Source: a virus (Duplodnaviria > Heunggongvirae > Uroviricota > Caudoviricetes). From it: 64,000 nucleotides of DNA. The translations under genes and the position numbers were made by a program. Where the stretch lies: IMG/VR virus record IMGVR_UViG_3300031993_000021, one strand, 5' to 3'. Position 1 is the first letter of the stretch; each line of letters opens with the position of its first letter. Below are positions 1-64,000 of this stretch, piece after piece. Below the pieces are notes generated by a model, which ran no database searches, had not been told where the DNA came from, and worked only from the letters and a program-made list of their open reading frames with translations.

Positions 1-52
1 CACGTTCTTTTTTTGTAGCAAGAATCAATACACAAAAAATACATACTAATTA

Positions 53-79
53 TTGACAAATACACAAAAAACTTATAAA
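53..79 (+). promoter_or_regulatory. possible sigma-A type promoter (TTGACA ... TATAAA) upstream of hicB-like gene
   Basis: TTGACA at 53-58 and TATAAA at 74-79; the spacer is short (15 nt), so this is weak. Confidence 0.2.
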
Positions 80-131
80 GAGATGGGGGCTTTGATAGCT
101 CCCAGCCCTTTTAAAAAATAGGAGGTAACAT

Positions 132-545
132 ATGGTTGTTGTATATCCGGTGATTTTTACAAAGACTAATGATGCAAAAGATACATACTTAATTGAGATA
201 CCTGATCTAAAAGGTATGACGGAAGGATATGGACTTGCTGATGCGATTAAAATGGCTAGAGATTACATTGGTTGCCATTGTTATGATAAAGCGGATGCTG
301 ATATGCCTGTGGCAAATTCGCTCAATGATGTGGATGTTTCAAAAGGTGAGTTCTTTGAAGATGGTGAGTCGGAAATATCGCTGGTTGACGTGGATGTGGA
401 CGGGTACAGAAAGAAAATGAGTAATAGGGCAGTAAGACGCAATGTTAGCATTCCATTTTGGCTCAATGAGGCAGCAGATAAACAGCATATTAATGTATCT
501 AAAGTGTTACAAGAAGCTCTTATGGAGAAATTAAACATGGCCTGA
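132..545 (+). CDS. HicB-family antitoxin-like protein with C-terminal ribbon-helix-helix
   Basis: N-terminal VYPVIFTK...YLIEIPDL...GYGLADAIKMARDYI matches the HicB/UPF0150 fold pattern. The C-terminus has an RHH-like SIPFWLNEAADKQHINVSKVLQEALMEKL. There is an AGGAGG RBS. No HicA gene is visible upstream. Confidence 0.5.
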   Translation: MVVVYPVIFTKTNDAKDTYLIEIPDLKGMTEGYGLADAIKMARDYIGCHCYDKADADMPVANSLNDVDVSKGEFFEDGESEISLVDVDVDGYRKKMSNRAVRRNVSIPFWLNEAADKQHINVSKVLQEALMEKLNMA

Positions 546-551
546 AAATAA

Positions 552-588
552 AAGAACGTGCAGCTTGATATGCCACACGTTCTTTTTT
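552..588. terminator. bidirectional rho-independent terminator
   Basis: AAGAACGTG ... CACGTTCTT stem followed by a T-run; A-run on the other side; sits between convergent genes. Confidence 0.55.
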
Positions 589-591
589 ATT

Positions 592-1725
592 TCAACCAAC
601 ATATTTTTTTTCAACCTTATTTGAAGCAATTATACTTGCTATGCTCAACTTGTCTTCATCAGATACAAAGCATCCCTGTGCACGTATAGGCTTGTTACCG
701 CCTTTTTTGATAAGCATATCGCCTTTACCAAAGAGCTTTTCTGCTCCGGTCTCGTCTAAGATGATACGGGATTCCATAGCGCTTGAAGTATTAAGGGCAA
801 TCCTGAAAGGAAAATTAGCCTTGATAAGACCTGTTACAACGTCGTGTCGTGGCGACTGTGTACCTAAAATCAGGTGTATACCACAACCCCTAGCTTTTTG
901 CGCGAGTCTTACGATATAGTCCTCAACTTCTCTGTTCTTTAAGATTAGATCAGCAAATTCGTCAATAATACATATCTTTCGAGATAGCCTATATCCTTTA
1001 GATTGATATTCGTCAATGTCGTCGCATCCATGTTCAGCAAGGAAAGAATACCTAGACTCCATAGAGTCGCACAGCTCAGCTAGAAGAGAATAAGCATCAT
1101 TTTCGTTGCTTACAAGATTGATAGGAGTATCTTTGTACTTTGTGTACTCAGTCCCCTTCATGTCAATAACGCTGATGATATTCCCTGTAATGTCGGGATT
1201 TGAGGGGGTAGAGTAGGTGTTGTGCATAAGCAGCGAAGCGATGATAGCGTGGATTGTTTCAGATTTACCGCTTCCTGTCGTTCCAGCAATGAGGATATGC
1301 GGAGCCTTGGCTATATCCGTATAGATAAGCTTACCGCTTAAATCTTGACCAAGGACTACAGAAGTCATGCTCGTGTTGTTATGAAAGTCTGACGTATAGA
1401 GTCTACCAAAGGGGATGACGTTAAACGCGCCTTGGCGCTCAATAACAATCGTATCAGCAGTTTGATAGTACGATACGTTATCGGAGCAAAGGGCAGCAGC
1501 TAACGTGGACTCAATAGCCTTCTTGGCGCGTAGGATCTTCCCGTTAAGAGTTACATCCAAGGGAAGGTTAAGAACGTACCTGACCACCTGTGCACTTTCC
1601 TTAACGTCATTGACCTTTAGGCCGTACTGCTCAAATATTCTGTTGATGTTCTCAATGTCCTGTGATTTACAAGGATAGCTATTGAATGTATAGCTAGTGT
1701 TTAGATTTAGTCCTCTGAATGCCAT
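592..1725 (-). CDS. FtsK/SpoIIIE-family DNA translocase-like ATPase
   Basis: Walker A GTTGSGKSE, Walker B IIDEFADL, Q-rich LILGTQSP motif; typical of conjugative or mobile element FtsK-like proteins. Confidence 0.7.
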   Translation of the reverse strand: MAFRGLNLNTSYTFNSYPCKSQDIENINRIFEQYGLKVNDVKESAQVVRYVLNLPLDVTLNGKILRAKKAIESTLAAALCSDNVSYYQTADTIVIERQGAFNVIPFGRLYTSDFHNNTSMTSVVLGQDLSGKLIYTDIAKAPHILIAGTTGSGKSETIHAIIASLLMHNTYSTPSNPDITGNIISVIDMKGTEYTKYKDTPINLVSNENDAYSLLAELCDSMESRYSFLAEHGCDDIDEYQSKGYRLSRKICIIDEFADLILKNREVEDYIVRLAQKARGCGIHLILGTQSPRHDVVTGLIKANFPFRIALNTSSAMESRIILDETGAEKLFGKGDMLIKKGGNKPIRAQGCFVSDEDKLSIASIIASNKVEKKYVG

Positions 1726-1743
1726 GTTTTAACCTTCTCTCAA

Positions 1744-1929
1744 TCATCTCTCATATACTACAAGCTCGCCCTCAGCGTCGCCGGAGTGCTTGCTATTCCA
1801 CCAGAATGCAACGTCTTCAAGAGTCTCGCATTCTTCCTCAACTCCCCAGTATGTTCTTGCTTCCTGTACCTGCTCGTCATCGAACTGTACCTCTTTGTCA
1901 TAATTTTTTGCAATGTACTTCATTTTCAA
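1744..1929 (-). CDS. hypothetical small acidic protein
   Basis: ORF tightly coupled to neighbours on the minus strand. Confidence 0.35.
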   Translation of the reverse strand: MKMKYIAKNYDKEVQFDDEQVQEARTYWGVEEECETLEDVAFWWNSKHSGDAEGELVVYER

Positions 1930-2183
1930 ATTCCTCCATTTTCTTCAACCGCCTCGCGGTTAATTTTCATATCATCCGGGTAAAAAATATCAAGCATAGC
2001 CTCAATAGGTTCATGCAACAGATCAGCAAGAAGGAAGAGAGTATCTATATCAACTCGGATAGATTCCTCCTTGACGCGCTTGTTGAAATTGCCTTGATTC
2101 AATCTATTCTCGGCGCAGAAATTCGCTAGGCTATTATAGCCATGCTTTTTAAGCACTGCGCGAAAGCGTTCTTTTCTACTCAT
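1926..2183 (-). CDS. XRE-like helix-turn-helix DNA-binding protein
   Basis: N-terminal KERFRAVLKKHGYNSLANFCAENRLNQGNFNKRV is HTH-like; overlapping stop/start with neighbours. Confidence 0.4.
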   Translation of the reverse strand: MSRKERFRAVLKKHGYNSLANFCAENRLNQGNFNKRVKEESIRVDIDTLFLLADLLHEPIEAMLDIFYPDDMKINREAVEENGGI

Positions 2184-2425
2184 TTAGTCACCTTCTCAGT
2201 CAAAACTCCGTCAATCACTTCAACGATAACATCACCGTCGAAGTGATTCTCTGCTTCTTCGTCAGGGTTAACAGACTCAAGCACATAGAACGCCTCGCGT
2301 CTTTTCTTGTCGTGGGCTGTAAGTCCTTCCCATGTGTTTTTGGCTGCAATAAGGGCAGCAGCTCTGTCGTTAAATTCTTCGGTGAACATGTCACCGCCAA
2401 CCATATCAATTAATACATATACCAT
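2180..2425 (-). CDS. hypothetical protein
   Basis: ORF in operon context. Confidence 0.35.
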   Translation of the reverse strand: MVYVLIDMVGGDMFTEEFNDRAAALIAAKNTWEGLTAHDKKRREAFYVLESVNPDEEAENHFDGDVIVEVIDGVLTEKVTK

Positions 2426-2492
2426 GATTATATCCTCTCATTCTTCAAAAATTTAATTATTCAACTAATTATATCAGCTTTTCGGCAGCAGG

Positions 2493-2765
2493 TTAACAAT
2501 TAATTGAATAGATGAAATTGTACATTTCCTCCATGTCACTAATGCAATCCGGTTCGCTAGTCAATGTTTTAAGATAATCAATAAGCTCAATGTAAGAATT
2601 CTGGTCAATGTCGGAGTTTTGTTGCGCCCATATTTTAAGTAAAGCATCCAAACTCTTCCCGTGTTCCTCAATTGATACCTGATCAAGTTCAGATCTCACT
2701 GTATCATTGACCGTGAAGAAGCATCTAACAAGTGATAGAAGTGTGTTATACCTTTGTCTGTTCAT
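2493..2765 (-). CDS. hypothetical protein
   Basis: ORF in operon context. Confidence 0.35.
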   Translation of the reverse strand: MNRQRYNTLLSLVRCFFTVNDTVRSELDQVSIEEHGKSLDALLKIWAQQNSDIDQNSYIELIDYLKTLTSEPDCISDMEEMYNFIYSINC

Positions 2766-2812
2766 GTCTATACCTCAATCAACTAGCCCCCCGAAGGGAG
2801 CTAGATTATATA

Positions 2813-4624
2813 TTAGCGTTGCCAGGTGTCAATAATTGGACATTCTCCAAGATCCTTATAGTAGTTAAGAACGTTTGGAAATAGAACATCGTAATTATAT
2901 GATTCTGTCATACGCTCATTTATGCGCCGATGTGTTACAGATTCAGGAAGCAGGGGCTTAATGCCTCTATATATTAAACAGTCCTTAGAATCTCTAATAA
3001 ATGCCGTGGAACACTTGCGCCCGTTCATAAGCTCAACATAATAGCCGCTATACTGCGCATATGTTCCGGACTTTATTCCGGTGACGATACCAGAACCGCC
3101 ATAAATATTATTTAAAATCCATCCGTCACACTGATATATTGTAATCTCATCACCGATTACAATAGATTCAATCTGTTCAGAGAGTGGAGCGGGGAAGTAA
3201 AAAGGCTCCTTTGTCTTAGACTCTTGAGCCTGTGCCTTGAGTTCCTTCGAAGCTGTCAATATCTCGGAAGTGTCTGAGAGAATATAAACATAACGTGCAT
3301 AGTCATAGCCTTGAGGATCAATGATTAACTGTAATTTGTCATTTAGATAAATGGCTACACATTTATTACAGTAAAATTTGACGCTCTCGCGCTGTTCAGT
3401 ATTGAGTTGATACAGCTCTTTGATTTCTTCAAGTCTGACATCCTCGGAAGCTGTGCCGCCCTGACGGGCTAAAAATTCAAAATCACATAGAAACATAGAA
3501 GTAAATCTTTCATATGCTTCCGGACTTGTGAAGCGCACAGCGCGAGTTATTAAAGCGTCATTGTAATGTGGACATTCTTTAATTGACTCGTTGAGTTCTT
3601 CCATGTTGCATTCTTTGCCACAACCGCCAACAAGCGAAGTAATATAAATGCGGTCAAGTTCGGGCAAATCTTCAATAATTGCATCGTTGTAAATAAGCTG
3701 TTCCGACTCTCTGATCCATTTTTCGTGTTTTTCAGATTCTATGCGGGCGCGTTCCTGTTCTTCTCTGTATGCCTTCAATGCTTCTTCTTGCTGTCTGATT
3801 TCCTCGGCTATCTCTGCATCGTATGCGGTGCGCTCTGTCTCGGTCATTTTCTCGCGGGGTTCAAAGTCGGCTGGCTTCTTCAATTCTATGTCGAGATAAT
3901 AGCCAACATCAAAATAGTCCGTCATTATGTCGCTGTTGTTATAGTTCCACTGATTAGCTATTTCAAAAATTTTACATACACGTTCATAAAATGCCGTTGT
4001 AAGCTCCCAATAGTATTTTCTACCTTTATAATTATGAGCAATATTTAGACTTGAAAGCTTCTTAATGTTATACATTAAATAGCTATTATATGCGTTTTCT
4101 TGTTCTTCGGGTGTCATGTGTTCCCATTCTGACATATACAGCCAACGATCCCCAATATATGCGTCACGGTCTACCTCAAGAGTAAAGGCGGACATGTTGA
4201 AGCGTTTTTTCGCTTCCTCGATGCTTACAAAGTCGGGTGAAGATGCTTTAATGGTTAAAGTAATGCCGGTAGTATATCCGCTGCGCCCACTGCGGACAGT
4301 TACACCCTTAACGCCTCGGCGCTTCAACTCTTCACGGATTACTTTGGCAAGGTCTGAGCCGCAGCAAATTAACTCTTTATGTCCAACGCCATCCATGTTA
4401 ATACAATCGGCAGCAGGAGCCACAACGGGAGCGGGTGCAAGGTCGCCAAGTGAACGCGCAAAGGTTAGACGGTCTGCGGTCTGTTTTGCATACCAGAATT
4501 TTTTAGCATTGTGCCACCTGAACCCCTGCGCCTTAACTGCTGCGAGTGTGTCGGCGCTCGGCTTAGCCTCAAAAATTAACTCGATTCCATTCTTTTCATT
4601 GTTCAAATTAACTGTAATATTCAT
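2813..4624 (-). CDS. large modular hypothetical protein (603 aa) with small N-terminal domain and central coiled-coil, mobile-element type
   Basis: Long ORF with an RBS; N-terminal about 60-aa domain; central charged coiled-coil region (EEIRQQEEALKAYREEQERARIESEKHEKW); Cys cluster GGCGKEC...ECPHY. Confidence 0.45.
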   Translation of the reverse strand: MNITVNLNNEKNGIELIFEAKPSADTLAAVKAQGFRWHNAKKFWYAKQTADRLTFARSLGDLAPAPVVAPAADCINMDGVGHKELICCGSDLAKVIREELKRRGVKGVTVRSGRSGYTTGITLTIKASSPDFVSIEEAKKRFNMSAFTLEVDRDAYIGDRWLYMSEWEHMTPEEQENAYNSYLMYNIKKLSSLNIAHNYKGRKYYWELTTAFYERVCKIFEIANQWNYNNSDIMTDYFDVGYYLDIELKKPADFEPREKMTETERTAYDAEIAEEIRQQEEALKAYREEQERARIESEKHEKWIRESEQLIYNDAIIEDLPELDRIYITSLVGGCGKECNMEELNESIKECPHYNDALITRAVRFTSPEAYERFTSMFLCDFEFLARQGGTASEDVRLEEIKELYQLNTEQRESVKFYCNKCVAIYLNDKLQLIIDPQGYDYARYVYILSDTSEILTASKELKAQAQESKTKEPFYFPAPLSEQIESIVIGDEITIYQCDGWILNNIYGGSGIVTGIKSGTYAQYSGYYVELMNGRKCSTAFIRDSKDCLIYRGIKPLLPESVTHRRINERMTESYNYDVLFPNVLNYYKDLGECPIIDTWQR

Positions 4625-4859
4625 GTTTTTAACCTCTCAAAAAATAATCTATTAACATGTATAGTATATTATACATTAAATAATTAGGCAAGTAATTATT
4701 TATTATTTTGTGGAATTTTTAAAAAAATTTTTTGAATGCTGCAAAGTTAGATAAAACAAGGAAATGAGATATATTGATAGCTTGATCAAGATAAAACAGA
4801 GTAGATATATTTATAAAAGGTGTGTACACTATATTTAACGGGTGTTTAGAGGTAAAAGA

Positions 4860-5552
4860 ATGAACATTGATAGAATGATTACTAATACTATAGAAGGATT
4901 CAAGGACGGACGCGCAACCGGCGCGGATGATTTAAGAACATTACTCGAATCGGATTATTTGACCGACGAAATAAAAGATTCTATATATAGAAGATTCACG
5001 GCAGACATAGAAGAATTTATAAATGATTATTTGACGCGAAGCGAGGACAAGAACGCAAGAAAAGGCATGATTTATTGTAACCTTGAAACATGGCAAGCGT
5101 GTTCTGATGATATAGGGAGATACTACTTTAAGCAAAATAAATATTTAGTTGAAAGTCACCGCAGGGGGGGAGCGTATCGCGAGGAACTTCTAATACTAGC
5201 GATGGAAGTATACGAACATTTTTGCAGACTATATCGGAAGCAGTTTTTTATTTACGATTGTGCTATGTTCCTAGGGATAACGCGCGAGACGATATACGAA
5301 TTAAGTAACAAATACTCTGACATGTTGAAAAAGGCGCACACCATGCAAGAATCTAGCATGCGCACTGCTTTAGCAAGTGGGCGATCCAACGTAACAGCAA
5401 TGGCAATTTTACTGAATCATGATTATGACTACACAAGAACGACTCAAGTCGTACATACAGTCGATAGAATTAAATCTGCGGACACACTTCCAACGTTGAA
5501 TATTGACGAAGAAACAAAATCTGACAGCTACCAGAATGAAGAAAAGCTTTGA
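4860..5552 (+). CDS. putative terminase small subunit (HTH, Terminase_2-like)
   Basis: GAGGT RBS then ATG at 4860; HTH FLGITRETIYELS; RSNVTAMAILLNHDYD resembles the TerS SxxSAxxxxxRLLxN motif; first gene of the long rightward operon; not adjacent to TerL. Confidence 0.35.
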   Translation: MNIDRMITNTIEGFKDGRATGADDLRTLLESDYLTDEIKDSIYRRFTADIEEFINDYLTRSEDKNARKGMIYCNLETWQACSDDIGRYYFKQNKYLVESHRRGGAYREELLILAMEVYEHFCRLYRKQFFIYDCAMFLGITRETIYELSNKYSDMLKKAHTMQESSMRTALASGRSNVTAMAILLNHDYDYTRTTQVVHTVDRIKSADTLPTLNIDEETKSDSYQNEEKL

Positions 5553-5776
5553 AAAGTGCATGGTTACTAGGTTTCACAGTATGAGTACATATGTTTACTA
5601 TTGCGCAAAATCATAATTTTACGAAAATCTGAACTAATGTTCAATCAATAGGGGGTAGGGGTTGCATACCGGACGCCCCCCAGGGGTAGGCTTAGCCCCT
5701 CAGTCACTCAAAATCCAAAAGTGGGTAATACAAATGGCTCAACCATGAGGGGTTACCCCAATTTTAAGGAGGAGAT

Positions 5777-6142
5777 ATGCCAAGCAAAAACACATCAGTA
5801 ATAAGTGCAAGGGTAAGGGATGATATAGCGGTGAAACTCGGAGAAATAGCGGAAAGAAAAGGAATCACCATTGCAAAGCTGATAGAAGACATGGTTGAGA
5901 AATATGAAACAGACGAAGAAAAAGGGGTTACCCCTCATGGTTATGGGCTTTTCGAGGAAATTGACACTCCATTAGGCATAAAACTTGAGAAACAGATGGA
6001 GAGATTAAGAGAAGGGGAGTATCCTGAACGGTTTATAAAGAATTTTGAAGATACGATTCTAAATGGAGTAAGGGAACAGATAGAGATGCTGCCGAAGAAA
6101 TTCAACTCAAAGAGAATGAAGAGTGATGATTGGGGGTGCTGA
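5777..6142 (+). CDS. ribbon-helix-helix domain protein
   Basis: SVISARVRDDIAVKLGEIAERKGITIAKLIEDMV is a CopG/Arc-like RHH; AGGAGG RBS. Confidence 0.45.
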   Translation: MPSKNTSVISARVRDDIAVKLGEIAERKGITIAKLIEDMVEKYETDEEKGVTPHGYGLFEEIDTPLGIKLEKQMERLREGEYPERFIKNFEDTILNGVREQIEMLPKKFNSKRMKSDDWGC

Positions 6143-6396
6143 GGATGCCTACTAAAGATTCCATGATAAAGACCGCGAGGATTACACAGGAAACATGGCG
6201 AAAGATGGAAGCATACATGGACAGGGAGGATGTGACTTTCTCAGGAGCGATAAGAAAGCTGGTTGATGAAGCGGATATTCCGAAGCAGAGAAGAGAGTTT
6301 GTTGATACGAAAGAGCTGGTAGACCTCTGTGAAAGGATGAATATCGAACCACAGACATTAATAGATGGGCTTGTAAGGGAGTTAAAGCGGGGATGA
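6130..6396 (+). CDS. ribbon-helix-helix domain protein
   Basis: TARITQETWRKMEAYMDREDVTFSGAIRKLVDEA RHH pattern. Confidence 0.4.
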   Translation: MGVLRMPTKDSMIKTARITQETWRKMEAYMDREDVTFSGAIRKLVDEADIPKQRREFVDTKELVDLCERMNIEPQTLIDGLVRELKRG

Positions 6397-6525
6397 GCAG
6401 TAGTAAGACACAGACAAGGACGATACGTATAAAGAATGAGACAGCGGACTTCTTTAGGGACAAGCCATTAAACAAAGTAGTTGAGAACGTGCATGACCTG
6501 GCGAAAAAGAAAGACATAGAGGTAT

Positions 6526-6903
6526 ATGAGAATGGGAAAATTGTTTTACTCGGTGGACGGTGAGCATTTTGAGGAGCTGGGGCATGTAACTGACATCGAG
6601 CTTTCAGATGAAGAGGAAGAGATAGCGGAGAGATATTTCGTGTCAGATTCGTTTGAAGCATCCATACCTAAATCAGAAAGTGACAAGTTATTCCGCAGTA
6701 TATTAGGTCAGAGCGCGTATAACTCGATGAAACTAAAGCAAGACGGATATTTAAGTCCTGAGAATGGGTGGTTTACACCGGGAGAGAGTTCAATTATAAG
6801 ACTTTCACAAGAGATTGTAGAGAAGATCAAAAAGAAAGAACGTGTGAGGTGGATGCATGACAAAGAAAGAGAAAGAAGCACTAAATCAGGCAGTGAAGAA
6901 TGA
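6526..6903 (+). CDS. hypothetical acidic protein
   Basis: ORF in operon. Confidence 0.35.
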   Translation: MRMGKLFYSVDGEHFEELGHVTDIELSDEEEEIAERYFVSDSFEASIPKSESDKLFRSILGQSAYNSMKLKQDGYLSPENGWFTPGESSIIRLSQEIVEKIKKKERVRWMHDKERERSTKSGSEE

Positions 6904-7048
6904 GTTCTTTGACCAGGAAGAGGACCAGATGCGAAAAGGTTATAGAGAGTTTGCAAGGCAGCTTCGTCTAGCACAGGAAGAGATGGGGCTTACACGGTAT
7001 GAGGCAATAATATTCCTGTCAACCTTGATAGGAAATAGCATGAAATAG
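6857..7048 (+). CDS. hypothetical protein
   Basis: small ORF in operon. Confidence 0.3.
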   Translation: MTKKEKEALNQAVKNEFFDQEEDQMRKGYREFARQLRLAQEEMGLTRYEAIIFLSTLIGNSMK

Positions 7049-7061
7049 AGGAGGGGAATGC

Positions 7062-7469
7062 ATGGACACAAGAACCATCAATGAGCATTATGCTGAGATA
7101 GGTGCTGAACTGATTAAGACAGAAGAAGCCCTTGAGAGCATAAGAAACAGTACTGCGACCATTATTTACCTGTCTAGTGAGCATAAAAAGACGGGAAGTG
7201 GGAAGGTTGTGAAAGCACAGTGTGAGAAAATCTCGGATAAGTACAAATGGGGGATACCGTGTGACTTCACGATAACGGTTTTTGAGCCAAACTGTGAAGG
7301 AATGACTGAGGAACAGATGAAGATGCTTATTTTCCATGAGCTTTTGCATGTAAAGATAAGCTACAAGGATGACGGAACGGAAGTTTTCGGCATTAATCCA
7401 CATGATCTAGAAGATTTTAAGTTGATTATTGACAGGTTTGGCACAGATTGGGCGGAGGTTAAGGAATGA
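7062..7469 (+). CDS. SprT-like / putative zinc metallopeptidase domain protein
   Basis: HExxH motif IFHELLHV within a SprT-like context; RBS GAGGAGG. Confidence 0.5.
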   Translation: MDTRTINEHYAEIGAELIKTEEALESIRNSTATIIYLSSEHKKTGSGKVVKAQCEKISDKYKWGIPCDFTITVFEPNCEGMTEEQMKMLIFHELLHVKISYKDDGTEVFGINPHDLEDFKLIIDRFGTDWAEVKE

Positions 7470-8416
7470 TAGCATTTGTTATTGGCATTATTGTTACTAT
7501 TGTGGCATTTATCGTACTGGGAATTGAATTTGGTGAATACGATTTTGTTTGGGGGCTTAAGAAAAGACAGGTATTTTCGCTTTTAGGGCTTATTATATGT
7601 CTTTTAGGCTTCATAAAGACGGTCCCGACAGGTTCAACCGGTATCGTGACAACATTTGGTCGGATTGAGAACATAACCTTGGATGCAGGCATACATTTCA
7701 TGGCACCTTGGAAGAAAGTAGTTAACATGGACAACCGTACACAGAAACAGTCCATAGAAATGCAGTGTTTTAGCTCTGATATTCAGGAAGTAAGCGTTAT
7801 CTACACTGTAAATTACCAGATAAACAAGGCAAATGCGCAGGAAATCTACAGAACGATAGGAAAAGAGTACTTTGACAAGATAGTTATGCCAAAAGCACTT
7901 GAGGCAGTAAAGTCAGTGTTTGCCAAGTATACAGCAGAGGCACTGGTTGCATCAAGAGCGGGGCTTTCAAAAGAGATTGAGGCGGTACTTGTTGATGATT
8001 TAAGCAAGCAGAACATCCAGATTACAGCCACATCTATTGAGAACATTGATTTTACTGATGCTTTCACAAATGCGGTCGAAGCAAAGCAGGTTGCTGAGCA
8101 GAATAAGTTAAAAGCGCAGACAGAGCAGGCACAGGCAACACTTGAAGCACAGGCACAGGCTGAAAGACAGGTAATAAAAGCCCAGGCTGATGCAGATGCA
8201 TCGATTCTTGCAGCAAAAGCAGATGCAGAGGTTGCAAAGATAAGTTCTGACAGTGCACTTTACCAAGGTGAGAAGGAAGCATCCATTTTGCAGAGGGTTG
8301 GAGAACAGCTTGCGAAGTATCCTGACCTTGTAAAGTACAAATACATTGAGGGTTGGGATGGAAAGATGCCGCAGACGATACTTGGAAACTCAGATGTGAT
8401 TATGGATATGAGGTGA
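7466..8416 (+). CDS. SPFH/band-7 (prohibitin/HflC-like) membrane protein
   Basis: Two N-terminal TM segments; band-7 core (GSTGIVTTFGRI...GIHFMAPW...); long Ala/Gln coiled-coil tail (AQTEQAQATLEAQAQAERQ). Confidence 0.7.
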   Translation: MIAFVIGIIVTIVAFIVLGIEFGEYDFVWGLKKRQVFSLLGLIICLLGFIKTVPTGSTGIVTTFGRIENITLDAGIHFMAPWKKVVNMDNRTQKQSIEMQCFSSDIQEVSVIYTVNYQINKANAQEIYRTIGKEYFDKIVMPKALEAVKSVFAKYTAEALVASRAGLSKEIEAVLVDDLSKQNIQITATSIENIDFTDAFTNAVEAKQVAEQNKLKAQTEQAQATLEAQAQAERQVIKAQADADASILAAKADAEVAKISSDSALYQGEKEASILQRVGEQLAKYPDLVKYKYIEGWDGKMPQTILGNSDVIMDMR

Positions 8417-8420
8417 ATAC

Positions 8421-8747
8421 ATGGACAAGATAAATCCTGATTACTACAAAGACAAAACAAGCCTTGAGTGCATAGATGCTATGAGAATTGTATTTGGGGA
8501 TGATGCGGTAGTAAGTTTTTGCATCTGTAACGCATTTACATACATTTGGCGCTGGAAATTTAAGAATGGCGAAGAGGACCTACATAAGGCTGACTGGTTT
8601 CTTCATGCACTGACAAGGTTAAATGCGGAATGCGTTGTGATTCCAGATGAATATTTATCCATGTCAGATAGAATGGCTAATTACATTTTTCATGAACTAG
8701 CTAAAATTGAGTCTGACAGGAGCAAAAACAATGGCAAAAGCGAATAA
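8421..8747 (+). CDS. DUF3310-family phage protein
   Basis: INPDYYK ... ECIDAMR ... NAFTYIWRWKFKNGEEDLHKADWFLHAL pattern. Confidence 0.5.
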   Translation: MDKINPDYYKDKTSLECIDAMRIVFGDDAVVSFCICNAFTYIWRWKFKNGEEDLHKADWFLHALTRLNAECVVIPDEYLSMSDRMANYIFHELAKIESDRSKNNGKSE

Positions 8748-8895
8748 ATGCGACAGATGTGGGAAATTTTTTGAATATCCTGATAAAAGAGAGTGCGAGA
8801 TAGTAAAGTTTGAACCGGGATATGTTCCGATATCGTATGACCTTTGTGATGAATGCTACATAAAGTTCATGGAGTGGCTTAAAAATGATGGATAA
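8731..8895 (+). CDS. small zinc-ribbon protein
   Basis: CDRCGKFF ... CDLCDECY; AGGAG RBS before the ATG at 8731. Confidence 0.4.
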   Translation: MAKANKCDRCGKFFEYPDKRECEIVKFEPGYVPISYDLCDECYIKFMEWLKNDG

Positions 8896-8959
8896 GGTCT
8901 TTTATATAGCATGTTTAGTAGTACTAATACTGCTTATCCTATTTAAGGATTAAAAGAGT

Positions 8960-10780
8960 TTGACGGTGCAAGGAACACCATTCTCTTACAAAATGGGTGG
9001 TTTAGAAAAGGATATTATGGCATCTAATGACCTTATTAGAGCTTTTGAAAGTTATAAAAACTATTATGACAGGCACGGAGCGGATGAATCTTTGGTAAAT
9101 GCCTGCATAGAAGCTGCTAAGACCGCGTTTTTTATTGAAAAGGATGAAAAATACGGTCTTGGCATCACATCCGCTACAAAAGACTATATAAACGAGATAG
9201 TAAAAACAAAAACAGGAGCAGGATTCTTTGATCTTGAGAGATATGCGATAGCCCATGATATTGAGTACTCGATAATCAATTCCGGATACGATGTCTACAG
9301 GCTAGAATCATTTTCAAGGTTTGAATCCTACATGCTCTACATTGAACGCGACAGGAGGCAGGAAAAGAGGTTTTATCTGCCAAGAAGGTGCACTCTTAAG
9401 GTAGTTGCGAATGATATGCAGCGCCTTGAGGATGATGAGCTTGATGTATATGGGCTTAGCTTGCCATCGAGAACGGGAAAGTCATCGATTTGTATCTTTT
9501 TCCTTTCGTGGGTAGGAGTAAGGAAGCCAAACAGTCATAACGCGATGGGCGGGCATTCAGGACAGCTGGCAAAGAGATTCTTTAGAGGGCTTGATAACAT
9601 AATCGAGACACCGGATTATCGATATGATGAGGTATTTCATCTTTGGAATCCGACATATCGAGCTGTATTGCAGGCAAAATCATCCGATCCAGCTGAATTT
9701 ACATTAAACCTTGGTTCACCTGATGAATTTGCGACATTTACCTGTCGAGGAGTAGACGGAACATGGACAGGTGCTATCGATGTATCGTCTGATGGCTATT
9801 TATACGTGGATGACCTTATCCGAGATAGAGAACATTCACTTAGTCCTTCGCGAGTAGAGAATACGTACCAGGAATACCAGAACAAGATGCTTGACCGTAT
9901 GAATGACGGTGCGAAGAAGATGCTTGTTGGTACTTTATGGACGGTAAATGATCCGCTTGAGCGTGAGAGAAAGCTTAATGATGGCAACCCAAGGGCGTTA
10001 TTTAGAAAGATACCTGCTCTTAACGAGAATGATGAGAGTAATTTCCAGTATACGACCAAGGGATTCTCTACTCAGTACTATAGGGATATGAGAGACAGAC
10101 TTGATAAGGCTGAATGGATGGCTAAATTCCAACAACAGCCTTTTGTTCGAGAAGGTCTTACGTATCCTATCGAGGAGCTTAGGTTCTTTGATGGTTTCTT
10201 ACCTGTTGGGAACTGTTCGACTATCGCGCATATAGACGTTGCATTTGGTGGCGGAGACAGGCTTTCAATGCCGATATGCAAGGATTTTGGCGAAGAGAAG
10301 AAGTATATCGTTGGTTGGATACATGACAGTCGTTCACCCGGATTTACAGTGCCAAGGGTTGTAGATGCGATTGATAGGTACTATATAACAAAGCTCTTTA
10401 TAGAGAAGAACTCAGGCGGACAGCTCTATGCAGAGAAAGTATCTGAAGAAATGAAGAACAGGGGCATAAACCATTGTAAGATTGAGCTTTATTCCGCGCC
10501 TAACAAGATTTCGAAAAATGACAAGATAAGCGGATATTCAGACTTTGTAAAGCGTAATTTCCTGTTCTTATCGCCTAAAAGCCGTGATTTTTACGAAGAA
10601 GATATAGATTATTACAAAGCAGATGCCGACTACCGCAAGGCACTAGATGAGATGACAACATTCAGTATTGAGGGAAAGGGAAGACAGTTTGATGATTCAC
10701 CGGATTCCATATCATCACTTGCGATGAAGATGGATAACAGGCGGTCAACAAAAGCAAGGATAATGAGTTCACCGATATGA
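8960..10780 (+). CDS. terL: terminase large subunit
   Basis: ATPase region (PSRTGKSS Walker A-like, LYVDDL Walker B); C-terminal RNaseH-like nuclease region (DVAFGGGDRLSM); position immediately upstream of portal. Start uncertain (TTG at 8960 or ATG at 9017). Confidence 0.65.
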   Translation: MTVQGTPFSYKMGGLEKDIMASNDLIRAFESYKNYYDRHGADESLVNACIEAAKTAFFIEKDEKYGLGITSATKDYINEIVKTKTGAGFFDLERYAIAHDIEYSIINSGYDVYRLESFSRFESYMLYIERDRRQEKRFYLPRRCTLKVVANDMQRLEDDELDVYGLSLPSRTGKSSICIFFLSWVGVRKPNSHNAMGGHSGQLAKRFFRGLDNIIETPDYRYDEVFHLWNPTYRAVLQAKSSDPAEFTLNLGSPDEFATFTCRGVDGTWTGAIDVSSDGYLYVDDLIRDREHSLSPSRVENTYQEYQNKMLDRMNDGAKKMLVGTLWTVNDPLERERKLNDGNPRALFRKIPALNENDESNFQYTTKGFSTQYYRDMRDRLDKAEWMAKFQQQPFVREGLTYPIEELRFFDGFLPVGNCSTIAHIDVAFGGGDRLSMPICKDFGEEKKYIVGWIHDSRSPGFTVPRVVDAIDRYYITKLFIEKNSGGQLYAEKVSEEMKNRGINHCKIELYSAPNKISKNDKISGYSDFVKRNFLFLSPKSRDFYEEDIDYYKADADYRKALDEMTTFSIEGKGRQFDDSPDSISSLAMKMDNRRSTKARIMSSPI

Positions 10781-11148
10781 GTTTGAATGAAAAAACGGTT
10801 GACGAAAAAACATTTAAAGAATGTTGTGACCTAATGCTAAGCGGTAGGATGCACCCAGATGTAGCAGCATATCTTACAGGATTATCAAGACCTACGTTTT
10901 ATAAGAGGGTGAACCAATATTATGATCCTGAAAGGTATGGGGAATTGCCTGAAGATTTCTTCTCTGGAAGAAAGAAGGTTTGGAAAGAGAACACTGGGTG
11001 GATAAAAGATAGTGTAGCAATAAAGAGATATCTTGAGAATCAAGAAATAAAGCAAAAACGTAAGATGGAGAGGCGCGAGAGATTGAAGGAAGAGTTGAGA
11101 AGGAATAAGGCTGTAAAAGCTGATAAACTTCCCAGATTGGAGGATTGA
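10777..11148 (+). CDS. hypothetical HTH protein
   Basis: AAYLTGLSRPTFYKRV HTH; overlapping start with terL stop. Confidence 0.35.
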   Translation: MSLNEKTVDEKTFKECCDLMLSGRMHPDVAAYLTGLSRPTFYKRVNQYYDPERYGELPEDFFSGRKKVWKENTGWIKDSVAIKRYLENQEIKQKRKMERRERLKEELRRNKAVKADKLPRLED

Positions 11149-11293
11149 TGGCAATTATATTCAAAACAGCTGTGAGCGTAGTTGCGCTTGCTATAATGGG
11201 ACTTCTTATAGCAGTGGGGACCAAAAGTGATGACACAGGAAAGATAGTTGCGAACACATTACTTCTCATCTATGGACTCTGTATCTTGGCTAT

Positions 11294-11716
11294 GTGGGTG
11301 TGATTATGAATAAGAGAAAATTGGACAAATACAATATCAATAAATTCAGATATAGGGAACTATGTGCATTTTGTCTTCAGTATCAGGACTGGAAAGATGA
11401 GCTGAGCAACAATGTCTATTTTTCAGCTATACAATATGATGGGGCAAAGCCAACTAACCATCAGACTTCTGATACTACAGCAAAACATGCCATAAGAATG
11501 CTTAAACTTAAGAGAAATTGTGAACTTATAGAGAAATGTGCAAAAGAAGCCACAGCAAAAACCGGTGGAGAGATATGGAGATACATCATAAAGAATGTCT
11601 GTTTTGAGGTTTCGTACAGATATATGAAAACATATGATGAGATTCCTATCGAGAGAGCGACATTTTTCTCTTATAAGAGGTATTTTTTCTATCTTTTAGA
11701 TCAGGAGAAAGATTAA
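11294..11716 (+). CDS. hypothetical protein
   Basis: ORF ending at a bidirectional terminator. Confidence 0.35.
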   Translation: MGVIMNKRKLDKYNINKFRYRELCAFCLQYQDWKDELSNNVYFSAIQYDGAKPTNHQTSDTTAKHAIRMLKLKRNCELIEKCAKEATAKTGGEIWRYIIKNVCFEVSYRYMKTYDEIPIERATFFSYKRYFFYLLDQEKD

Positions 11717-11745
11717 GGGCATCTGCAAATGCAGTGCCCTTTTTT
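11715..11745. terminator. bidirectional terminator hairpin
   Basis: GGGCATCTGCA / TGCAGTGCCC stem followed by TTTTTT; sits between convergent genes. Confidence 0.55.
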
Positions 11746-11747
11746 AA

Positions 11748-12065
11748 TTAAGCATAATTTGGTGGTGATACGCTAATCTTTTTAGTAGGATTCGTATTAT
11801 ATTTGGCATTTTTACGTATCCAATCCATCGTTTTTCCATTTTTTATAAATTTATTTTTTTCTGCATCGCTAAGATGAGCAGGAGCCACACCTTTTGCCTT
11901 GGCATATTCTTTAAGTCCCTTATAATCTATCTTCACCTTTGGAATTTGGCTCAAAGATATAGGCTGAGGCATGGTTTTTAGTATTTCATTGTATTTTTTA
12001 TAATTCATCATCTGACCATTCATAATTATATTTCTCCAAAATCTTAATAGCTGCATTGTCGGCAA
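11748..12065 (-). CDS. hypothetical protein (moron, partner of GNAT-like gene)
   Basis: minus-strand ORF overlapping the upstream GNAT-like ORF by 68 nt. Confidence 0.35.
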   Translation of the reverse strand: MPTMQLLRFWRNIIMNGQMMNYKKYNEILKTMPQPISLSQIPKVKIDYKGLKEYAKAKGVAPAHLSDAEKNKFIKNGKTMDWIRKNAKYNTNPTKKISVSPPNYA

Positions 12066-12543
12066 TCATAAAATGAAATTCGTGAAGAAAACCGATATGG
12101 TCCGCTCCAAAATATTCAATATACTGTTCAAGACGTTGTCTACTATTAGCAATGCCAAATATAGCACCACCAAAGTTGTAATAGATTGATCTTTGGATTG
12201 CAACAGCAAAAAGATGACCGCCGACTCCACCATATTTAGGAGATTCGACTATTTCTCGATTGTTATGAGGAGCGGCTACAATCCATGCAACATATAGTGC
12301 ACCAGACTCATCATCGGCTCCAACAGCAACAAGTCCTTGAATATCAACGGTCCCTTTAATTACTAAAGCGAAAATTTCATATTCATCAGCTAATTTTGCC
12401 CAATTAGTATACCAACCATTTTTCTTATTGTATTTATTTAAGAAACTTTTGCGACTAACCCTTAAAACTTCTGTTTCAACTAATTCCCCTGTCAATAAAT
12501 CTTTTAGGCAGGGTGTGAACATGTCAATATCTACTGTTATCAT
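11998..12543 (-). CDS. GNAT-fold acetyltransferase-like protein (moron)
   Basis: KYGGVGGHLFAVAIQ resembles GNAT motif A (R/QxxGxG/A); opposite strand to the structural operon; own AT-rich upstream region. Confidence 0.4.
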   Translation of the reverse strand: MITVDIDMFTPCLKDLLTGELVETEVLRVSRKSFLNKYNKKNGWYTNWAKLADEYEIFALVIKGTVDIQGLVAVGADDESGALYVAWIVAAPHNNREIVESPKYGGVGGHLFAVAIQRSIYYNFGGAIFGIANSRQRLEQYIEYFGADHIGFLHEFHFMIADNAAIKILEKYNYEWSDDEL

Positions 12544-12721
12544 GTAAAATCCTTCTTTGTTTGGTCTAATTTAAGTATAACAGATTAAACATTTTATTCA
12601 ATTGCACTAAGATTATAAAAATATTAAAAATGTAGACTTTTTTAGGTAACTTTGGATATAAAATGATAGTGTAAAATAGTTTAAGTGAAAACAGAGCCTA
12701 TAGGGCATAGAAAATACAGCA

Positions 12722-12748
12722 AGCTTTACCTTCGGGTAGGGCTTTTTT
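12722..12748 (+). terminator. hairpin (TTCG tetraloop) plus T-run upstream of portal gene
   Basis: CTTTACC TTCG GGTAGGG followed by TTTTTT. Confidence 0.35.
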
Positions 12749-12761
12749 ATATGGTGAAAAT

Positions 12762-14309
12762 ATGGGCGGTAGAAAAAAGATAATGACCGATGTACCGGTC
12801 GTTACTGCTGACAACATAATATCGATTATTCAAAAAGCAATCGGTGAGCATAGAGAAAACGCCGCTAAGATACAGGAATTGTTTGATTTCGAAGAAGGAT
12901 TTCAGCCGCTTCAGAGAGTAAAGATGTATCGAAGCGACATTGACATAGATGTGACTGATAACATTGCAAATGAGATTGTAGAGTTTAAGGTTGCTTTGAA
13001 CTATGGGAATCCCATTTCTTTTAAGAAGCGCGGTCCTGTAGATGGGATGATTGAAGCAATCCAGATGTGGAATGACCAGTATTTCCTTACGGATTCCGAT
13101 TCAAGCAATCAGGAACTTGCAAGAAACTTTGAGATTTGTGGTATCGGAAATGTATTTATAGATATAAACACCGATTATGAGGAAGGCGATTCCTATTATA
13201 CAAGGACAGTCTTAAATCCAAAGACTTCTTTTGTTATCTATTCATCATATTACTATGACCGTAGACCGATGGTAGGTGTAACCTTCCGAAGGGATGAAGA
13301 TAAAGTAATACATTATACGGCTTTTACAAAAGATTTTAGGTTTGAGATAAAAAATTGGATGATACTGAATCCCGGAGAAGAAAGAGATATTTGGGAACAT
13401 GAAAACAGGAGCGGCGAGGAAAATCCGCTTCATGCGATACCGATTATTGAGTATTTTAGAAGTTATGACAGGATGGGATGCTTTGAAAGACAGATTCCTG
13501 CCATGAACAACCTTAATCTTCTTGTTTCTGACTTCTCAAACGACGTGGACCAGAACACACAGGTAGTATGGTGGGCAAATGATTGTGAATTTGAAACCGT
13601 ACAGGTCGTTAATGACGATGGAACTATTACTGAGAAGATAAAACATCCAAAGTCGAATGAATGGCTTCAGACATTCACATCAAGGGATGGCAAGATACCA
13701 AAAGTTCAGCCACTTACTGTTAATTACGATTATGCAGGAATGCTGAACAACTATATCACTCAGAGAGCTTTGATACTCCAAAAGTGTAACGTGCCTCAGA
13801 GGAATGATAATTCCGGAGGAAGCACGGGCGTAGCCATGAGCGATGCGACAGGATGGAGTGCAGCTGATATTGCGGCTAATAAAGAAGAGATGATTATCTC
13901 TAAGAGCATCAGACAGGAGATAAAAGTCATCTGTGCTGCAATAAGAGAGAGTGAATGTCCTTTGGATAGCCCGCTCAGAAAAATAAAGCCATCTGATATT
14001 GAGCCAAGTATAAAGAGACAGAAGAATTATGAACTTTCAGTAAAGACAACGGCAATATCTAATCTGATTAACATTGGATTTAGCTTGGAAGATACGCTTG
14101 ATGCTGTTCCGTTATTCCCTGATCCAGCGCAGGTTATTGAGCGCAGTAAAGAGGGAGTAGAAGCATATCAGGAAACAAAGCTAAAACAGTCTGAAAAAAG
14201 TGAAGAAGACAATGCGACACCTGGTTCAGACGATCCGATTTACCAGATTGAAAACAGCCCAAATATAGATGGAATGAGCATGGATAATGGCGAAGAGGAT
14301 GAAGATTGA
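12762..14309 (+). CDS. portal protein (SPP1 gp6-like)
   Basis: 515 aa, position after TerL, acidic C-terminus; portal-like N-terminal region. Confidence 0.65.
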   Translation: MGGRKKIMTDVPVVTADNIISIIQKAIGEHRENAAKIQELFDFEEGFQPLQRVKMYRSDIDIDVTDNIANEIVEFKVALNYGNPISFKKRGPVDGMIEAIQMWNDQYFLTDSDSSNQELARNFEICGIGNVFIDINTDYEEGDSYYTRTVLNPKTSFVIYSSYYYDRRPMVGVTFRRDEDKVIHYTAFTKDFRFEIKNWMILNPGEERDIWEHENRSGEENPLHAIPIIEYFRSYDRMGCFERQIPAMNNLNLLVSDFSNDVDQNTQVVWWANDCEFETVQVVNDDGTITEKIKHPKSNEWLQTFTSRDGKIPKVQPLTVNYDYAGMLNNYITQRALILQKCNVPQRNDNSGGSTGVAMSDATGWSAADIAANKEEMIISKSIRQEIKVICAAIRESECPLDSPLRKIKPSDIEPSIKRQKNYELSVKTTAISNLINIGFSLEDTLDAVPLFPDPAQVIERSKEGVEAYQETKLKQSEKSEEDNATPGSDDPIYQIENSPNIDGMSMDNGEEDED

Positions 14310-14943
14310 TGAACTTAATATCTTAAACAGTGAGAATACGCTTGAAGAAGAATCTTTTGATTACAAAGATTACATGGAGCATTACTTTGATACCATGCAG
14401 ATAAGCGCAAGACAGAAAAGAGAGCGTATTGAAGAAGCGGAAGAAATATTTGATGCTATCTTGCTGTTTTTGATATGGTGTGAAGAGAATCCAGAGAACG
14501 TGCAAAGAGAAGATACTAAGCGCGAGATGGGAAATCTTTACAAAGAAGTCATCTTTCAGAATGTAGAGCCTGATGATTTCGTTGATACCTATGTTCTTTT
14601 TTTTATAAACAATCTTGTAGAGGTAACAACAGAAAACCAAGGTGATGAATACTTTACTTCTGTTGAAAGAGCCACAAAGATTGCTTGTAATGAAGCAAAT
14701 AGTGTTATCAATTACTCAGAGCTGCAAAAAGCTATTGAACAGGGATATACCTACAAACAATGGCATACAGAACTTGATGAGAAGGTACGTGTAACCCATC
14801 AGGACATGGAAGGTGTTACGATACCGATAAAACAGCCATTTGCTGTAGGTGGTTCTTTGATGATGATGCCACACGATATAACATTGGGAGCGGATGCGAA
14901 AGAGATAGTTAATTGTAGATGTTCCCTTACTTATCTTGATTAG
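14287..14943 (+). CDS. head morphogenesis protein (SPP1 gp7 / Mu F-like)
   Basis: VRVTHQDMEGV ... PHD ... NCRCSL motifs typical of the gp7/F family; overlaps the portal stop. Confidence 0.7.
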   Translation: MAKRMKIDELNILNSENTLEEESFDYKDYMEHYFDTMQISARQKRERIEEAEEIFDAILLFLIWCEENPENVQREDTKREMGNLYKEVIFQNVEPDDFVDTYVLFFINNLVEVTTENQGDEYFTSVERATKIACNEANSVINYSELQKAIEQGYTYKQWHTELDEKVRVTHQDMEGVTIPIKQPFAVGGSLMMMPHDITLGADAKEIVNCRCSLTYLD

Positions 14944-14956
14944 GGAAAAATTACGA

Positions 14957-14986
14957 AAGCTGTGATGTAGATCATGGCTTTTTTTG
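14957..14986 (+). terminator. rho-independent terminator after head morphogenesis gene
   Basis: AGCTGTGAT gtag ATCATGGCT stem followed by TTTTTTT. Confidence 0.5.
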
Positions 14987-15008
14987 TTGTCAAAAAGGAG
15001 AAAAAGTC

Positions 15009-15197
15009 ATGATTAAGAGTATTGCAGCGAATACCGCAGACGGTGTAGGACATCTTGCATGTGATGATGCAAATGACCTTCCAAATCTTCCGAGCTATGC
15101 GAAATCAAACAACTTAAAACAGGGAACAGATTGCATCGTGATAGATACTTCTGAGGTCTACATGATGAAATCGGATTTTTCATTTAAGAAAATCTAA
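15009..15197 (+). CDS. hypothetical small protein
   Basis: ORF with GGAGAAAAAG RBS. Confidence 0.3.
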   Translation: MIKSIAANTADGVGHLACDDANDLPNLPSYAKSNNLKQGTDCIVIDTSEVYMMKSDFSFKKI

Positions 15198-15208
15198 GGA
15201 GGAAAGCT

Positions 15209-17401
15209 ATGGATATAATTTCGTATGTACTTTCCAAACGCATTGCTGAAGGGGCGGTATCAGGCGTTAGTGGTATGTCTGTAGATGGACAGACTTTAAA
15301 TATAGAGCTTAACGATGGAACACATCTTGAGATGGAATTTCCTACACCGGAAGATGGTGTTTCTATAACTGACGTTAGTGTTGATTCAAGCAAGCATCTT
15401 ATCTGCACAATGTCAGACGGAACATCTATTGATGCGGGTGAAGTACCTACTGTTAAAGGTGATGATGGTGAGCCGGGAGCGGATGGAGAAGACGGAGAAT
15501 CTGCTTATGAGATTGCTGTTGATGAAGGATATGTTGGCACTAAGGAAGAGTGGCTTTCATCTTTAAAGGGCGATGATGGCTTTTCACCTGAGATAGTAGT
15601 TAAGACAAGCACATCTGAGCAGTACATCCTTACAATCACCACAAAGGAAGGTTCTTTTGACACGCCCAACTTAAAAGGCAGCGGAGCAGAAGCTTTAGCT
15701 GACCTTGATGATGTTCAGCTTACAAGCCTTACGACAGGTCAGATTCTTAAATGGGATGGGACCAAGTGGGTAAATGAAGATGGAATAGAGATTGATTCTC
15801 TTGGAGATATTAACGATGTTGATCTTGGAACGCTTGTGGACGGACAGGTTCTTTCATGGGATGCAACAAACAGTAAGTGGGTTAATGCAGATGCAGTAAA
15901 TCCCACACAGTTTGAAACCATGCCGACAGCATCAGAATATCCCCAGGCAGTGATTCAGTATATCGGAGCTGACACAGGTACATATAAGAGAGGATACTTC
16001 TACAGGTCAAATCCTTCTGTTGAGAGCGGAAGCGTTGTTTATACATGGGGACAGATTGATGTTCAGCCAAGTAACTCAGATTATGAGCAGCTTTCAAACC
16101 TTCCACAGATTGACAGTATAGAGATTATCGGCAATAAGTCACTTGATGACTTTGGAATACAGGGGAAAGTTCAGTTTTCTACTTTACCTGCTGCAACAGT
16201 TGAGAACGCTGGAAAGATTGTTCAGTACATCGGAACAACAACAGCGGCTCTTAAGAAGGGATACTTCTATCAGTCAGCATATGACGTTGAATCAGGTGAT
16301 TATGTCTGGGTGCAGGTAGATGTATCAAGCAACAGTGCTTTAGAAAGCAGATTAGATACTGTTGAGGATAACATAGGTGATATGTCAACTCTTGAAGTTG
16401 TTGGCGTAAGTGACCTTGTTGAGGCTGCAAATGCACTTAACGCAAAAGGGCTTAGCACAATCACATATGTTGAACCTAATTTAGTTCTTACATATGCCGA
16501 TGGTTCAGTTATCCGGTTTAACGTAAGGGATTCCATCCTGGATGAAACACAGATTGGTGAACTTGCAAACGTAACCGATACAGCGATAGCAAATGGTAAC
16601 GTTTTGCAGTATGACTCAGCAATCTTAGGATACAAACCTTATGATATCGGTGCTGCACTGACAGCGCTTTTAAATTCAGCAAAAGATTACACGGACCAGG
16701 AGATAGCAGGAGCAGTTCAGGACGATGCGTTTATCGTAGATGCAAAACCTGTTTGTAGTTATGATTCCGGAGCAGATGAATATATTGTTGTTTACTATCA
16801 GAACGGCGTTGTTCATACAACAACGGATACCACAGCAAGATTCTACTATAAAGTAAGCTCTGATCCGTATTGCACATCTTGGTTTGTAACAGGAGATCCT
16901 TCAGTAGATCCAGTTGAATTTACATATCTTCTTAGTACGCCTGATTTTGATGATTATGTCAATAAGAACACGGACGTAACATCAATATATACAACCGATA
17001 TGGTTGATAAGAGCAAGATTCCTAATGTAGCAGCTCTTGATGCTCTTATGGCAATAGTTAACACAGCACTTGCACTTAAGATTAATACATCAAGCATTGT
17101 TGATTCGCTTATTTCACAGGATGCAACAAAAGTCCTGTCGGCTAATCAGGGTTATGTGATAAGTGGTCTTATTGATGATAAGAATGACCAGATGCAGTTT
17201 ACGACAATGCCAAGTGCGGATTCAACTCTTGATGGTGTTGTTTATCAGTACGTAGGAACATCAAGTCAAGCATATACAAAAGGTGCTTTCTATACATGCA
17301 CTTACGATGAAGATAATGATACATGGTATTGGAAAGAAGTAGAGTTTGCCCCGGACATGGTTGCAATTACGACAGCCGAAGTTGATGCGCTTTGGGCATA
17401 A
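15209..17401 (+). CDS. tail fiber-like protein 1 (collagen-like G-X-Y tract, three internal repeats)
   Basis: GDDGEPGADGEDGES collagen-like triplets; three copies of the TMPxAS...QY(I/V)G...Y(K/T)(K/R)G(Y/A)FY module; acidic and Ser/Thr rich. Confidence 0.55.
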   Translation: MDIISYVLSKRIAEGAVSGVSGMSVDGQTLNIELNDGTHLEMEFPTPEDGVSITDVSVDSSKHLICTMSDGTSIDAGEVPTVKGDDGEPGADGEDGESAYEIAVDEGYVGTKEEWLSSLKGDDGFSPEIVVKTSTSEQYILTITTKEGSFDTPNLKGSGAEALADLDDVQLTSLTTGQILKWDGTKWVNEDGIEIDSLGDINDVDLGTLVDGQVLSWDATNSKWVNADAVNPTQFETMPTASEYPQAVIQYIGADTGTYKRGYFYRSNPSVESGSVVYTWGQIDVQPSNSDYEQLSNLPQIDSIEIIGNKSLDDFGIQGKVQFSTLPAATVENAGKIVQYIGTTTAALKKGYFYQSAYDVESGDYVWVQVDVSSNSALESRLDTVEDNIGDMSTLEVVGVSDLVEAANALNAKGLSTITYVEPNLVLTYADGSVIRFNVRDSILDETQIGELANVTDTAIANGNVLQYDSAILGYKPYDIGAALTALLNSAKDYTDQEIAGAVQDDAFIVDAKPVCSYDSGADEYIVVYYQNGVVHTTTDTTARFYYKVSSDPYCTSWFVTGDPSVDPVEFTYLLSTPDFDDYVNKNTDVTSIYTTDMVDKSKIPNVAALDALMAIVNTALALKINTSSIVDSLISQDATKVLSANQGYVISGLIDDKNDQMQFTTMPSADSTLDGVVYQYVGTSSQAYTKGAFYTCTYDEDNDTWYWKEVEFAPDMVAITTAEVDALWA

Positions 17402-17412
17402 GGAGATAAAAA

Positions 17413-19122
17413 ATGAGCTTAAAATATGCTGATGAGACAACTTTACAGGAAATGGTCGTAAAGACTAAACAACATGTTGAGTCAGTTCGTTCTACGCTAG
17501 ACTTAGCTAAACAGAACAAGATGGAATTAGCCACAATGCCGCAAGCCTCAGAGGATTATCTGGGGCTTGTAGTTATTTATACAGGTGTTACTAATTCCAC
17601 ATACACACACGGATATATTTACGAATGTGTTTCTGATGGTGGAGATCCCGCTACATATTCTTGGCAGCAGATTACCGTTCAGGATAGTGTGCAGGTTGAT
17701 GGTACTACTATTGTCAAAGACAGTCAGACAGATATTATCTCGGCAGCTGTTGCTACAAACAATACTGTTGGCGTAGTTAAGAGCGGTGATGGAACAAGTA
17801 TCGCGGCAAACGGTGGAGTAGATGTAACAGATAGGCTGAGAGAAGAGTATGTTGATGATCCTGGAAGCACCGTTCAAGACGTGGGCAGATTTGCTTTAAA
17901 TACAACTGAACACGGCGATTATAAGAAGGGCGGTATTTATCAGCTTGTAAGTACTCAGGTTACTCCTGTGGGAACAGAAAATCCCAGTGATGAGGGCTGG
18001 TATGAATATGACAGCACAAATCAGGAATATGAGTTATCTGAAGATGTTACAGTAGATGTTCAAAAGACATACTACACAATCGCATGGGTTTTAGTAAGCG
18101 CCAATTCAACAGAGTTTGATAGCGATGATTTTGATGTGGTCGGTGATAATGTAAGCCTTGACGTGTCTCAGAGAACATTCACAGGAACAAGAGATGAGTG
18201 GGATACATTAAGTAGCTCAGAAAAAGCACTCTACAAGCAAGTTGCACTTACTGATGATGAGGTTGCTTCACACGCTGATACCGATAATGAAATTGCAGAT
18301 ATGAATAATATCTTAGGTGCGAAGAATCTTTTGCCTGTAACAATGGTTTCGCAAGTTTTATCCGGAATTACATTTACTGTGGATGCTTCAAGCGGAGTAA
18401 TAAGCGTAAGTGGAAGCAATTCTGGAAGTCCTTTTAGTGATGTTCTTGGAATAACTACACTAACTCCTGGAACATATAAAGTGACAACAGGACAGACACC
18501 TGAGTTAAATGCACAGATTGGAATAGCTATAACGGATGCTTCTTCTGGAACAATTATAGCGCGTAGTTGGAATGGAACTGAAGTTTTTACAATTTCTTCA
18601 AACACTCAAGTGAGATTTCATATAGAAGTAAATGTTACAGGAGCAATCACTTCAACAGTCGTTTATCCAATGTGTAGACCTTTATCAATTAAAGATGAGA
18701 AATATGTGCCATATGCACCGACTAACCGAGCGTTGACTTTGCGAGTTAGCAGTTTTGAAAAAAAGTTTAATACTCAAGTTAGTATGACCGTCCAACCAAA
18801 TACGACATATTTTAATGCCGCTTCGTCTCAAAGTTGCGCAGCATTAAAAATCGGTTATCTTGTTGTGATGAACTTAGTTTTATCAGTTAAAGATAACGTG
18901 ACGGTTCCTGCTGGCACATTAGCATGCACTATTACCAATGTTGGAGCAATAAGCGCTAACAGCTCGATTTTCCTCGGAGGTAATGGTACATCAAACATCA
19001 CAAGGTTAATGCTTAGGAGAAATCAATCAAATTCCGATAATCTTGATGTTTACTTTATCGATTCTTATAGTAATAGTTCAATGAGAGCATCGCTTGTATT
19101 TATGGTCAATACTATTGTTTGA
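17413..19122 (+). CDS. tail fiber / receptor-binding protein 2
   Basis: Shares the TMPQASE...Y.HGYIYEC module with fiber 1. Shares the central NNILGAKNLLP...GITFTVDASSGVISVSG and VYPMCRPLSIKDEKYVPYAPTN blocks with fiber 3. Confidence 0.55.
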   Translation: MSLKYADETTLQEMVVKTKQHVESVRSTLDLAKQNKMELATMPQASEDYLGLVVIYTGVTNSTYTHGYIYECVSDGGDPATYSWQQITVQDSVQVDGTTIVKDSQTDIISAAVATNNTVGVVKSGDGTSIAANGGVDVTDRLREEYVDDPGSTVQDVGRFALNTTEHGDYKKGGIYQLVSTQVTPVGTENPSDEGWYEYDSTNQEYELSEDVTVDVQKTYYTIAWVLVSANSTEFDSDDFDVVGDNVSLDVSQRTFTGTRDEWDTLSSSEKALYKQVALTDDEVASHADTDNEIADMNNILGAKNLLPVTMVSQVLSGITFTVDASSGVISVSGSNSGSPFSDVLGITTLTPGTYKVTTGQTPELNAQIGIAITDASSGTIIARSWNGTEVFTISSNTQVRFHIEVNVTGAITSTVVYPMCRPLSIKDEKYVPYAPTNRALTLRVSSFEKKFNTQVSMTVQPNTTYFNAASSQSCAALKIGYLVVMNLVLSVKDNVTVPAGTLACTITNVGAISANSSIFLGGNGTSNITRLMLRRNQSNSDNLDVYFIDSYSNSSMRASLVFMVNTIV

Positions 19123-19172
19123 TTGATGCATTTTATAAACATTGAGACCACGAGTTTAGGAAGGAGAGAACA

Positions 19173-20696
19173 GTGGGATTATATGAAAATACACAAGATG
19201 GATTAAAACTTATAGCGGGTTCGACTCTATATGCAGATTTAGCTGTGGGTTCGATTATACCTTTTGGTGGTTCTGTGATACCTACATCTTTCCTTCTTTG
19301 TGATGGAAGTGCTATAAGTAGAACAGGATATGCAGAGCTGTTTGCAGCTATAGGAACAGCATTTGGCACAGGTGATGGAAGTACAACGTTTAATCTTCCT
19401 GATCTAAGAGAGTCCGTACCAAAGGGTGCAGGAGAGACAGGACAGACAGTTGGCGCTCATGTAAAGAGCGGTGGTCTTGCTGTCGGTGAGTTCTTGGATG
19501 ATAGAATACAAGACCATACGCATGAGCTTTCAGAAACACCTAATTTTTCTTATTTAACTGGTGAGGGAAACTATAAAGTTGTTCCTGTTTCTAGTGGTTC
19601 TACTCCAACTGGTACAGTCTCAAACACTTATAGATATGGTGCTACCACCGAAGTCAAATCAGTAGGTGTCAACTACATCATCAAAGCAAAACCGGTTGCA
19701 GTTCCAGCTGATTTCATCGATGCAGCAGAAGATTATATCGATGGAAAGTTAGCTGATAAGCAGTCAACATACGCAGCTGATTCTACAAAATGGGATGCAG
19801 CACCTACCACAGGAAGCACAAAGCCTGTCATAAGTGATGGAATAAAGACACAGTTTGATTTAGTACATAATGAGCTTTCTGATGTAAATAATATCCTTGG
19901 TTCAAAGAATATCCTGCCAAACAGTGCTACAACACAGGTAATAAATGGTATCACATATACTGTTGCAGCTGATGGTAGTGTAAATGTAAACGGAACAGCT
20001 ACGGCTGATTCTATTTTGCATATTATTCCTGGAACGATAGGAAAGCTTAGCAATATATTCTCCAAGGGTGGAAATTATATTATCTCCGCAGGAACAACAG
20101 GAACAGGAGTTGATGTTTTCTTTGGTCTTGAGTACACAGGCACAACTTGGGATATTGGAGAATGGCTTAAATATACAACGCAGCTCTCAAAGGAAATATA
20201 TATTGACGGAACGAAATTAAATAACAGTTCATCCTATATAGAGAGCTATATAAAGGTAAATAGCGGAACTACAGTAAGTAACATCAAAGTATATCCTATG
20301 CTTAGACCGTCGTCGGTTAGGGATGATACATATGTTCCTTATAGCAAGACGAATTATGAACTTACTGAGGAAAATAAAGAACTTAGTTCGGAAATTAGCA
20401 ATTTTGCGCACACCGTGTCTGGCAATAAAGTTGATATAACACCATATAATTCAAGCTCTAATGCTTATACAGCGCAATCAGATGGATATTTATATCTAAA
20501 TAATCAGAACAACCCTAACTTGACAATATTGGTATATATCAATGACTCAGCGGGTTATTCAATCGGTGGATGTAGACATTTTTCGGGCGGAACAACGTTC
20601 CAAATAACATCCTTATATGTCAAAAAAGGACTTAAGCTTTACAGAGCCGATGGTTCAAGTGCAGGCGTTGCATGGTTTTTCCCGCTTGAATCCTAA
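19173..20696 (+). CDS. tail fiber / receptor-binding protein 3 with switchable C-terminus
   Basis: Homologous central domain to fiber 2 (NNILGSKNILP...GITYTVAADGSVNVNG, VYPMLRPSSVRDDTYVPYSKTN). The last 100 codons lie inside an apparent invertible segment. Confidence 0.6.
   Translation: MGLYENTQDGLKLIAGSTLYADLAVGSIIPFGGSVIPTSFLLCDGSAISRTGYAELFAAIGTAFGTGDGSTTFNLPDLRESVPKGAGETGQTVGAHVKSGGLAVGEFLDDRIQDHTHELSETPNFSYLTGEGNYKVVPVSSGSTPTGTVSNTYRYGATTEVKSVGVNYIIKAKPVAVPADFIDAAEDYIDGKLADKQSTYAADSTKWDAAPTTGSTKPVISDGIKTQFDLVHNELSDVNNILGSKNILPNSATTQVINGITYTVAADGSVNVNGTATADSILHIIPGTIGKLSNIFSKGGNYIISAGTTGTGVDVFFGLEYTGTTWDIGEWLKYTTQLSKEIYIDGTKLNNSSSYIESYIKVNSGTTVSNIKVYPMLRPSSVRDDTYVPYSKTNYELTEENKELSSEISNFAHTVSGNKVDITPYNSSSNAYTAQSDGYLYLNNQNNPNLTILVYINDSAGYSIGGCRHFSGGTTFQITSLYVKKGLKLYRADGSSAGVAWFFPLES
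20396..20411. repeat. left inverted repeat / putative recombinase crossover site (tAGCAATTTtGCGcAC)
   Basis: 14/16 nt identical to the reverse complement of 21072-21087; lies in frame within the fiber 3 codons ...S N F A... Confidence 0.45.
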
Positions 20697-20780
20697 ATTA
20701 ATAGAGTTCCTTTAATCGAATTTCGACGATAAATTTGCTATAAACAAAAATATTTAATAAGTAAACGAATTTGTTTAGCT

Positions 20781-21089
20781 TTAGATAGGCATAAGCGGAT
20801 AGAAGTAAGCTGTTCTATGGTCAGTTGTTCCGCCCAATTTAACTTTTAAGCCCTTTCGGATAAAGAGTGCTAAATAGGGTGTTGAATATAAGCCTGCATT
20901 TGGCGGTGAACTTACATTCAATACATCACGATTTGTATTTTCAATTTGCAACCAAGCATAACGACCTTGTGCATTATCAAACGTTATTGTAACGTAACCA
21001 TCACAAGGAATTTCGTGCCAATAACTGTCTGTCCAACTTGTGAACCCCGTTGTATCGAGCTTGTAAGATTGGTTCGCTAAATTGCTATA
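20781..21089 (-). other. silent alternative tail-fiber C-terminal cassette (102 codons, no start codon, no RBS)
   Basis: Minus-strand frame open from just after a stop at 21090-92 to the stop at 20781-83. It encodes YSNLANQSYKLDTTGF...CDGYVTITFDNAQ...LFIRKGLKVKLGGTTDHRTAYFYPLMPI, homologous to the fiber 3 C-terminus ...SDGYLYL...LYVKKGLKLYRADGSSAGVAWFFPLES. Confidence 0.55.
21072..21087. repeat. right inverted repeat / putative crossover site
   Basis: Reverse complement TATAGCAATTTAGCGAA matches 20396-20411; in frame with the cassette codons Y S N L A. Confidence 0.45.
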
Positions 21090-21291
21090 TTACGAAGATC
21101 TTAACTTGCTGGTAAGAGAATATATTATCTTTTAAAACGCAAAAAACGCTTATTTTAGGGAAAAGCTAACTTGCTTTTAATTTGCTGATATACCATTAGT
21201 AGGTATAAACAGTAACGCTGATGCTACGTGCAAAGGCTGTTGGTTTTTTAGATACATAAAGAATCTAAAATAGGAACTCAAATGATTTGAG

Positions 21292-22332
21292 TTGTTATTG
21301 AAAGAAATTAAACCTCCTGTCAATATAATGGCAGGAGGTGATTTTGTGGAAGAAGTAATAAACAAAATTGTAAATGCGATGGATGATTTAACTCCGGAGC
21401 AGATAAGGAAATTAAAGAATGTATTGGTTATAAATCTCAGCAACCGATATGAACAAAAGAACGAGGTTTGTACAAGCTTAAGTAGTTGGGAGATGCTATT
21501 AAATAATTATCTTGGCTGTAAAAAGCTTGAAAACTGTTCTAACGGTACGCTAAAGAACTATCAGAGAATTGTAAGGATTATGTATTCTCAGATAGGAAAA
21601 GATATTAGGGATATAACAGCTAATGATCTTAGATTGTTTATGGCAAGATACATTGAGCAGCGAAAGATTTCTACACGATATTCTGAGACGATAAGGCTTA
21701 CGCTTTGTGCGTTTTTTCAATGGTGTCAGAATGAGGAAATCATAACTGCGAACCCGGCTAGAAAGTTGCAAAGAATAAAGATTCCTAAAATGCTTAGAAA
21801 GCCCTACACAGCAGAGGAAAGGCTAAGGCTTACAAGAGCTGCTAAAAATATAAGGGACATAGCAATAATGGAAGTACTTTATAGTACAGCTGCTAGACTG
21901 GGTGAGATTTTAGCATTGAATATAGACGATATCAAATTTATTGGAAATAAAGCTGAAATCATCATCTACGGGCAAAAAGGCAAGGCAGAAAGAAAGGTAT
22001 ATCTTTCAGAAGAAAGTGTCTACTTTCTGAGAAGATACTTGGAATCAAGAACTGATAATGATCCAGCACTTTTTGTTTCTTTGCGTAAACCGCATAAGAG
22101 GATTGATGAAAGAGCTGTTCAGCGAATGATAAAGGATATAGGTGAAAGATGTGGAATTAAGGCACATCCTCACAAGTTTAGAAGAACACTCTTAACAGAC
22201 ATGAGTAAGCGTGGAGCAAGTATTCAGGATATTAAGGAATACGCCGGTCATGCAAAGATTGAAACGACTATGCTTTATGTTTCTGTTAATGAAGAATCGG
22301 TCAAAGCCGCATTTGATAGATTTATAAGTTGA
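21292..22332 (+). CDS. tyrosine recombinase (XerC/D / Rci-like), candidate fiber invertase
   Basis: N-terminal SAM-like core-binding domain; catalytic residues R (AARLGE), HxxR (HPHKFRRT) and Y (TTMLYVSV). Sits immediately next to the invertible fiber segment. The phage also carries a separate serine integrase. Confidence 0.7.
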   Translation: MLLKEIKPPVNIMAGGDFVEEVINKIVNAMDDLTPEQIRKLKNVLVINLSNRYEQKNEVCTSLSSWEMLLNNYLGCKKLENCSNGTLKNYQRIVRIMYSQIGKDIRDITANDLRLFMARYIEQRKISTRYSETIRLTLCAFFQWCQNEEIITANPARKLQRIKIPKMLRKPYTAEERLRLTRAAKNIRDIAIMEVLYSTAARLGEILALNIDDIKFIGNKAEIIIYGQKGKAERKVYLSEESVYFLRRYLESRTDNDPALFVSLRKPHKRIDERAVQRMIKDIGERCGIKAHPHKFRRTLLTDMSKRGASIQDIKEYAGHAKIETTMLYVSVNEESVKAAFDRFIS

Positions 22333-22432
22333 AAATACTAAAATATAGGCTTTTAGAAGCTGTCCGAGAGGATGGCTTATTTTGCGTGTATTTTTTTATA
22401 AACATTTATGAGAAGACGAAAGGAGAAGTATT

Positions 22433-22930
22433 ATGTTTAGACTTGTTGAAATCACAAGGAGTGCGGATAATGAAACTCAGGCACTAAGAGAGTATGCATC
22501 AGAGGTAGAAGCAAGTGGAGAATTGCATTACAGGCTTGGAACAGCAATGAAAGATGAAAACACTCAGGTAAAACTTCTTCTCTTGCTTAATAATATCGGT
22601 GAGGTTGTAGAAAGCGGAAGCCATTTTAAGACTCATGAAGTTGAAGAAGTAGTTGAAACTGAGAATGGCGAAACGGAGACAATCACCACTGAAGTAGAGT
22701 ATGAGGTTAGCCCAAGACTTATCGACGTAAAGGTAACAGACAGTGAAGTTGGTAATATTGCCAAATACGATACAAACCTCGATGTAGTAGCAAACTATCA
22801 TAGCAAGCTTGGTTCTGCTAAGAAAAACGCAGATGTAAAAGCAATTATGCTTAGAGGTATCGATGGCAAAGGAAACCAGCTTGAGTATACATATTGGGTT
22901 AGACCGGCAACCGTACCTAGTGAATCATAA
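22433..22930 (+). CDS. hypothetical acidic protein
   Basis: ORF with AGGAGAAG RBS. Confidence 0.35.
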   Translation: MFRLVEITRSADNETQALREYASEVEASGELHYRLGTAMKDENTQVKLLLLLNNIGEVVESGSHFKTHEVEEVVETENGETETITTEVEYEVSPRLIDVKVTDSEVGNIAKYDTNLDVVANYHSKLGSAKKNADVKAIMLRGIDGKGNQLEYTYWVRPATVPSES

Positions 22931-22943
22931 ATGAGGGCAGAAT

Positions 22944-23282
22944 ATGTTTACAACGGGACAGATTTGGGGCTTTTTAGTTGTACTTATAGGACTTATCCTT
23001 ACGATATTAAACATCATAGAGAAAGCAATCCTTCTTAAAGCAAGGTCGAAAGAACCACAGGCAAAATTAGAGAGCAGGATAGTGGCTCTTGAAACATGGA
23101 GATTAGAAGTGAACCAGAGACTTGATAAGGACGAAGAACACTTTGACAAGATTGATGAAGGAAACAAGGTGACGCAGCAGGCGCTTCTTGCGTTAATGGA
23201 TGCTGCCTTGTCGGATGATGGAAGCAAGGGTGAACTTAAATCAGCAAGAAAAGACTTATATGAATATCTGTCAAAGAAATAG
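22944..23282 (+). CDS. BhlA/UviB-like holin-type membrane protein
   Basis: Single N-terminal TM (IWGFLVVLIGLILTILNII) followed by coiled coil, as in BhlA-family proteins. Confidence 0.35.
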   Translation: MFTTGQIWGFLVVLIGLILTILNIIEKAILLKARSKEPQAKLESRIVALETWRLEVNQRLDKDEEHFDKIDEGNKVTQQALLALMDAALSDDGSKGELKSARKDLYEYLSKK

Positions 23283-23294
23283 AAAGGAGACACT

Positions 23295-23495
23295 ATGAAA
23301 CTTAGTGATTTTTTGGCTGCCTTAAAGAGTCCTAATGTGCAGGTTGTTGTAACTGACTTGCAGGATGTTGAAATATGTAAGATTTTTGCAACGTCTTACA
23401 CAGCACTTGATGAATCAGTAAGTGAAAGGACTATCAATAGATGGACCATTAACAGTGCAACGAATATAGGAATTGTGCTGAATGACGCAACATAA
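23295..23495 (+). CDS. hypothetical small protein
   Basis: ORF with AGGAGA RBS. Confidence 0.3.
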   Translation: MKLSDFLAALKSPNVQVVVTDLQDVEICKIFATSYTALDESVSERTINRWTINSATNIGIVLNDAT

Positions 23496-23612
23496 AACAT
23501 TGGACTTCGGTTCTAAATATGCTAGAATAGCATGGATGCTACCAAAAGCGGTAGGCGGTTGGCTCTTTGCCAGGTAAAACCTGAGAACTCCCTTGTTAAA
23601 AGGAGGTGTTTC

Positions 23613-23759
23613 ATGGGAAATCTGCTATGGAGCTTTGATGCTAAGACTATTGCTTATAACTTTGAGTATGGACTTAGTGATAATGGGGGCAATAATCTTC
23701 GTTATCGCAGTCATCTTAAAGTTCAAGAGATAAATTTTTCCATCAAAAAAGACCGCTGA
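23613..23759 (+). CDS. hypothetical small protein
   Basis: AAGGAGG RBS 7 nt upstream of the ATG at 23613. Confidence 0.3.
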   Translation: MGNLLWSFDAKTIAYNFEYGLSDNGGNNLRYRSHLKVQEINFSIKKDR

Positions 23760-24228
23760 ACACTTTGGACGAGTAGGAAGCGATCTTTTTTGATTGCAAC
23801 TATAAACCAGAGCTAACCGTCTATCGGTAGCATCTTTCTATAACATAATAACATAAATTAACCAAATAGCAAAATCTTTCCATAATGTTTGCAAACCAAA
23901 CTATCCCCCCATGATTGGTTTGCTCCTCCTCTAGGACATCTATGTTTCATCGCATAGGTGTCTTTTTTGTCTGCTAGGCAAAACGATTTCCTCTTACTAG
24001 GGCGTATGGTGGTCAAACATCATGCGCTCTTTTTCTTTATCTGCCAGGGTGAAGAACGCATTACAAAACCTCCGGGTGTGTATCTGTCAAAGGATATGCA
24101 CCTTATCTACGCTCAGATTTATTCTGGGCGTTTTTTATTGTCATAAAAAGAACCTGAGAGAACAGTAAACACGCCATGAGGTTAGAGAAAACCCCAACAA
24201 AAAACACGAAAAGGAGAACACAGAAGAT

Positions 24229-24879
24229 ATGAAGAACAAAGTCAGAACCAACGAATTGTTACCTATTAACTTGCAGTTTTTTGCCGAGGATGCAGCTGAA
24301 GGGGCAGATGAAAGCTCTGTATCGACGGACGGAGAAGGAAAATCTGAACCTGATGAAGGCGAACCATCCAAGAGTTATGAGGATGCGTTAAGTGAGATAG
24401 CAGCAGCTAAGGCAGAAGCTAAAAAGCTAAAGGCAGAAAGGGACGCAGCGCTTAAAAAGACGGGTGAAATTTCCAAACAGCTAAGAGCAAAGATGTCTGA
24501 GGATGAACTTAAGGCAGAACAGGATGCACAGGCTAAAGAGGAAAAAGAAGCTCATATCAAAGAGCTTGAGCAGTACAAGGCAGAGAATGAAGCACTTAAA
24601 CGCTATAGGCTTCAGGGCATGTCTGATGATCTTGCTACTAAGGCTGCAAAAGCTGAGATAGAGGGTGACATGGATGCACTTGCTGATGTTCAGAAACAGC
24701 ATACACAGTCTCTTATCAAAGCAAAAGAAGCTGAATGGAAAGCATCACGTCCACGCGTAAACGTTGGCGATGATGAAGATTCTTCAATGACAAAGGAAGA
24801 GATTTTAGCAATTCAGGACAGAAACGAACGTACACAGGCAATTGCTTCTCATCTTTCTTTGTTTACAAAAAAAGCATAA
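24229..24879 (+). CDS. scaffolding protein
   Basis: Acidic, Ala/Lys/Glu-rich coiled coil (AAAKAEAKKLKAERDAALKK); immediately upstream of the capsid gene. Confidence 0.55.
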   Translation: MKNKVRTNELLPINLQFFAEDAAEGADESSVSTDGEGKSEPDEGEPSKSYEDALSEIAAAKAEAKKLKAERDAALKKTGEISKQLRAKMSEDELKAEQDAQAKEEKEAHIKELEQYKAENEALKRYRLQGMSDDLATKAAKAEIEGDMDALADVQKQHTQSLIKAKEAEWKASRPRVNVGDDEDSSMTKEEILAIQDRNERTQAIASHLSLFTKKA

Positions 24880-24892
24880 AGGAGAAGAAAAA

Positions 24893-26065
24893 ATGGCAGC
24901 TGAAACTAATCTTATTAAGAAAGCCGACCTTGCTAAGGCAAGAGAGCTAGAGTTCGTTTATCGCTTCACCGACAGTATTAAGAAGCTCGTTGAGGCACTT
25001 GGAGTAACCAGAAAAGAAGCAAAGGTTGCAGGTACATACCTTAAGGCTTATAAGGCAACAGGTACTCTTCAGGATGGACTTGTTGCTGAGGGCGATATCA
25101 TTCCTCTTAGCCACTATAAGACTGTTCCTGTTAACTTCGGTGAGATTCCTTTCAAGAAATGGAGAAAGGCTACATCTGCTGAAGCTATCATCGAGAAAGG
25201 TTACAATCAGGCAGTTACAATGACTACTGATGAAATGCTCAAGGATGCTCAGAAGGGTATCAAGAAGTATTTCTTCAACTTCCTTTCACAGGGTACAGGA
25301 CTTGCATCCGGAACAACATTTCAGGCAACACTTGCAGCTATCTGGGGACAGTTACAGGTTCTCTTTGAGGATACAGAGATTGAGGCTGTATACTTCATGA
25401 ACCCTCTTGATGTTGCAGATTATCTTGGCTCTGCACAGATTACTGTTCAGCAGGTATTCGGAATGTCTTATGTTGAGAACTTCCTTGGACTTGGAACAGT
25501 TATTCTCAACTCAAATATTCCGAAGGGAACTATCTACGGAACAGCTAAGGAGAACTTGGTTCTTTACTTTGTTCCTGTAAACGGCGCTGATCTTGACGAA
25601 GTATTTGAGTTCACATCTGATGAGCTTGGCTACATCGGAATCCATGAGCTTCCTGATTACAAGACAATGACAGCTGAGGATGTTGTTGTATCAGGTATCG
25701 TTCTCTTTGCTGAGAGAATCGATGGTATTGTTGTTGGTGAGATTGGTGCTACTGTAGCACCTACAATCACAACTCCTGATGTTACAATTGATCCTACAAC
25801 ACATGTAGGAACATACACAATTCCTGTTGGCGGAAGAGACACTATCCATATTAAGGTTGCACCTTCCGGAACAGAGTTTACTGTTACATCTTCTGATACA
25901 TCTGAGGCAAAACTTAAGGTTGAGGATGGACTTCAGAATAATGACATTATCATTACAGGTATCGATAGCACAACTTCTGGTGGCACAGATACTCCTGTTA
26001 GAATTACATGCACTGCTGGCAGCACATCAATTTACATCGATGTAACTGTTTCAGCTAGTGCTTGA
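24893..26065 (+). CDS. major capsid protein with C-terminal bacterial Ig-like (Big_2-type) decoration domain
   Basis: GGAGAAGAAAAA RBS then ATG at 24893; capsid-like core; C-terminal Thr/Ser-rich beta-sandwich (TYTIPVGGRDTIHIKVAPSGTEFTVTSSDTSEAKLKV ... ITCTAGSTSIYIDVTVSA). Confidence 0.6.
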   Translation: MAAETNLIKKADLAKARELEFVYRFTDSIKKLVEALGVTRKEAKVAGTYLKAYKATGTLQDGLVAEGDIIPLSHYKTVPVNFGEIPFKKWRKATSAEAIIEKGYNQAVTMTTDEMLKDAQKGIKKYFFNFLSQGTGLASGTTFQATLAAIWGQLQVLFEDTEIEAVYFMNPLDVADYLGSAQITVQQVFGMSYVENFLGLGTVILNSNIPKGTIYGTAKENLVLYFVPVNGADLDEVFEFTSDELGYIGIHELPDYKTMTAEDVVVSGIVLFAERIDGIVVGEIGATVAPTITTPDVTIDPTTHVGTYTIPVGGRDTIHIKVAPSGTEFTVTSSDTSEAKLKVEDGLQNNDIIITGIDSTTSGGTDTPVRITCTAGSTSIYIDVTVSASA

Positions 26066-26085
26066 TAGAAAGAAGGGGAAGGCGT

Positions 26086-26436
26086 ATGCAGTATGAAGTA
26101 ATTAGATATTTTACTGATGCGCAGGATAACGAGTATGCTTACCGCGAGGGTGATATTTACCCTCGCGAGGGCTATACCGTTTCAGATGCGCGTATAAAGG
26201 ATCTGCTTAGCGGAAACAACTTTCAGAGAGTACCACTTATCAAGCGTGTGACAAACTCAAACGTTAAGAAAGAGAAGAAAGTTGAAGAAGCTAAGGAATA
26301 CACAGCTGAAGACATCATGAAGATGCCTTATATGAAGCTTAAATCTGTTGCAAGACAGAATAATGTCGATGTTAAGGATAGAGAAGCTGTTGAAATAAGA
26401 AATGAACTTATTGAGAAGTTGGGGTTAGGAACATGA
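26086..26436 (+). CDS. hypothetical head protein
   Basis: RBS GAAGGGGAAGG; ORF in the head module. Confidence 0.35.
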   Translation: MQYEVIRYFTDAQDNEYAYREGDIYPREGYTVSDARIKDLLSGNNFQRVPLIKRVTNSNVKKEKKVEEAKEYTAEDIMKMPYMKLKSVARQNNVDVKDREAVEIRNELIEKLGLGT

Positions 26437-26774
26437 CAAAGAACGAGATGCTTGATGAGATTTTCGAAAACTTAAAAGTGGAGATAAATGCGGATGATTC
26501 TCAATCTGACAAGGTAAATGAAACTCTTTTAAGATTGAAAGTCGAAGGAGCATATCGCGATGTCAAAAGGGCGAGGAATTATCCAAGTCACTATGCCGAA
26601 GCATGGGTTGAAAATGACATGCTAAATTATTATACCAACATAGAGGCAGTAGCCAGATATGACTACAATAAGGTAGGAGCTGAAGGGCAGTCTACGTATA
26701 GTGCTGACGGGACAAGCATTCAGTATCTTAGCAGAGACAGTCTTTTCAGGGGAGTATATCCTATCTCAAGATAA
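26433..26774 (+). CDS. putative head-tail connector (gp6-like)
   Basis: size and position; overlapping start. Confidence 0.35.
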   Translation: MTKNEMLDEIFENLKVEINADDSQSDKVNETLLRLKVEGAYRDVKRARNYPSHYAEAWVENDMLNYYTNIEAVARYDYNKVGAEGQSTYSADGTSIQYLSRDSLFRGVYPISR

Positions 26775-26785
26775 GGAGGGCGTTA

Positions 26786-27219
26786 TGAGAGTTGCAAGAC
26801 GAATAAAGCAGCGTATGTATTATGCACTTCTTATAGGAAAAGAACCTATCTATGAACGGGATGATAATGGAAATATCATATATAGAATTCATGCTGGCGA
26901 GAGAATTCCTGTAGAAACAGGTGAATTTAAGGATAAATATTCTGAGCCAATAATGTTCTTTAATTCAATCTCAGGACAGCTTACGGAAAATGAGTTACAG
27001 GCATTTGGAACGCAGAACATGGCAGATGCAAAGATGACTTACAAAAGAGGGCAGTATCCATTCAGAACCGGTACACTTATTTGGAAACAATCTGAGATTA
27101 AGTATATCGATGATGAGATAGATCCGTCATCTGCGGATTTTAGGGTTATGGGTGTTATGAATGAAGGACAGCTCTTTTGGAAGGCAATGATGCAAGCGGT
27201 ATCTAATAATGAAGGTTGA
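26786..27219 (+). CDS. putative head closure / head-tail joining protein
   Basis: AAGGAGGG RBS; position. Confidence 0.35.
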
Positions 27220-27775
27220 GCTATATCTTAATGAAAAAAGTGTAAATCATGCCATAGGACAGATAAAAGCATATCGCGACAGCTTGGCTGCAAAGAACGA
27301 ACAGTTTGTTTATGAACTGCTTAATATCGGTATAAATGTAGCTAAAGAAAGAGCGAGCCACAATGGATATGGACAGTATATTACTTTTTATAAAGAAGGG
27401 ACGGGCGGAATTACTACTATAGGTTATCTTGTAGGTGAAGATACTCAAAAGATAGTTACGCAGTGGCAATATGATAAAAAAGGTTCAATAAAAACTGCTG
27501 CAATCAGCCCTATTCTTTTTGCTGAATTTGGTAGCGCCAACTATGCAAGAGTTCCTTTTGACATAGATGGAGTTGGACAAGGTACTTTCCCCGGACAGAC
27601 ACATGCTTATGATGGTTCATGGTGGGTTAAGAAATTAGATCCAAGCACAGGAGAATATGTATGGACAAAGTGGAGCGGTGTAACGCCGACTCAGCCGATG
27701 TATCATGCAGAAATGAAAATGTATGAGCAGATTTACAACGTAGCGAGAAAGGTGTTTAGGACAGATGGTAGATGA
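27209..27775 (+). CDS. putative tail completion / neck protein
   Basis: position between the connector genes and the major tail gene. Confidence 0.3.
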   Translation: MKVELYLNEKSVNHAIGQIKAYRDSLAAKNEQFVYELLNIGINVAKERASHNGYGQYITFYKEGTGGITTIGYLVGEDTQKIVTQWQYDKKGSIKTAAISPILFAEFGSANYARVPFDIDGVGQGTFPGQTHAYDGSWWVKKLDPSTGEYVWTKWSGVTPTQPMYHAEMKMYEQIYNVARKVFRTDGR

Positions 27776-28202
27776 AACATGGTATGACAAGATTGAATCT
27801 TATATATTGACCATTCTTAAGTACGAGCTTGTACAGAAGTCTTCAGCGCCATTTCCGAAACTTACCTGTACTACTTCTAATCAGGAAGAATCGCTTGAAC
27901 TTGTTGGCGATTTCCCAACCATGTACGTACATATGTTATCTCCGTATGAAATTGGAAGGGATCTTACTAATGACAATGTAAATGGTATTAGTTGCACTTT
28001 TGAGCTTACTGTTTATTCAGATAAGTCAGAAAAAGAGTGCAGACAAATCATAACCGCAGGCATTCAGCAGATGAAGAAACTGCATTTTAATGTCGAAACG
28101 TTTCCTGATCCAAGAACATCAGACAAAAAGTATATTGCAATTACAAGGCTTAACAGAGTGATTGCAAGCGGTGATAAGGAATTAGTGCCGCAAGATGAAT
28201 GA
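27765..28202 (+). CDS. putative tail completion protein
   Basis: position; overlapping start. Confidence 0.3.
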   Translation: MVDETWYDKIESYILTILKYELVQKSSAPFPKLTCTTSNQEESLELVGDFPTMYVHMLSPYEIGRDLTNDNVNGISCTFELTVYSDKSEKECRQIITAGIQQMKKLHFNVETFPDPRTSDKKYIAITRLNRVIASGDKELVPQDE

Positions 28203-28234
28203 TTTAGCTCACATGAGCTTTTCATAGAAAAACA

Positions 28235-28258
28235 AAGAGAGGAGTAATCCTCTTTTTT
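28235..28258 (+). terminator. hairpin plus T-run between head-tail joining genes and major tail gene (attenuator?)
   Basis: AAGAGAGGA gtaa TCCTCTTTTTT. Confidence 0.35.
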
Positions 28259-28287
28259 AATGCCATTTTTGGCAGAAAGGAGAAAAT

Positions 28288-28773
28288 ATGGCAGTTCAAG
28301 AGGCAGGTCTGTCCACATTAGGAGTTAAATTTGGATACGCCGTTGAGACTGTTGCGGGAACACAGCCCTCAGCATTTACACAGCTTGAAAGATGTAATGC
28401 AATTGCTGGTATCGAGTTGTCTACAGAGACTATCGACGCTTCAGCTCTTGAAGATTACATCACCAAATATATCGCAGGTAGACAGGATTCAGGCGGTGAG
28501 TGGACAATCACATTCAACTACACAGCTGAAGTAGCAACACAGCTTCAGACAATGATCTCAGCTTATAACACAGCAAAGGCATCTAACCTTAAGACATGGT
28601 TTGAGGTTTGGATTCCTAATGCAACTAATGGTTTCTATGTAGTTGCACAGCCCCCTCAGAGACTTCCTATGCCGGAGTTCTCACAGAATGAGCTTCTGAC
28701 AATCGAAGTTGGATTCGCTGTTGAGGATTACAAGGGTGAGCTTACAGCAATTGAGCCGACAGCGGCGGGGTAA
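28288..28773 (+). CDS. major tail protein
   Basis: 161 aa, strong RBS AAAGGAGAAAAT; position upstream of the chaperone pair and tape measure. Confidence 0.6.
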   Translation: MAVQEAGLSTLGVKFGYAVETVAGTQPSAFTQLERCNAIAGIELSTETIDASALEDYITKYIAGRQDSGGEWTITFNYTAEVATQLQTMISAYNTAKASNLKTWFEVWIPNATNGFYVVAQPPQRLPMPEFSQNELLTIEVGFAVEDYKGELTAIEPTAAG

Positions 28774-29105
28774 ATAGCTCTGGTGGAAGTGGCAATCAGA
28801 GCGGTAACTCTAGTCAGACCACTGGTTATCTTGATGCAACAGCACTCGGCGCAATGTCTGATTCTGATATTCTTACTCTTGCAACACAGAGAGGTTACAC
28901 AATAGGAGCAGATTCGGATACAACTGAAGAGATCATAAATGACTTCCTGGATGAGCAGGAACTTAAGTATCCGTTTACTCAGGCGGAACTTGAAGAACTT
29001 ACGGTTAATGAAATCGAGGCTATTGCAACAGCAAGAGGTTACACGATAACCGAGACACTTAAAGCAGACATTATTACTGAGTTTTTGTCTATACAAAATG
29101 CTTGA
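28763..29105 (+). CDS. -1 frame extension of major tail protein (Gly/Ser linker plus two HeH/LEM-like repeats)
   Basis: The -1 frame is open from 28745 through the MTP stop. It encodes GVNSSGGSGNQSGNSSQTTGYLDATALGAMSDSDILTLATQRGYTIG... No RBS precedes the first ATG at 28854. GGGG-TAA slip site at 28767-28773. Confidence 0.45.
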
Positions 29106-29113
29106 CGGAACAT

Positions 29114-29140
29114 GGGGCGGCTTTCGGGCTGCCCCTTTCC
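29114..29140 (+). terminator. hairpin after the MTP extension ORF
   Basis: GGGGCGGC tttcgg GCTGCCCC followed by TTT. Confidence 0.4.
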
Positions 29141-29173
29141 CTTTAAGCATTTAGGGGAAAGGAAAAGGATTAT

Positions 29174-29566
29174 ATGAGAACTTTTTTGATTAATAACAAA
29201 CGATATGTAGCAAAAGAATTTACTTTCGGTGCAGTAAGACAGCTTGAAGGTTATGGGCTTTCGCTTACTGATGTACAGAATAAGCCAATGACTCTCGCAG
29301 CTGCTTATCTTGCATTCTGTGCAGGTATCAATATGGATGCAGCTGATAATGAGATTCAGGAGCATGTTATCAAAGGCGGAAATCTTGATGGTATTTTTGA
29401 AGCTGTCACAGAGGCTATGAATGAATCACGTTTTTTTCAGGCGCTCAACAAAAAGGCAGAGGCGGAGGAAGTTCAGGATATTCCGGAAACACCAGTAGTT
29501 CCGATTCAGGAAATTCCTGTTCAGCCAGTGACAATAACACCGGTAGGAGAGACATTCGTTCAGTAA
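29174..29566 (+). CDS. tail assembly chaperone (gpG-like)
   Basis: 130 aa between the major tail and tape measure genes; acidic C-terminus. Confidence 0.55.
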   Translation: MRTFLINNKRYVAKEFTFGAVRQLEGYGLSLTDVQNKPMTLAAAYLAFCAGINMDAADNEIQEHVIKGGNLDGIFEAVTEAMNESRFFQALNKKAEAEEVQDIPETPVVPIQEIPVQPVTITPVGETFVQ

Positions 29567-29616
29567 AATATAAAACTCTTACCGAAGAATATGAGAAAGA
29601 ACTTTTACCTTCAGTA

Positions 29617-29970
29617 TTGGCTTTGGGATATTCATATTGGGATTTTTGGAATATGAATCCAAGGATATTAGAACCGATACTTGAGGGATATAAACTTAAA
29701 CGAAAGATAATAGATGAGAATCAATGGCTTTTGGGCGGATACATTTTCGAAGCTGTATCTATTGCTATTGGAAATATGGCAAAGAAAAAAGGTCAAAAGC
29801 CAAATAACTATTTTGAAGAAATCAAAAAGCCAGCATTGCAAACAGTTAGCTCAAATAACGGAGAACTAACTGAAGAAGAAAAGCAAAAGAGGCTTGATCG
29901 TCTTGTAGCAGGACTAAGAATAAAGCAGGCAAACTTTGAATTGGCAAAACAGCAAAAGAAAGGGCAGTGA
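29617..29970 (+). CDS. tail assembly chaperone -1 frameshift product region (gpGT-like)
   Basis: The -1 frame relative to 29174..29566 is open from about 29521, overlapping its 3' end. No ATG start (TTG at 29617) and no RBS. Confidence 0.45.
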   Translation: MALGYSYWDFWNMNPRILEPILEGYKLKRKIIDENQWLLGGYIFEAVSIAIGNMAKKKGQKPNNYFEEIKKPALQTVSSNNGELTEEEKQKRLDRLVAGLRIKQANFELAKQQKKGQ

Positions 29971-29991
29971 TTTAGGTCGCTGTCCTTTTCT

Positions 29992-32900
29992 ATGGGGATG
30001 AATACTATGAATGTAGATTCATTAAACATACAAATTAAATCAAGCGCAACTGATGCTAAAAATTCTATAAATGGTCTTGTCGATTCTCTTAAATCATTAA
30101 ATAGGCAACTTGGCTTAAAAGAAGGCACCAAATTTGTAAATACAATCAATGCTATGTCAAGTGCTATTGAAACCCTTACGAAAAATGTCAATGGAATGGG
30201 TAACATGGCATCCGGCTTAGATAAAGCAACTGAAAGTGCTGAAGGTGTTTCAAAGGCAACGCAGAATGCGACAGATAATACCAAACAATTGCTTGCTGTT
30301 GTAGATAAGGTATCTAAAGAGTTTGGTGATTATTCCAAAATGGTTGATAGAGCATTTCAATTGGATACTCATCAAGCGTTCGATTCAAAGCCTTTCGCAG
30401 ATGTAACAAAAAAGACAGAAAAGCTGCTTCCCGCGACTACACGAGTTACAGAACAGATAGAGAAGTTAGTTAAAGATTTTAATGCTATAAATCCTACTCA
30501 TTTTGATAACATGGAGGAAGGTGCGAAAAAAGCCGTAGTACCGATTGAGGAACTGCTTAATTCTATTAGGAATTACAAGAAAGTTATTTCGGAAACAGAG
30601 AGTGGAAAACGTGCATTTGATCTTAAATTATACAATGATGCAGTAGTAGGGCTAAATAAAGCAAAAAAAGCTGTTGATGAGTATAAGAAATCACTTATTG
30701 GAGCAGAAGAAGCAACTAACACTTTGTCCGAAAAGATGACATCGCTTAATACAAAAACAGCGGTATCATCTATTCCAAAAGATTTTAAAGAAGTATATGA
30801 AAATGCATTAAAATCAGCTCAGGCTGCGGAAGAGTTAGCAAAAGGAACGCATAAAGCAAAAAGCGAGATTGAACAGCTGCTTGAAAAGTACAGGGAATAT
30901 AAAAAGCTTATTTCCGAAATGGAAAGCGGAAAAAGACCTTTTGATGAAAATGAGTATAATGCAGCGGTTAAAGGCTACAACCAGGCTAAAAATGCAATCG
31001 AGGAATACAAGAAATCTCTTACTAAAGTACCTGATAAGCCAAAGGCATTTTCTTTTGCACAAGACCTTTTACCTCGGCTTGTTGTGCTTGAAAAGGAATT
31101 TGATAACATTGCAGGCAAATTAAACATGTTGGCGGGCAAAGGCGTTGCATTATTTAAACTAATGGTTACACCGCTTAAGCTTGCGGCAAAGGAATATGTT
31201 GAAAAATTCGAGAATTTAAAATCAGCAGTAGAAGGTTTTCGTGACCATATAATATCAAGTTTAAAAAGAGTATCGCAATTTTGGGCTAGAACGATGCGCA
31301 CATTTACCTTTATGCTTGTCAGAAAAGCAATTACAGCAATTATTTCTGAGGTAAATAATGCTATAAAATCTTTAGCTCAGTTTTCAAATGCAATGGGAAC
31401 TCAGTTTAATCAGAGTATTTCTAATCTTGTTGCTGATTTCCAGTATTTAGGTCGCTCTATTGTAAGTGTTTTCGCGCCTTTGTTAGAGACAATCACACCT
31501 ATTATTGATGCCATTGTTGAGAAGATTGCAACGCTTCTTTCATATATAGGTATGTTATTTGCTGTATTAGGTGGAAAATCATCTTTTACAAAAGCAAAGA
31601 AAGAAATGGTTAATTATGGAGCAGCCGCTGGCAAAGCTGCTAAATCCGTTAGTACTCTGACAATGGGAATAGATGAACTTAATATTCTTTCAGAGAACAA
31701 AGGTGGTGGCGGTGGAGATGGTGCTTCTAATCCGCTTTCAGGATGGGAAGAAATTGATATTCCGGATGGCGTTAAGCACATTGCCAATATGCTTAAGAAA
31801 ATGTGGGATGATTTTATGCGTCCTATTAAAGCCGCCTGGGAAAAGATGAAGGACTACTTCAAAAAAGCATGGACTTATATGCTTAACCAGGCAAAGAAGC
31901 TCGGTAAATCTATCTGGGATGCGTTTATTGAAGTATGGAACGAACCTAAAACCATTGAAATGATCGCTAATATTTTTGGAATTATAGCTGATTTGATGTT
32001 TGTTATTGGCAATCTTTGCAAAAATTTTAGAGAATCTTGGGATGAAGTGGTTGATGGTGCTACCAGAGGAGTTCATATATTTAGGGGTATCCGAGACATT
32101 TTTGCTGTTCTTATTGAACATGTAAGAAATGTAACGAAATATATGATTTATTGGTCGGACAGCATTACCTTTGATCCATTACTTGACAGTATTATCAAGT
32201 TACTTCATTCGTTCTATGACTTGGCTGATTTTATTGGCGGTGTATTTGAAGATGTAATGAAAAGAGTTGTTCTTAAATACATCAAATGGATGATTGAAGA
32301 GGGAATACCTCATCTAAATCACAAGATAGCAGAGATAATTGATGCATTTGATTTTGAAAAGATTCGTCAGGATTTAGTGCCTCTAGAAGATGCATTTGAA
32401 CGATTACTTGAGCATATACATACAGGTGTTACTGATGCATTAGGAAATCTCGGTTTACAAATTGCTGAATTTACAAATTCAGAAGAGTTTACAGATTTCC
32501 TACAAAGACTTGCCGATATCATGGATATGTTTTCCTCGGAAGATGTTGAAAAGATATTGACTGGAATAGGCATGGGAATTTTAGGAGTAGCTGATGGATT
32601 AGTACAGTTTGTAAATTCTGATCTATTCATGTCGTTTCTTGAGAAGCTTGATGAGTGGCTTGAAAATGCCACGGCAGAAGATATTGCTACCTTACTTCAA
32701 AGAATTGCCTTTGCTATTGGATTATTTAAGTTCGGTGCTTTTGCAGGCGAAGGATTTGCAGGATTCCTTAGATTTGCAATGATGCTGAAATCTTGGACAA
32801 ATCTAAACACTATTGCAGAGGGGTTAACAGCAACAGGAGCAGGAGCTTCTACAGCGGCAGGAGGATTTGCAGCTCTCGCTGAACCTGCTCTTTTAGTGGC

Positions 32901-34989
32901 TGCGGTATTGGCATTAGTTGTAGCTGCAATTTATTCATTGGTTAGTTCATATGGCGGATTAATCGGAACACTTGATGAACTAAAGAAAAGATTCAGCGAC
33001 TTAAAACAAAAGATGGTCGAGTACGCAGAACAAAAAGGTTTGTTTGATGCAGTGGATAGGCTTAAAGAAACCTTTGGTAAATTGCTTGAAAAGCTTGGCG
33101 ATTTAAAGGATTTCTGGGACATTCTTTTGACTATAGCGTTCAAGGTTGAAGAGGTCTTTGGAAAAAGACTTGTTAATGCAATCAAGATTCTTGTATTTAT
33201 TGTTGAACGTTTCATCAATCATATCAATAATCTGATTGATATCCTTGGTGGCGTATCAACAATGATTAAAGGTGTTATCTCAGCAATACAAGGTGTTCTT
33301 ACCCTAGATTTCGATAAAGCTAGTGAAGGTCTTGATAAGATAGGTGAAGGCTTTAAAAGGGCAGGAAAAGCGGCTGTTAATGATTTTGTTGATACGATGC
33401 TTCCTCAATGGGATGCAGTCAAGGATAAGATTACGAAAAAAGCTTCTGGTACATTAAGTGCTAGTTTAGCTGGAATTCCTGATCTTACAAAAGCAACTGC
33501 TCAAGCAACTGGAACGGCTATTGCTGATAATGAGGCAGCTTCATATACAGCAGCTATTCAAGCGTTACAACCATCATTAGAAACATCTAATGCAATGATG
33601 GTTGCGGGTGTGCTTAAGAGTGTAGAAAAAGCAGATTATGCATCGGCAGGAAACACATTTGCAACCGGACAATACACTGCTTACACAGATAGCATAAATA
33701 ATACAGATTTTGCTTCGCTTGGAACACTTTGGAATACGATGACTGGTGATGCGTTAAAGAATTCAAGCTCTGTATTCAATGATGCTAACACAGAAACATC
33801 CGAAGCAGGTGCGGCACAGTTTAGTGATGCTTATATGAATTATATGAACAATACAAGCACACTAGGACAAGGCATGTCTGATTATGGTCAAACAGTTGGG
33901 CAGACCTTTATCGAATCAGCTAATGCTGGGCTTTTGGATAATATGGGCTTAACAAAAGATGTTATCGGCAAGTGGTTTGATATTATTCAGGAAACTATGG
34001 ATGACAATATGTCAAGGGTTTTGAATTCGGGATTCTTTGAGAAATTCATTAAAACCTTCGAATCAGGATTAAGCCCAGATAGATTCAAAATCATAGGAAC
34101 ATCAATAACGATTGCGATTGCGCTTGGTGTAAATCAGGGCATGTACGCAATGAATACTGTGCTTAGTAATATCTTCATGTCTATGACACAGACAATCAAT
34201 ACATATATTGTTATGCTAAGCACAAATATTCAAACAATGCTAATGCCTATGTTTGCAACCGTCTTTGCTTCATTTATTACTTGGTTCGATGAAGCCATGA
34301 GCATGTGGTGGAATGAAAAAGTGGTATTCTGGTTCACTGCATCAAAATGGGATGAAGAGATATTCACACCGCTTGCAGAGAATATTCATGGACACTTTGA
34401 ACTTTTCACTACATGGTGGGATACATCAATGAATGCATGGTGGGAAGATCAAGTAGCACCTTGGTTTGAAGAACAAAGATGGACGGATGAATTCAATCAT
34501 ATTCTTGATGCGGCTAAAGCGGTATTTACTTTGATTGAGGAACATATTCAGCAACACATGGAAGCAGCTCAAGAAATAGTAGAACATTCTTGTGATAGCA
34601 TGAAAGAAGCTATAAAGAGTGTCATGGATGAGATTGATGAGCTTATTGAAAAGTTGAATGAAGTTCCCAGTGAAGTTTCTTTCCATGCACCATATGGTTT
34701 TGCAAGCGGTGGTTTTCCTTCAACCGGTTCGTTATTCTTTGCAAATGAAGCAGGACCAGAACTTGTTGGTACTATTCATGGAAATACTGCTGTTGCAAAC
34801 AATAATGAGATTACAGGAATTAGGGAAGCGGTACTTGCAAGCGGAAATCAAGAATCAGAACTTTTAGCTAGACTTATCACGATAACGCAGGCACTTCTTG
34901 ATAAAGAGCCTGTCGTTATTGATGATAGGGATATAGCAAGAATGGCTACAAGCGGTCAAGGTAGGCTTGGAATGAATATAATAACTTGA
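29992..34989 (+). CDS. tail tape measure protein (1665 aa)
   Basis: Very long alpha-helical/coiled-coil protein with internal repeats (ESGKRxFD..YN.AV.G.N.AK.A.EEYKKSL x2), TM stretches and a Gly-rich segment. Position after the chaperones. Confidence 0.8.
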   Translation: MGMNTMNVDSLNIQIKSSATDAKNSINGLVDSLKSLNRQLGLKEGTKFVNTINAMSSAIETLTKNVNGMGNMASGLDKATESAEGVSKATQNATDNTKQLLAVVDKVSKEFGDYSKMVDRAFQLDTHQAFDSKPFADVTKKTEKLLPATTRVTEQIEKLVKDFNAINPTHFDNMEEGAKKAVVPIEELLNSIRNYKKVISETESGKRAFDLKLYNDAVVGLNKAKKAVDEYKKSLIGAEEATNTLSEKMTSLNTKTAVSSIPKDFKEVYENALKSAQAAEELAKGTHKAKSEIEQLLEKYREYKKLISEMESGKRPFDENEYNAAVKGYNQAKNAIEEYKKSLTKVPDKPKAFSFAQDLLPRLVVLEKEFDNIAGKLNMLAGKGVALFKLMVTPLKLAAKEYVEKFENLKSAVEGFRDHIISSLKRVSQFWARTMRTFTFMLVRKAITAIISEVNNAIKSLAQFSNAMGTQFNQSISNLVADFQYLGRSIVSVFAPLLETITPIIDAIVEKIATLLSYIGMLFAVLGGKSSFTKAKKEMVNYGAAAGKAAKSVSTLTMGIDELNILSENKGGGGGDGASNPLSGWEEIDIPDGVKHIANMLKKMWDDFMRPIKAAWEKMKDYFKKAWTYMLNQAKKLGKSIWDAFIEVWNEPKTIEMIANIFGIIADLMFVIGNLCKNFRESWDEVVDGATRGVHIFRGIRDIFAVLIEHVRNVTKYMIYWSDSITFDPLLDSIIKLLHSFYDLADFIGGVFEDVMKRVVLKYIKWMIEEGIPHLNHKIAEIIDAFDFEKIRQDLVPLEDAFERLLEHIHTGVTDALGNLGLQIAEFTNSEEFTDFLQRLADIMDMFSSEDVEKILTGIGMGILGVADGLVQFVNSDLFMSFLEKLDEWLENATAEDIATLLQRIAFAIGLFKFGAFAGEGFAGFLRFAMMLKSWTNLNTIAEGLTATGAGASTAAGGFAALAEPALLVAAVLALVVAAIYSLVSSYGGLIGTLDELKKRFSDLKQKMVEYAEQKGLFDAVDRLKETFGKLLEKLGDLKDFWDILLTIAFKVEEVFGKRLVNAIKILVFIVERFINHINNLIDILGGVSTMIKGVISAIQGVLTLDFDKASEGLDKIGEGFKRAGKAAVNDFVDTMLPQWDAVKDKITKKASGTLSASLAGIPDLTKATAQATGTAIADNEAASYTAAIQALQPSLETSNAMMVAGVLKSVEKADYASAGNTFATGQYTAYTDSINNTDFASLGTLWNTMTGDALKNSSSVFNDANTETSEAGAAQFSDAYMNYMNNTSTLGQGMSDYGQTVGQTFIESANAGLLDNMGLTKDVIGKWFDIIQETMDDNMSRVLNSGFFEKFIKTFESGLSPDRFKIIGTSITIAIALGVNQGMYAMNTVLSNIFMSMTQTINTYIVMLSTNIQTMLMPMFATVFASFITWFDEAMSMWWNEKVVFWFTASKWDEEIFTPLAENIHGHFELFTTWWDTSMNAWWEDQVAPWFEEQRWTDEFNHILDAAKAVFTLIEEHIQQHMEAAQEIVEHSCDSMKEAIKSVMDEIDELIEKLNEVPSEVSFHAPYGFASGGFPSTGSLFFANEAGPELVGTIHGNTAVANNNEITGIREAVLASGNQESELLARLITITQALLDKEPVVIDDRDIARMATSGQGRLGMNIIT

Positions 34990-34995
34990 TTTAAA

Positions 34996-35030
34996 GGTGG
35001 ATGTCTGTCAAAGGGCATCCACTTATTTTA
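34996..35030 (+). terminator. hairpin plus T-run after tape measure gene
   Basis: GGTGGATG ... CATCCAC followed by TTATTTTATT. Confidence 0.35.
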
Positions 35031-35043
35031 TTGGAGGTGTGAG

Positions 35044-35427
35044 ATGGCATTTCTAGAAGTTAATGGAGTTGAATTACCGTGTCCAAGTGTAGGACTTGAG
35101 ATTATCTTAAGTGATGCTGTTAATTCAGGTCGAAATGCTAACGCAGAGGTTATTGCAGAAAAGGTGGGCAAGACAAACCTTAAATACAATAACCTTATGT
35201 GGAAATGGCTTACACCTGATGAATGGCACCTTATATGTGATTTATTTTCAAATTTCTTTGTTACTGCAAAAGTATGGAGTCCGCTTAAAAATGATTTTGT
35301 AATGCTTAAGATGTATCCGGGCGATAGATCAGCGCAGGTATATTGGCTTGATGAAGACCATACTAAACCAATGAACTTTATGGATTGTAAGGTCAATATC
35401 ATTGATTGTGGACTTGTAGAACGATGA
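35044..35427 (+). CDS. putative tail protein (small, after TMP)
   Basis: RBS GGAGGTG; position. Confidence 0.35.
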   Translation: MAFLEVNGVELPCPSVGLEIILSDAVNSGRNANAEVIAEKVGKTNLKYNNLMWKWLTPDEWHLICDLFSNFFVTAKVWSPLKNDFVMLKMYPGDRSAQVYWLDEDHTKPMNFMDCKVNIIDCGLVER

Positions 35428-35437
35428 GGGCTAACAG

Positions 35438-37681
35438 ATGCAAGCAGTAAGTTCAGCATATAGAGCAGAGCAAAAAGAATATTTACGAGAAGAAGGATAT
35501 ATTTGGGTATATCTAGGCGTTATTTCCAAAGAAGCTCAGTCATATGGTAAAGCTAATGGAACATTTACGATGTATTCTTCACCTCAACTTGTTACTTCGA
35601 CTGTAAATTTCGAGGGATATTATGCTATTCCAGAAGAAAATTTTATAAAAGCAGATGGCACACAGTATTTTTTGCCAAGAAATAAGAACTCTGTAGCTTT
35701 ATATCAAGGTATAGTAACTCAGGAGATGTGCGACGCAGTTACTTTTACATTTGGAAAATACACTCACCTTGACATCAAGGGGCTTACTATTGATTTTGGT
35801 GAGTTTTATCCTACAAGTTTTGATATAACCAATGGGACATATACATATTCATATACCAATGACAAGCCTGGCGAATGGGTTACAGAAGATATTTTTAGAG
35901 ACACAGATCATATAACAATAACTCCACATGCAATAGTAGGAGGGCAGAAGAGATTAAGAATATTATCAATTCTATTTGGTATTGGACTTATGTTTGATAA
36001 TAATTCGCTTATTGCGACGTCATGGAAATCCGAATGCTCACATATTTCAAATGAACTACCCACAAAATCTTTTTCATTTTCCATTGATAATATAAGCAAA
36101 AAGTTTGCTGCTGATGATCCTAATTCATATCTTGCTTTCCTTGAAGAACAGCAGGAAGTTGAGTTTGAATATGGACGAAATCTTTCCGATGGGACGCTTT
36201 ATACAATTCCTGGTGGAAAATTAAGGCTTAAAACATGGTCAAGTGATGATATGCAGGCAAATTTCAATGCAGTAGGATTTCTTGATTATACAGAAACAAA
36301 GTACTACAAAGGCAAGTATTATCCTAATGGGATTTCGTTTTATGACCTTGCTGTTGAAGTATGTCAGGATGCAGGGATAGACAATTATAGAATTGATAAT
36401 TACTTGCAGACAATGCATACAAAGAATCCTTTACCTGTAGAGAAGCATAAGAACTTATTGCAGCTTATAGCAAATGCAGCTCGTTCAATCATGCGAGAAA
36501 CAAGAGATGGTGGTATAGAGATAAAGAGTTCGTTTACGCCGGATATCGTAAGTGTAACAACAAATGGTCAAACTATTTATTCAAATGCTGGAAATGTAGT
36601 TGACGCGGACATTACAGTAAGTGATTATGCAACGTCTGAGAAAGATTTTTCACGTATAGATGGTTTGCATTATTTCTTGCCTAGAACATCAAGTACATAT
36701 GCGGCTACTGGCTTTATTTCATCTCATGTTTCGGATGCGGATGGAGAATTTATAACAAAACCTGAGATAACTATAGAATGGGAAACTGCTTGGACATTCT
36801 TTGGAATGAGCATGGCATTTTATAACGTTAAACCAAACAGTCTTACAATCTATGCTTATCATTACAACGACCTTGTAAGTACTAAAGAATATGATGAACT
36901 TGATTATATGACTGCTATTGAAGATGCATTCATGGATATAAGCAAACTTCGTATCGTATTTAATAGCACAAGTCCATATCAAAGAATTCATCTTTCACAT
37001 ATGGCTTTTGGAGATATTACAGATTACGTCATTGATTATTCAGATATGACAGCATCACCAACAGCCTCCGTGGCAGAAAAGATAAAGAATGTAAACGTTA
37101 CATATTATGAATACAGTTACGGAAGTTCACAAAAGAAGATAAGTTCAACAATGGCTATAGCAGGGACTAACATTGTCACATTCAACAATCCTGCACATAA
37201 CTACTCATTAAGCTATGCAGGCGGTCAGACGGGAACTCTTACTATTATAAATAGCGGTGCTTATTATGTTGAATTTACTTCTACAATTGCAGCGGAAGTA
37301 AACATAAATGGTATTGAATTTGTTGTATCGACGAAAGAATTAACTCAGGAAGTAAGACAGATAGGAACAGATAAGACAGCTTCTAATATGCTCATTGATA
37401 ATGCAACAGACGCACAGAATGAAGCAGAGTGGCTTGCAGAATATTTTGCAAACGATATTGATTATGTCATTTCATATCGAGGTGAGCCTGCATTAGATCC
37501 TGATGACCTTATCTATACAGAAAATAAGAGCATTGAAAGAAATCTTGTCAGGATAACAAGTACACAGATTGATACAAGTACCGGAATGAGCATGGCTTGT
37601 AAATTAACTGCAAGACGAGTAAGCTACGTACTTCCCGCGGTCGTAAGTTCTGCAATAGCTGGCGAAAGTGCTGTGCATTAA
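35438..37681 (+). CDS. putative distal tail / baseplate protein (747 aa)
   Basis: position immediately after the TMP region; large beta-rich protein. Confidence 0.4.
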   Translation: MQAVSSAYRAEQKEYLREEGYIWVYLGVISKEAQSYGKANGTFTMYSSPQLVTSTVNFEGYYAIPEENFIKADGTQYFLPRNKNSVALYQGIVTQEMCDAVTFTFGKYTHLDIKGLTIDFGEFYPTSFDITNGTYTYSYTNDKPGEWVTEDIFRDTDHITITPHAIVGGQKRLRILSILFGIGLMFDNNSLIATSWKSECSHISNELPTKSFSFSIDNISKKFAADDPNSYLAFLEEQQEVEFEYGRNLSDGTLYTIPGGKLRLKTWSSDDMQANFNAVGFLDYTETKYYKGKYYPNGISFYDLAVEVCQDAGIDNYRIDNYLQTMHTKNPLPVEKHKNLLQLIANAARSIMRETRDGGIEIKSSFTPDIVSVTTNGQTIYSNAGNVVDADITVSDYATSEKDFSRIDGLHYFLPRTSSTYAATGFISSHVSDADGEFITKPEITIEWETAWTFFGMSMAFYNVKPNSLTIYAYHYNDLVSTKEYDELDYMTAIEDAFMDISKLRIVFNSTSPYQRIHLSHMAFGDITDYVIDYSDMTASPTASVAEKIKNVNVTYYEYSYGSSQKKISSTMAIAGTNIVTFNNPAHNYSLSYAGGQTGTLTIINSGAYYVEFTSTIAAEVNINGIEFVVSTKELTQEVRQIGTDKTASNMLIDNATDAQNEAEWLAEYFANDIDYVISYRGEPALDPDDLIYTENKSIERNLVRITSTQIDTSTGMSMACKLTARRVSYVLPAVVSSAIAGESAVH

Positions 37682-37690
37682 GGAGGCAAT

Positions 37691-39142
37691 ATGGCATATT
37701 CTAAACACGTATGGAGAAAAGGTGAGATAATCAGTGCCGAGAATCTTAACAATATTGAGAATGGTATTGCTAATGAAGAATCAAGAGCAATTGGAACGGA
37801 AGAAATCTTAGATGACAAGATTGATTCGAATAAAACAATTTCCGATGATGCTATCTCGACCGAAACAATAAGAGCTACTGAGGCAGAGAGTGAATTGTCA
37901 GAAAGAATCAATTCTTTGAATACAGACTTTACACTTCTAAAAAATTATGTTGATTCAAAAATGGCATCAACATATAAGGCGAGTGGTTCTATCTATTTTG
38001 CTGAGTTACCTGAACTAAGTGCAAATTATGTCGGAAACGTATATAACATAAAAGATGACTTTGTAACAACATCTGATTTCTATGAAGGTGCCGGTTATTC
38101 ATATGTTGCAGGTACTAATGTAACAATAATAGAAATTGATGTAGATTCATATCATGTTAGACAGGTAGACCAAGATGAAAATCCTAACGAATTAGGGTTG
38201 TATGAGTATGACAGCCAGACAGATACATATTTCCTTACTGAAGATACATCCCCTGTAAGCGGGAAAACATATTACAGTAAGTTAACTGAGATTGAATATT
38301 ATTATGATGTAATGGCATCTTCCATAGACACATCTCAGTTTGTAAAATATACAGACATTGCAACTAATAGCAAGGTGGGAATTTGTAAGCCTGATGGAAA
38401 CAGCATTATAATGAATGACCGTGGAACATTTTATTACAACATAAGAAATCCGCGTGATGCAACTAGTATTATAAGTAATTTATCCCTTGCTGTTCATCAT
38501 GCAGAGCTTGCAAGATATGGCTTTAATATTGGTGATTGGTTCAACGGAACAAATTATAGATACTTTATTGCTGGTTACAATACATTTCGCGGTAATCGTT
38601 CTGGTGCAGCTGATCCGGCAAGTTCAATTTGTTCAGATGTTGACCATATTGTTCTTATTTTCTCAGTAGGTCAGATGAAATGGCATGATTCTGGAACATC
38701 CGTAATGGATGTAGGATATGCAGGTTCAGATTATCAGGATTATTTAGAGACAACTGTTCTTGATAATGTTAAGTCGGACATGTTAGAGCTTTTTGACGGA
38801 GAAACAGGACTTGAGTATTTAAGAGATATAACCAAGTATTATCGAGGAAATGATGCTGAAACATCTCTTACAAGAGTACGTCATCAATATATCTGCGCTC
38901 TTACTGAAAGACAGATATTTGGCTCAACAATTTATTCTAAAGATCCTTTACAGACTGGTGAAGCATATTCACAGCTTGAAATATTCCAGAAATATCTGCC
39001 AGTAATGAGCCTTGAAGGTGGTTTTTGGCTTAGAGATATTGCATCAGAAACAACAGCTTGTTGCATCAATGATACCGGACTTCCAGGAACAGATACATTT
39101 GATAGCTTGAGAAACGGTGCAGCAATGATTCTATTTAGATAA
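37691..39142 (+). CDS. putative tail fiber / upper baseplate protein
   Basis: N-terminal W..GEIISAENLNNIENGI motif, as in siphovirus fiber/baseplate proteins; AAGGAGG RBS. Confidence 0.4.
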   Translation: MAYSKHVWRKGEIISAENLNNIENGIANEESRAIGTEEILDDKIDSNKTISDDAISTETIRATEAESELSERINSLNTDFTLLKNYVDSKMASTYKASGSIYFAELPELSANYVGNVYNIKDDFVTTSDFYEGAGYSYVAGTNVTIIEIDVDSYHVRQVDQDENPNELGLYEYDSQTDTYFLTEDTSPVSGKTYYSKLTEIEYYYDVMASSIDTSQFVKYTDIATNSKVGICKPDGNSIIMNDRGTFYYNIRNPRDATSIISNLSLAVHHAELARYGFNIGDWFNGTNYRYFIAGYNTFRGNRSGAADPASSICSDVDHIVLIFSVGQMKWHDSGTSVMDVGYAGSDYQDYLETTVLDNVKSDMLELFDGETGLEYLRDITKYYRGNDAETSLTRVRHQYICALTERQIFGSTIYSKDPLQTGEAYSQLEIFQKYLPVMSLEGGFWLRDIASETTACCINDTGLPGTDTFDSLRNGAAMILFR

Positions 39143-39151
39143 GGAGTTATT

Positions 39152-39616
39152 ATGGCTTGGACAACACCTAAAACTGATTGGAAAGCAGAATATAGTAATA
39201 TTGAGATTTATTTGGGCGATTTCTTCAATGTTGAAGATTATAACCGTATCAAGAATAATCTTCAGTACATTGATGATAGAGCTAAAGAATTATTTTATGG
39301 GCTTCCGGTATTAAACCTTGGTGCTGACAAGCATTTCCCGATACCAGGAAGCCCTAATTTTAATAACGATAATATTTTTGCAGATGAGATAAATGCTATT
39401 GAGAATGGATTACAAGGGATACAGGATGTCATAGCCTTATTTGATTATGGAACAGCGAAGTTATTTTATGAGAATGGAGCATTTATTGATTACAACGAAC
39501 TTAATAGGATAGAAAGTGCTTTGCTTGATTTACATGAGCATATCGAAAGTTCTATCGCAGGTAAGATGAGGCTTTCTTTCAGGCTTGGACAGACTGGAAG
39601 TACAATAAAAGTTTAA
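39152..39616 (+). CDS. putative tail fiber-associated protein (XkdW-like)
   Basis: position; N-terminal W..P.TDW...Y..IE..N motif. Confidence 0.3.
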   Translation: MAWTTPKTDWKAEYSNIEIYLGDFFNVEDYNRIKNNLQYIDDRAKELFYGLPVLNLGADKHFPIPGSPNFNNDNIFADEINAIENGLQGIQDVIALFDYGTAKLFYENGAFIDYNELNRIESALLDLHEHIESSIAGKMRLSFRLGQTGSTIKV

Positions 39617-39630
39617 GGGAAAGGAAGGTA

Positions 39631-39867
39631 ATGGATATGGACAAACTTACAAGCAGAAAATTTTGGATCTGTGTAGCAGCGTTCTTGGCAAGTGTAGCAA
39701 CGTCAATTTCAGGAATTTCCACAAGTAATCAGACGGTTACTATTATCGGAACGGTTTGCGGAATTTTCTCAGCAGCTATCTATGCATTTTGTGAAGCATG
39801 GGTTGATGCAAAATCGCTTGATGTTGATATAAGCAAGATGCCTTTAGATGAAGATGAGGATGAGTAA
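39631..39867 (+). CDS. holin
   Basis: 78 aa with two TM helices (FWICVAAFLASVATSI; TIIGTVCGIFSAAIYAF) and an acidic C-terminus; immediately upstream of the endolysin. Confidence 0.6.
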   Translation: MDMDKLTSRKFWICVAAFLASVATSISGISTSNQTVTIIGTVCGIFSAAIYAFCEAWVDAKSLDVDISKMPLDEDEDE

Positions 39868-40574
39868 TGAATACGGTAGACAAGGTGCTTAAGATTGCAT
39901 CCGATGAGGTTGGTTATTTGGAAAAATCGAAAGTTGCCTATCAAAAGAATCCGGATATTATCTATGAAAAGACTGCGGGAGCAGGAAATGACAATATAAC
40001 TAAGTATGGTTATGAGATGAATAAGATATATCCTGCCACAATGGATAAGTTCTCTCTTTGGTGTGATGCATTTGTAGATTGGTGCTTTTATAAGGCTTAT
40101 GGTGTAGCAACTGCAAAATCTTTATTAAATGGTGGCTTTGATGATTATACCGTTGCTTCATGCAAAATGTACGAGAAGTACGGTGCACTTGATAAAACAC
40201 CGAAGATAGGAGATCAGGTCTTTTATACTAAAAATGGTAAATCAAGTGGATGCTACCATACAGGTATTGTTTATAACGTAGATTTGGAGTTTTTCTACAC
40301 TATAGAAGGAAATACATCCAACGCTAATGCTGTTGTAAGAAATGGTGGCGGTGTTTCAAAAAAGAAATACAAGAAAAGCAGTTATATAGGCAAAGTGCTG
40401 TTCGGACATCCCAAATATGATTCTTTGCAAACTAAGACTATTGATGAAATTGCACTTGAAGTCATTGCAGGAAAATGGGGCAATGGAGCAGAAAGGAAGA
40501 AGCGTTTAACCGAAGCGGGATATAATTATGAAATTGTTAAGAAAGCGGTCAATAAATTATATGACAAGAGATAA
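39867..40574 (+). CDS. endolysin: CHAP domain peptidase/amidase with C-terminal CW_7 cell-wall-binding repeat
   Basis: CHAP catalytic Cys (WCDAFVDWCF) and His (GCYHTGIV); C-terminal GKWGNGAERKKRLTEAGYNYEIVKKAVNKLY matches the Cpl-7 (CW_7) motif. Confidence 0.7.
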   Translation: MNTVDKVLKIASDEVGYLEKSKVAYQKNPDIIYEKTAGAGNDNITKYGYEMNKIYPATMDKFSLWCDAFVDWCFYKAYGVATAKSLLNGGFDDYTVASCKMYEKYGALDKTPKIGDQVFYTKNGKSSGCYHTGIVYNVDLEFFYTIEGNTSNANAVVRNGGGVSKKKYKKSSYIGKVLFGHPKYDSLQTKTIDEIALEVIAGKWGNGAERKKRLTEAGYNYEIVKKAVNKLYDKR

Positions 40575-40625
40575 AAATAAATGTATAATAAATTAGAAGT
40601 AATACTGAAAGGATAAGTTTTAATT

Positions 40626-40952
40626 ATGAAAAGTGCAGCGGATAACTTGAAGAATGAATTGGGGATTGATATAGACAAGCCAATTCCTGCCTCTTTCAAT
40701 GTGCCTTATTATGTTCATCAAGATGATATGAACAGACAGGAACAGAGCCATAAAATAGAAAGCAACTGGAAAAACGCAATCATTTGTGGACTTATCTTTG
40801 TCTATGTTATTACTATCTTTGGCTTTCTTATTTATGAATCAAACAAGCCAAGCACTCCGGTTACTGTCACGCAGACTACACCAAGTGGGAATAATAGTTC
40901 TTATATAGGCAGAGACAATATGAGTGTAAACACACCCGAAGCGACGGAATAA
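40626..40952 (+). CDS. hypothetical membrane protein
   Basis: one TM helix (AIICGLIFVYVITIFGFLIY). Confidence 0.35.
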   Translation: MKSAADNLKNELGIDIDKPIPASFNVPYYVHQDDMNRQEQSHKIESNWKNAIICGLIFVYVITIFGFLIYESNKPSTPVTVTQTTPSGNNSSYIGRDNMSVNTPEATE

Positions 40953-40970
40953 TATATAGCTAGTTTTTTA

Positions 40971-40999
40971 GGGAGTTCCTAATAGGAACTTCCTTTTTT
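40971..40999 (+). terminator. rho-independent terminator after lysis cassette
   Basis: GGGAGTTCCT aat AGGAACTTCC followed by TTTTTTG. Confidence 0.55.
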
Positions 41000-41031
41000 G
41001 TTGCCTTTTTTGAGGCAGAAAGGAGAAATAT

Positions 41032-41760
41032 ATGTCACTAAAAACTGATTATAAAGATGATATATTCAGCGGTGATCGTAAATATACCCAAGTAGACAAT
41101 GGTGATGGTACTATATCATTTACTGATGTAACAGAATATGACCAGGTTGGAGACATATTTGGTGCGACTCAGATAAATGAGATTGATGGAAAGATAAATG
41201 GGCATGATACAAGTATTTCTACCATTAATTCAAGCATATCTACCATAAATACAAATATAAACAATCTTAATAGCGAACTTACAGCAAGTGGAACTAAGTT
41301 TTATTTCGATTACAAAAATGGCAAGTGGGGGTGGAATTCAAGCCCTGCGCGGGGTGCCGGTACATTTCACCCTTTTAAGCAATACAGTGCAGCTGGCTCA
41401 TATTCTATAGATGCACTGTTTCATGTAGGTGGTTCAGAGAATGGTAAGGCAAGTACACAGTTGACACTTCCAAGAATGACAGATGATGGTGTTTTATCTC
41501 TTACACAATCTATCTTGTCAGGCTATCGTGGACAAACAACTGCGGTAGATAATAACACACACGGTTATATTACCTTTACCAATAATACGAGAGGCACGAG
41601 TATAGCTTATGGTAGAGATGGAAATTATCAATATTCAGTATCGATAAGTGGATATAATTTAACCTATTATGCTGGGGATATAATAACAGTTTACTGTGAA
41701 GCACAGCAGAAATCTTCTTGGCATGCATATGCTTATTTTGCTTATTCGCTTTCGGCATAA
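41032..41760 (+). CDS. hypothetical fiber-like protein (moron)
   Basis: AGGAGAAATATATG RBS; Ser/Thr/Asn-rich repeats SISTINSSISTINTNINNLNSEL. Confidence 0.35.
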   Translation: MSLKTDYKDDIFSGDRKYTQVDNGDGTISFTDVTEYDQVGDIFGATQINEIDGKINGHDTSISTINSSISTINTNINNLNSELTASGTKFYFDYKNGKWGWNSSPARGAGTFHPFKQYSAAGSYSIDALFHVGGSENGKASTQLTLPRMTDDGVLSLTQSILSGYRGQTTAVDNNTHGYITFTNNTRGTSIAYGRDGNYQYSVSISGYNLTYYAGDIITVYCEAQQKSSWHAYAYFAYSLSA

Positions 41761-41776
41761 TTTTATCGAGGATAAA

Positions 41777-42016
41777 ATGAAATATAACGAACATAAAATA
41801 CAGGATATGAAAAGATCAGATATAGAGAAGATTGTAAATGAATATGTTATTGGATTTAAGGCAAAGCGTAATCGCAAGTTGCTTTTGCTTAGATGGTGCG
41901 ACGGACTAACTTTCGAGGAATTAGCAGAAGAACTGGACATGTCAGTAAGTCAAGTAAAGAAGATAACATATGAATATGAAAAGGTTTTATGCAAACATTT
42001 ACGGGTAGAGGATTAA
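41777..42016 (+). CDS. sigma-70 region-4-like HTH protein
   Basis: GAGGAT RBS; LLLLRWCDGLTFEELAEELDMSVSQVKKI matches the region 4 / LuxR-type HTH. Confidence 0.4.
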   Translation: MKYNEHKIQDMKRSDIEKIVNEYVIGFKAKRNRKLLLLRWCDGLTFEELAEELDMSVSQVKKITYEYEKVLCKHLRVED

Positions 42017-42045
42017 ACCTCTACCCGCTTTTTATTTGTTCTTTG
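42013..42045. terminator. bidirectional terminator
   Basis: CGGGTAGAGG attaaa CCTCTACCCG followed by TTTTTATTT; sits between convergent genes. Confidence 0.55.
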
Positions 42046-42865
42046 TTATTTCATCAAAGATTTTCTGAATTTCGTCCTTGGGAATATTCGGAATAGATGA
42101 TTTAATGATATCTATTGATACGCCATTCTTATATAAGTTTTCAGCTATTTTTTTGCAAGCTTTAAGCTCAACTTGGTCTAATACATCACACATGGTACTA
42201 CCTCCTTCCACGAGTTCTCCTTGTATACTCTCAAATCTATCATCATCAGTTAGAACAGAGAGAATTTTCAGGAGTGGATCTGGATACTCTATTTTTTCTG
42301 TTATTTCTGCAACTTTGCTTTTATCATGCATAAATTTTGCAAGAATCTTAAAGTCACTATGAAATAGATTATCGATTTCTTCATTGGACATATGAGCAAT
42401 ATCAAATACGTTTATATGATAATCGCTAACATATTTATCTAGGCATTTTGGAATGTCTAATCTTTCTTTAAGACTTCTTGGTGCACTCCAAGGCTTTTCG
42501 CCATAATACAATACTATTGTTATTACCGGATATCTGCTTGGATTGTCTTTGTCTAAGAGTTGGCTTCTGTATGAAGCGCCATCATAACCAATTACTCTCA
42601 AGACCATATCATTGTCTATTTTCGTTTGATTTTCAATGCCGATAATTGAAAAAATGACATCTTCTTTTACCCATCTTTTTGCAATATCACGTTCTTGCTC
42701 ATGGAGCTTGCTGTCATCAGCTTTATATTGCGATTTCGTAGGTAGGTCTAATAATTCATCTTCTTTGATTGTTTGATTTCCTCCAAAGAGAGTTCCGTTG
42801 ATAATATCGGCAAATATCTTGTTTATCTCTTCAAAGTGTTTTTCTGCAATGTCTTTAGTTCCCAT
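42032..42865 (-). CDS. Rpn-family (YhgA-like) PD-(D/E)xK recombination-promoting nuclease / putative transposase
   Basis: The pattern ...IFSIIGIENQTKIDNDMVLRVIGYDGASY ... PVITIVLYYGEKPW matches the Rpn/Transposase_31 core. Confidence 0.5.
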   Translation of the reverse strand: MGTKDIAEKHFEEINKIFADIINGTLFGGNQTIKEDELLDLPTKSQYKADDSKLHEQERDIAKRWVKEDVIFSIIGIENQTKIDNDMVLRVIGYDGASYRSQLLDKDNPSRYPVITIVLYYGEKPWSAPRSLKERLDIPKCLDKYVSDYHINVFDIAHMSNEEIDNLFHSDFKILAKFMHDKSKVAEITEKIEYPDPLLKILSVLTDDDRFESIQGELVEGGSTMCDVLDQVELKACKKIAENLYKNGVSIDIIKSSIPNIPKDEIQKIFDEITKNK

Positions 42866-43047
42866 TAAATCCCCTTGTAAAACTTAGTGAATGTCACAAT
42901 ATATTAGACATTCTGTAATTTCATAATAGCAGAAAGAGGGTAAAAGTCAAATTAACAAAATAATACTTTTTTAATACTTTATTCATACTATTACCGTATT
43001 TTACGCGGTTTTCACACTCTTTAAAATGTTATTAGAGGGTAAAGGTT

Positions 43048-43443
43048 ATGGCTTACAAGCATTTCAATAATAATCCGAGGCATAAGCATAATGTGGGTGA
43101 CTGCGTGATAAGAGCTGTATCCAAAGCATTACATATTTCATGGGAAACAGCCTACATCGATATGGTAATGCAAGGCTATTTAATGGCTGATATGCCATCA
43201 TCAAACGCGGTCCTTAACTCATACTTGCGTACAAAAGGATTTACAAAGCATACATTACCTGATACTTGCCCTGATTGTTATAGTTTTGAGGATTTTGCAA
43301 TAGATAACCCTCAAGGAACTTTTATTCTTGGAACCGGTACACATGTTGCAGCTTGCATTGATGGAATAATCTATGATGCATGGGATTCTTCTGATTGTGT
43401 GCCTATCTACTATTATGAAAGGGAAAATTATGAATTATCCTAA
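43048..43443 (+). CDS. hypothetical protein, possible papain-like Cys/His peptidase
   Basis: GDCVIRA (Cys) and GTGTHVAACIDGIIYDAWD (His/Asp) arrangement. Confidence 0.25.
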   Translation: MAYKHFNNNPRHKHNVGDCVIRAVSKALHISWETAYIDMVMQGYLMADMPSSNAVLNSYLRTKGFTKHTLPDTCPDCYSFEDFAIDNPQGTFILGTGTHVAACIDGIIYDAWDSSDCVPIYYYERENYELS

Positions 43444-43867
43444 TTATCCGAGTTATTATCAGAACTATCCAAATTATCAGCAACAGTATCAACAGCCTAT
43501 TCAGGTATCTCAGCCCACTCAGTCTATACAGAACATGCAGAATCAGATTCTTGCATGGGTAAGCAGTGAAGAGGAAGGAACAAACTTTCCTTTAAGCCCT
43601 GGGCAGAGTATTTTCCTAATGAACCAGAAAGAACCTTATTTATATATGAAGTCTGTAGACCAGCTTGGTAAGACTACCTTTATCAAGAAGAGACTTATTG
43701 ATGAGAGCGATAATCCTGAAAACAAGATTGATCTTAAGGACTATATAAAAAGGGAAGAGTTAGAGAATCTAATCACGGACAAGATACAGAAAGAGGTTGA
43801 GAAACGAGTATCCCAGATTTCATTTAAACCCACAAAGAAGAAAGTAGTTGAAGATGATGAGGAATAA
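43430..43867 (+). CDS. Q/N/Y-rich low-complexity protein
   Basis: N-terminal NYPNYPSYYQNYPNYQQQYQQPIQ; GGGAAAATTATG RBS. Confidence 0.4.
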   Translation: MNYPNYPSYYQNYPNYQQQYQQPIQVSQPTQSIQNMQNQILAWVSSEEEGTNFPLSPGQSIFLMNQKEPYLYMKSVDQLGKTTFIKKRLIDESDNPENKIDLKDYIKREELENLITDKIQKEVEKRVSQISFKPTKKKVVEDDEE

Positions 43868-43870
43868 TAT

Positions 43871-44176
43871 ATGAATCCATTTTTTAATCCAATGATGATG
43901 GCAAGGATGAATCCTATGCAGAATATCATGAATGTGATGCAACAGGTTCGGCAGATTAAGCAGAATCCTAATCAGCTTGCAAGTCTTTTACAGCAAAGAG
44001 GAATGATAAGCAATGAGCAGATGAGTGATATTCAGAACATGGGTAATAACTATGAGCAGATAGGGCGGTATCTAATGAACAATGGGAAAATGCCGACTAA
44101 TGTTCAGCAATATCAAGGGCAAGTAGAACAGGTTCAGAATATGATGAATCAAGGTTTTAATGCGCATAAAACATAA
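43871..44176 (+). CDS. M/Q/N-rich low-complexity protein
   Basis: MNPFFNPMMMARMNPMQNIMNVMQQVRQIKQNPNQ... Confidence 0.4.
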   Translation: MNPFFNPMMMARMNPMQNIMNVMQQVRQIKQNPNQLASLLQQRGMISNEQMSDIQNMGNNYEQIGRYLMNNGKMPTNVQQYQGQVEQVQNMMNQGFNAHKT

Positions 44177-44201
44177 ATATCTTAATGAAAGGAGTTCTAT
44201 T

Positions 44202-45074
44202 ATGAACGATGAGTCAATGGTAATGCCGGTTGCTCCTGCATATGGTGGCGGTGGCTTTGGCGGCGGTTTTGGCTATGGAAGTGACTTTTGGCTTATTCTT
44301 ATCATCTTATTTGCTTTCGGCGGATGGGGTGGAGGATTTGGCGGTTTTGGTGCTAATAGCTTTGCAGCTGATGGTGCTATGCTTTATCCTTGGATGAATC
44401 AGGCTGAAATCACAACAAATGGATTCCAGAATCAGGCTACTAACACAGCTATCAATGGCTTGCAGAACTCTGTAACATCCGGATTTGGTGATGTACAGCT
44501 TGGTATTGCAGGCATCAATCAGAATATCTGTCAGACAGGTAGCGGAATAACACAGGCTGTCAATAATGGCTTTGCACAGGCTGAGATTGCAAACAACACA
44601 AGACAGATTGCAAATCTTCAGCAGGCATTCGCTAATCAGACAGCTATGAATCAGGGCTTTAGCGGTTTACAGACACAGCTTGCTACATGTTGCTGTGACA
44701 ATAGGGCAGGACTTGCAGACCTTAAGTACACAGTTGCAACAGAGGCTTGCGCAGATAGATCAGCAGTCAATGATGCTCTTAGAGACGTTCTTGCTGCTAA
44801 TACTGCATCAACTCAGAGAATCCTTGACCAGATGTGCCAGGATAAGATTGATGCTAAGAATGAGAAGATTGTTGAGCTTCAGAATCAGCTTACAATGGCT
44901 GAGCTTAGAGCTAATAACAATCAGCAGACTCAGACACTTCTTACAGACAATCTTGCACAGACAAATGCTCTTGAACAGTATCTTGCACCTGTTCCCAGAC
45001 CTGCTTATATTGTTCAGAATCCTAATTGCTGCACAAATACATGCGCGTACAATTGCGGATGCGGCGTAGGCTGA
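44202..45074 (+). CDS. Gly-rich membrane protein with Cys-rich C-terminus
   Basis: AAAGGAG RBS; GGGGFGGGFGYG and WGGGFGGFG flank a TM helix; the C-terminus is NPNCCTNTCAYNCGCGVG. Confidence 0.45.
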   Translation: MNDESMVMPVAPAYGGGGFGGGFGYGSDFWLILIILFAFGGWGGGFGGFGANSFAADGAMLYPWMNQAEITTNGFQNQATNTAINGLQNSVTSGFGDVQLGIAGINQNICQTGSGITQAVNNGFAQAEIANNTRQIANLQQAFANQTAMNQGFSGLQTQLATCCCDNRAGLADLKYTVATEACADRSAVNDALRDVLAANTASTQRILDQMCQDKIDAKNEKIVELQNQLTMAELRANNNQQTQTLLTDNLAQTNALEQYLAPVPRPAYIVQNPNCCTNTCAYNCGCGVG

Positions 45075-45089
45075 TAAGGAGGTATAGCT

Positions 45090-45566
45090 ATGGCTGAGTA
45101 TGTATACAATGCAGTTCAGGAAGTACAGCCGAATCAAAATGTATTATTGCAGAGCAGTATTCCTTGTGGAAAAGGCTATGTATATCATAGGGAAGGCTCA
45201 GGCATTCTTACTCTTAAAGGCGTAGTAAACAATCCTTCAGCGTGTTTTGCACGTTATCAGGCTACGTTTAATGGAAATATAGCAGTTCCTTCAGACGGAA
45301 CAGTTGGTCCAATAGCGATTGCTTTAGCAATTAATGGAGAACCAATCCAGTCATCTAAAGCAATAGTTACTCCCGCAGCGGTTGCAGCAGATCCGCCAAC
45401 AACTGCAAACTTTTTCAATGTAACATCTACGGCAATCATCACTGTACCTAAAGGATGTTGCTTTACATTATCAATAGAAAATGATAGTGAAGGAGCTACG
45501 GCAGCGGATGCAGCAACAGCTATACTTGTACAGAATGCAAATCTTACTATTACCAGGATTGCATGA
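45090..45566 (+). CDS. hypothetical beta-rich protein with CC motif (spore-appendage/exosporium-like?)
   Basis: AAGGAGG RBS; Ala/Thr/Val-rich; PKGCCF motif. Confidence 0.35.
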   Translation: MAEYVYNAVQEVQPNQNVLLQSSIPCGKGYVYHREGSGILTLKGVVNNPSACFARYQATFNGNIAVPSDGTVGPIAIALAINGEPIQSSKAIVTPAAVAADPPTTANFFNVTSTAIITVPKGCCFTLSIENDSEGATAADAATAILVQNANLTITRIA

Positions 45567-45577
45567 AAGGAGCGCAG

Positions 45578-46006
45578 ATGAAAGTATATGACCAGATAAG
45601 AGATATGCTGTGCGATGAGCTTGAAGGGATTGCGAAGAAGAAAGAGCTTACTACTAATAGCCTGGAAGTCCTTTATAAAGGCGTAGATATTCTTAAAGAT
45701 ATCTCAACCATCGAAGCTATGGAGCAGGAATACGGCAGCTCACATGATAGTGGATATTCTGGTGGTTATTATGGAAGAATGCCTTATTACATGTATGATG
45801 ACGGTATGGGCGGTCATGGTAATTCTTATGGCAGAGGTCGTAATGCTAGACGCGATTCTATGGGAAGATATTCAAGTGAGGGAAGATCATATGATTATGA
45901 CTACTCAGGCGATACCAAAGAAGAATTGCAGAGGCTTATGAACTCAGCTCAGAATGACAGAGAAAGAGAAGCTATTAGAAAAGCACTCGACAGCATGAAT
46001 AGATAA
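45578..46006 (+). CDS. Gly/Tyr/Arg-rich low-complexity protein
   Basis: AAAGGAG RBS; SGYSGGYYGRMPYYMYDDGMGGHGNSYGRGRN. Confidence 0.4.
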   Translation: MKVYDQIRDMLCDELEGIAKKKELTTNSLEVLYKGVDILKDISTIEAMEQEYGSSHDSGYSGGYYGRMPYYMYDDGMGGHGNSYGRGRNARRDSMGRYSSEGRSYDYDYSGDTKEELQRLMNSAQNDREREAIRKALDSMNR

Positions 46007-46017
46007 TATAAAAGAAG

Positions 46018-46046
46018 GGATAGCTATATCGGCTATCCCTATTTTC
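46018..46046 (+). terminator. rho-independent terminator
   Basis: GGGATAGC tatatcg GCTATCCC followed by TATTTT. Confidence 0.6.
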
Positions 46047-46147
46047 TATCAAATTGTGTATAATGTAGATATTATCTAGCATGGAGAGTTTTTATATACA
46101 TTACACCCTTGGATAAAATCAAGGCTAAACAGTCTATAAAAAAATAA

Positions 46148-47497
46148 TCATAAAAATTTCCAAAGAATATCTACTCTGTCATTATATAGCTCAACCCTTG
46201 AAATAAGCGCATCTACAACTTTACGCTTGTCTTCGGTTGTGCCATTTTCAAAAGTTTCTTTGGCGATTTTTAGTGTATCAACTATATGTTTTTTTACAGC
46301 TTTCTTTGGCTTTTGACTTATTTTCTGTAAGGCTGCTTTTTTTGATTTCAGGTCCTTGATTTTCTTGGCAAGTTCTTCAACATCATCACCGCAGATTGCA
46401 TATAGATCAATAAGTCGCTTAACCTGTTTGTCTATTTTTTCAATCTCGGCTGAATTATCAACTATAGGAGTATCATCTTCTTTGATTTTAATCTTATCAG
46501 CATCCAATTTAAGGATTTCAGAAATAACAATATTATCTATTTCTTCTTCTTTTTTGGGTGTAAGCTCACATTTATGGTCAATCTTATTTAATTGTCCAGA
46601 ATCAAGTCTTCCACATCTATAATAGCCAAATTTTTTTGACTTATAAGTGGTTGAACATGATCTGACTCTACTTCCACAATAACCACAAAAAATCATTCCG
46701 GTTAGTAGATGCTTTCCAGTAGGTGTTTTTCCACCTTTTTTTCGTTCATCAAGCATTGTTTGTACCTTTTCAAATGTTTCCAAATCAATAATTGGTTCAT
46801 GCTGTCCTTTATACTCACCAATCATACCTATATATACAGGATTGCTTAAGATTTTTCTAACTGTTCCAACATAATTCCATGAGGTATATCGTGTAGTGTA
46901 ATGTTGCTGTAGGAAACGAGTTATATCACGGATGCTATTTCCATTTAGATACATATTGAAAATAAGTTTTACTTGCTCGGATTCGGTATTTATATGTAAT
47001 TTACCATCTTTATAATCGTAGCCTATTGGATTATAGTAACCTCCATGCCAAAGACCTTTTCTTTTTCTTCCTTCCTTACCCATTTTCATTCGTTCTTTAA
47101 TTTGTGAGCGCTCAAGCTGAGCAAATGCAGAAAGAATGCCGACCATCGCGATGCCCAGCGCGGTTGACGTATCAAATGATTCTTCAATAGAAACGAAACT
47201 ACAACCATGAGGGGCAAAAACATCTTGTATAAGATATAAAGTGTCTTTTTGGGACCTTGATAAACGGTCTAGTTTATTAACCAAAACTATATCGTATGCG
47301 TCAATTTCTTCAATGAGATTTTGTAGAGCAGGACGTTCAAGACTACCACCTGAGAATCCGGGATCTTTATATATTTTTACTAAGTTCCAATCTTTTGAAC
47401 TACAATAAGCTTTTATTCTTTTTTCTTGTTCAGACAAAGAATAGCCTTTATCTGCCTGTCGGTCTGTGCTTACGCGCAGATATGCTGCAATATTCAA
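46148..47497 (-). CDS. int: large serine recombinase (phage integrase, TP901-1/phiC31 class)
   Basis: N-terminal resolvase domain (AAYLRVSTDRQ with catalytic Ser; LVNKLDRLSRS); recombinase domain; zinc ribbon (CGYCGSR ... CGRLD); C-terminal coiled coil. Confidence 0.85.
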   Translation of the reverse strand: MNIAAYLRVSTDRQADKGYSLSEQEKRIKAYCSSKDWNLVKIYKDPGFSGGSLERPALQNLIEEIDAYDIVLVNKLDRLSRSQKDTLYLIQDVFAPHGCSFVSIEESFDTSTALGIAMVGILSAFAQLERSQIKERMKMGKEGRKRKGLWHGGYYNPIGYDYKDGKLHINTESEQVKLIFNMYLNGNSIRDITRFLQQHYTTRYTSWNYVGTVRKILSNPVYIGMIGEYKGQHEPIIDLETFEKVQTMLDERKKGGKTPTGKHLLTGMIFCGYCGSRVRSCSTTYKSKKFGYYRCGRLDSGQLNKIDHKCELTPKKEEEIDNIVISEILKLDADKIKIKEDDTPIVDNSAEIEKIDKQVKRLIDLYAICGDDVEELAKKIKDLKSKKAALQKISQKPKKAVKKHIVDTLKIAKETFENGTTEDKRKVVDALISRVELYNDRVDILWKFL

Positions 47498-47500
47498 AAT

Positions 47501-47845
47501 TTACTTCCTTTCGTTACTGTGAATCATTCTAACAAAGTTAATAATATCTTCCTTGCGGGCATCAGATAATTCTCTAAACATCGATATCAATTCGGTTTCC
47601 TTTATGTCTTTTGCCTTATTATCTGTGGGAACATCACTGTTTAATTGATTTACAATATCATCCGCAGAGACATTCATTACCTGGGCAACTTTATTGATGG
47701 TCTTGATAGTGGGTATAATACTCGAATCTCTTTCTAATAATGAGATATAGGGTGCACTCAAGCCACTTAAAGCTGCAAAACGTCTTATTGACATTTCTTC
47801 TTCACTAGATAAGCGGAAGTTCTTGATTATCTCACCTAATGTCAT
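47501..47845 (-). CDS. cI-like XRE-family repressor
   Basis: HTH LSGLSAPYISLLERD; divergent from the cro-like gene across an operator-rich AT region. Confidence 0.65.
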   Translation of the reverse strand: MTLGEIIKNFRLSSEEEMSIRRFAALSGLSAPYISLLERDSSIIPTIKTINKVAQVMNVSADDIVNQLNSDVPTDNKAKDIKETELISMFRELSDARKEDIINFVRMIHSNERK

Positions 47846-47916
47846 AGCTCTTTCCTCCTAAAAATATAATTGTTCAGATAAATAATAACACAAATGTCTA
47901 ATATGTTCAACATAAA

Positions 47917-47934
47917 TGTATAATATATTATACA
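47917..47934. promoter_or_regulatory. perfect 18-bp palindrome TGTATAATATATTATACA (putative operator), with related half-site copy at 47974-47992
   Basis: Exact reverse-complement symmetry; lies in the cI/cro intergenic region; repeated AATGTC(T/G)AATAT boxes nearby. Confidence 0.5.
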
Positions 47935-48017
47935 CGAAATGTCGAATATATTATTGATTATATTATGTTATAGTGTATAATATATTTAACACGTTCAAAA
48001 CAGTGGGAGGGAGAAAA

Positions 48018-48209
48018 ATGGAATATAAAATAAGGGAATTACGAAAGGGAAAAGGCTGGTCGCAAGGGGAACTCGCAAAAAGAGCAGGTATCTCAAGAGC
48101 TAATATTGCTCGGCTTGAAGGAAAAAAAGATGTTGTGACAACGACAGATACATTAAAGGCAATTTCAGATGCACTTGAGGTGCCTATGGATTCTCTTTTT
48201 TTGTCTTAA
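48018..48209 (+). CDS. Cro-like XRE-family HTH regulator
   Basis: GGGAGGGAG RBS; KGWSQGELAKRAGISRANIARLE HTH. Confidence 0.65.
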   Translation: MEYKIRELRKGKGWSQGELAKRAGISRANIARLEGKKDVVTTTDTLKAISDALEVPMDSLFLS

Positions 48210-48254
48210 TATGTCTAGTATACTATACACCTTTAGGTGTAGTGGCACTGAGGG

Positions 48255-48926
48255 ATGAGTATGAATAAAGAAATTGTTTACTTGAGAAAAGATGATGCAT
48301 TTACAGACAGCTTGGTTATTGCAGAGGCAACAAACAATCAACACGAGTCACTTATAAGATTGATTAGGCAACATCAAGAGAGATTAGAAAAGTTCGGGAA
48401 GATTGAATTTTCCGATTTGAAATCGGAAAAAAGAGGTAGACCGAAAAAGTATTGTCTACTTAATGAACCACAAGCAACATTGCTCATATCTTTTCTTGAT
48501 AATTCGGATATTGTTGCAGATTTCAAGGTCGAACTTGTTAAGAAGTTTTTCGAGATGCGAAAATTCATTGCTGAAAGACATACAAAAGAATGGATTGAAA
48601 CTCGTCGGCAGGGCAAATTAGCAAGAAAAGACGAAACGGATGAGATAAAGAAATTTATTGAATATGCAATAGCACAGGGCAGTAATCATTCTTCGTGGTA
48701 TTATAAGGCTTTTTCTGAACTAGCAGATAAGATGTGTGGGATAAAGCCAAAGCATAGAGATGATGCGACAACGATGCAATTAAACAATCTTGCTATTTTT
48801 GAAAATATTATTCTTCAGATTATTAAACACGATTTGAAAGAAGGGATTCCATATAAACAGATTTATCAGAATTGTAAAGACCGATGCAATATGGCTAGAG
48901 ATATCGCGATGATTAGCAGTTATTGA
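48255..48926 (+). CDS. phage regulatory protein Rha-family antirepressor
   Basis: N-terminal VYLRKDDAFTDSLVIAEATNNQHESLIRLIRQH matches the Phage_pRha pattern. Confidence 0.55.
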   Translation: MSMNKEIVYLRKDDAFTDSLVIAEATNNQHESLIRLIRQHQERLEKFGKIEFSDLKSEKRGRPKKYCLLNEPQATLLISFLDNSDIVADFKVELVKKFFEMRKFIAERHTKEWIETRRQGKLARKDETDEIKKFIEYAIAQGSNHSSWYYKAFSELADKMCGIKPKHRDDATTMQLNNLAIFENIILQIIKHDLKEGIPYKQIYQNCKDRCNMARDIAMISSY

Positions 48927-49052
48927 GGTAGATTATGACAAAAATGAAGGTTCGGAATCTTAATCTTAATAGGGAAGAGATAGATATAACGAAGCTTAAG
49001 ATACCAAGTAATAGTGCTTTTTACGATGTAATAAAAACATTGGAGGGGAAAT

Positions 49053-49274
49053 ATGCTCGGAATGATCGACAGGATACATATAAAAAAAGGCAGGTCAAGT
49101 AGAAAGGGCAGTTATGGCTTCATAAGTGCTTATGATGGGGAAACTTATTGGTTTAAGTATAGGGAAGAAGATGATTTAAAGGTTGGCGATGAGGTTAGTT
49201 TCACGGGAGGATTTAATGATAAAGGATACGTTGCGAGATACGTTAAGAAAATTGGCGAAGAAGATAGATTTTGA
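49053..49274 (+). CDS. hypothetical small protein
   Basis: GGAGGGG RBS. Confidence 0.3.
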   Translation: MLGMIDRIHIKKGRSSRKGSYGFISAYDGETYWFKYREEDDLKVGDEVSFTGGFNDKGYVARYVKKIGEEDRF

Positions 49275-49815
49275 GATTCTTGCCTATACGGTATTAATGG
49301 TTGTTCTTTTATATTTGGCGTTTTGGTTTTTATCAATTGATGTTGAAAATGTTCAGATAGAAGAGACTAGGTATATTGAACAAAGCAACAAAAGAAGCTT
49401 GATAGAACCAAAGGCTGCGATAGTTCAAAATGATTGCGTTGAACTTGACATAGACGATGCTCAACTTCTTATGAAACTTGCATGGAGTGAAGCAGGGAAT
49501 CAGGGAATTGAAGGACAGCTCGCAATAATGAATGTAGTTATGAACCGGGTTAACGATGAGAATTTTCCTAATACAGTTAAGGGAGTTATATATCAGAAAC
49601 TTGGAGATTGCTATCAATTTTCAGTAGCAGGGAATGGAGTTCTTAATAAGGCTCAACCCACAGAAGAAACACATCAAGCATTGGCAGAATTAGAGGGTGG
49701 AAGAGATATTTCGCAGGGGGCGCTTTTCTTTGAAGCAATGTCGAGTGGGAATAGCTGGCATAAAAGGAATAAGGAGTTTATTTTCGAAGATTACGGACAA
49801 AGATTTTATAAATAA
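49183..49815 (+). CDS. SleB/CwlJ-like cell-wall hydrolase domain protein (membrane-anchored)
   Basis: Hydrolase_2 pattern AIMNVVMNRVNDENFPNTVKGVIYQ ... QF ... GALFF; one TM helix. The true start is probably an internal Met (around 49297). Confidence 0.5.
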   Translation: MAMRLVSREDLMIKDTLRDTLRKLAKKIDFEILAYTVLMVVLLYLAFWFLSIDVENVQIEETRYIEQSNKRSLIEPKAAIVQNDCVELDIDDAQLLMKLAWSEAGNQGIEGQLAIMNVVMNRVNDENFPNTVKGVIYQKLGDCYQFSVAGNGVLNKAQPTEETHQALAELEGGRDISQGALFFEAMSSGNSWHKRNKEFIFEDYGQRFYK

Positions 49816-49905
49816 GAGAGAGCCACATAGATTGCTCTACGTGGCTTGGTAAAAACATGACTTCAATCATATTTTCGCCTTCTATTATGGCAGAAAGGTC
49901 ATATC

Positions 49906-50133
49906 GTGTCAAATACTAAAGACTGGTTTCAAGACGTTTATTCAAATAATAAGGAAACTATCAAAAAGCTTACAAAGATTGCTGCTAAAAAGAACATGAC
50001 TTTAAGGCTTTCTATACATCCGGATGGAGAAGTGTTTTTTACAGCAAGTAATGAAGAAGTTCTAAAAACAATCATCAATAATTCAAATTCAATTACATAT
50101 ACAAAGTACGATTTAAACGAAAAAAACGACTAA
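49906..50133 (+). CDS. hypothetical protein
   Basis: ORF. Confidence 0.3.
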   Translation: MSNTKDWFQDVYSNNKETIKKLTKIAAKKNMTLRLSIHPDGEVFFTASNEEVLKTIINNSNSITYTKYDLNEKND

Positions 50134-50219
50134 GCGGCAACTTAATCGTTTTGAATAAAGAGTTGGAAAAATCTCCCTAATTCCAACTCCAATAATAACA
50201 CAAATTGGAGGAAAAAGAA

Positions 50220-50873
50220 ATGGCAAAGAAAACAGAGAGCGTAGTAGCAGAAATCAGACCTTTGGATATTAAGAAGGTAAACATTAAGATTGTGGGTGAT
50301 AGCCCGCTTATTGTTCACGCATGGGATGAGAAAACCAAGAGAGAAATGCTTGAAAAGCAGATGAAGATTACAAAAACAAAAAGTAAAGACGCAAGAGATC
50401 CTTATAGGGATTTTGTAAACAGTATGTATTGGCTTACAAAAAAACCAGAGCCTACACCTGAATCTTTTGAAGAAGCAGTTAAAGACGGAGCAAAGTGGGG
50501 ATTTCCTGTTTGCGCTGTTAAGCAAAGTGCAAATTCATCCGCATATAGGCTTGGATGGGTAAAAAATCAGATGGAACTTAGGGGTTCATATTTCCTTGAA
50601 ACTGAATTTGGAAATATGTTTGAAATTCAAGGATGCATTCCTGAAATCAGAGAAGATATGGTAAGAATTTCAGGAGGAACGGCTGATATAAGATACAGAG
50701 CGGAATTTAAGAATTGGTATGCAGAAATGACATTAAATTACAATGCATCCGGCAATCTTACTCTTGAACAGATACTTAATTGCATCAATGCTGGCGGATA
50801 TTGTTGTGGACTTGGCGAATGGAGACCTGAAAAAGATGGTGATTATGGAAGATACCATATAGAAACCATTTAA
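50220..50873 (+). CDS. hypothetical protein (early region)
   Basis: GGAGGAAAAAGAAATG RBS. Confidence 0.35.
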   Translation: MAKKTESVVAEIRPLDIKKVNIKIVGDSPLIVHAWDEKTKREMLEKQMKITKTKSKDARDPYRDFVNSMYWLTKKPEPTPESFEEAVKDGAKWGFPVCAVKQSANSSAYRLGWVKNQMELRGSYFLETEFGNMFEIQGCIPEIREDMVRISGGTADIRYRAEFKNWYAEMTLNYNASGNLTLEQILNCINAGGYCCGLGEWRPEKDGDYGRYHIETI

Positions 50874-51200
50874 AATATGGCAGGCGCGTTATGGCGCGGT
50901 GAGTTTTGGTGAGGTCGTGTCAGGTAAGTTTTGGCTTGGTATGGCAGGCGAGGTACGGTTAGGTGCGGTACGTTCGGGTTATGCATGGTGAGGTCAGTTT
51001 GGGCGAGGTATGGCAGGTACGGCATGGTAAGTTTTGTTTAGGTGGTGTCAGGTGTGTTACGGTGAGGCGAGGTATGCTATGGCAGTTGGGGTACGTTGTG
51101 TCACGGTTAGTATAGGCATGTTAAGCAAAGGTATGTTTTGGCAGTTGTGGCGAGTTTAGGTGAGTTTTGGCTTGGCAGGCAAATTCAAAGGAGGGGAATA

Positions 51201-51662
51201 ATGGTCTACTCATGGAAAAACTTTAACTATTCAGTTGATGCCAATGTAGTTGGAAAAGAATTTGAGAAAATTGAAAAGAAATACGGTGCGTTAACAAATG
51301 AAAACGTGCTAAAAAGTGCCGAATCAGAAAAGTCACCTATTCATAACATTTTTGAATGGGATGATGCATTAGCTGCTCATAATTACCGACTACAGCAGGC
51401 AACAAAGCTTATATGTAATCTTACCTGCGAAGTTGAGAAGGATGAAGAAATAAGAGAAGTAAGAGCATATTTTGATGTATCAGAAGGAAAGAAAGGCACA
51501 TTCATAAACGTCAATTCAGCATTTAAGAATGTTGACACAAGAGAGATTGTATTAAAAAGAGCGTATGCAGAATTAAAGGCTTTTGAAAATAAATATAAGG
51601 AGTTAACTGAACTGTCTGCACTTTTTAATGCAATCGATGAACTGGTAGAGAAAGGAGCTTAA
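51201..51662 (+). CDS. hypothetical protein
   Basis: AAAGGAGGGG RBS then ATG at 51201. Confidence 0.35.
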   Translation: MVYSWKNFNYSVDANVVGKEFEKIEKKYGALTNENVLKSAESEKSPIHNIFEWDDALAAHNYRLQQATKLICNLTCEVEKDEEIREVRAYFDVSEGKKGTFINVNSAFKNVDTREIVLKRAYAELKAFENKYKELTELSALFNAIDELVEKGA

Positions 51663-51665
51663 GCT

Positions 51666-52442
51666 ATGGCGACAACAGACAAGAAGTATCTAGTATCGGT
51701 ACATGAGGGAATTTCTGAGAGCTTAGAAAAGCAGGTTTCTGCACTTCCATCTGATTTTAACAAGCAGAGATTTGTCCAAAACTGTATGACGGTCTTGCAG
51801 GATGGGCAGGGGGATTTCTCAAAGTGCGAACCATCAACAGTTGTAAGAACACTTCTCAAGGGGGCATTCCTTGGCTTGGATTTTTTTGCCGGTGAGTGTT
51901 ATGCGATTCCTTATGGGGATAAATGTAGTTTTCAGACGGATTACAAAGGCGAGATCAAGTTAGCAAAGAAGTATTCAAGCAATCCTATCAAAGACATTTA
52001 TGCGAAGGTTGTTCGCGAGGGAGATGAGTTTGAGGAAGTGATTGAAAATGGACAACAGAAATTAAACTTCAAGCCCAAGGCATTTAATGATGGTGAGATA
52101 ATCGGAGCATTTGCGGTTTGTCTATATAAAGATGGCTCAATGATCTACGACACTATGAGCAAAAAAGAGATTGAACATACAAGGCAGACATTCTCTAAGG
52201 CAGCAAATAGTAAGGCTTGGAAAGATGCTTATGGAGAAATGTGCAAAAAGACAGTTCTTAGAAGGCTGTGCAAACTCATAGACCTTAATTTTGACAATAA
52301 CGAACAATTTAAGGCGTTTGAAGATGGTGGAGCTTTTGATGTTAAGGGAACAGAGCCTAAAGAGGTTGAAAAGGCTGTGGATATTATGAGCGACGTTATA
52401 GATGTTGAAGGAACAGTTATTGAGGAGCCGGTAAATGAATGA
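51666..52442 (+). CDS. recT: RecT-family single-strand annealing protein
   Basis: FVQNCMTVL ... GAFLGLDFFAGECYAIPYG ... YKGEIKLAKK core typical of RecT. Confidence 0.65.
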   Translation: MATTDKKYLVSVHEGISESLEKQVSALPSDFNKQRFVQNCMTVLQDGQGDFSKCEPSTVVRTLLKGAFLGLDFFAGECYAIPYGDKCSFQTDYKGEIKLAKKYSSNPIKDIYAKVVREGDEFEEVIENGQQKLNFKPKAFNDGEIIGAFAVCLYKDGSMIYDTMSKKEIEHTRQTFSKAANSKAWKDAYGEMCKKTVLRRLCKLIDLNFDNNEQFKAFEDGGAFDVKGTEPKEVEKAVDIMSDVIDVEGTVIEEPVNE

Positions 52443-53280
52443 TTTTGTTCTTGATGAATCAACATATTATTCGTTAGAAGCTGATATGAAATGGTGTTCA
52501 GCATCGCAATTCAAGGATTTTTGTGGAAGTCCTATTTTACCTGGTTGTGAAGCAAGGGCTATGGCGAAACTTAAGGGAGAATATAAATCTGAGGTCACGA
52601 ATGCTTTACTTATTGGCAGCATTTTGGATTGCTTGTGGGAAAACGATGATCCTGAATACATAGCAGCAAGGTTTCCTGAATGTGTAAGTACAAGAGGGGC
52701 AACAAAAGGACAACTAAAAAGCGAGTTTCAATCAGCAATTACAATGTATCAGCGAACCTTGAGAGAAAAGAAGTTCTGTCAATACATGAGTGGGGACAAA
52801 CAAACAATCATGACCGGAGTAATAGCTGACCTTCCATTCAAGATAAAGATTGATTCTTACATTGAAGGGAAAGCAATAGTGGACCTAAAGACTACCAGAA
52901 CGCTTGATAGAGATTTTAGGATTTTTATTCCGGATAGTGGGGAAAAGCTTACTTGGTATAAAGCTTTTGGATATGATATACAGCTTGCGGTTTATAGGGA
53001 GATAGTAAGGCAGAACACAGGAGATTCATTAAGAGGTTACCTTGCGGCGGTGGACAAAGAGAAGCACCCGATATGTGACATTATAGAGCTTCCTTCAAAG
53101 ATGCTTGATGAAGCACTTGAATATGTAAAAAGGAATTGCAAAAAGATAATCATGCTTAAGAACGGGGAGATTGAGCCTATTAGATGTGAGCATTCAGCTT
53201 GTGATTATTGTAGGGATACTCATCAATGCGAAGTTTTAAGCGCTGATGAATTTGAAACACATGAAATACAGGGGGTGTAA
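52435..53280 (+). CDS. PD-(D/E)xK exonuclease (Cas4/RecB-like) with C-terminal Cys cluster
   Basis: IDSYIEGKAIVDLKTT contains D...E.K; C-terminal CEHSACDYCRDTHQC; coupled to recT. Confidence 0.55.
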   Translation: MNDFVLDESTYYSLEADMKWCSASQFKDFCGSPILPGCEARAMAKLKGEYKSEVTNALLIGSILDCLWENDDPEYIAARFPECVSTRGATKGQLKSEFQSAITMYQRTLREKKFCQYMSGDKQTIMTGVIADLPFKIKIDSYIEGKAIVDLKTTRTLDRDFRIFIPDSGEKLTWYKAFGYDIQLAVYREIVRQNTGDSLRGYLAAVDKEKHPICDIIELPSKMLDEALEYVKRNCKKIIMLKNGEIEPIRCEHSACDYCRDTHQCEVLSADEFETHEIQGV

Positions 53281-53631
53281 ATGCCAAAAAGAAAATCAAT
53301 CATAACTAAGTGGATGGATTACTGTATGATATGCTCCAGCCCGAATGTAGAGTTACATCACGGATTGTATGGTTCTAAGCATAAATTAGCAGATGAAGAT
53401 TTGTTGCTTATGCCACTCTGCCCAGATCATCACAATTCCTCAAAGAAGAGTGTTCATCATGACAAAGAAATGAAGATACTTAGTCAGCAAATATCTCAAC
53501 TTGCCTGGGAACGTAAATACCTTGCTGACAAATTAGCATCAGATGAAAATCTCGGACATCAATCTTCAGAGGATTGGATGGATGAAGCAAGAGAAGCATT
53601 TAGACAAAGGTATGGGGAGAGCTGGTTGTGA
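53281..53631 (+). CDS. hypothetical Cys/His-rich protein (possible HNH-like)
   Basis: CMICSSPNVELHHG ... LCPDHHNSSKKSVHH. Confidence 0.3.
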   Translation: MPKRKSIITKWMDYCMICSSPNVELHHGLYGSKHKLADEDLLLMPLCPDHHNSSKKSVHHDKEMKILSQQISQLAWERKYLADKLASDENLGHQSSEDWMDEAREAFRQRYGESWL

Positions 53632-53987
53632 TATTTGGAATAAAAACAAAAAAAGATAAGAGAATCGAAGAATTAGATAAGAAAATTGAAGCATTAGAAA
53701 AGTGTAATGATGCGCTTATTTATTCCCTTACACTTAAACCACATATGGTTGAGACGGGTTTGAGAGATATACAAGTTTATGAATGCTCAACTGTTTTGGA
53801 AGATGGGGAACCTGTTGAATGGGCAAAAGAAAGAATTGCAATAGAGTTTAGATTCATGATACATGACGATATTTTCTTCGACATTACTACAGATAGAAAT
53901 ACAGGGAAGAATATTCTGCATGGAAGAATTGGAGTTTCAAGAAGATTAGGAGGGGAGAGCAATGCCAATAAACGAGATGAGACTTAA
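53628..53987 (+). CDS. hypothetical protein
   Basis: ORF. Confidence 0.3.
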   Translation: MIFGIKTKKDKRIEELDKKIEALEKCNDALIYSLTLKPHMVETGLRDIQVYECSTVLEDGEPVEWAKERIAIEFRFMIHDDIFFDITTDRNTGKNILHGRIGVSRRLGGESNANKRDET

Positions 53988-54136
53988 TGCAACAGTAGTA
54001 CTTAATAACATCAAGACACATAACTTTTCGATTCAGGATTATCCGTTGTCCGAGTTTGAATCAGAAATCGTACAAAAAGCAATTGAAAGATATATAGATG
54101 ATCTTAAGTTTGAACAGGAATTAAAGGTGCATTGAT

Positions 54137-54583
54137 ATGCTGCAATTTGAGATTTCAGAGAACTGCATAATGCCAAAGGTTGTTATTGAAGGGAATTACT
54201 ATGGGAGCAAGACGTTTCCTAGCCTTAATAATCTATTGGCTGAGTATGGTAGGCATCCAAAAGGCGGAGGGGCGATGAAACGAAAGTTTGAAAAGATTTG
54301 TTGCGATGAAATCCGGATGCAATTGCCTGGATATGCAGCGAAGAATCCTATCGTACTTCATTACAGATTTTTTGAGCCGCTTGATGGACATTACAGAGAT
54401 AATATGAACATTTTCTCGATGGCAGATAAATGTTTTGAGGATGCGCTTCAGGTATGCAAGGTGATACCAAACGACAATCCAAAGTTCATGCTTAATACGA
54501 CACATGATTTCTTTTATCTGCCTGAGAGATATGGAGAACCATATTTTGAGGTTTATATCGAGGAAATAAATGATAGCAATTAA
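54137..54583 (+). CDS. rusA: RusA-like Holliday junction resolvase
   Basis: FPSLNN ... HYRDNMNIFSMADKCFEDALQ matches the RusA Asp/Asn catalytic region. Confidence 0.45.
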   Translation: MLQFEISENCIMPKVVIEGNYYGSKTFPSLNNLLAEYGRHPKGGGAMKRKFEKICCDEIRMQLPGYAAKNPIVLHYRFFEPLDGHYRDNMNIFSMADKCFEDALQVCKVIPNDNPKFMLNTTHDFFYLPERYGEPYFEVYIEEINDSN

Positions 54584-54758
54584 GGGAATGACAATGCCTG
54601 AGAACTGCGCATATTGTCCGTGCCTATATACGGATTATCAAGGATGGCATTGTGGGACAAAAGAGGGAAAGGATAAAAAGATATGCCAAGATAGTCTTTA
54701 TTTCTCGCAAAGACCGAGTTGGTGTCCTTTGGTAGAGATTGATAATGGGAAAACATGA
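54570..54758 (+). CDS. small Cys-rich protein
   Basis: CAYCPC ... WHCGTKEGKDKKICQ ... WC. Confidence 0.3.
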   Translation: MIAIKGMTMPENCAYCPCLYTDYQGWHCGTKEGKDKKICQDSLYFSQRPSWCPLVEIDNGKT

Positions 54759-55236
54759 TATTAGTGAGCTTAGGCAGTTGCAGAAGTTACCGCTCGATGA
54801 AAAGGTTGAGCGGACAAAAGTAAGGATAAAACAATGGGTAGAACATTACGGTATAGATCATGTATATGTTTCGTTCTCAGGAGGGAAAGATTCAAGCGTT
54901 TTAATGGATATTGCCAGGAAGATGTATCCGGATATTAAAGCAGTTTTTCTTGATACATCACTAGAATTTCCTGAACTTAGGGATTTTGTTAAACGATATG
55001 ACAACGTGGAATACATAAAGCCAAAGATGAACTTTAGGCAAGTGATAGAAAAGTATGGTTATCCTGTAATAAGCAAAGAAGTTTCTGAATGCGTATACGG
55101 AGCAAGAAAATACTTGACAAGCTTGTTACAGGAAATGAACCTTGACAGAACAGAACAGAACAGAACAGAACAGAACAGAACAGAACAGAACAGAACAGAA
55201 CAGAACAGAACATCCTTATTCACAATTCTATCGTAA
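54739..55236 (+). CDS. PAPS reductase-like PP-loop ATPase, N-terminal fragment ending in the (TEQNR)n tract
   Basis: SFSGGKDSSV PP-loop; runs into the CAGAA repeat and terminates 26 nt after it. Confidence 0.55.
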   Translation: MIMGKHDISELRQLQKLPLDEKVERTKVRIKQWVEHYGIDHVYVSFSGGKDSSVLMDIARKMYPDIKAVFLDTSLEFPELRDFVKRYDNVEYIKPKMNFRQVIEKYGYPVISKEVSECVYGARKYLTSLLQEMNLDRTEQNRTEQNRTEQNRTEQNRTSLFTILS

Positions 55237-56119
55237 GATATGCGGAAGTGGCGAGTATGCACGAACCACTGACCAGGGGGGTACGATAACAAGTTTAGAA
55301 AAGTCAGTGGATTGGGAATCTATAGCAAAGATTATGGAAAAGAGAGGAATGGGGAGCGGTGGTTCAGTCCAGAGATTAGCAATAATGATGGGAATATTGG
55401 ACTCGAACAACCAGATAAAGGCAAGTATCCCTAGCAAGGATAGAAGTAATTACTCGCAGGTGCGATACAAATTCCTTTTGACTGCTCCATTTGATATATC
55501 AAACGTCTGTTGTACGGTGTTTAAGAAAAGTATAAGCCATTCGTATAACAGAAAGAATAAGATGCATCCGATGCTGGCAAGCATGGCATCTGAAAGCAGA
55601 TTAAGAACACAGAAGTGGCTTGATAATGGCTGTAATGGATTTGATTTAAAGGAGCCTGTCAGCAATCCGATGGCATTTTGGAATGATTCAGATGTGCTTC
55701 TGTACATAAAGAGAAATGGGCTTGAGATTGCAAATGTATATGGAGATATTGTTCCTGATTATAAAGGTATGAATCAATGCTGCGGGCAATGTTCACTTTT
55801 TGAGGAAACAAATCTGACAACGACAGGATGTTTAAGAACGGGATGTATCGCATGTGGGTTTGGATTGCACTTAGAGAAAAGTCCTAACAGATTAGAGCTA
55901 ATTGATAGAGTAAGTAAGCCTGCGATAAGGGATTTTATCTTGAGGGGAGGAGCATTTGATGAGAATGGATTATGGAAACCAGATAATAGGGGGCTAGGAT
56001 TTTGGTTTGTATATTCATGGATCAATGTTCATGGTGGTTTTAATATCTATATTCCTGAAAAGGAACGCTATGAAAGAGAGTACGGAACAGAACTAACAAA
56101 AAAACTTCTTTTGGCTTGA
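55142..56119 (+). CDS. PAPS reductase / DUF3440-like C-terminal fragment (frame +1 relative to N-terminal fragment)
   Basis: Starts inside the CAGAA tract (TTG). It continues with the Cys-rich CGQCSLFEE ... GCLRTGCIACGF domain. Together the two fragments are about 460 aa, the typical full length. Confidence 0.5.
   Translation: MTEQNRTEQNRTEQNRTEQNRTEHPYSQFYRKICGSGEYARTTDQGGTITSLEKSVDWESIAKIMEKRGMGSGGSVQRLAIMMGILDSNNQIKASIPSKDRSNYSQVRYKFLLTAPFDISNVCCTVFKKSISHSYNRKNKMHPMLASMASESRLRTQKWLDNGCNGFDLKEPVSNPMAFWNDSDVLLYIKRNGLEIANVYGDIVPDYKGMNQCCGQCSLFEETNLTTTGCLRTGCIACGFGLHLEKSPNRLELIDRVSKPAIRDFILRGGAFDENGLWKPDNRGLGFWFVYSWINVHGGFNIYIPEKERYEREYGTELTKKLLLA
55146..55210. repeat. 13 x CAGAA pentanucleotide tandem repeat inside coding sequence
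   Basis: Direct reading of cagaacagaac...; it encodes (TEQNR)4 and splits the gene into two frames. Confidence 0.9.
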
Positions 56120-56155
56120 AGGAATTATCACAGACAGACTGAAAGCCATTATAAT

Positions 56156-56283
56156 CTGCGGTGGAGGAATAGGTAGACGCAACTTGTAGGGGCAAAGAAT
56201 AGGTGGAAGTCCTATTGCTTTAGAATTTGAAGTCCACACGACCTAAAGAAAATTCATGTAAGGTGCAAATCCTTACCCGCAGA
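56156..56283 (+). other. tRNA-like structured element A (about 128 nt)
   Basis: Termini CTGCGGT ... CCCGCAG can pair like an acceptor stem. Internal box GGAGGAATAGGTAGACGC. 3' hairpin GTAAGG TGCAAAT CCTTAC. Confidence 0.25.
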
Positions 56284-56326
56284 ATCGCCAGAAATGGCGG
56301 TCATAGGCAAATCTTCTTTCTTAGTG

Positions 56327-56450
56327 CTGTGGTGGCAGGAATAGGTAAACGCGGACAACATAAGTCTGTGGTCGAAAAGCGTACTATTGACGAGTAGTAG
56401 AAGCTATTCATAAACGAACCACATTGTAGAGTGCAAATCTCTACCCACAG
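56327..56450 (+). other. tRNA-like structured element B (paralog of A)
   Basis: CTGTGGT ... CCCACAG termini; box GGCAGGAATAGGTAAACGC; hairpin GTAGAG TGCAAAT CTCTAC. Confidence 0.25.
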
Positions 56451-56486
56451 CATCACCGAGAGGTGAACCCCATTTAATCGCATGGT

Positions 56487-56556
56487 AGTGCGTTAGCTTA
56501 AGCCGGTTCAGAGCGCTTGGTAACAAGAAATACAGGTTCAAATCCTGTGCGCACTA
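56487..56556 (+). ncRNA. tRNA-like element C (70 nt), possible degenerate or atypical tRNA
   Basis: Acceptor pairing AGTGCGT / GCGCACT. Canonical T-arm ACAGG TTCAAAT CCTGT. D and anticodon arms cannot be folded canonically by eye. Confidence 0.25.
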
Positions 56557-56572
56557 TTAAGGAGGTACGAAT

Positions 56573-56719
56573 ATGGCTGATATTAAACAAGAATGTCCTT
56601 GGATGGTAGATATGTGGGGAATCCCTATATGCAGACTGAATGTACTTCCGTGTGAAAGAGTGCCACAAAATCTCTGTGACCAAAAAAAGGAAACAAATAA
56701 AAATGATTGTAAAACCTAA
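56573..56719 (+). CDS. small Cys-rich protein (48 aa)
   Basis: TAAGGAGG RBS 7 nt upstream; below the ORF-track length cutoff. Confidence 0.35.
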   Translation: MADIKQECPWMVDMWGIPICRLNVLPCERVPQNLCDQKKETNKNDCKT

Positions 56720-56915
56720 AAGAAATACTATTATAAATTTTCATTGTAAGGATACGAAATGCATGGTGTCACTCACTCCACAGCAGAAATATAAAGCATA
56801 TATCAACATGGATAAGTATCAAGTAGAGCTTGTTCATCACAATTTTTACATAACACTTCCTTACGATGAGTACATTAAGTATTTCAGAGAAGAATCAGAG
56901 AAAGGGAGTACATGA
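56703..56915 (+). CDS. hypothetical protein
   Basis: ATG at 56703 preceded by AAAAAGGAAACA; the ORF track start at 56640 is probably too early. Confidence 0.35.
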   Translation: MIVKPKRNTIINFHCKDTKCMVSLTPQQKYKAYINMDKYQVELVHHNFYITLPYDEYIKYFREESEKGST

Positions 56916-57139
56916 TTTGCGAGAACTGTCAGAAAGAAATAACCGGATTATACATTCGCTACAAAGGACATACTTTTTGTAGGTGTGACAACGATGCTTG
57001 CATTAAGGAGTGGCTATATGACCAAACAGACGGTGAATGCGAGTATGGGACAATTTTTGAGGGAGAAGAGATAACACTTTCTCCTAGTTGGACGGAAGAT
57101 TATCTAAATACACTTGGAATGAGCAAGAAAGACTTTTAG
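56912..57139 (+). CDS. small Cys-rich protein
   Basis: CENCQKE ... CRCDNDAC ... CEYG. Confidence 0.3.
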   Translation: MICENCQKEITGLYIRYKGHTFCRCDNDACIKEWLYDQTDGECEYGTIFEGEEITLSPSWTEDYLNTLGMSKKDF

Positions 57140-57150
57140 GAGGGGAAAAT

Positions 57151-57360
57151 ATGGATGCTCAAAAATGTAATGACAGGTTATTTGAATCAAACAAGCGTCT
57201 TTCTGCGTTTAGGGGAAGATATTACAACGCTAGACAATCTATTGTCGAAGAAATGAACAGTAGACCTTATGACAGCAAGATAAGATACGGGTTAAAGATG
57301 GCTTTGGATATATTAGACGGGCAGTTGGACAATGGGAAAAATAATCAGCTTCAGGCATAG
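57151..57360 (+). CDS. hypothetical protein
   Basis: GGAGGGGAAAAT RBS. Confidence 0.3.
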   Translation: MDAQKCNDRLFESNKRLSAFRGRYYNARQSIVEEMNSRPYDSKIRYGLKMALDILDGQLDNGKNNQLQA

Positions 57361-57517
57361 AACATTTGTTGAATACGAAGTGGCAGAGCTTATGTGTCTT
57401 AAATGCAAGCACAGATGGATAGGCGTTTATCCAACAACTCTTTTGCTTAAAGACATTGAATGTACCTGTGGTAAGAAAGGCTATGTCATAAATACAGGGC
57501 AATCATTAGATATCTAA
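57332..57517 (+). CDS. hypothetical small protein
   Basis: ORF; Cys pairs CLKC ... CTCG. Confidence 0.3.
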   Translation: MGKIISFRHRTFVEYEVAELMCLKCKHRWIGVYPTTLLLKDIECTCGKKGYVINTGQSLDI

Positions 57518-57533
57518 AAGAAGGAGATATGGA

Positions 57534-57743
57534 ATGAATAGATGTATTGTCGATAACCAGACTAATGAACTTATAGCATACATTTCAGATACTCATGAGA
57601 ATATCGTGAAAGATGGATATGAAATCATTGAGTATGGATGTAATGAACCCATTTTTACTGATATAGACGGACGGATTTATGTAAAAGACAATGCGTTCAC
57701 TATTGATCTTAATGAGGGGGAAGACAATGTTCGAAAAATTTGA
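57534..57743 (+). CDS. hypothetical protein
   Basis: AAGGAGAT RBS. Confidence 0.3.
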   Translation: MNRCIVDNQTNELIAYISDTHENIVKDGYEIIEYGCNEPIFTDIDGRIYVKDNAFTIDLNEGEDNVRKI

Positions 57744-57897
57744 GATTGGATGGCTTTTAATGAATTGGATAATAATGCAGGCATTGACGATGCTTTTTCA
57801 TGAATTTAATTGGAAACAGAAAATACTTCTTCCTTTAGTTGTCATTGCATTTTTAGCGCTTTTAATTATCGCAATAAAACTTATAACGGGGGAATGA
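57727..57897 (+). CDS. small membrane protein
   Basis: GAGGGGGAAGACAATG RBS; two TM segments. Confidence 0.3.
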   Translation: MFEKFEIGWLLMNWIIMQALTMLFHEFNWKQKILLPLVVIAFLALLIIAIKLITGE

Positions 57898-57898
57898 T

Positions 57899-58723
57899 AT
57901 GGGTGATGTAAAGTGGATTTCGATTTCTACAGATATTTTCAATAACGAAAAAATGTGCGCTATCGAAAGCCTTCCTGATGGACATACTATTGAGCTTGTT
58001 TGGCTAAAACTTCTTTGTTTAGCAGGAACTTGTAATGAAAGTGGATTTTTGATGGTTAATAAAGATATTCCATACACAGAAGAAATGATGGCGAAATATT
58101 TCCGTATGGATGTTGGAATCATACAAAGAGCATTAGAAACGTTTGAAAACTTACGCATGATTGAGATAGTTGACAACATTTATATGGTGTCAAATTGGTC
58201 AAAATATCAAAATATTTCTGAACTTGAACATATAAAAACACTCAATAAAATACGTCAACAGCGGTATAGAGACAAGAAAAAGCTTGAACTAAAAGAGAGT
58301 AACGTAACGAATGACGTAACGACAGACGTTACTAATAACGAATTTTGCTCTATATGTAATATGTATTATTTAGATGTTTATAAAGAGATTATTAATTACT
58401 TAAATATAAAAACTAATAAAGATTATAGATATACAACTAAGAAGTATCAGAGATTAATTCATGCTAGATGTGAGGAAAACTATAGCATTGATGATTTTAA
58501 GAAGGTAATCGATGTTAAGACGGATCAATGGCTTAAGGACGATAAGATGAATAGATACCTTAAACCAGAAACTCTTTTTGCGGCATCGCACTTTGATAGT
58601 TACTTAAATGAATATGTTGAACCACCTAAATCAAAATATGCTGATGCTCTTGAACGAATGAACAAGCACATGGAAGAGAGAACGAAGGAAATCGGGGATG
58701 TAGATGTGGGGGACTTTTACTAA
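57899..58723 (+). CDS. phage replisome organizer / DnaD-like replication initiation protein
   Basis: N-terminal WISISTDIFNNEKM ... LVWLKLLCLAG ... GFLMVN matches the phage replisome-organizer N-terminal family; C-terminal DnaD-like region. Confidence 0.55.
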   Translation: MGDVKWISISTDIFNNEKMCAIESLPDGHTIELVWLKLLCLAGTCNESGFLMVNKDIPYTEEMMAKYFRMDVGIIQRALETFENLRMIEIVDNIYMVSNWSKYQNISELEHIKTLNKIRQQRYRDKKKLELKESNVTNDVTTDVTNNEFCSICNMYYLDVYKEIINYLNIKTNKDYRYTTKKYQRLIHARCEENYSIDDFKKVIDVKTDQWLKDDKMNRYLKPETLFAASHFDSYLNEYVEPPKSKYADALERMNKHMEERTKEIGDVDVGDFY

Positions 58724-59403
58724 TGGGATGTGAAAAGTGTGGAGGAAGAGGCTGGATACTCTACAAGAAAGATGGGATTGATTTTGCTAAACCTTGTGAG
58801 TGTCAGGAAGTAATGAAAGCCAAGAGCAGACTTGATGCTAGTGGTATTTCAGAAGAATTTCACAAAAAGGGGTTTAAGAACTTTAATGACAGGGAAAAAG
58901 AAGTTCTAAGGAACGCCAGGAAGAAAGCAATTGAATACTGCAAGAACTACCCTGAGATAAGTAAGACGAATCATAACTCAATCATATTTATGGGACAGGT
59001 CGGAAGTGGCAAGACACACTTATCAATGGCTATCTGTAACAATCTCATGGATTATCACAAGGTCGGCGTGATATACATGCCCTACAGGGATGAGATAACC
59101 AAGATAAAGCAAACGATAAAGGATGAGATCAATTACCAAAACGCGCTGAATAGATTTAAGACTTGCCCGGCGCTTATGATTGATGACCTGCTTAAAGGAA
59201 AGAATACAGAGGCGGATGTGAATATCCTGTTTGAGATTATAAATTACCGGTATCTAAACATGTTGCCGATAATCGTAAGCACAGAAAGGACCAAGGATGA
59301 GCTGCTTGATTTTGACGAAGGCGTTATGTCAAGGGTTCTTGAGATGACAAAGGATTATCAGATAGAAATCATAGGCGAGGAATACAATTATAGGCTTTTG
59401 TAG
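58723..59403 (+). CDS. dnaC: DnaC/IstB-like helicase loader ATPase with N-terminal zinc finger
   Basis: CEKCGGRGW ... CEC; Walker A GQVGSGKTHL; Walker B LMIDDL. Confidence 0.65.
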   Translation: MGCEKCGGRGWILYKKDGIDFAKPCECQEVMKAKSRLDASGISEEFHKKGFKNFNDREKEVLRNARKKAIEYCKNYPEISKTNHNSIIFMGQVGSGKTHLSMAICNNLMDYHKVGVIYMPYRDEITKIKQTIKDEINYQNALNRFKTCPALMIDDLLKGKNTEADVNILFEIINYRYLNMLPIIVSTERTKDELLDFDEGVMSRVLEMTKDYQIEIIGEEYNYRLL

Positions 59404-59411
59404 GAGGAGCG

Positions 59412-59702
59412 ATGGCTAAGTGTATTTATCCAAGATGTTACTCATGTACGCTTGAATACTGCGTAAAAGATACGAAGGCACCAAAGAAAGAGCGTAAGCA
59501 GAAAGACAGGACAGCATATCAGCAAAAGTATTACCAGAAAAACAAAGACAAAGCCAAGGAACGATACAACGCTCAGACGCAATATGTCAGATGGGTTGAT
59601 GTAAAGAAGGCTATAAACGCAATAAAGAAAGATATCGGGATAGTCAATTATGAAATTATTATGGGGGAGGTAGAGAAATTGGAAAGGGTTAAGTATTCAT
59701 AG
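59412..59702 (+). CDS. hypothetical basic protein
   Basis: ORF with GGAGGAG RBS. Confidence 0.3.
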   Translation: MAKCIYPRCYSCTLEYCVKDTKAPKKERKQKDRTAYQQKYYQKNKDKAKERYNAQTQYVRWVDVKKAINAIKKDIGIVNYEIIMGEVEKLERVKYS

Positions 59703-59720
59703 CAGGAAAGGAGAATCTTA

Positions 59721-60005
59721 ATGTTTAATGTTTCTTTAAACGAGCAGGAGACAACTATCCATTTCATGAGAACTGAAGGATATGCAACTATCTACACAAC
59801 AGACCGCACTTCAATGACAAAACTTGATAGACTTTGCAGAAAATCTCCTGATTATTACCAGCTGATCCGTGAAAATACCATAAACGGTGAAGTATGCGGG
59901 AAAACATACCGGCTTATGGATAAGAGATTTGTTTCTCTAAGGAGCAAGAAAAAGAGCTTATCTGAAAATCAAAGGAAAGCATTTGCTGAGAGAAATAAAA
60001 ATTAG
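59721..60005 (+). CDS. hypothetical protein
   Basis: AAGGAGAAT RBS. Confidence 0.3.
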   Translation: MFNVSLNEQETTIHFMRTEGYATIYTTDRTSMTKLDRLCRKSPDYYQLIRENTINGEVCGKTYRLMDKRFVSLRSKKKSLSENQRKAFAERNKN

Positions 60006-60141
60006 CGTGATTTTTCTCGAATGGAACAGCGAATTCTAAAATTAAATTGCTTTATTGGATAAATGTTCAAGCGTGACACCTTATGGTTGTAAATTGACGT
60101 TTATCTGGAAGAAAAACGATTTTTTTATGAAAGGGAGAATC

Positions 60142-60303
60142 ATGAAGGCGGAAAAGCGAAAGGTATGTGGTACATGCAAGTTTAGTAAATCAGAAGTTCC
60201 TTTTGGAGAGTTTTACTGCGACAACGAAGAATCTGATTGCTATCAATGTGAGTGTATGTATGACGACTACTGCATTGATTATGAGGGGGAAGAAGAAAGA
60301 TGA
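60142..60303 (+). CDS. small Cys-rich protein
   Basis: AAAGGGAG RBS; CGTCKF ... CDNEESDCYQCEC. Confidence 0.3.
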   Translation: MKAEKRKVCGTCKFSKSEVPFGEFYCDNEESDCYQCECMYDDYCIDYEGEEER

Positions 60304-60379
60304 ATGATTATGAACAACTTAGTTTTATAGATACAAGTTGTCCAAAAATGCCAGAAAAATTTAAAGGGCAAGATAAAAA

Positions 60380-61234
60380 GTGGGGGGTATAACAAAGAAT
60401 GTACCTAGAGAGTGGACGGAACAAGAAATTGAATGGTGTTTAAAGCTTAAACAGGACGGATTTACCATATCGGATATTGCACAAAGTATCGATAGAGACG
60501 TGACAAGTGTATCAATAAAGTTAAAGAGACTTACAAAGAAAAATGATACCTATAATGCAGAACATTTATTACAAAAATATCAAATGAATGATGAGTTTTA
60601 TGAAAAGATAAAACCAAGTTGTGTATTAGATGTTTATTGTGGTGTAAAGCAATATTGGCGGAATAAATGTAAATGTGTTGATAATGATAAAAATACGAAA
60701 ATAGAATCCGATTATCATATGGACGCATTAAAATTTGTCTGTCAAGAATATTTAAGAGGAAATAAATACGATATTGTTGATCTTGATCCATATGGAAGCG
60801 CATATGACCTATTTGATTTAGCAATTAAGATGGCTAAGAAAGGGCTAGTAATAACATATGGTGAGCTTGGACATAAAAGATGGAAAAGACTTGATTATGT
60901 TAGAAATGTCTATGGAATAGATAGAATAGAAGATTTTACACTTGAAACTTTGATTTTAAAAACTCAGGAAATTGCAAGGCATAATCATAAAGAATTAATT
61001 ATATGGAAAAAGGGGACTTGGCGGAATATTGCAAGAGTTTATTTCTTCATTAAACCTTACAAGACAACTGAGCAATGGGAAGGGAATGCCATAAAAGATT
61101 TTCCAGAAGATATAAATGATTATTTTATAGAGAATACGGTTATTGATGATGGAGGTCAATATTTAGTTCCGCTTGATGCTGTAAGAGAAGGGCTAGAGCA
61201 TTATTATTATCAGGATTTAATGGAAGATAAATGA
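60380..61234 (+). CDS. hypothetical protein with N-terminal HTH
   Basis: GFTISDIAQSIDRDVTSVSIKLKRL HTH; the downstream DLDPYGS motif is noted but not diagnostic. Confidence 0.35.
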   Translation: MGGITKNVPREWTEQEIEWCLKLKQDGFTISDIAQSIDRDVTSVSIKLKRLTKKNDTYNAEHLLQKYQMNDEFYEKIKPSCVLDVYCGVKQYWRNKCKCVDNDKNTKIESDYHMDALKFVCQEYLRGNKYDIVDLDPYGSAYDLFDLAIKMAKKGLVITYGELGHKRWKRLDYVRNVYGIDRIEDFTLETLILKTQEIARHNHKELIIWKKGTWRNIARVYFFIKPYKTTEQWEGNAIKDFPEDINDYFIENTVIDDGGQYLVPLDAVREGLEHYYYQDLMEDK

Positions 61235-61299
61235 AGTATGAAGGCGAAGAAGAAAAACTATAACAAAATATATCTTTGTTTTCATTGTAAAGGAGAGAT

Positions 61300-61620
61300 A
61301 TGCGGAAAATAAATATACTTGGCACACAATATGAAGTAATTAAACAGACGGAAAAAGAGAACCCAAAACTAAAAGATGCAAATGGATTATGCGAACCATA
61401 TACAAGGCAGATTATACATACAGAACTTAAACCAGGCATAGATGTCTTTGACAATATTGAAGCATTCAATAGAAAGACGCTTAGGCATGAAATTATCCAT
61501 GCATTCTTTGTTGAGAGTGGATTAACTGAATATACAGAAGATGAAGTATTGGTTGAGTGGATAGCAGTGCAATTTCCAAAAATTTCTCAGGCTATGAAGG
61601 ATTTGGAGGTAGAAAAATGA
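61300..61620 (+). CDS. hypothetical protein
   Basis: ORF. Confidence 0.3.
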   Translation: MRKINILGTQYEVIKQTEKENPKLKDANGLCEPYTRQIIHTELKPGIDVFDNIEAFNRKTLRHEIIHAFFVESGLTEYTEDEVLVEWIAVQFPKISQAMKDLEVEK

Positions 61621-61844
61621 CGCGAGAAGAAGCGGCAGAAATAATTCTTAATACAGCTTTTTTTGGAAAATCACAAGAAAATATAGATGATGCAATTGAT
61701 ATTGCGGCTAGATGTACTAAAGCTTGGGATGTTTTTCTAGAAAAACTTCCTCAAATGGCTAATTATGAAAGTGATGATGGGCAGGAATTAGTGATGTTAT
61801 ATGATGTCATGCAATTAATTAAAGACGTTTTAGAGGGGGAATGA
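61617..61844 (+). CDS. small MTREEA-family protein (paralog of 62988..63368)
   Basis: ATG at 61617 overlapping the upstream stop; shares the MTREEA N-terminus with the 62988 ORF. Confidence 0.35.
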   Translation: MTREEAAEIILNTAFFGKSQENIDDAIDIAARCTKAWDVFLEKLPQMANYESDDGQELVMLYDVMQLIKDVLEGE

Positions 61845-61847
61845 CAT

Positions 61848-62099
61848 ATGAATCATATAGAAGCTAGTTACGAAAAACAGACTGGTCATTGGATGCTTAA
61901 GCAAAGGGATAAGTGTATTGATGTATGTTGCTCTGTTTGTGGGTATGCAAGGGTTGAAGAATATGCCTATAACTATACGACAGACCAATTAGATAAGCAG
62001 GATATTCAAAAGTTTTATAAAGAAAGCAATATGAATTTTTGCGAAAACTGTGGCGCAAAGATGGAAATAGACAAACTAAAGGAGGATAAAAATGAATAA
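61848..62099 (+). CDS. small zinc-ribbon protein
   Basis: CCSVCGYARVE ... CENCGAKMEID. Confidence 0.35.
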   Translation: MNHIEASYEKQTGHWMLKQRDKCIDVCCSVCGYARVEEYAYNYTTDQLDKQDIQKFYKESNMNFCENCGAKMEIDKLKEDKNE

Positions 62100-62266
62100 A
62101 GACCAAAAAACTGCAATTAAAGCTATGTTATATGCTTTTGATAAATATGGAGCCAAAGATTATGCAGTTCAACCTATATACCTAATATTAAAAATGATCC
62201 TGAATATACGATGAGTTTTGGTGAAGCTTACAACATATGTCAGGACATGATAAGCGAGGTGGAGGA

Positions 62267-62809
62267 ATGACAAAAGAAGAACGATTAGAATGGCTAAAAT
62301 GTATTGAAAAAGACATATATGTTAGTTCTTTAGAATCAACTTTCGCAGATGATTCCAAGAGCTGTGCAATACATTCAATCATAGAGGAATTAGAGCAAGA
62401 GCCAACTACTAAGAATGATTTAGGAGTTGATTGTATATCAAGAGAAGATGCGCTTATGTGTCTGACAGGAATGTTTGAAAACAGGGAATATGAGCCATCG
62501 GAACTTATAAAGATATTTGCAAGAAGAATTAAAACATTGCCCTCAGTAACACCACAAGAGCCTCAAGACTTTAAGTGGTGTACAGATTGTAGAGAGCACG
62601 ACCAAGAAAAGCATTGTTGCCACAGATGGAGCAAAGTCATTAGAGATACTATTGAGGAAATGAAGCAAGAGCTAAGAAAAGGTTATTTATCCATTGATGA
62701 TGTAATGTCAGTATTTGATGATTTTATGTGTGGTGAAGTGGATGAAGATGGCACAGAAACATTTTTGAAAATGCTAAAAGACAAGGCAGAAAGTGAGGAT
62801 AAGAAATGA
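62267..62809 (+). CDS. hypothetical protein with Cys/His cluster
   Basis: GGAGGAATG RBS; CTDCREHDQEKHCCHRW. Confidence 0.3.
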   Translation: MTKEERLEWLKCIEKDIYVSSLESTFADDSKSCAIHSIIEELEQEPTTKNDLGVDCISREDALMCLTGMFENREYEPSELIKIFARRIKTLPSVTPQEPQDFKWCTDCREHDQEKHCCHRWSKVIRDTIEEMKQELRKGYLSIDDVMSVFDDFMCGEVDEDGTETFLKMLKDKAESEDKK

Positions 62810-62991
62810 CGAGAGTTGAAGAAAATAAAATGGCAATTGGGGTAATGGTGGAAAAAGCAGAATGTAAGCCAACAGGAACGTATGAGGAAATGATGACATT
62901 TCAGCTTGGCACGATTGCTACTATGCTTGCAGATATATCCAAAAGCCTTGCGGTAATTGCTGACAAGGCAGAAAGCGAGGATAAGGAATGA
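62806..62991 (+). CDS. hypothetical small protein
   Basis: Overlapping start; C-terminal DKAESEDKE repeats the preceding gene's C-terminus. Confidence 0.3.
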   Translation: MTRVEENKMAIGVMVEKAECKPTGTYEEMMTFQLGTIATMLADISKSLAVIADKAESEDKE

Positions 62992-63368
62992 CAAGAGAAG
63001 AAGCAAAAAAAATAATTGAAAATCGTTTCGACATTATGGATTATTGCGAAAGCAGTGCATTAGGTGAAGCTCTTGATATTGCAATCCAAGAATTAGAACA
63101 AGAACCTTGCGAGGATGTGGATGAAGCATTGCGGATATTAGATGCAATCAACACAAGCGGTAGATTAGATTATGGAGATTACTGTGAATTATTTGATGCA
63201 ATTTCAGCAATTCAGCCAAAGCAAAAGATCGGGCGATGGGAAAGATATATTGTTGATAGTGGCTTTAACGCAAATTGGAAATGTTCAATATGCGGGTGTA
63301 ATGTCTTTTCAGATTATGTGAGTTATAGATTTTGTCCGAGTTGCGGAGCAAAGATGTGGATAAAGTAA
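62988..63368 (+). CDS. small MTREEA-family zinc-ribbon protein
   Basis: MTREEAKKIIEN ...; C-terminal CSICGC ... CPSCGAKMW. Confidence 0.35.
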   Translation: MTREEAKKIIENRFDIMDYCESSALGEALDIAIQELEQEPCEDVDEALRILDAINTSGRLDYGDYCELFDAISAIQPKQKIGRWERYIVDSGFNANWKCSICGCNVFSDYVSYRFCPSCGAKMWIK

Positions 63369-63586
63369 TGACAAAGGATGAAGCCCGGAGACAACTTACT
63401 TGTTGGACAAATCCTATGATGCAACATCAAGCACTTGGCATAGCAATACAAACATTAAAAGACATGGCAACTATTGAAAAAGTAATTGTAAATTATCGTG
63501 ATGGACTCATAGGAGAAGATATAGCATTGCAGTTAATAGGGGAGGTTATAGATGAAGGAAACAAGGCTAACGCCACAGATGAATAG
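63368..63586 (+). CDS. hypothetical small protein
   Basis: ATG overlapping the upstream stop (TAATG). Confidence 0.3.
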   Translation: MTKDEARRQLTCWTNPMMQHQALGIAIQTLKDMATIEKVIVNYRDGLIGEDIALQLIGEVIDEGNKANATDE

Positions 63587-63950
63587 GAATGAGCTTATTG
63601 AAAATCTTAAAACAATGGTTTTTGGGGAACAGGCTTTTGAAAGATTTAATGCTAAAGAAAGAGAAACACTTGATGTAGCTATAAAAACTCTCGAAGAGAC
63701 ATATGCTATAGAGACTTGTAATCTTGATCTTGCATCTGAGAATGAAATTTTATTAGAGCAGATTGAAAAGCTTAAATCGCCAAGAGAAGTAATATATGAA
63801 GGCGATGGATATGCTGATGGTGAAATGGTATACGATATGGCAAGATGTCCAAACTGTGATTTTTGTTATGAAGAAAGCGATACTATATGGGGATTACCAT
63901 ATTGTCCGAACTGTGGGCAGGCTTTGAAGTGGGATGAGGTGGAAGAATGA
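63552..63950 (+). CDS. small zinc-ribbon protein
   Basis: CPNCDFCYEE ... CPNCGQALKW. Confidence 0.35.
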   Translation: MKETRLTPQMNRNELIENLKTMVFGEQAFERFNAKERETLDVAIKTLEETYAIETCNLDLASENEILLEQIEKLKSPREVIYEGDGYADGEMVYDMARCPNCDFCYEESDTIWGLPYCPNCGQALKWDEVEE

Positions 63951-64000
63951 GTTTAGTTAAAATAGATGGAATGTACATTAATCCTGATAAAGTATACAGG

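Follow-up and report, generated by a model that had tools for sequence, protein, structure and literature searches.

The 9.3-kb block at 14944-24228 of the window, by which we mean the whole stretch of viral DNA analysed (IMGVR_UViG_3300031993_000021, 64,000 nucleotides), is best explained, with high probability, as a clade-specific tail-fibre (receptor-binding) island in which the tip of one fibre, fib3, is under the control of a two-state switch. The block lies between a MuF-like gene and a scaffold gene and contains a small ORF (o15009), three fibre proteins, an invertible tip cassette, an Xer-like tyrosine recombinase and four further small ORFs (Table 1). All these parts are of known kinds, the unusual features being their location among head genes and a flip cassette common to an unrelated phage. 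An earlier note on this DNA had described the same anatomy and called the block a host-range module. The ORFs are indeed found at the positions it gave; its three fiber-like genes are confirmed by profile and blastp evidence (for fib2, through similarity to fib3 and fib1), its tyrosine recombinase by Pfam, and its noncoding gap of about 470 bp before the scaffold gene by a leader of 469 nt with hairpins. Its invertible cassette is backed by two specific sites and by natural inversion at such sites in a sister phage, and the host-range reading is supported, the inversion switch being of a working type.

Table 1. Features of the block and of its flanks (positions in the window).
Feature	Position	Strand	Evidence or remark
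Portal, SPP1-type	12762-14309		PF05133, 4.5e-31
MuF/gp7-like head morphogenesis gene, left conserved flank	14287-14943	+	PF04233 3.3e-9; phrog_2468 1.1e-19
Terminator-like hairpin and U-tract after MuF	14955-14982	+	12-pair stem; centroid fold -13.4 kcal/mol
o15009, 62 aa	15009-15197	+	39-87% identity across loci
fib1, 730-aa fibre	15209-17401	+	Phage_fiber_rpt 5.3e-8; tail-fibre/tail-protein PHROGs
fib2, 569-aa fibre, fib3 paralogue	17413-19122	+	blastp vs fib3: 26% over 479 aa, E 5e-18
fib3, whole ORF	19173-20696	+	Collar domain PF07484 4.3e-22; 17 PHROGs, mostly tail-fibre or collar
fib3 constant part, aa 1-410	19173-20402	+	Collar domain at aa 26-83
Left recombination site, TTCGGAAAT-TAGCAA-TTTTGCGCAC	20387-20411	+	In-frame reading S-E-I-S-N-F-A-H
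Invertible segment, 692 bp core to core	20396-21087		Homologous segment flipped in L088 vs L092
tipA, expressed 97-aa C-terminal tip of fib3	20403-20696	+	Translation
tipB, silent alternative 99-aa tip	20781-21080	-	Translation; stop codon 20781-20783
Right recombination site, reverse complement TTCGTAATA-TAGCAA-TTTAGCGAAC	21072-21096	-	
Hairpin containing recombinase Shine-Dalgarno, ACCTCCTG paired with CAGGAGGT	21312-21339	+	11-pair stem
Xer-like tyrosine recombinase, putative invertase	21346-22332	+	PF00589 3e-33; SAM_4 4e-8
Terminator-like hairpin after recombinase	22357-22378	+	z -4.3
o22433, 165-aa ORF	22433-22930	+	73% identity in L002, L089; absent in others; weak phrog_6360 match
o22944, 112 aa	22944-23282	+	N-terminal hydrophobic segment, then coiled coil
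o23295 (66 aa) and o23532 (75 aa), small conserved ORFs	23295-23759	+	
Non-coding leader before scaffold, 469 nt	23760-24228	+	82-89% nt identity in relatives
Three tandem hairpin and U-tract elements in leader	23933-23964, 23999-24030, 24109-24131		z -4.2 to -5.2
Scaffold gene, right conserved flank	24229-24879	+	phrog_172
Major capsid protein	24842-26065		phrog_544

A probably old insertion with a mosaic interior

Both flanks of the block are well conserved, the MuF/gp7-like protein being 88-90% identical in L001-L003 and L105, all close relatives (36-73% in remoter ones), and the scaffold protein 90-95% identical across the full gene in L001, L003, L089 and L105. Directly 3' of MuF, o15009 and fibre genes are present in 10/10 distinct relatives with portal identities of 47-95% (L001-L006, L011, L012, L105 and L115, counted only if extending past MuF). 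Fibre genes thus occupy this spot in every such relative, and the arrangement is therefore ancestral rather than a recent gain by this phage. Outside this clade, in 72 loci whose portal identity is about 50%, the scaffold gene directly follows the portal gene (in L016, MuF and then scaffold), portal, MuF and scaffold are adjacent in L111 (44%) and MT835477 (35%), and two phages at 27% are likewise devoid of the block. The compact SPP1-like order, with the gp7-like gene directly before scaffold and capsid, is kept in the outgroups L008, L016 and L111, and is absent in the window and its clade, where the 9.3-kb insert separates the gp7-like and scaffold genes. Presence in all clade relatives checked, together with absence from the outgroups, points to an old, clade-specific insertion when set against the portal family at large. 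The earlier note had proposed an insertion, which holds against this wider family; its view of a self-contained, horizontally acquired block, read as a recent gain, is contradicted within the clade, where fibre genes stand uniformly at this position, the very pattern that the note had named as evidence against its view.

Nucleotide identity to the relatives, about 80-90%, ends near 15450 and restarts at 22932. The ends of the block, namely o15009, the first 84 residues of fib1, o22944 and o23295, are conserved and its middle is mosaic. The island would have been fixed between the MuF-like and scaffold genes in the ancestor of a rumen siphophage group, with contigs frequently of about 78 kb, and its interior would be a hot spot of recombination where the shafts and tips of the fibres get replaced. 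One could argue from this mosaic interior, from the absence of the block in outgroups at 50% portal identity or less, from an invertible segment 99% shared with an unrelated phage and from recombinase-plus-fibre units at canonical tail positions elsewhere that the whole 9.3 kb was lately taken from another phage as a self-contained cassette; we regard this as very unlikely, since the fibre genes keep the same position and conserved ends in all checkable relatives, no promoter fits between terminator and first gene, and recent exchange is seen for sub-parts of the block only. Composition speaks in the same direction. Comparing the block with its flanks, as the earlier note had suggested, revealed no compositional signature, its GC content being 0.389 vs 0.386 and 0.381, and its codon-usage correlation with core genes 0.907 vs 0.890 for the control of core against core. 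Neither deviant composition or codon usage nor absence from close relatives, the marks of a recent genomic island, is thus found. Horizontal movement concerns the interior, chiefly the invertible cassette of 715 bp, and not the 9.3-kb block.

Hairpins and expression of the block

From the MuF-side hairpin (z -2.4, 69-nt fold stretch) to the next start codon there are only 26 nt, and therefore no space for a promoter of the block's own. Moreover, strand and gene order agree with the late operon, so that the block cannot be called self-contained. The terminators said to bound it are real as hairpins, including a further hairpin and U-tract element across the start of the leader (about 23742-23794), but they are not particular to the block: similar terminator hairpins punctuate the rest of the late region, at 12721, 29114, 34995 and 40970. 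It would be read with the same-strand late genes through leaky or antiterminated hairpins.

The fibre genes and o15009

The small protein o15009 is kept in every block-bearing relative reaching past MuF and also in L111, where there is no block and where the o15009-like gene lies directly 5' of the portal gene, after a 1384-aa fibre gene. Its family (26 clusters) is confined to this clade. Compared by fold, its AF2 model (pLDDT 95.9) comes closest, among viral proteins, to one domain in a siphovirus protein of 503 aa (TMq 0.81, E 1.3e-4), and it weakly resembles the trimerisation domains of collagen XV/XVIII; o15009 is probably a small fibre-associated module of the trimerisation type. Residues 1-84 of fib1, which we take to be a clade-conserved virion anchor, are conserved at 74-77% identity in the close relatives, in which the remainder, a short Gly-X-Y stretch plus repeated beta domains, is replaced. 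The anchor family is confined to the clade as well, and 83 relatives encode the anchor separately, as a protein of its own with 115-140 aa (138-140 or 116 aa in most cases). Regarding fib2, it has no family or PDB match of its own and its N-terminal repeat is common to fib1. In fib3, the tip is the exchangeable part: the homologues P0111-P0114 keep the constant part with other tips joined at ..EISN, and many homologues have differing tips fused exactly at ..ISN. The AF2 model of fib3 residues 230-507 is of low confidence (pLDDT 58.7), its first domain being weakly similar to CBM-type beta-sandwiches.

The proposed tip switch and natural inversion in sister phages

Each 25-bp site consists of 9-bp imperfect inverted arms flanking an asymmetric core, TAGCAA, and lies inside the reading frame (..S-E-I-S-N..). 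The two sites of the window match at 20/25 positions. A consensus drawn from 27 sites in 10 loci, mostly opposite-orientation pairs, reads T(T/A)CG(C/G)AAAT-TAGCAA-TTT(T/A)GCGAAC and has exactly 2 matches in the 64 kb, vs 0 expected from 100 shuffles. After inversion, tipB is in frame with fib3; both tips are open after the exchange, and a stop codon stands just outside the core of the silent position. The two tips share a C-terminal motif, ..KGLK..F/YxPL. The Xer-like recombinase would bind the two oppositely oriented sites and flip the intervening 692 bp, so that fib3 would be a two-state phase-variation switch in which tipA (97 aa) is replaced by tipB (99 aa). Such a flip would change receptor specificity, the two tips presumably binding different receptors, and leave the stop codon before the silent tip.

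Natural inversion at the 25-bp sites is observed in a sister phage. Two independent assemblies of it, L088 and L092 (83 kb and 62 kb), are 99.7-100% identical apart from two oppositely oriented segments (L088 6958-7585 and 9121-9680), each bordered by the dyad sites. Short inverted repeats can mislead assemblers and several contigs stop near the cassette (L094, L116), yet it is hardly conceivable that these inversions are assembly artefacts: two separate segments are both flipped precisely at conserved cores within long, otherwise near-identical contigs, the repeats of 22-23 nt are below typical assembly k-mers, and reading frames are intact in both states. Sister phages such as L088 and L105 have four sites, with the recombinase gene between two cassette pairs, and L105 is partly inverted when compared with L003. 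For the window's own segment, L116 has the same sequence in the same orientation, no contig with the flipped form was found, and neither orientation state is present in IMG/VR; by its sites and by the behaviour of the sister phage, this segment should flip too.

The tyrosine recombinase

The maximal ORF of the recombinase begins at 21292, 196 nt from the right site, and its likely start is the GTG at 21346. The hairpin holding its Shine-Dalgarno sequence may limit its translation. NCBIfam models of the XerA/XerC/XerD type match it at 2e-59 to 5e-35, all under the equivalog cut-offs, and the family profile searches detected no arm-binding domain. Orthologues (58-94% identity) adjoin fibre-tip cassettes in other phages; in the siphovirus L091 and the myovirus-like contig L098, they stand (58-86%) beside a terminal tail-fibre gene with a silent tip on the reverse strand. 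The best GenBank phage matches (29-36%) are in uncultured gut phages and Clostridia phages, including Clostridium phage phiCp-D and Terrisporobacter phage TPELB_ph1, where the gene is flanked by the last tail gene and the holin.

These GenBank homologues are annotated 'integrase' and the family models make the enzyme Xer-like, which could suggest a prophage integrase or an Xer-type dimer resolvase flanked by fortuitous inverted repeats. This is exceedingly improbable, as the site is found only at the two cassette borders, natural inversions are bounded by these sites, the gene is tied to fibre-tip cassettes across unrelated phages, and a large serine recombinase (449 aa, 46148-47497), encoded separately on the other strand and 25 kb away, can serve as the integrase of the phage. 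We thus infer that the tyrosine recombinase catalyses the inversion. In L001 the recombinase has been lost and in L117 there is none next to the cassette; some cassette copies may therefore be locked or served in trans.

Cassette sharing and the place of the fibres on the virion

L117 is an unrelated small siphovirus whose sole other similarity to the window is a 45-aa CW_7 repeat match in endolysins. Its genes run in the order TMP, Dit_N, a 358-aa protein, a 330-aa gene ending in the cassette, holin and endolysin; the same cassette thus serves a canonical receptor-binding gene there. Three side observations point to a pool of cassettes. The full site-to-site segment, and little else, is common to the window (20382-21096) and L117 (10679-11393), at 99.0% identity over 715 nt. 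Identical tips occur on unrelated constant parts, joined exactly at the site-encoded ..ISN, tipA for instance matching those of P0194 and P0198 at 98-99% identity. Some carriers have no adjacent recombinase and would need one in trans from a co-resident phage. By analogy with integron cassettes, unrelated phages of one host may share tip cassettes, the 25-bp sites acting as docking points; this view combined with fibres located at the neck or head is a tentative proposal, and one more likely wrong than right.

The position of fib1-fib3 on the virion is one that we infer. Their genes lie beside portal and MuF, which could point to the neck or head as their location, with the fibres sitting on the capsid or on the portal/neck like phi29 head fibres or T4 whiskers. 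The virion would then have two spatially separate binding systems, with the tail tip encoded after the tape measure. In agreement with this are the place of the genes in the head module in every lineage, the o15009-like gene directly before the portal of L111, the confinement of the anchor and o15009 families to the clade, and a complete gene set after the tape measure (35438-39616). This set was regarded in the earlier note as conventional fibre/baseplate-like genes; it exists, but this identity is weaker than claimed, since its proteins have no informative family match and a single short shared fibre motif is the only link of 37691-39142 to fib2. A head or neck location nevertheless appears unlikely: fib3 carries a tail Collar domain and tail-fibre PHROG matches, its tip cassette is also used by the gene after Dit in L117, orthologous recombinase-and-tip units occupy tail positions in other phages, and gene position alone indicates virion location only weakly.

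Comparison with known systems

The closest precedent for the fib3 switch is the Rin shufflon of actinobacterial prophages, known from Bifidobacterium and Eggerthella (Mavrich et al. 2018, PMC6109161; PMC8778435). In both systems, a phage-encoded tyrosine recombinase that is not the integrase adjoins the receptor-binding gene, here a variable fibre locus remote from the serine recombinase. A constant N-terminal part (fib3 aa 1-410) is followed by dissimilar C-terminal cassettes, here tipA on the plus strand and the silent tipB on the minus strand; short crossover sites, two and inverted in the window, lie at the cassette junctions within the reading frame; and inversions are visible by genome comparison, here between the sister assemblies L088 and L092 and partly between L105 and L003, though not for the window's own cassette. 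The differences are low-GC rumen-derived hosts instead of Actinobacteria, a 25-bp dyad around TAGCAA instead of the 11-bp rix, two cassettes in the window and four sites around the recombinase in sister phages, and a locus placed among the head genes instead of downstream of tape measure and Dit.

The Gin, Cin, Pin and Min systems (Mu, P1, e14 and p15B) follow the same principle, an inversion exchanging the C-terminal part of a tail fibre and thereby altering host range; these rely on serine invertases with an enhancer and Fis, whereas the window has a tyrosine recombinase and an inverted segment that holds no tail-fibre assembly gene. A serine-invertase switch was considered and rejected, as the adjacent enzyme is a tyrosine recombinase and the sole Resolvase-domain protein is the distant one on the other strand. 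For Min and Cin, Sandmeier and colleagues reportedly also proposed, in the early 1990s, that fibre segments are exchanged in mosaic fashion at the crossover sites. The R64 shufflon (Rci, sfx, pilV) likewise combines a tyrosine recombinase, short asymmetric in-frame sites and shuffled C-terminal tips of an adhesin, and its multiple segments find a parallel in the arrangements with four sites of L088 and L105; it acts on a conjugative pilus adhesin, whereas here the target is a phage fibre and the recombinase is Xer-like. Finally, the order portal, MuF/gp7-like, scaffold and capsid is that of the SPP1 head module (gp6, gp7, gp11, gp13), with the difference that 9.3 kb of fibre and recombinase genes stand here between the gp7-like and scaffold genes.

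Small ORFs at the right end

Downstream of the recombinase, o22433 stands where sister phages carry a second invertible cassette pair. At the conserved right end, o22944 is 92-97% identical in close relatives, whether or not these carry the recombinase, and o23295 and o23532 have no family matches. The earlier note had labelled o22944 a BhlA/UviB-like holin-type protein, which found no support: searches of Pfam (E of 0.01 or better), PHROG and NCBIfam gave no match beyond a weak DUF7365 coiled coil. With its hydrophobic N-terminus and coiled coil, a resemblance in topology to BhlA/UviB therefore remains. A holin candidate is found elsewhere, as a two-TM protein at 39631-39867 abutting the CHAP/CW_7 endolysin.

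Organization of the fiber island

The 9.3-kb interval between the MuF-like gene and the scaffold gene is best described as a clade-specific tail-fiber island with a Rin-like tyrosine-recombinase tip switch, the cassette of which is common to unrelated phages. It lies in the late operon of a siphovirus-like phage, on the + strand of the window, and all its genes have this orientation. The anatomy of this block set out in the earlier note proved correct in view of the positions of the ORFs, the domain and PHROG matches and the relation between two of the three fiber genes, fib2 and fib3, whose products align over ~480 residues (E 5e-18); the repeated domain of fib2 is shared by fib1. Their sequences suggest that fib1-3 are tail fibers of the receptor-binding type. 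By phmmer against PDB sequences, the sole match of the three was a long tail fiber (E 0.0025, Collar region), and megablast of window positions 12700-26100 gave no match among GenBank phages.

Features of the late operon, the fiber island and the inversion systems (window coordinates unless a contig is named)
Feature	Location	Strand	Remarks
Large terminase	8960-10780	+	
SPP1-type portal	12762-14309	+	
MuF/gp7-like protein	14287-14943	+	
o15009 (small ORF, 62 aa)		+	block
fib1 (730 aa)		+	block; Phage_fiber_rpt
fib2 (569 aa)		+	block; no family match
fib3 (507 aa)		+	block; Collar domain 4.3e-22; 17 PHROGs, mostly tail-fiber or collar
Left site	20387-20411		TCG GAA ATT AGC AAT TTT = S E I S N F
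Right site	21072-21096, reverse complement		TCG TAA TAT AGC AAT TTA = S stop Y S N L
Tyrosine recombinase		+	block; PF00589 3e-33; Xer-like (NCBIfam), under all equivalog cut-offs
Four small ORFs and 469-nt non-coding stretch			block
Well-folding hairpins	14955-14982; 22357-22378; ~23742-23794		
Leader hairpin and U-tract elements	23933-23964; 23999-24030; 24109-24131		also well-folding hairpins
Scaffold gene	24229-24879	+	reached 9.3 kb past MuF/gp7-like gene
Major capsid protein	24842-26065	+	head-tail genes come next
Tape measure protein (1665 aa)	29992-34989	+	
Three tail genes past tape measure	35438-39616	+	
Holin candidate, two-TM	39631-39867	+	
CHAP/CW_7 endolysin	39867-40574	+	
Large serine recombinase	46148-47497	opposite to late genes	
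Inverted segment 1	L088 6958-7585		fiber tip, upstream of recombinase
Inverted segment 2	L088 9121-9680		second tip-cassette pair, downstream of recombinase

A proposed switch at the fiber tip

An inverted repeat lies within fib3, 196 nt upstream of the recombinase ORF, and its two copies share one reading frame. Crossover in the common core TAGCAATTT would join fib3 residues 1-410 to the silent tip encoded on the minus strand (tipB, 99 aa, 21080-20784), while the expressed tip (tipA, 97 aa) would be placed behind a stop codon. From 27 sites in 10 loci, mostly in oppositely oriented pairs, we derived the consensus T(T/A)CG(C/G)AAAT-TAGCAA-TTT(T/A)GCGAAC, in which an asymmetric core stands between two 9-bp imperfect inverted arms, the usual layout of tyrosine-recombinase core sites. 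The window, where no match is expected by chance, contains only two, which are the cassette borders, and its system is the simple two-state form. Inversion of segment 20396-21087 would be diagnosed by GGAAATTAGCAATTTAGCGAACC and its partner junction; none of the assemblies found has this segment in flipped orientation, and exact IMG/VR scans for the flipped and unflipped junctions gave 0 and 0, hence no discrimination. In an identical-protein look-up, the recombinase returned no record. An 11-pair hairpin (21312-21339), in which the GGAGG Shine-Dalgarno of the recombinase gene is paired with upstream ACCTCCTG, precedes its likely start (GTG at 21346) and, judging from this pairing, may keep translation of the invertase low. 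The AF2 model of fib3 aa 230-507 (pLDDT 58.7) gave CBM-like matches (E ~1e-3, TM ~0.45 to targets), only a hint of such a resemblance.

Inversion itself was found in nature. Two contigs of the same sister phage, L088 (IMG/VR 3300037400_003300, 83 kb) and L092 (Ga0326513_10000107, 62 kb), are 99.7-100% identical over 17 kb save for two oppositely oriented segments, each bounded by sites. The related contig L105 has the four-site layout of L088, and part of its second segment is inverted with respect to another relative, L003. With two site-bounded cassette pairs and the recombinase gene between them, the sister phages thus possess a true shufflon. A role of the recombinase as integrase is rejected, since the sites border natural inversions and a serine integrase is present, the large serine recombinase being the obvious candidate for this function.

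Several variants of this arrangement were observed. The second cassette pair, downstream of the recombinase, lies at 9118-9680 in L088, 17768-18352 in L105 and 481-2153 in L094, and the downstream sites of the sister phages are slightly variant (CAATT-TAGCAA-ATTTGCGAAC). In L001 the recombinase is gone and the sites are degenerate, which indicates a locked derivative. In the relative L006 (portal identity 68%), an inverted repeat of 25 nt with another sequence (6511-6535 / 8303-8327, 96% complementary, 1.8 kb apart) is located within a + strand fiber ORF and a 477-aa - strand fiber ORF; no recombinase was recognizable near these repeats, which may belong to another inversion system of this island, unrelated to the first.

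The tip cassette in unrelated phages

Orthologues of the recombinase occur in three other contexts: on a siphovirus contig (L091, 86% identity) ordered as tape measure, two tail genes, a 481-aa fiber with a tip similar to tipA, a silent reverse-strand tip and the recombinase; on a myovirus-like contig with baseplate genes (L098, 58%); and upstream of an endolysin (L090). Clostridium phage phiCp-D and Terrisporobacter phage TPELB_ph1 have homologues of 29-36% identity, annotated as integrases, behind the last tail gene and ahead of the holin. Moreover, window positions 20382-21096 (715 nt, site to site, with tipA and tipB) are 99.0% identical to positions 10679-11393 of L117, a small siphovirus from Logan assembly SRR19546275, an observation that extends to L118. 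In L117, a post-Dit receptor-binding gene of 330 aa has this cassette as its 3' end, in the order TMP, Dit_N protein, 358-aa protein, 330-aa gene, holin and GH25/CW_7 endolysin, and the rest of the similarity to the window phage amounts to a 45-aa CW_7 repeat match in the endolysins. As no recombinase gene adjoins it, this cassette would be either locked or flipped in trans. Further homologues of fib3 keep its constant part and have very different tips, joined exactly at ..EISN. On the evidence of these sequences, horizontal mobility belongs to the tip cassette and, in a looser sense, to the fiber shafts, and not to the 9.3-kb block as had been supposed. The idea of a host-range module is itself well supported by the shared cassette, the tail-fiber contexts of the recombinase and the exchange of alternative tips at ..EISN.

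The closest precedent, by analogy of working, comes from Bifidobacterium prophages: the Rin shufflon, presented by its authors as the first case of a tyrosine-family invertase that is encoded by a phage and acts on a receptor-binding protein (PMC6109161), and later found in Eggerthella prophages (PMC8778435); across bacteria, tail-fiber genes are enriched for programmed inversions (PMC9881135). In its mode of action the present system would resemble Rin and also the serine-invertase switches known from Mu, P1 and p15B, but it differs from them in its host group, its site, the two cassettes of the window form, the position of the recombinase amid the cassette pairs of the sister phages and, foremost, its location in the head module. 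In the literature searched, tyrosine-recombinase switching of receptor-binding proteins was reported for actinobacterial prophages only, and this limited search, which is not proof of novelty, yielded no paper describing it in phages of Firmicutes or of the rumen. The low-GC rumen phages studied here use a strategy known from actinobacterial prophages, the evidence including inversions seen directly in nature, a 25-bp site of defined sequence and cassettes that are nearly identical between unrelated phages. The host range of rumen and gut phages is hard to predict, fiber-tip switching being among the reasons. These phages offer a testable system for how receptor specificities pass between phages, for the annotation of 'integrases' beside tail fibers and for the engineering of switchable host range.

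Age and distribution of the block

Relatives covering a wide range of portal identity were drawn from IMG/VR, JGI metagenomes, GTDB genomes and Logan assemblies. All ten distinct relatives of 47-95% portal identity that reach past MuF (L001-L006, L011, L012, L105 and L115) have an o15009 homologue and fiber genes directly after MuF, and the MuF-scaffold interval spans 6.1-8.3 kb in those whose contig includes the scaffold gene. The block is absent from 72 loci (~50% portal identity), in which scaffold follows portal within ~200 nt; in L016, scaffold begins 153 nt after MuF; portal, MuF and scaffold are adjacent in the comparison phages L111 (44%) and MT835477 (35%), and scaffold follows portal in two cultured or complete phages (27%). 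Judged by gene order, the block is an insertion with respect to the wider family, yet ancestral and fixed within the clade. The insertion proposed in the earlier note hence holds for the absence from the wider family and fails as a recent event, since clade relatives all carry fiber genes at this position, the very arrangement which that note had taken to speak against it. Nor did the GC and codon-usage comparison suggested there set the block apart: GC is 0.389 for the block and 0.386 and 0.381 for its flanks, and codon-usage correlation is 0.907 between block and core structural genes against 0.890 within the core. A foreign composition is thus rejected, and this flank-like one is consistent with an old insertion.

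The ends of the block are conserved and its middle is mosaic. Nucleotide identity to close relatives is 80-90% from the portal to ~15450 (o15009 and the ~82 first fib1 codons) and starts again at 22932 with o22944, o23295, the leader and the scaffold gene, mere patches of match being found in between. The family of fib1 residues 1-84 (83 clusters) nearly always occurs as a separate protein, either 138-140 or 116 aa long, whereas the window has this domain fused to a long fiber. The o15009 family is limited to the clade (26 clusters), and its AF2 model (pLDDT 95.9) has as best viral match a domain in a 503-aa siphovirus protein (TMq 0.81), with weaker matches to collagen XV/XVIII trimerisation domains and several tail-fiber proteins. 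We infer that o15009 and fib1 residues 1-84 are the end at which the fiber apparatus is attached or assembled. Pfam gave almost no matches on 20 block ORFs of L006, L011 and L012. In L002, a 327-aa cysteine-rich ORF (6208-7191), which may encode a homing endonuclease, separates the o15009 homologue from the anchor gene, and the large terminase genes of L004 (712-3498) and L005 (6148-8940) are each split by ~0.8-1.0 kb between residues ~104-174, which suggests an intron, intein or homing-endonuclease insertion.

Borders and expression

Terminators are rejected as the borders that they had been thought to form, since hairpins similar to those of the block also occur upstream of the portal, past the tape measure gene and at other places, punctuating the entire late region. 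The o15009 start codon lies just 26 nt past the first hairpin, which leaves no room for a promoter of the block's own, so that transcription would come from upstream and the block is not self-contained. Overall, it is a host-range module, inserted relative to the wider family, old, clade-wide, neither self-contained nor foreign in composition. With a fiber island fixed amid head genes, gene order is an unsafe guide to function in these phages.

The 469-nt scaffold/capsid leader (23760-24228), with 82-89% nt identity among relatives, looks like one that needs antitermination. Its three tandem hairpin and U-tract elements are strong (z -4.2 to -5.2), and the leader also includes a weak promoter-like site (23858-23886). 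Rfam returned a single tRNA for the whole window (56487-56556, 44.6 bits; not reported by ARAGORN on the same window) and no match within the leader. No match in Pfam, PHROGs or NCBIfam supports the BhlA/UviB label once given to o22944 (22944-23282); its product has a hydrophobic N-terminal segment followed by a coiled coil, and the holin label is rejected, there being no profile match while a holin candidate already adjoins the endolysin. For o22944 and o15009, identical-protein look-ups gave no contigs but window-identical or too-short ones.

Virion location and host

A position of the fibers on the neck or head is possible, their place next to portal and MuF being constant, the post-tape-measure gene set being complete and the o15009-like gene of L111 lying directly upstream of the portal and downstream of a 1384-aa fiber gene; the Collar domain, however, favors the tail, as do the tail-fiber PHROG matches and the cassette shared with a canonical receptor-binding gene. 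The proposal of two separate receptor-binding sets is plausible, though its support is weak: the post-tape-measure proteins have no informative family match and only one short motif in common with fib2.

The clade, in which many contigs are of ~78 kb, clearly originates from rumen or foregut. A GC content of 38% and the CHAP/CW_7 endolysin fit a low-GC Gram-positive host. The close relatives L105 and L106 are binned to Aeriscardovia sp. (buffalo abomasum) and Lachnospiraceae (rumen) MAGs; hosts taken from such titles are not trusted, since phage contigs are often mis-binned, and Aeriscardovia sp. is unlikely given the phage GC of 38%. Two further genes lie opposite to the late-gene strand: an FtsK/SpoIIIE-family ATPase near the left end of the window (592-1725, -) and a YhgA-like putative transposase (PF04754) just past the lysis genes (42032-42865, -).

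Follow-up and report, generated by a model that had tools for sequence, protein, structure and literature searches.

Inversion by Gin, Cin and Min, in phage Mu, phage P1 and p15B respectively, gives virions with alternative receptor specificity. In the R64/IncI1 plasmid shufflon, the tyrosine recombinase Rci acts at sfx sites on the C-termini of pilV. Among the papers that we found, tyrosine-recombinase fibre switches are described for two groups of Actinobacteria prophages: the Rin shufflon was reported in prophages of Bifidobacterium breve/longum (Mavrich et al. 2018, PMC6109161), and subsequently in Eggerthella lenta prophages (2022, PMC8778435). A further known class is formed by the Xer-like invertases that shuffle the hsdS genes of phase-variable Type I restriction-modification loci (PMC9881135).

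Here we analyse a stretch of 64,000 nucleotides of viral DNA (IMGVR_UViG_3300031993_000021), hereafter the window, to which all coordinates refer. We consider it probable that one locus in this window exchanges the C-terminal tip of a phage fibre by site-specific inversion, as a switch with two states. An earlier note on this DNA had compared the locus with the Mu, P1 and R64 systems, with a tyrosine recombinase as the enzyme. That comparison stands: the fibre body, two inverted in-frame sites, the silent tip and the adjacent recombinase are all in place, and inversions occur between related contigs. The kind of system has been known since 2018, however (PMC6109161), and the locus is therefore less novel than the note assumed.

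By its architecture, the locus resembles Rin. In both cases a phage-encoded, armless, Xer-like tyrosine recombinase lies beside start-less alternative C-termini, of roughly 95-100 aa, of a receptor-binding protein (RBP) or fibre; short asymmetric crossover sites stand at the boundary between constant and variable sequence; inversions are seen by genome comparison; and a separate integrase is encoded elsewhere. The two differ in their details. The 24-bp site found here, TTCGnAAwwTAGCAATTTnGCGAA, is unrelated to the 11-bp rix site, TTCCCTAACCC (PMC6109161), and the window holds a single silent cassette, as a binary switch would, whereas Rin has three to five. Moreover, the fibre here carries a Collar domain and is encoded between MuF and capsid genes, as opposed to the TP901-1-like RBP of Rin, which follows the tape measure; and the hosts are apparently rumen and gut Clostridia rather than Actinobacteria.

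The established Mu Gin/G segment, P1 Cin/C segment and p15B Min systems (summarised in PMC6109161) share with the proposed switch the principle that inversion joins a constant fibre N-terminus to one of two or more alternative C-termini, the crossover sites lying where the constant and the alternative parts meet. But their enzyme is a small serine invertase of the Hin/Gin type, adjoining the segment, in place of a tyrosine recombinase; and in the window the invertible segment lacks a tail-fibre assembly (U/U') gene, while a Fis-type enhancer is not expected. The R64 shufflon has in common with the proposed switch that a tyrosine recombinase inverts segments for alternative adhesin C-termini. 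Its sfx sites are asymmetric, with one conserved arm, which permits inversion only; in some relatives of the locus (L009), though not in the window, just one arm is likewise conserved. Its target, however, is the pilV tip of a conjugative thin pilus, with seven sites, rather than a Collar-domain phage fibre within a structural module, with two sites in the window. Among the plasmid matches listed for the recombinase, those from IncI-type hosts are about 23% identical, and Rci was not identified. The hsdS invertases resemble the proposed switch in that inversion within coding sequence swaps specificity domains; there the domains are the HsdS target-recognition domains of a defence system, whereas here they belong to a virion fibre.

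The fibre gene, its two tips and their recombination sites

The fibre gene (19173..20696, plus strand) encodes, according to its open reading frame and translation, a protein of 507 aa whose N-terminal domain is of the Phage Tail Collar type, and which is identical to the database protein P0001. Its constant body, codons 1-408 (19173..20396, plus strand), consists of the Collar domain (Pfam match, 4e-22), a central domain common to many fibres, and a neck helix ending in ...KELSSEI; the body's nucleotides are 88-91% identical to those of the relatives L001, L002 and L006 up to position 20373. The expressed variable C-terminus, tip A (20397..20696, plus strand), comprises 99 codons plus stop and reads SNFAHTVSGNKVD...AWFFPLES. 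According to structure prediction, the boundary between body and tip (...E-I-S-N...) falls within the neck helix, which spans the junction, and tip A is modelled (pLDDT 79) as a small jelly-roll beta-sandwich following that helix; its fold matches, to heads of the fibre, TNF and C1q types, are generic only. The phage's fibres are encoded between portal/MuF genes and capsid genes, away from the tape-measure/baseplate module.

Downstream, on the opposite strand, lies the silent cassette, tip B (20781..21086, minus strand; 101 codons plus stop), which reads SNLANQSYKLDTTGF...AYFYPLMPI. The earlier note had described a counterpart of the fibre tip at this place without a start or a ribosome-binding site, and this description is borne out. 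The minus-strand frame from 21086 to 20781 is open for 101 codons, with a TAA two codons upstream of Ser-Asn; it lacks a promoter, a ribosome-binding site and, ahead of codon 46, any in-frame start. The disabling stops or frameshifts that the note had named as evidence against a usable cassette are absent. In a homologue search, the tip B protein is 99% identical to the expressed tips of P0064, P0065, P0067 and P0070, and its nucleotides are 98.6% identical to those of the active tip in L028. The two tips had been called clearly homologous: they do align within one tip family, at 22% identity and with common DG[YF] and [KR]KG motifs, but a direct BLASTP comparison of tip A with tip B is weak (E 1e-4 over 26 residues).

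The spacer between the two convergent tips (20697..20780) is AT-rich, 84 nt long, and contains an 8-bp AT-rich hairpin, TAAACAAA...TTTGTTTA. In relatives the corresponding spacer measures 0-103 nt and lacks a conserved third site. One candidate for such a site, the TATAGCAAATTT motif near 20731..20745 (minus strand), was rejected: it is missing from most relatives' spacers, some of which are 0-10 nt long, and the sole other core-like spacer match, in L028, lies in sequence homologous to that of the window.

The left recombination site (20387..20410, plus strand) lies inside the fibre gene and reads TTCGGAAATT-AGCA-ATTTTGCGCA, its AGC AAT core encoding S409-N410. Its inverted copy, the right site (21073..21096, minus strand), heads tip B 690 bp downstream and reads, on the minus strand, TTCGTAATAT-AGCA-ATTTAGCGAA, with a non-coding 5' arm. 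Each site is near-palindromic: an asymmetric AGCA centre is flanked by two inverted arms of roughly 10 bp each, and the extent of 24 bp was defined by comparison with relatives. The 16-nt inverted repeat first noticed here is indeed present exactly twice, but it is longer than was stated: the left site forms one arm of an inverted repeat (I2) of 25 nt at 80%. The note's motif, AGCAATTTnGCGnAC, has its two occurrences in the 64 kb at 20397 (plus) and 21086 (minus), where 0.10 are expected from shuffled sequences and 0 of 100 shuffles reach two matches. Both sites agree with the pattern TTCGNAANNTAGCAANTT with zero mismatches, and no others are present in the window. They have a 9-bp core, TAGCAATTT, in common, and differ from one another at 5 of 24 positions, all of them in the arms. 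Since both copies read AGC-AAT (Ser-Asn) in frame, the in-frame crossover proposed earlier holds. The fusion junction that it predicts, ISN|LANQ, is present in real proteins, namely the carriers of the silent tip P0064, P0065, P0067, P0070 and P0091, which are unrelated fibres expressing tip B.

Across about 25 related loci, a site of consensus TTCGnAAwwT-AGCA-ATTTnGCGAA heads every active and every silent tip; the left site of the window agrees with the consensus derived from 11 active sites in these relatives, and the right site with that derived from 16 silent ones. The 5' arm is conserved everywhere, also where it is non-coding, and therefore the constraint acts at the level of DNA. The window also has a conserved 3' arm, which is degenerate in L009 and L013. 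Four sites each are found in L001, L002, L009 and L150. Fibre 2 of the window phage has no site, while fibre 2 of L001 and of L002 has one; thus, either the loss of sites is possible, or L001 and L002 alone acquired this one. Scanning IMG/VR with the 24-nt pattern yielded one additional real locus, L029, whose two sites are inverted relative to each other and separated by 665 bp; a 17-nt degenerate scan of the same database gave, among the matches listed, single ones, at the chance level for 14 specified bases. The TAACTTGC boxes at 20517, 21103 and 21166, formerly suggested as accessory sites, are attributable to chance: the window contains 3, where 2.7 would be expected. At 20517 the sequence actually reads TAACTTGA, which is no match, and L001, L002 and L006 lack the region in which the other two lie.

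The recombinase, its leader and the proposed switch

The tyrosine recombinase, presumably the invertase (21346..22332, plus strand), is an Xer-like protein of 328 aa without an arm-binding domain. It matches Pfam Phage_integrase (3e-33) and has a SAM-like core-binding domain; it also matches the XerA-like family of NCBIfam (2e-59) and XerA in the PDB (1.6e-35). Residues R184, K213, H276, R279, H302 and Y311 align with the catalytic residues of XerD and XerA. These residues, together with the two-domain fold, place the protein among the tyrosine (lambda-Int/Xer) site-specific recombinases. Phage integrases of the lambda-Int type have an N-terminal arm-binding domain and a gene beside attP at one end of the prophage. 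That description does not suit the protein: core-binding and catalytic domains alone were detected, and its gene is flanked by fibre and capsid genes. The catalytic residues are intact, as the earlier note had it, but the start that it gave, TTG at 21292, should be moved, since the most likely start is the GTG at 21346, behind GGAGG.

The recombinase has more than 5000 homologues at E <= 1e-10. The best-scoring plasmid match (38.8% identity over the full length) is encoded on the Ligilactobacillus salivarius plasmid NZ_CP020859.1, where the gene is embedded between oppositely oriented specificity-subunit (hsdS) genes. Given its intact catalytic residues and a best plasmid match amid inverted hsdS genes, the recombinase looks like an invertase and not an integrase. 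Homologues at 30-36% identity occur in Clostridium phage phiCp-D and Terrisporobacter phage TPELB_ph1; both are annotated as integrases, and no convincing invertible segment or inverted repeats were found beside either. A second annotated integrase of TPELB_ph1, of about 527 aa, is presumably, from its length, a serine recombinase. In the window, the large serine recombinase reported earlier at 46148..47497 is real by domain search (449 aa, 25 kb away). It is the only serine recombinase present, and is likely the integrase, uninvolved in the switch. Exact-sequence look-up in the contig index returned no match for the recombinase, with three alternative starts, or for the fibre P0001.

The leader of the recombinase gene (21097..21345, plus strand) contains an insert of about 160 nt, which L001, L002 and L006 lack, and a hairpin (21312..21339) in which ACCUCC is paired with the GGAGGU Shine-Dalgarno sequence. 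The predicted folding energy of this hairpin is -20.2 kcal/mol (z = -6.2), and 9 relatives retain it, some of their changes being compensatory. Rfam gave nothing credible in 19000..23000, or in the longer leaders of L010 and L020.

In the switch that we propose, the Xer-like recombinase would bind the arms of the sites, and strand exchange within the common core would flip the segment 20397..21086. Inversion would join the body in frame to tip B, giving ...SSEISN-LANQSYKLD..., and leave tip A parked in the silent position; the flipped junction is predicted to read TTCGGAAATTAGCAATTTAGCGAACCAATC, alongside a partner junction. The recombinase gene lies outside the segment, and therefore it would be expressed in both states, while the burial of its ribosome-binding site in a strong, conserved hairpin should keep both the enzyme level and the frequency of switching low. 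A lysogen population or a burst would hold two types of virion with different adhesin tips, which would amount to bet-hedging on receptor variation. We infer that this recombinase acts on these sites from their adjacency, from the architecture of the sites, and from site changes that track the divergence of the recombinase. We assume that it is active on the window's own pair, whose arms account for the 5 differences in 24 positions. The switch may have a role in host range, or in adhesion to some different target; the fibres belong to the head-gene region, and not to the tail-tip module.

Inverted segments in relatives and rival explanations

Fibre, silent tip and recombinase follow one another in this order also in L001-L006, L009-L013, L016, L020 and L154-L162; the switch architecture is present in every close relative examined, with the recombinase at a constant position. 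In four related pairs of metagenomic contigs, a bounded segment lies in opposite orientations between collinear flanks that are 96-100% identical. Between L009 and L013, segments of 628 bp and 560 bp are inverted, bounded by the perfect inverted repeat TTCGCAAATTAGCAATTT, with the active and silent tips swapped and flanks 99.6-100% identical. Segment orientations are also opposite between L023 and L009, and between L154 and L161, whose recombinase proteins are 100% identical. L010 can be derived from an L002-like arrangement by two inversions, with hybrid sites of the expected composition. Thus, both orientations occur among near-identical genomes of the relatives, as is characteristic of programmed gene-altering inversion (PMC9881135). 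The comparison of L150 with L152 (Wansuia) was rejected as a clean inversion, because the tips are rearranged at only 82-88% identity and the frames of L152 are broken. The few named relatives are Lachnospiraceae and Oscillospiraceae, and a prophage of the cultured Wansuia hejianensis (CP060635.1) carries a related four-cassette system. Megablast of 17400..22400 against GenBank phages gave no match.

It is conceivable, although we give it only a small chance, that the locus is derived from an invertible system and has ceased to flip in this phage, such that the silent tip and the sites are recent relics, or spare parts on an evolutionary time scale. A flipped copy of the window phage was not found: the 27-mer of its flipped junction is absent from IMG/VR, and a homologue search with the predicted flipped protein yielded nothing beyond the native form and fibres in which tip B is carried by a different body. 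The five differences between the site arms and the siteless fibre 2, set against the site in fibre 2 of L001 and L002, point the same way. A relic, however, is hard to reconcile with an intact recombinase frame that retains all catalytic residues and is 94-95% identical to the recombinases of relatives, with a tip B free of stops and frameshifts that is nearly identical in nucleotides to an expressed copy, or with two sites that match the family pattern without mismatch and have the full core in common. Misassembly across repeats could in principle account for the opposite orientations in relatives, with the antisense frame open by chance, given that the comparative evidence comes from metagenome assemblies throughout. 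Yet the repeats, at 18-24 bp, are below typical assembly k-mers, so that each junction must be supported by reads; the four contig pairs are independent and come from different studies; and the antisense frame is 99% identical to expressed proteins. We regard such an artefact as very improbable.

Alternatively, the recombinase might serve integration, dimer resolution or the exchange of cassettes between phages, while the inversions in relatives were made by another enzyme or by short-homology recombination. The protein is Xer-like by sequence, its homologues in phiCp-D and TPELB_ph1 are annotated integrases without a convincing invertible segment adjoining, and L028 has the same site type and tips, with a recombinase detected neither within about 2 kb downstream nor elsewhere in the locus. 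Therefore, the adjacency of site and recombinase is not universal. But wherever the gene is found, it lies beside invertible segments or between two of them, and the site has the arm-core-arm layout of the core sites of tyrosine recombinases. Furthermore, the core of the site changes together with the divergence of the recombinase: it is TAGTGATTT in L008, whose recombinase is 59% identical, and AACAGTAATTT at the four sites of the Wansuia prophage L150, whose recombinase is 52% identical. The absence of an arm-binding domain, and the separate large serine recombinase in the window (and, we presume, in TPELB_ph1), also argue against a role in integration, and for RecA-dependent inversion the repeats, at 18-24 bp, are short. 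We therefore consider this alternative unlikely, and retain the two-state inversion switch as the preferred reading.

A shared junction and its significance

At 50% identity, the tips that come after the one ..(E/Q)ISN junction fall into more than 50 types, and several unrelated fibre bodies are linked through it to dozens of such types. We tentatively raise the possibility, to which we would not give even odds, that the conserved site serves as a universal joint for phages that share an ecosystem but are unrelated to one another. On this view, prophages residing together, or phages infecting together, would exchange cassettes at the site by means of the recombinase, and this horizontal transfer would create a common, integron-like pool of tips. 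L001 and L002 are 97-99.97% identical outside their fibre tips and have eight different tips, but their case is explained equally well by homologous recombination in the conserved flanks. In L028, the RBP body and the tail module are unrelated to those of the window phage, and the similarity to tip B begins inside the site; because the bodies are unrelated, L028 alone argues specifically for exchange at the site.

In the PMC open-access subset and bioRxiv, we found no paper on a fibre-switch lineage from phages of rumen and gut Clostridia. The locus and its relatives constitute a second, large lineage of such switches, with a defined 24-bp site coded within the predicted neck helix. Because dozens of tip types join several unrelated bodies at the junction, it is a natural frame-preserving splice point, and could help in engineering fibre specificity and in annotating the receptor-binding domains of uncultured rumen and gut phages. 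The cultured Wansuia hejianensis relative makes experiments feasible. Switchable receptor-binding tips would let a temperate phage hedge against variation in host receptors, and they would make the prediction of hosts from phage genomes harder, since each genome would encode two adsorption phenotypes.

A silent fibre tip between inverted sites

The third fibre gene of the window (19173..20696, plus strand) encodes a 507-aa protein, identical to database protein P0001, with a Phage Tail Collar domain at its N-terminus (Pfam, 4e-22). Directly 3' of it, on the minus strand, lies a frame that is open for 101 codons (21086..20781), has no in-frame start codon before codon 46, and has a TAA two codons upstream of its first Ser-Asn. 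A 15-nt motif occurs exactly twice in the 64 kb, in mutually inverted copies: one at the boundary between the constant body and the C-terminal tip of the fibre gene, the other at the head of the silent frame. The Ser-Asn codons AGC-AAT are in frame at both. In shuffled sequence 0.1 copies are expected, and none of 100 shuffles gave two matches. Since gene, silent frame, motif pair and downstream tyrosine recombinase are all present as described, we confirm what the earlier note had read from the sequence alone: a start-less alternative tip on the opposite strand, with an in-frame inverted repeat and a recombinase beside it. Its TAACTTGC ‘boxes’, proposed as accessory sites, we reject, as their frequency is that of chance and the sequence at 20517 does not match.

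We built a consensus of the recombination site from the heads of all active and silent tips in related loci, comprising 30 distinct sites, 27 of which fell into two classes (11 active, 16 silent). The consensus, TTCG(C/G)AAwwT-AGCA-ATTTnGCGAA, consists of two arms of ~10 bp that are mutual reverse complements, with an asymmetric centre between them. This is the usual layout of tyrosine-recombinase core sites, as in dif, loxP and FRT. Conservation of the 5' arm is as high in the silent class, in which it is non-coding, as in the active class, in which it codes for part of a helix; therefore, the constraint acts on DNA and not on protein. The two window sites (20387..20410, plus strand; 21073..21096, minus strand) match the pattern with no mismatch and have the 9-bp core TAGCAATTT in common. 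The repeat of the earlier note is present, but the site, with 24 nt and two arms, is larger and more structured.

The silent tip shares 99% identity with the C-terminal ends of four expressed proteins with unrelated N-terminal bodies (P0064, P0065, P0067, P0070), and 90% with that of P0091. All five carry the junction ..QISN|LANQSYKLD.., which is the one predicted for the flipped window gene; the in-frame fusion to LANQSYKLD foreseen earlier therefore exists, on other bodies. To judge from these counterparts, the silent tip is functional. L028 (5694..6395) is a contig from Logan SRR27753965 whose fibre body is unrelated to the window's. There the same tip (98.6% nucleotide identity to window 20736..21091) forms the expressed end of an RBP of 332 aa, which belongs to a tail module of the TTP-TMP-Dit type, and its silent partner is the CPNFLSGSY tip, the active tip of a relative, L002. 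No recombinase homologue was detected in the whole 8.1-kb L028 locus, which suggests a recombinase acting in trans or encoded elsewhere on the genome. The similarity between window and L028 ends at about TATAGCAAATTT, a core-like motif on the minus strand of the spacer between the window tips (20731..20745). Spacers of most relatives have no such motif, and the only other core-like match, in L028, lies within sequence homologous to the window's; the motif is probably chance or a relic.

Inversion and possible exchange of tips among relatives

Metagenome contigs from rumen and gut that encode recombinases with 59-95% identity to that of the window have their genes in the same order (portal, MuF, fibres, silent tip, recombinase), and inversion is visible in four independent comparisons of related contigs. 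Contigs L009 and L013 are collinear (99.6-100%) outside inverted segments. A 628-bp segment is reverse-complemented between them at 99.4% identity, its ends form the perfect inverted repeat TTCGCAAATTAGCAATTT, and the tips SNLGNYSTTEH... and SNLTNRFKTV... swap active and silent positions. A second inverted segment, of 560 bp, lies across the recombinase from the first and serves a convergent minus-strand fibre gene, whose invertible tip pair (L009 6081..6627, L013 7081..7627) has the variant core AGCAAATTTGCGAAC (Ser-Lys-Phe-Ala-Asn); contig L023 has this segment oriented as in L013. With two segments around it, one recombinase therefore appears to serve slightly different cores. L154 and L161 encode an identical recombinase protein (P0126), and the active tip of L154 is silent in L161, 412 bp being inverted beside a collinear flank of 99.7%.

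Fibre 2 of L001-L005 comes with a site and an inverted silent tip of its own, forming a four-site array with fibre 3. Neither a recombination site nor a silent cassette accompanies the window's fibre 2 (17413..19122, compared with L001 4011..5450 and L002 4053..5555), which is separated from fibre 3 by only 50 nt. The fibre-2 tip pair of L002 is reversed in L010 (654 bp, 96.6%) and joined to the fibre-3 body. This arrangement would follow from an L002-like array by inversion between sites 1 and 4 and then between sites 2 and 3, and the hybrid sites of L010 combine arms and tips exactly as that route predicts.

Opposite orientations in assembled contigs could in principle be artefacts, but the repeats (18-24 bp) are shorter than typical assembly k-mers, so that the junctions must be read-supported and this explanation is unlikely. 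No flipped copy of the window phage itself was found among homologous proteins or by a flipped-junction search of IMG/VR. Inversion may not be the only use of the site. The 97 tips we gathered form 53 clusters at 50% identity and all follow one ..ISN.. junction, and the bodies that carry them include at least four unrelated ones; L001 and L002, 97-99.97% identical elsewhere, yet carry eight different tips; and the window's silent tip is common to the unrelated phage L028, the similarity starting inside the site. Together, these patterns suggest that the site also serves horizontal cassette exchange, although homologous recombination in conserved flanks would explain the L001/L002 differences equally well.

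The recombinase and its leader

All six catalytic residues of the recombinase align with those of XerD and XerA, so the claim that they are intact is borne out. Its start is assigned to GTG 21346, from alignment with relatives and from a GGAGG box. The protein has a SAM-like core-binding domain and a catalytic domain only; the arm-binding domain is absent. From gene position and site comparison, we infer that it acts on the adjacent window sites. Its gene always adjoins invertible segments or stands between two, and the core is TAGCAATTT where the recombinase is 75-95% identical to the window's, TAGTGATTT at 59% (L008), and AACAGTAATTT at 52% (L150, a Wansuia hejianensis prophage; CP060635.1, 1805038..1816027). 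In L008, an inverted repeat (4087..4120 and 4885..4918) bounds a segment of ~800 bp just upstream of the recombinase, its 5' arm being unchanged (CGCAAAwT) and its core giving Ser-Asp, not Ser-Asn. In L150, four sites (4401, 4951, 6113, 6672) and four intact tips (77-104 aa) flank the recombinase, the core again encodes ..N-S-N-L.., and an inversion between the two outermost sites would turn the recombinase gene around as well.

Among plasmid matches, the best-scoring one (38.8% identity) has hsdS genes in opposite orientations on its two sides, and represents the known class of invertases that shuffles these Type I R-M specificity subunits. Homologues of 30-36% identity, annotated ‘integrase’ and located with the last tail gene on one side and the holin on the other, occur in the isolated Clostridia phages phiCp-D (Clostridium; L026, 21639..22616) and TPELB_ph1 (Terrisporobacter; L027, 17645..18640); no convincing invertible segment was found beside either. 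TPELB_ph1 has a second annotated integrase (~527 aa), which from its length we assume to be a large serine recombinase. The window does have the separate large serine recombinase reported earlier (46148..47497), likely the integrase. A YhgA-like (Transposase_31) gene (42032..42865, minus strand) lies between it and the lysis genes.

In a hairpin at 21312..21339 (-20.2 kcal/mol, z = -6.2), with a U-run after it, ACCUCC is base-paired to GGAGGU, the Shine-Dalgarno sequence of the recombinase gene. The hairpin is conserved in 9 relatives, where its base changes are of the wobble type or, in a few cases, compensatory. It probably acts as an attenuator of translation or transcription, holding the invertase at low levels, and the buried Shine-Dalgarno fits low, stochastic recombinase expression. 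Between the right site and this leader lies an insert of ~160 nt (21097..21260), missing in L001, L002 and L006, with a 30-nt direct repeat of 70% identity (21086-21115, 21151-21180). Its block GCTGATATACC..GGTATAAACAGTAACGCTGATGCTACGTGCAAAGGCT is common to L010 (1144..1250) and L020, where an insert of ~600 nt occupies the equivalent place (2560..3170); Rfam gave no match for the leader inserts of window, L010 or L020.

Biological role and known systems

The window is phage DNA throughout. Its three fibre-like genes (15209..20696; 730, 569 and 507 aa) lie between portal/MuF and capsid genes, a placement kept in relatives; the tape-measure gene (29992..34989) begins ~10 kb away from them, and the distal-tail genes are also distant. 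They may encode neck or head fibres, side fibres or accessory adhesins rather than the primary tail-tip RBP. Of the host-range switch proposed earlier, the architecture stands, along with the relatives' inversions, whereas a role in host range is something we infer, for fibres placed between MuF and capsid genes. Just upstream of the portal gene, L002-L004 (1..339) carry a BrnT/BrnA toxin-antitoxin pair.

The Rin shufflon was described from Bifidobacterium prophages in 2018 as the first tyrosine invertase encoded by a phage and acting on RBP C-termini (PMC6109161) and was later found in Eggerthella lenta prophages (PMC8778435). Tail-fibre genes and the neighbourhood of tyrosine recombinases show a statistical enrichment of programmed inversions (PMC9881135). 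In its way of working, the window locus resembles Rin, Mu G and P1 C, but at the sequence level it does not belong with Rin in the feature compared, the crossover site, which differs. In the open-access PMC subset and bioRxiv we found no account of this Clostridia/rumen lineage. The kind of system is already known, and the window locus is, by its sequence, a further case with a different site, for which the L150 prophage, in a cultured Lachnospiraceae species, provides a tractable experimental model.

Follow-up and report, generated by a model that had tools for sequence, protein, structure and literature searches.

A candidate contingency locus in a PAPS reductase-like gene of a temperate phage, set by a CAGAA repeat and a second, poly-G, tract

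What is a perfect pentanucleotide repeat doing inside a PAPS reductase-like gene, at a point where it throws the two halves of the gene into different reading frames? The gene lies in a 64-kb stretch of DNA (the whole stretch analysed, hereafter the window) from a temperate phage of a rumen/gut metagenome. An initial annotation had proposed it as a candidate for phase variation, with an assembly or sequencing indel as the alternative. From a comparison of the window with natural relatives of the gene, we consider it likely that the phage carries an SSR contingency locus here and that the window shows it in its OFF phase.

A repeat that sets the frame of one catalytic domain

The features of the locus are listed in Table 1. 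The CAGAA tract is perfect over its 13 units, as initially annotated, and the period-5 signal extends slightly beyond it (55145..55212, 13.6 copies, 100% matches). The 64-kb window has no other microsatellite of 12 nt or more, and a 4-unit pattern was expected 0.00 times in 100 dinucleotide-preserving shuffles. The unit length is not a multiple of 3 and the tract is translated within an ORF, where the number of units (n) modulo 3 determines the frame of all downstream sequence. ORF1 has an alternative start at TTG 54739, while ATG 54745 is the choice of gene callers in relatives; an identical 163-aa product is already on record as P0137. Its stop, TAA 55234..55236, lies in the wrong frame 26 nt past the tract, counting the stop itself, and the C-terminal part runs in the +1 frame to 56119, which agrees with the initial reading. 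A mechanically called ORF2 covering the C-terminal part begins at TTG 55142 and ends at the same position.

Table 1. Features of the locus, in window coordinates
Feature	Position	Strand	Basis
ORF1, N-terminal part, 163 aa from ATG, PP-loop half of the catalytic domain	54745..55236	+	ORF/frames, Pfam
PP-loop motif SGGKDS, ATP pyrophosphatase signature	54877..54894	+	read from sequence
AGGAA (Shine-Dalgarno-like), then TTG 55142 after 7 nt, in the ORF2 frame; candidate start	55130..55144	+	sequence reading
(CAGAA)13, encodes (RTEQN)n; putative primary switch	55146..55210	+	sequence, shuffles, allelic series n=2-13
C-terminal part, +1 frame relative to ORF1	55211..56119	+	coordinates, alignment, Foldseek, dN/dS
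Inter-tract linker, 65 nt	55211..55275	+	three-frame translations
Poly-G, G6 in the window, G6, G7 or G8 in relatives; putative secondary switch	55276..55281	+	DNA-level alleles
Cys dyad NVCC	55502..55513		
Cysteine cluster TGCLRTGCIAC	55823..55855		

A second tract, the poly-G run 65 nt downstream of the CAGAA tract, co-determines the frame: G7 restores it when n=0 mod 3 and breaks it when n=2 mod 3. Two of the three frames of the linker between the tracts are open, reading HPYSQFYRKICGSGEYARTTDQ or, alternatively, ILIHNSIVRYAEVASMHEPLT, and the third contains the TAA; the alternative open frame is the one used by alleles P0006 and L003. The window gene is OFF because n=13 sets the linker in the stop-containing frame. 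With G6, a single ORF is obtained only at n=2 mod 3, that is at n=11, 14 and 17 (456, 461 and 466 aa), and therefore adding one unit or removing two joins both halves, as the initial annotation had predicted for a protein of about 460 aa. Pairwise divergence of the linker DNA is 2.5%, compared with 5.7-12.7% in the flanks (the pairs are non-independent); this effect is real, and we offer it as a mere hint that the linker DNA may be unusually conserved.

We asked what the two halves encode. ORF1 matched Pfam PAPS_reduct at 43.7 bits (cutoff 22.5; profile positions 2-72 of 175), in line with the PAPS-reductase-like gene recognized initially by its SGGKDS motif, and the protein belongs to the PAPS_reduct / PP-loop ATP pyrophosphatase superfamily (PF01507) at 53.5 bits against a gathering cutoff of 22.5. 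The initial annotation had assigned the C-terminal part to a DUF3440-like domain. This assignment did not hold: neither the fused protein nor the C-terminal part gave a Pfam match to DUF3440, whether the threshold was E <= 0.01 or E <= 10. The sole Pfam match in the C-terminal part was a faint one (E 0.15) to profile positions 135-163, which is the C-terminal end of PAPS_reduct itself, and the split therefore falls inside one catalytic domain and not between two. In the family alignment, residues F44-S50 and five cysteines (C242, C243, C349, C354 and C357) are invariant. The C-terminal part carries the cysteine motifs of Table 1 and a conserved C-terminal extension; the last 100 aa of the protein are family-specific.

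An AlphaFold2 model (pLDDT 80, pTM 0.75) scored below 50 at residues 137-174, which comprise the repeat peptide and the linker and are predicted to be disordered. Foldseek matched CysH and APS reductases across both halves (probability 1.00, target TM 0.55-0.65), the best structural matches being 6vpu, 2goy, 7lhr and 1sur. According to the model, the tract would encode a disordered loop inside the catalytic fold. At the sequence level the protein matched PHROG 424 (8e-30), no NCBIfam family at its curated cutoff, and, in a sequence search of the PDB, only PP-loop proteins, and these weakly. Judged by its sequence, the full product is one PAPS-reductase / PP-loop ATP-pyrophosphatase superfamily protein of about 440-460 aa.

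Natural alleles of the tract

Close relatives of the window gene (a clade of at least 85% identity) carry 2, 3, 4, 5, 6, 7, 8, 10, 11 or 13 units, and both ON and OFF states are present (Table 2). The ON combinations are n=2, 5, 8 or 11 with G6, or n=6 with G7. One near-isogenic pair, L006 and L007, comes from different metagenomes and has 0 mismatches over 5663 nt; a single 5-nt gap, equal to one CAGAA unit, separates the ON allele from the OFF allele. Repeat number thus differs between near-identical genomes and sets the ON or OFF state, and the OFF alleles are free of other lesions, so that within assembled sequence the original phase-variation proposal is supported.

Table 2. Natural alleles of the two tracts
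Allele	State	Source	Level
n=2	ON		protein
n=5/G6	ON	L002	DNA
n=6/G7	ON	L003, L006	DNA
n=8	ON		protein
n=11/G6	ON	L174-L176	DNA
n=3/G6	OFF	adjacent NCBI proteins MBO4785173.1 + MBO4785174.1	protein
n=4/G7	OFF	L177-L179	DNA
n=5/G7	OFF, through poly-G alone	P0143	protein
n=6/G6	OFF	L005	DNA
n=7/G7	OFF	L007	DNA
n=8/G7	OFF, through poly-G alone	P0142	protein
n=10/G8	OFF	L004	DNA
n=13/G6	OFF	window	DNA

The n=6/G7 alleles show that a frameshift, rather than reverting, can survive until a change at a second site makes up for it. Consensus n was constant across samples in three of the four near-identical groups (n=13, n=11 and n=4), and switching is therefore too slow to scramble the consensus alleles. 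No GenBank phage matched the 5 kb around the locus at near identity, and the exact tract with its left flank had no match in IMG/VR. A single-protein scan of IMG/VR returned one distant locus only; further loci came from alignment-based scans.

Recurrence, selection and competing explanations

We surveyed the family at 117 loci (118 minus one duplicate contig). A strong SSR in the linker was present in 24 split and 10 intact copies, and absent from 13 split and 70 intact copies (Fisher p = 1.9e-8). Homologues free of the repeat are single ORFs, contrary to the case, raised by the initial annotation, that homologues might naturally occur as two genes without a repeat. The 34 SSR-bearing loci fall into 19 clusters (80% identity) and carry their tracts, with units of 1, 4 or 5 nt, at the same site, starting at codon 126-183 (median 138). 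The repeats at this site are CAGAA, CAGAG, GACA/ACAG, GACC, poly-G and double poly-G; poly-G alone is used by L031, L033, L092, L093, L102, L108 and L113. Five other split loci with weak A or T runs (L014, L038, L053, L101 and L104) were considered as switch states and left out, because a change in tract length failed to restore them and because some are Mycoplasmataceae contigs, in which TGA likely encodes Trp.

Both halves of the gene are under strong purifying selection, OFF alleles included. Across all pairs, dN/dS was 0.010-0.047 in the N-half and 0.011-0.075 in the C-half, and pairs of OFF alleles at dS 0.35-0.94 lay within the same low range.

These data bear on the most serious competitor of the contingency locus, which is that the repeat arose by a non-adaptive mutational accident where a dispensable, slippage-prone accessory gene encodes a tolerant loop, and that out-of-frame copies are broken genes heading for loss. 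The proportion of SSR-bearing copies in frame (10 of 34, about one third) matches what would be expected with no selection on frame, or free drift. The loop is dispensable, as it is deleted in P0007 and absent from short-linker homologues, and the stability of consensus n across samples in three groups also counts for this explanation. Moreover, a GACAGA-like seed is common to all repeat types, so mutational bias could explain part of the recurrence. Against this, none of the 24 split SSR copies has an additional stop or frameshift; every one becomes a single uninterrupted ORF by a change in tract length alone. The low dN/dS of both halves, persisting between OFF alleles at dS up to 0.94, argues against decay as well. 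Tracts have remained perfect although their flanks have diverged. The unit sizes seen are 1, 2, 4 and 5, all frame-shifting; sizes 3 and 6 do not occur, even though in-frame changes in length would be tolerated by the loop. Finally, six repeat types occupy one site in 19 lineages. We regard the non-adaptive explanation as unlikely on this evidence.

A second alternative disputes that the window allele is OFF. At n=1 mod 3 with G6, the ORF1 product and a product initiated at TTG 55142 might reassemble around the loop, giving a two-piece enzyme and a third, partly active phase. The break falls in the predicted disordered loop with a well-folded half on either side, and the Shine-Dalgarno-like site and TTG, in the correct frame, are a candidate independent start for the C-terminal part, though only a candidate; gene callers pick the corresponding start in the relative P0132. 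Alleles with n=1 mod 3 (n=4, 7, 10 and 13) are also the commonest out-of-frame class among recorded contigs, but contig counts are non-independent samples. The Shine-Dalgarno-like stretch doubles as ordinary coding sequence (LQEMNL). Furthermore, the two-piece idea fails to generalize, because the abundant n=4 alleles checked at the DNA level have G7, and with G7 a product begun at the TTG would not be in frame with the C-half. We therefore give a two-piece enzyme little credence, and return to the contingency locus as the preferred reading.

Mis-sizing of repeats by short-read assemblers is possible, and the true unit number in the window could in principle be in frame. We find this most improbable. 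The tract, at 65 nt, is shorter than a read, and assemblies of two further samples contain the same 13-unit allele: L172 (a JGI sample) and L173 (an ENA sample), from different pipelines, match the window at 100% identity over 1998 nt and 1697 nt, n=13 and G6 included. Other unit numbers are equally reproducible between samples, with n=11/G6 recovered in three samples and n=4/G7 in at least three bovine samples, and frame-compensating pairs such as n=6 with G7 recur. Programmed recoding, in which ribosomal frameshifting or transcriptional slippage on the repeat would yield full-length protein from the 13-unit allele, is scarcely credible either: it has nothing direct in its favor beyond the general ability of repeats to promote slippage, a slippery heptamer and a long A or T run are both absent, the shift that relatives require (+1, +2 or none) varies with n, which no fixed recoding signal fits, and in-frame alleles exist that need no recoding.

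Possible function and comparison with known systems

We next considered what a switchable enzyme of this family might do. In the window, the gene has RecT, a DUF3799 nuclease, a replisome organiser and a DnaC-like protein as neighbours, and across the 117 loci the commonest neighbours are N6/N4 and C5 DNA methylases (five cluster representatives checked by Pfam). A ParB-like N-terminus was suspected by eye in the commonest neighbour; Pfam confirmed the N6_N4 methylase domain only. An IbrA-like identity (PAPS_reduct plus DUF3440) was rejected, given the unmatched DUF3440 and the lack of a ParB-like partner (IbrB), with no ParB domain in the ten neighbouring window ORFs. The protein resembles DndC, SspD and BrxP, which are PP-loop ATP pyrophosphatases from systems of DNA phosphorothioation, in its superfamily and its canonical SGGKDS. 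PADLOC returned weak matches to BrxP (5.5e-11) and SspD (3.7e-7) and none to DndC. DndC has been described with a Cys dyad and a three-Cys Fe-S site (PMC10853773), and C242/C243 with C349/C354/C357 are compatible with that description; a CC...CxxC arrangement is also present in APS reductases. The protein differs from all three in that the matches are confined to aa 28-111, the PP-loop region, short of a full-length HMM match; in its family-specific C-terminus; and in its partners, as cysteine desulfurase, DndD/E, SspB/C and the BREX core were found neither in the window neighbourhood nor among the frequent neighbours at the 117 loci (five representatives Pfam-checked).

CysH and its relatives provide the best structural matches and the PHROG 424 hit. 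Its length is about twice that of CysH, and it has a large insert as well as an extension of 100 aa at the C-terminus. It scored far below the CysH cutoffs (NF002537, 27.6 against 154; TIGR00434, 23.1 against 165) and lacks the catalytic ECG[LI]H motif near the C-terminus, and we rejected a true CysH. By analogy, the enzyme may act on nucleic acid through DndC/SspD-like sulfur or adenylation chemistry, a substrate assignment that we make tentatively at best.

A working model of the switch is as follows. Slipped-strand mispairing during prophage or phage replication would add or remove repeat units. With n=2 mod 3 and G6, the full enzyme would be made; with n=0 mod 3, the loop would be read in its alternative open frame and the enzyme would appear only when the G run is G7; and with n=1 mod 3, as in the window, translation would end at the TAA past the tract, leaving the PP-loop half only. 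The enzyme, sitting in the phage early region beside DNA methyltransferases, would modify nucleic acid, and stochastic switching might then produce populations in which only part of the phage or lysogen DNA is modified, a possible hedge between hosts that attack unmodified DNA and hosts that attack modified DNA. A still broader idea is speculative: temperate phages of gut/rumen Clostridia may keep, by second-order selection, a hypermutable site in a DndC-like nucleic-acid-modifying enzyme, where the unit turns over (CAGAA, CAGAG, GACA, GACC, poly-G) and the site stays, and where two interacting tracts with a dual-frame linker could allow expression states beyond a simple pair, a two-piece enzyme perhaps among them. 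If this is true, the family that now bears the label of a sulfur "auxiliary metabolic gene" would act as a switchable module in anti-restriction or epigenetics, and phage contingency loci would extend to temperate phages with long multi-nucleotide repeats.

Members of the family are routinely annotated as PAPS reductases, and PHROG 424 is filed under "host metabolism" in PMC11318856. Where the gene is split, annotation yields either two genes or hypothetical proteins (e.g., MBO4785173.1 and MBO4785174.1). The assigned function of the family and its counts in surveys of phage auxiliary metabolic genes may therefore be unreliable. As a clean natural example, the locus supplies an allelic series that is ready to use, together with near-isogenic ON and OFF contigs, and a frame-shifting repeat is kept at one site family-wide. 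If the enzyme modifies DNA, the locus would make it experimentally tractable to study how a phage hedges between host defences that are blind to modification and those that depend on it.

Bacterial pathogens provide the classic contingency loci; in phages such switches are rarely documented and the claims are recent, comprising Campylobacter phage polyG tracts and short homopolymers of T-even phages in a 2025 preprint. Our literature search found no description of SSR switching in a phage PAPS reductase. In that preprint, the lead example is the DNA-modification gene agt of phage T2, a contingency locus that trades sensitivity to TgvAB, a modification-dependent system, against McrA/BC sensitivity, and T4 rIIA is another (Gomez, Barrick & Waters, bioRxiv 10.1101/2025.10.21.683753). 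The same preprint does not mention tetra- or pentanucleotide repeats, temperate phages, metagenomes or PAPS reductase. The likeness to our locus is in the frameshifts, reversible there and putatively so here, at a simple repeat within a phage gene and, if the role proposed here is correct, in the modification of DNA. T2 and T4 are lytic coliphages, and their tracts are short A runs (homopolymers of at least 6), whereas the tract described here is long and multi-nucleotide, with up to 13-18 units, occurs in temperate phages in Lachnospiraceae MAGs and rumen metagenomes, is conserved in position across a gene family and is paired with a second tract.

Sorensen et al. reportedly described, in Cell Rep in 2021, hypermutable polyG tracts of Campylobacter phages that generate ON/OFF subpopulations; the phages are said to be lytic and their tracts to lie in structural genes or genes for receptor binding, with effects on host recognition. 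Both systems are phage-borne, and some relatives of our gene carry poly-G only, but the gene here is an early-region enzyme. The repeats of phasevarion methyltransferases are typically tetra- or pentanucleotide, as here. In Type III and Type I restriction-modification systems, repeats within the ORFs of phase-variable DNA methyltransferases vary in number between strains and switch the enzyme ON and OFF (PMC5909438, PMC7383803). These are chromosomal bacterial genes, mostly of host-adapted pathogens, with known methyltransferase chemistry, whereas the gene here is phage-borne and not a methyltransferase. The contingency locus is thus a known kind of switch, to which, on sequence comparison, this locus would add long tetra- and pentanucleotide tracts and the temperate phages of anaerobic gut/rumen Firmicutes.

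Two tracts and the reading frame

The initial annotation had described a PP-loop PAPS-reductase-like gene that runs into a perfect 13-unit CAGAA tract and continues in the +1 frame. Both the tract and the upstream ORF were borne out, and the downstream part is open in the +1 frame to 56119. When we rebuilt the gene with 9-17 units, a single ORF was obtained only at n = 11, 14 and 17 (n, unit number), in agreement with the proposed unit arithmetic. No other microsatellite in the 64-kb window reaches 12 nt, and dinucleotide-preserving shuffles give 0.00 expected occurrences of even a 4-unit version.

Features of the locus and its surroundings (window positions)
Feature	Position	Strand	Remarks
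ORF1 (N-terminal part of the gene)	54745 (ATG; alternative TTG 54739) to TAA 55234..55236	+	PAPS_reduct match (Pfam)
PP-loop motif SGGKDS	54877..54894	+	within ORF1
CAGAA tract, 13 units, perfect	55146..55210	+	period-5 extent 55145..55212
Poly-G run	55276..55281		G6
Cys-rich ORF, 62 aa (MIAIKGMTMPENCAYCPCLY...)	54570..54758	+	14-nt overlap with start of PAPS-reductase-like gene
ORF-poor gap, ~520 nt	56120..56640		immediately 3' of gene
tRNA match (Rfam)	56487..56556	+	44.6 bits vs gathering score 29
Putative repressor-like ORF	47501..47845	-	
Tandem arrays	47888..47986, 40793..40832, 41207..41254, 43434..43477, 53654..53702		21-22-nt units, 2-3 copies, 78-85% matches

DNA of close relatives revealed that the CAGAA tract shares control of the frame with a poly-G run (G6, G7 or G8 by length) that lies 65 nt further downstream. 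One full ORF (ON) is present at n=5/G6 (locus L002), n=11/G6 (L174-L176, three samples) and n=6/G7 (L003, L006); the frame is broken (OFF) at n=6/G6 (L005), n=7/G7 (L007), n=10/G8 (L004), n=4/G7 (L177-L179) and, in the window, n=13/G6. Protein records add ON alleles with n=2 and n=8, an OFF n=3/G6 allele annotated by NCBI as two adjacent genes, and n=8/G7 and n=5/G7 alleles that are OFF by poly-G alone. The 65-nt linker between the tracts can be read through in two frames, and the remaining one contains a TAA. An allele with n = 2 mod 3 requires G6; n = 0 mod 3 requires G7, the loop then being translated as NILIHNSIVRYAEVASMHEPLTRGG; and n = 1 mod 3 terminates in every case.

Two contigs from different samples and pipelines (L172, L173) share 100% identity with the window through the tract. 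L006 and L007, from different metagenomes, align over 5663 nt with 0 mismatches and a single 5-nt gap. The gap corresponds to one CAGAA unit and switches ON to OFF. This identity and the one-unit pair rule out an artefact. Tract length sets the reading frame, its alleles are heritable and reproducible, and ON and OFF states coexist in nature.

We also observed that L172 and L173, which are short and independent contigs, both stop at 55552-55554. The homologue P0012 is identical to the window's C-terminal half up to RTQKWL (55604..55621) and ~80% identical beyond; its recorded contig is a 141-kb JGI one, and the longest contig on record for P0137, the window's exact ORF1, has this same length. 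These observations suggest that the gene is a recombination mosaic in this stretch (~55552..55622) and that strains co-occur.

Linker repeats across the family and selection

Peptide repeats of period 4 or 5 (RTEQN, QSRAE, TDRQ, DRPT) occupy the same position in at least 16 of the 120 best protein matches, with underlying DNA of (CAGAA)n, (CAGAG)17.8, (ACAG/GACA)n and (GACC)7.5. A frame-blind DNA survey of GTDB genomes and IMG/VR contigs recovered both conserved halves at 118 loci; removal of one duplicate contig left 117. A strong simple-sequence repeat (SSR; four or more copies of a 4- or 5-nt unit, or poly-G of 7 or more) was present in the linker of 24 split and 10 intact copies, and absent from 13 split and 70 intact ones (Fisher p = 1.9e-8 among the 117). 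Changing tract length alone restored one uninterrupted ORF in 24/24 split SSR copies, two of which needed changes in both tracts. SSR-bearing copies form 19 clusters at 80% identity and 14 at 65%; their tracts start at codon 126-183 (median 138), with units of 1, 2, 4 or 5 nt only and none of 3 or 6 nt. Survey loci were limited to the 80 with the highest tblastn scores in each collection; we expect this choice to favour intact genes, so that the OFF fraction would be conservative.

Across every pair of the window and L002-L005, including OFF versus OFF (dS 0.35-0.94), Nei-Gojobori dN/dS was 0.010-0.047 in the N-terminal half and 0.011-0.075 in the C-terminal half. The gene is maintained. The repeat tracts remain perfect although their flanks diverge. 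Linker divergence of 2.5% versus 5.7-12.7% in the flanks (2-5x more conserved, over non-independent pairs) would fit a two-frame constraint; the linker segment is deleted in P0007.

Length changes would arise by slipped-strand mispairing, the standard process for such repeats, and switching would represent adaptive bet-hedging. A neutral hotspot without adaptive switching seems improbable to us, set beside the maintenance of both halves. Neutral drift would likewise give an in-frame fraction of ~1/3, consensus n is unchanged across samples in 3/4 near-identical groups, the n=6/G7 alleles indicate that a shift can be fixed by compensation, not reversion, and a GACAGA-like seed is common to all repeat types. 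That the two parts work as a two-piece enzyme, for which an SD-like AGGAA and a TTG at 55142 could serve, is very improbable. Low dN/dS in both halves, OFF alleles included, argues against a decaying pseudogene.

Fold, enzyme role and neighbourhood

The Pfam PAPS_reduct match in ORF1 covers only profile positions 2-72 of 175; at a permissive threshold the C-terminal part also matches positions 135-163. The DUF3440-like C-terminal domain of the initial annotation did not hold, as Pfam gave no DUF3440 match even at that threshold. Modelled with AlphaFold2, the in-frame relative P0001 (93% identical) gave pLDDT 80 and pTM 0.75, with residues 137-174 (repeat peptide and following linker) below pLDDT 50. 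In Foldseek, the model aligned over 310-340 columns with PAPS and APS reductases (target TM 0.55-0.65). Based on the low-scoring segment and an alignment that spans both halves, the two ORFs together are predicted to build one PP-loop fold, which a disordered loop interrupts; the repeat would encode the beginning of that loop. The family also tolerates insertions at more than one site, since P0029 (602 aa) and P0064 (621 aa) have an additional HNH_3 domain (PF13392, precomputed Pfam column) and P0085 a ~36-aa insert in the C-terminal half.

Invariant in the family alignment are F44-S50 (FSGGKDS), the dyad C242/C243, C349, C354 and C357. The PP-loop is canonical and, together with the Cys dyad and the other three invariant Cys, makes an adenylating Fe-S enzyme the likeliest identity. 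The published description of DndC (PMC10853773) offers a parallel, and APS reductases too have CC...CxxC. From this parallel and the methylase and SSB neighbours we favour, as a tentative suggestion at most, a role in nucleic-acid modification. CysH was rejected (score far below curated cutoffs, ECG[LI]H motif absent), as was an IbrA-like identity (no DUF3440 domain or ParB neighbour); a Dnd, Ssp or BREX component is unsupported by HMM and gene context.

The gene lies in the early region of a temperate phage, near RecT, a DUF3799 nuclease, a replisome organiser and a DnaC-like protein (Pfam). An integrase or serine recombinase and a repressor appear in the annotation of relatives. Relatives occur in MAGs of Lachnospiraceae and other Clostridia and in bovine rumen metagenomes. 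Within 4 kb of the gene, the most frequent neighbours are N6/N4 DNA methylases (28/117 loci), C5 methylases (24/117) and SSB (24/117). The early region of L002, a close relative of this phage, includes a gene with a Tad8 match (PF25189; 17637..17888) a few kb 3' of the PAPS-reductase-like gene, and L002 also has an N6_N4 methylase; L003 and L009 carry C5 methylases. These early regions look rich in modification genes and possibly in counter-defence genes.

Gene calls place the Cys-rich ORF at an equivalent position in every close relative (L002, L003, L172-L179); it has no Pfam match and could be a small partner protein. The gap 3' of the gene has counterparts of ~490-620 nt in relatives (L002 11336..11954, L003 7342..7827), and Rfam at E <= 0.1 gave no family there beyond the tRNA match. 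ARAGORN called no tRNA in the whole window; because the anticodon-loop region aligns 4 nt against the model's 9, the match has the appearance of a tRNA-like element whose anticodon arm is truncated. Among the tandem arrays, 47888..47954 lies in a divergent intergenic region between rightward early genes and an ORF whose position, judged against relatives, is that of a putative repressor; this array may for that reason be an operator array.

Relation to known contingency loci

The repeat-split locus is real, and its features make a good experimental system. Genes of this kind have been labelled 'host metabolism', and for prophage phi14 of Clostridium clostridioforme LM41 two ORFs, 40 and 42 (PHROGs 424 and 2302), are listed as PAPS reductase (PMC11318856). 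This may be another split copy in a cultured strain and, if so, a useful experimental handle.

The probable mechanism is that of a classical contingency locus. Among phages, polyG tracts of Campylobacter phages are reportedly an earlier example. T-even phages have homopolymer contingency loci, and T2 agt, a DNA-modification gene that trades TgvAB against McrA/BC, offers an experimental analogue for switching of this gene (bioRxiv 10.1101/2025.10.21.683753). Our literature searches returned nothing specific on long multi-nucleotide tracts, temperate gut/rumen phages, the PAPS-reductase-like family, a conserved site or a two-tract design. The present locus differs from the Campylobacter and T-even cases in its long multi-nucleotide tract, its gene family and its temperate gut/rumen phages, and in a site conserved across the family with a two-tract design.
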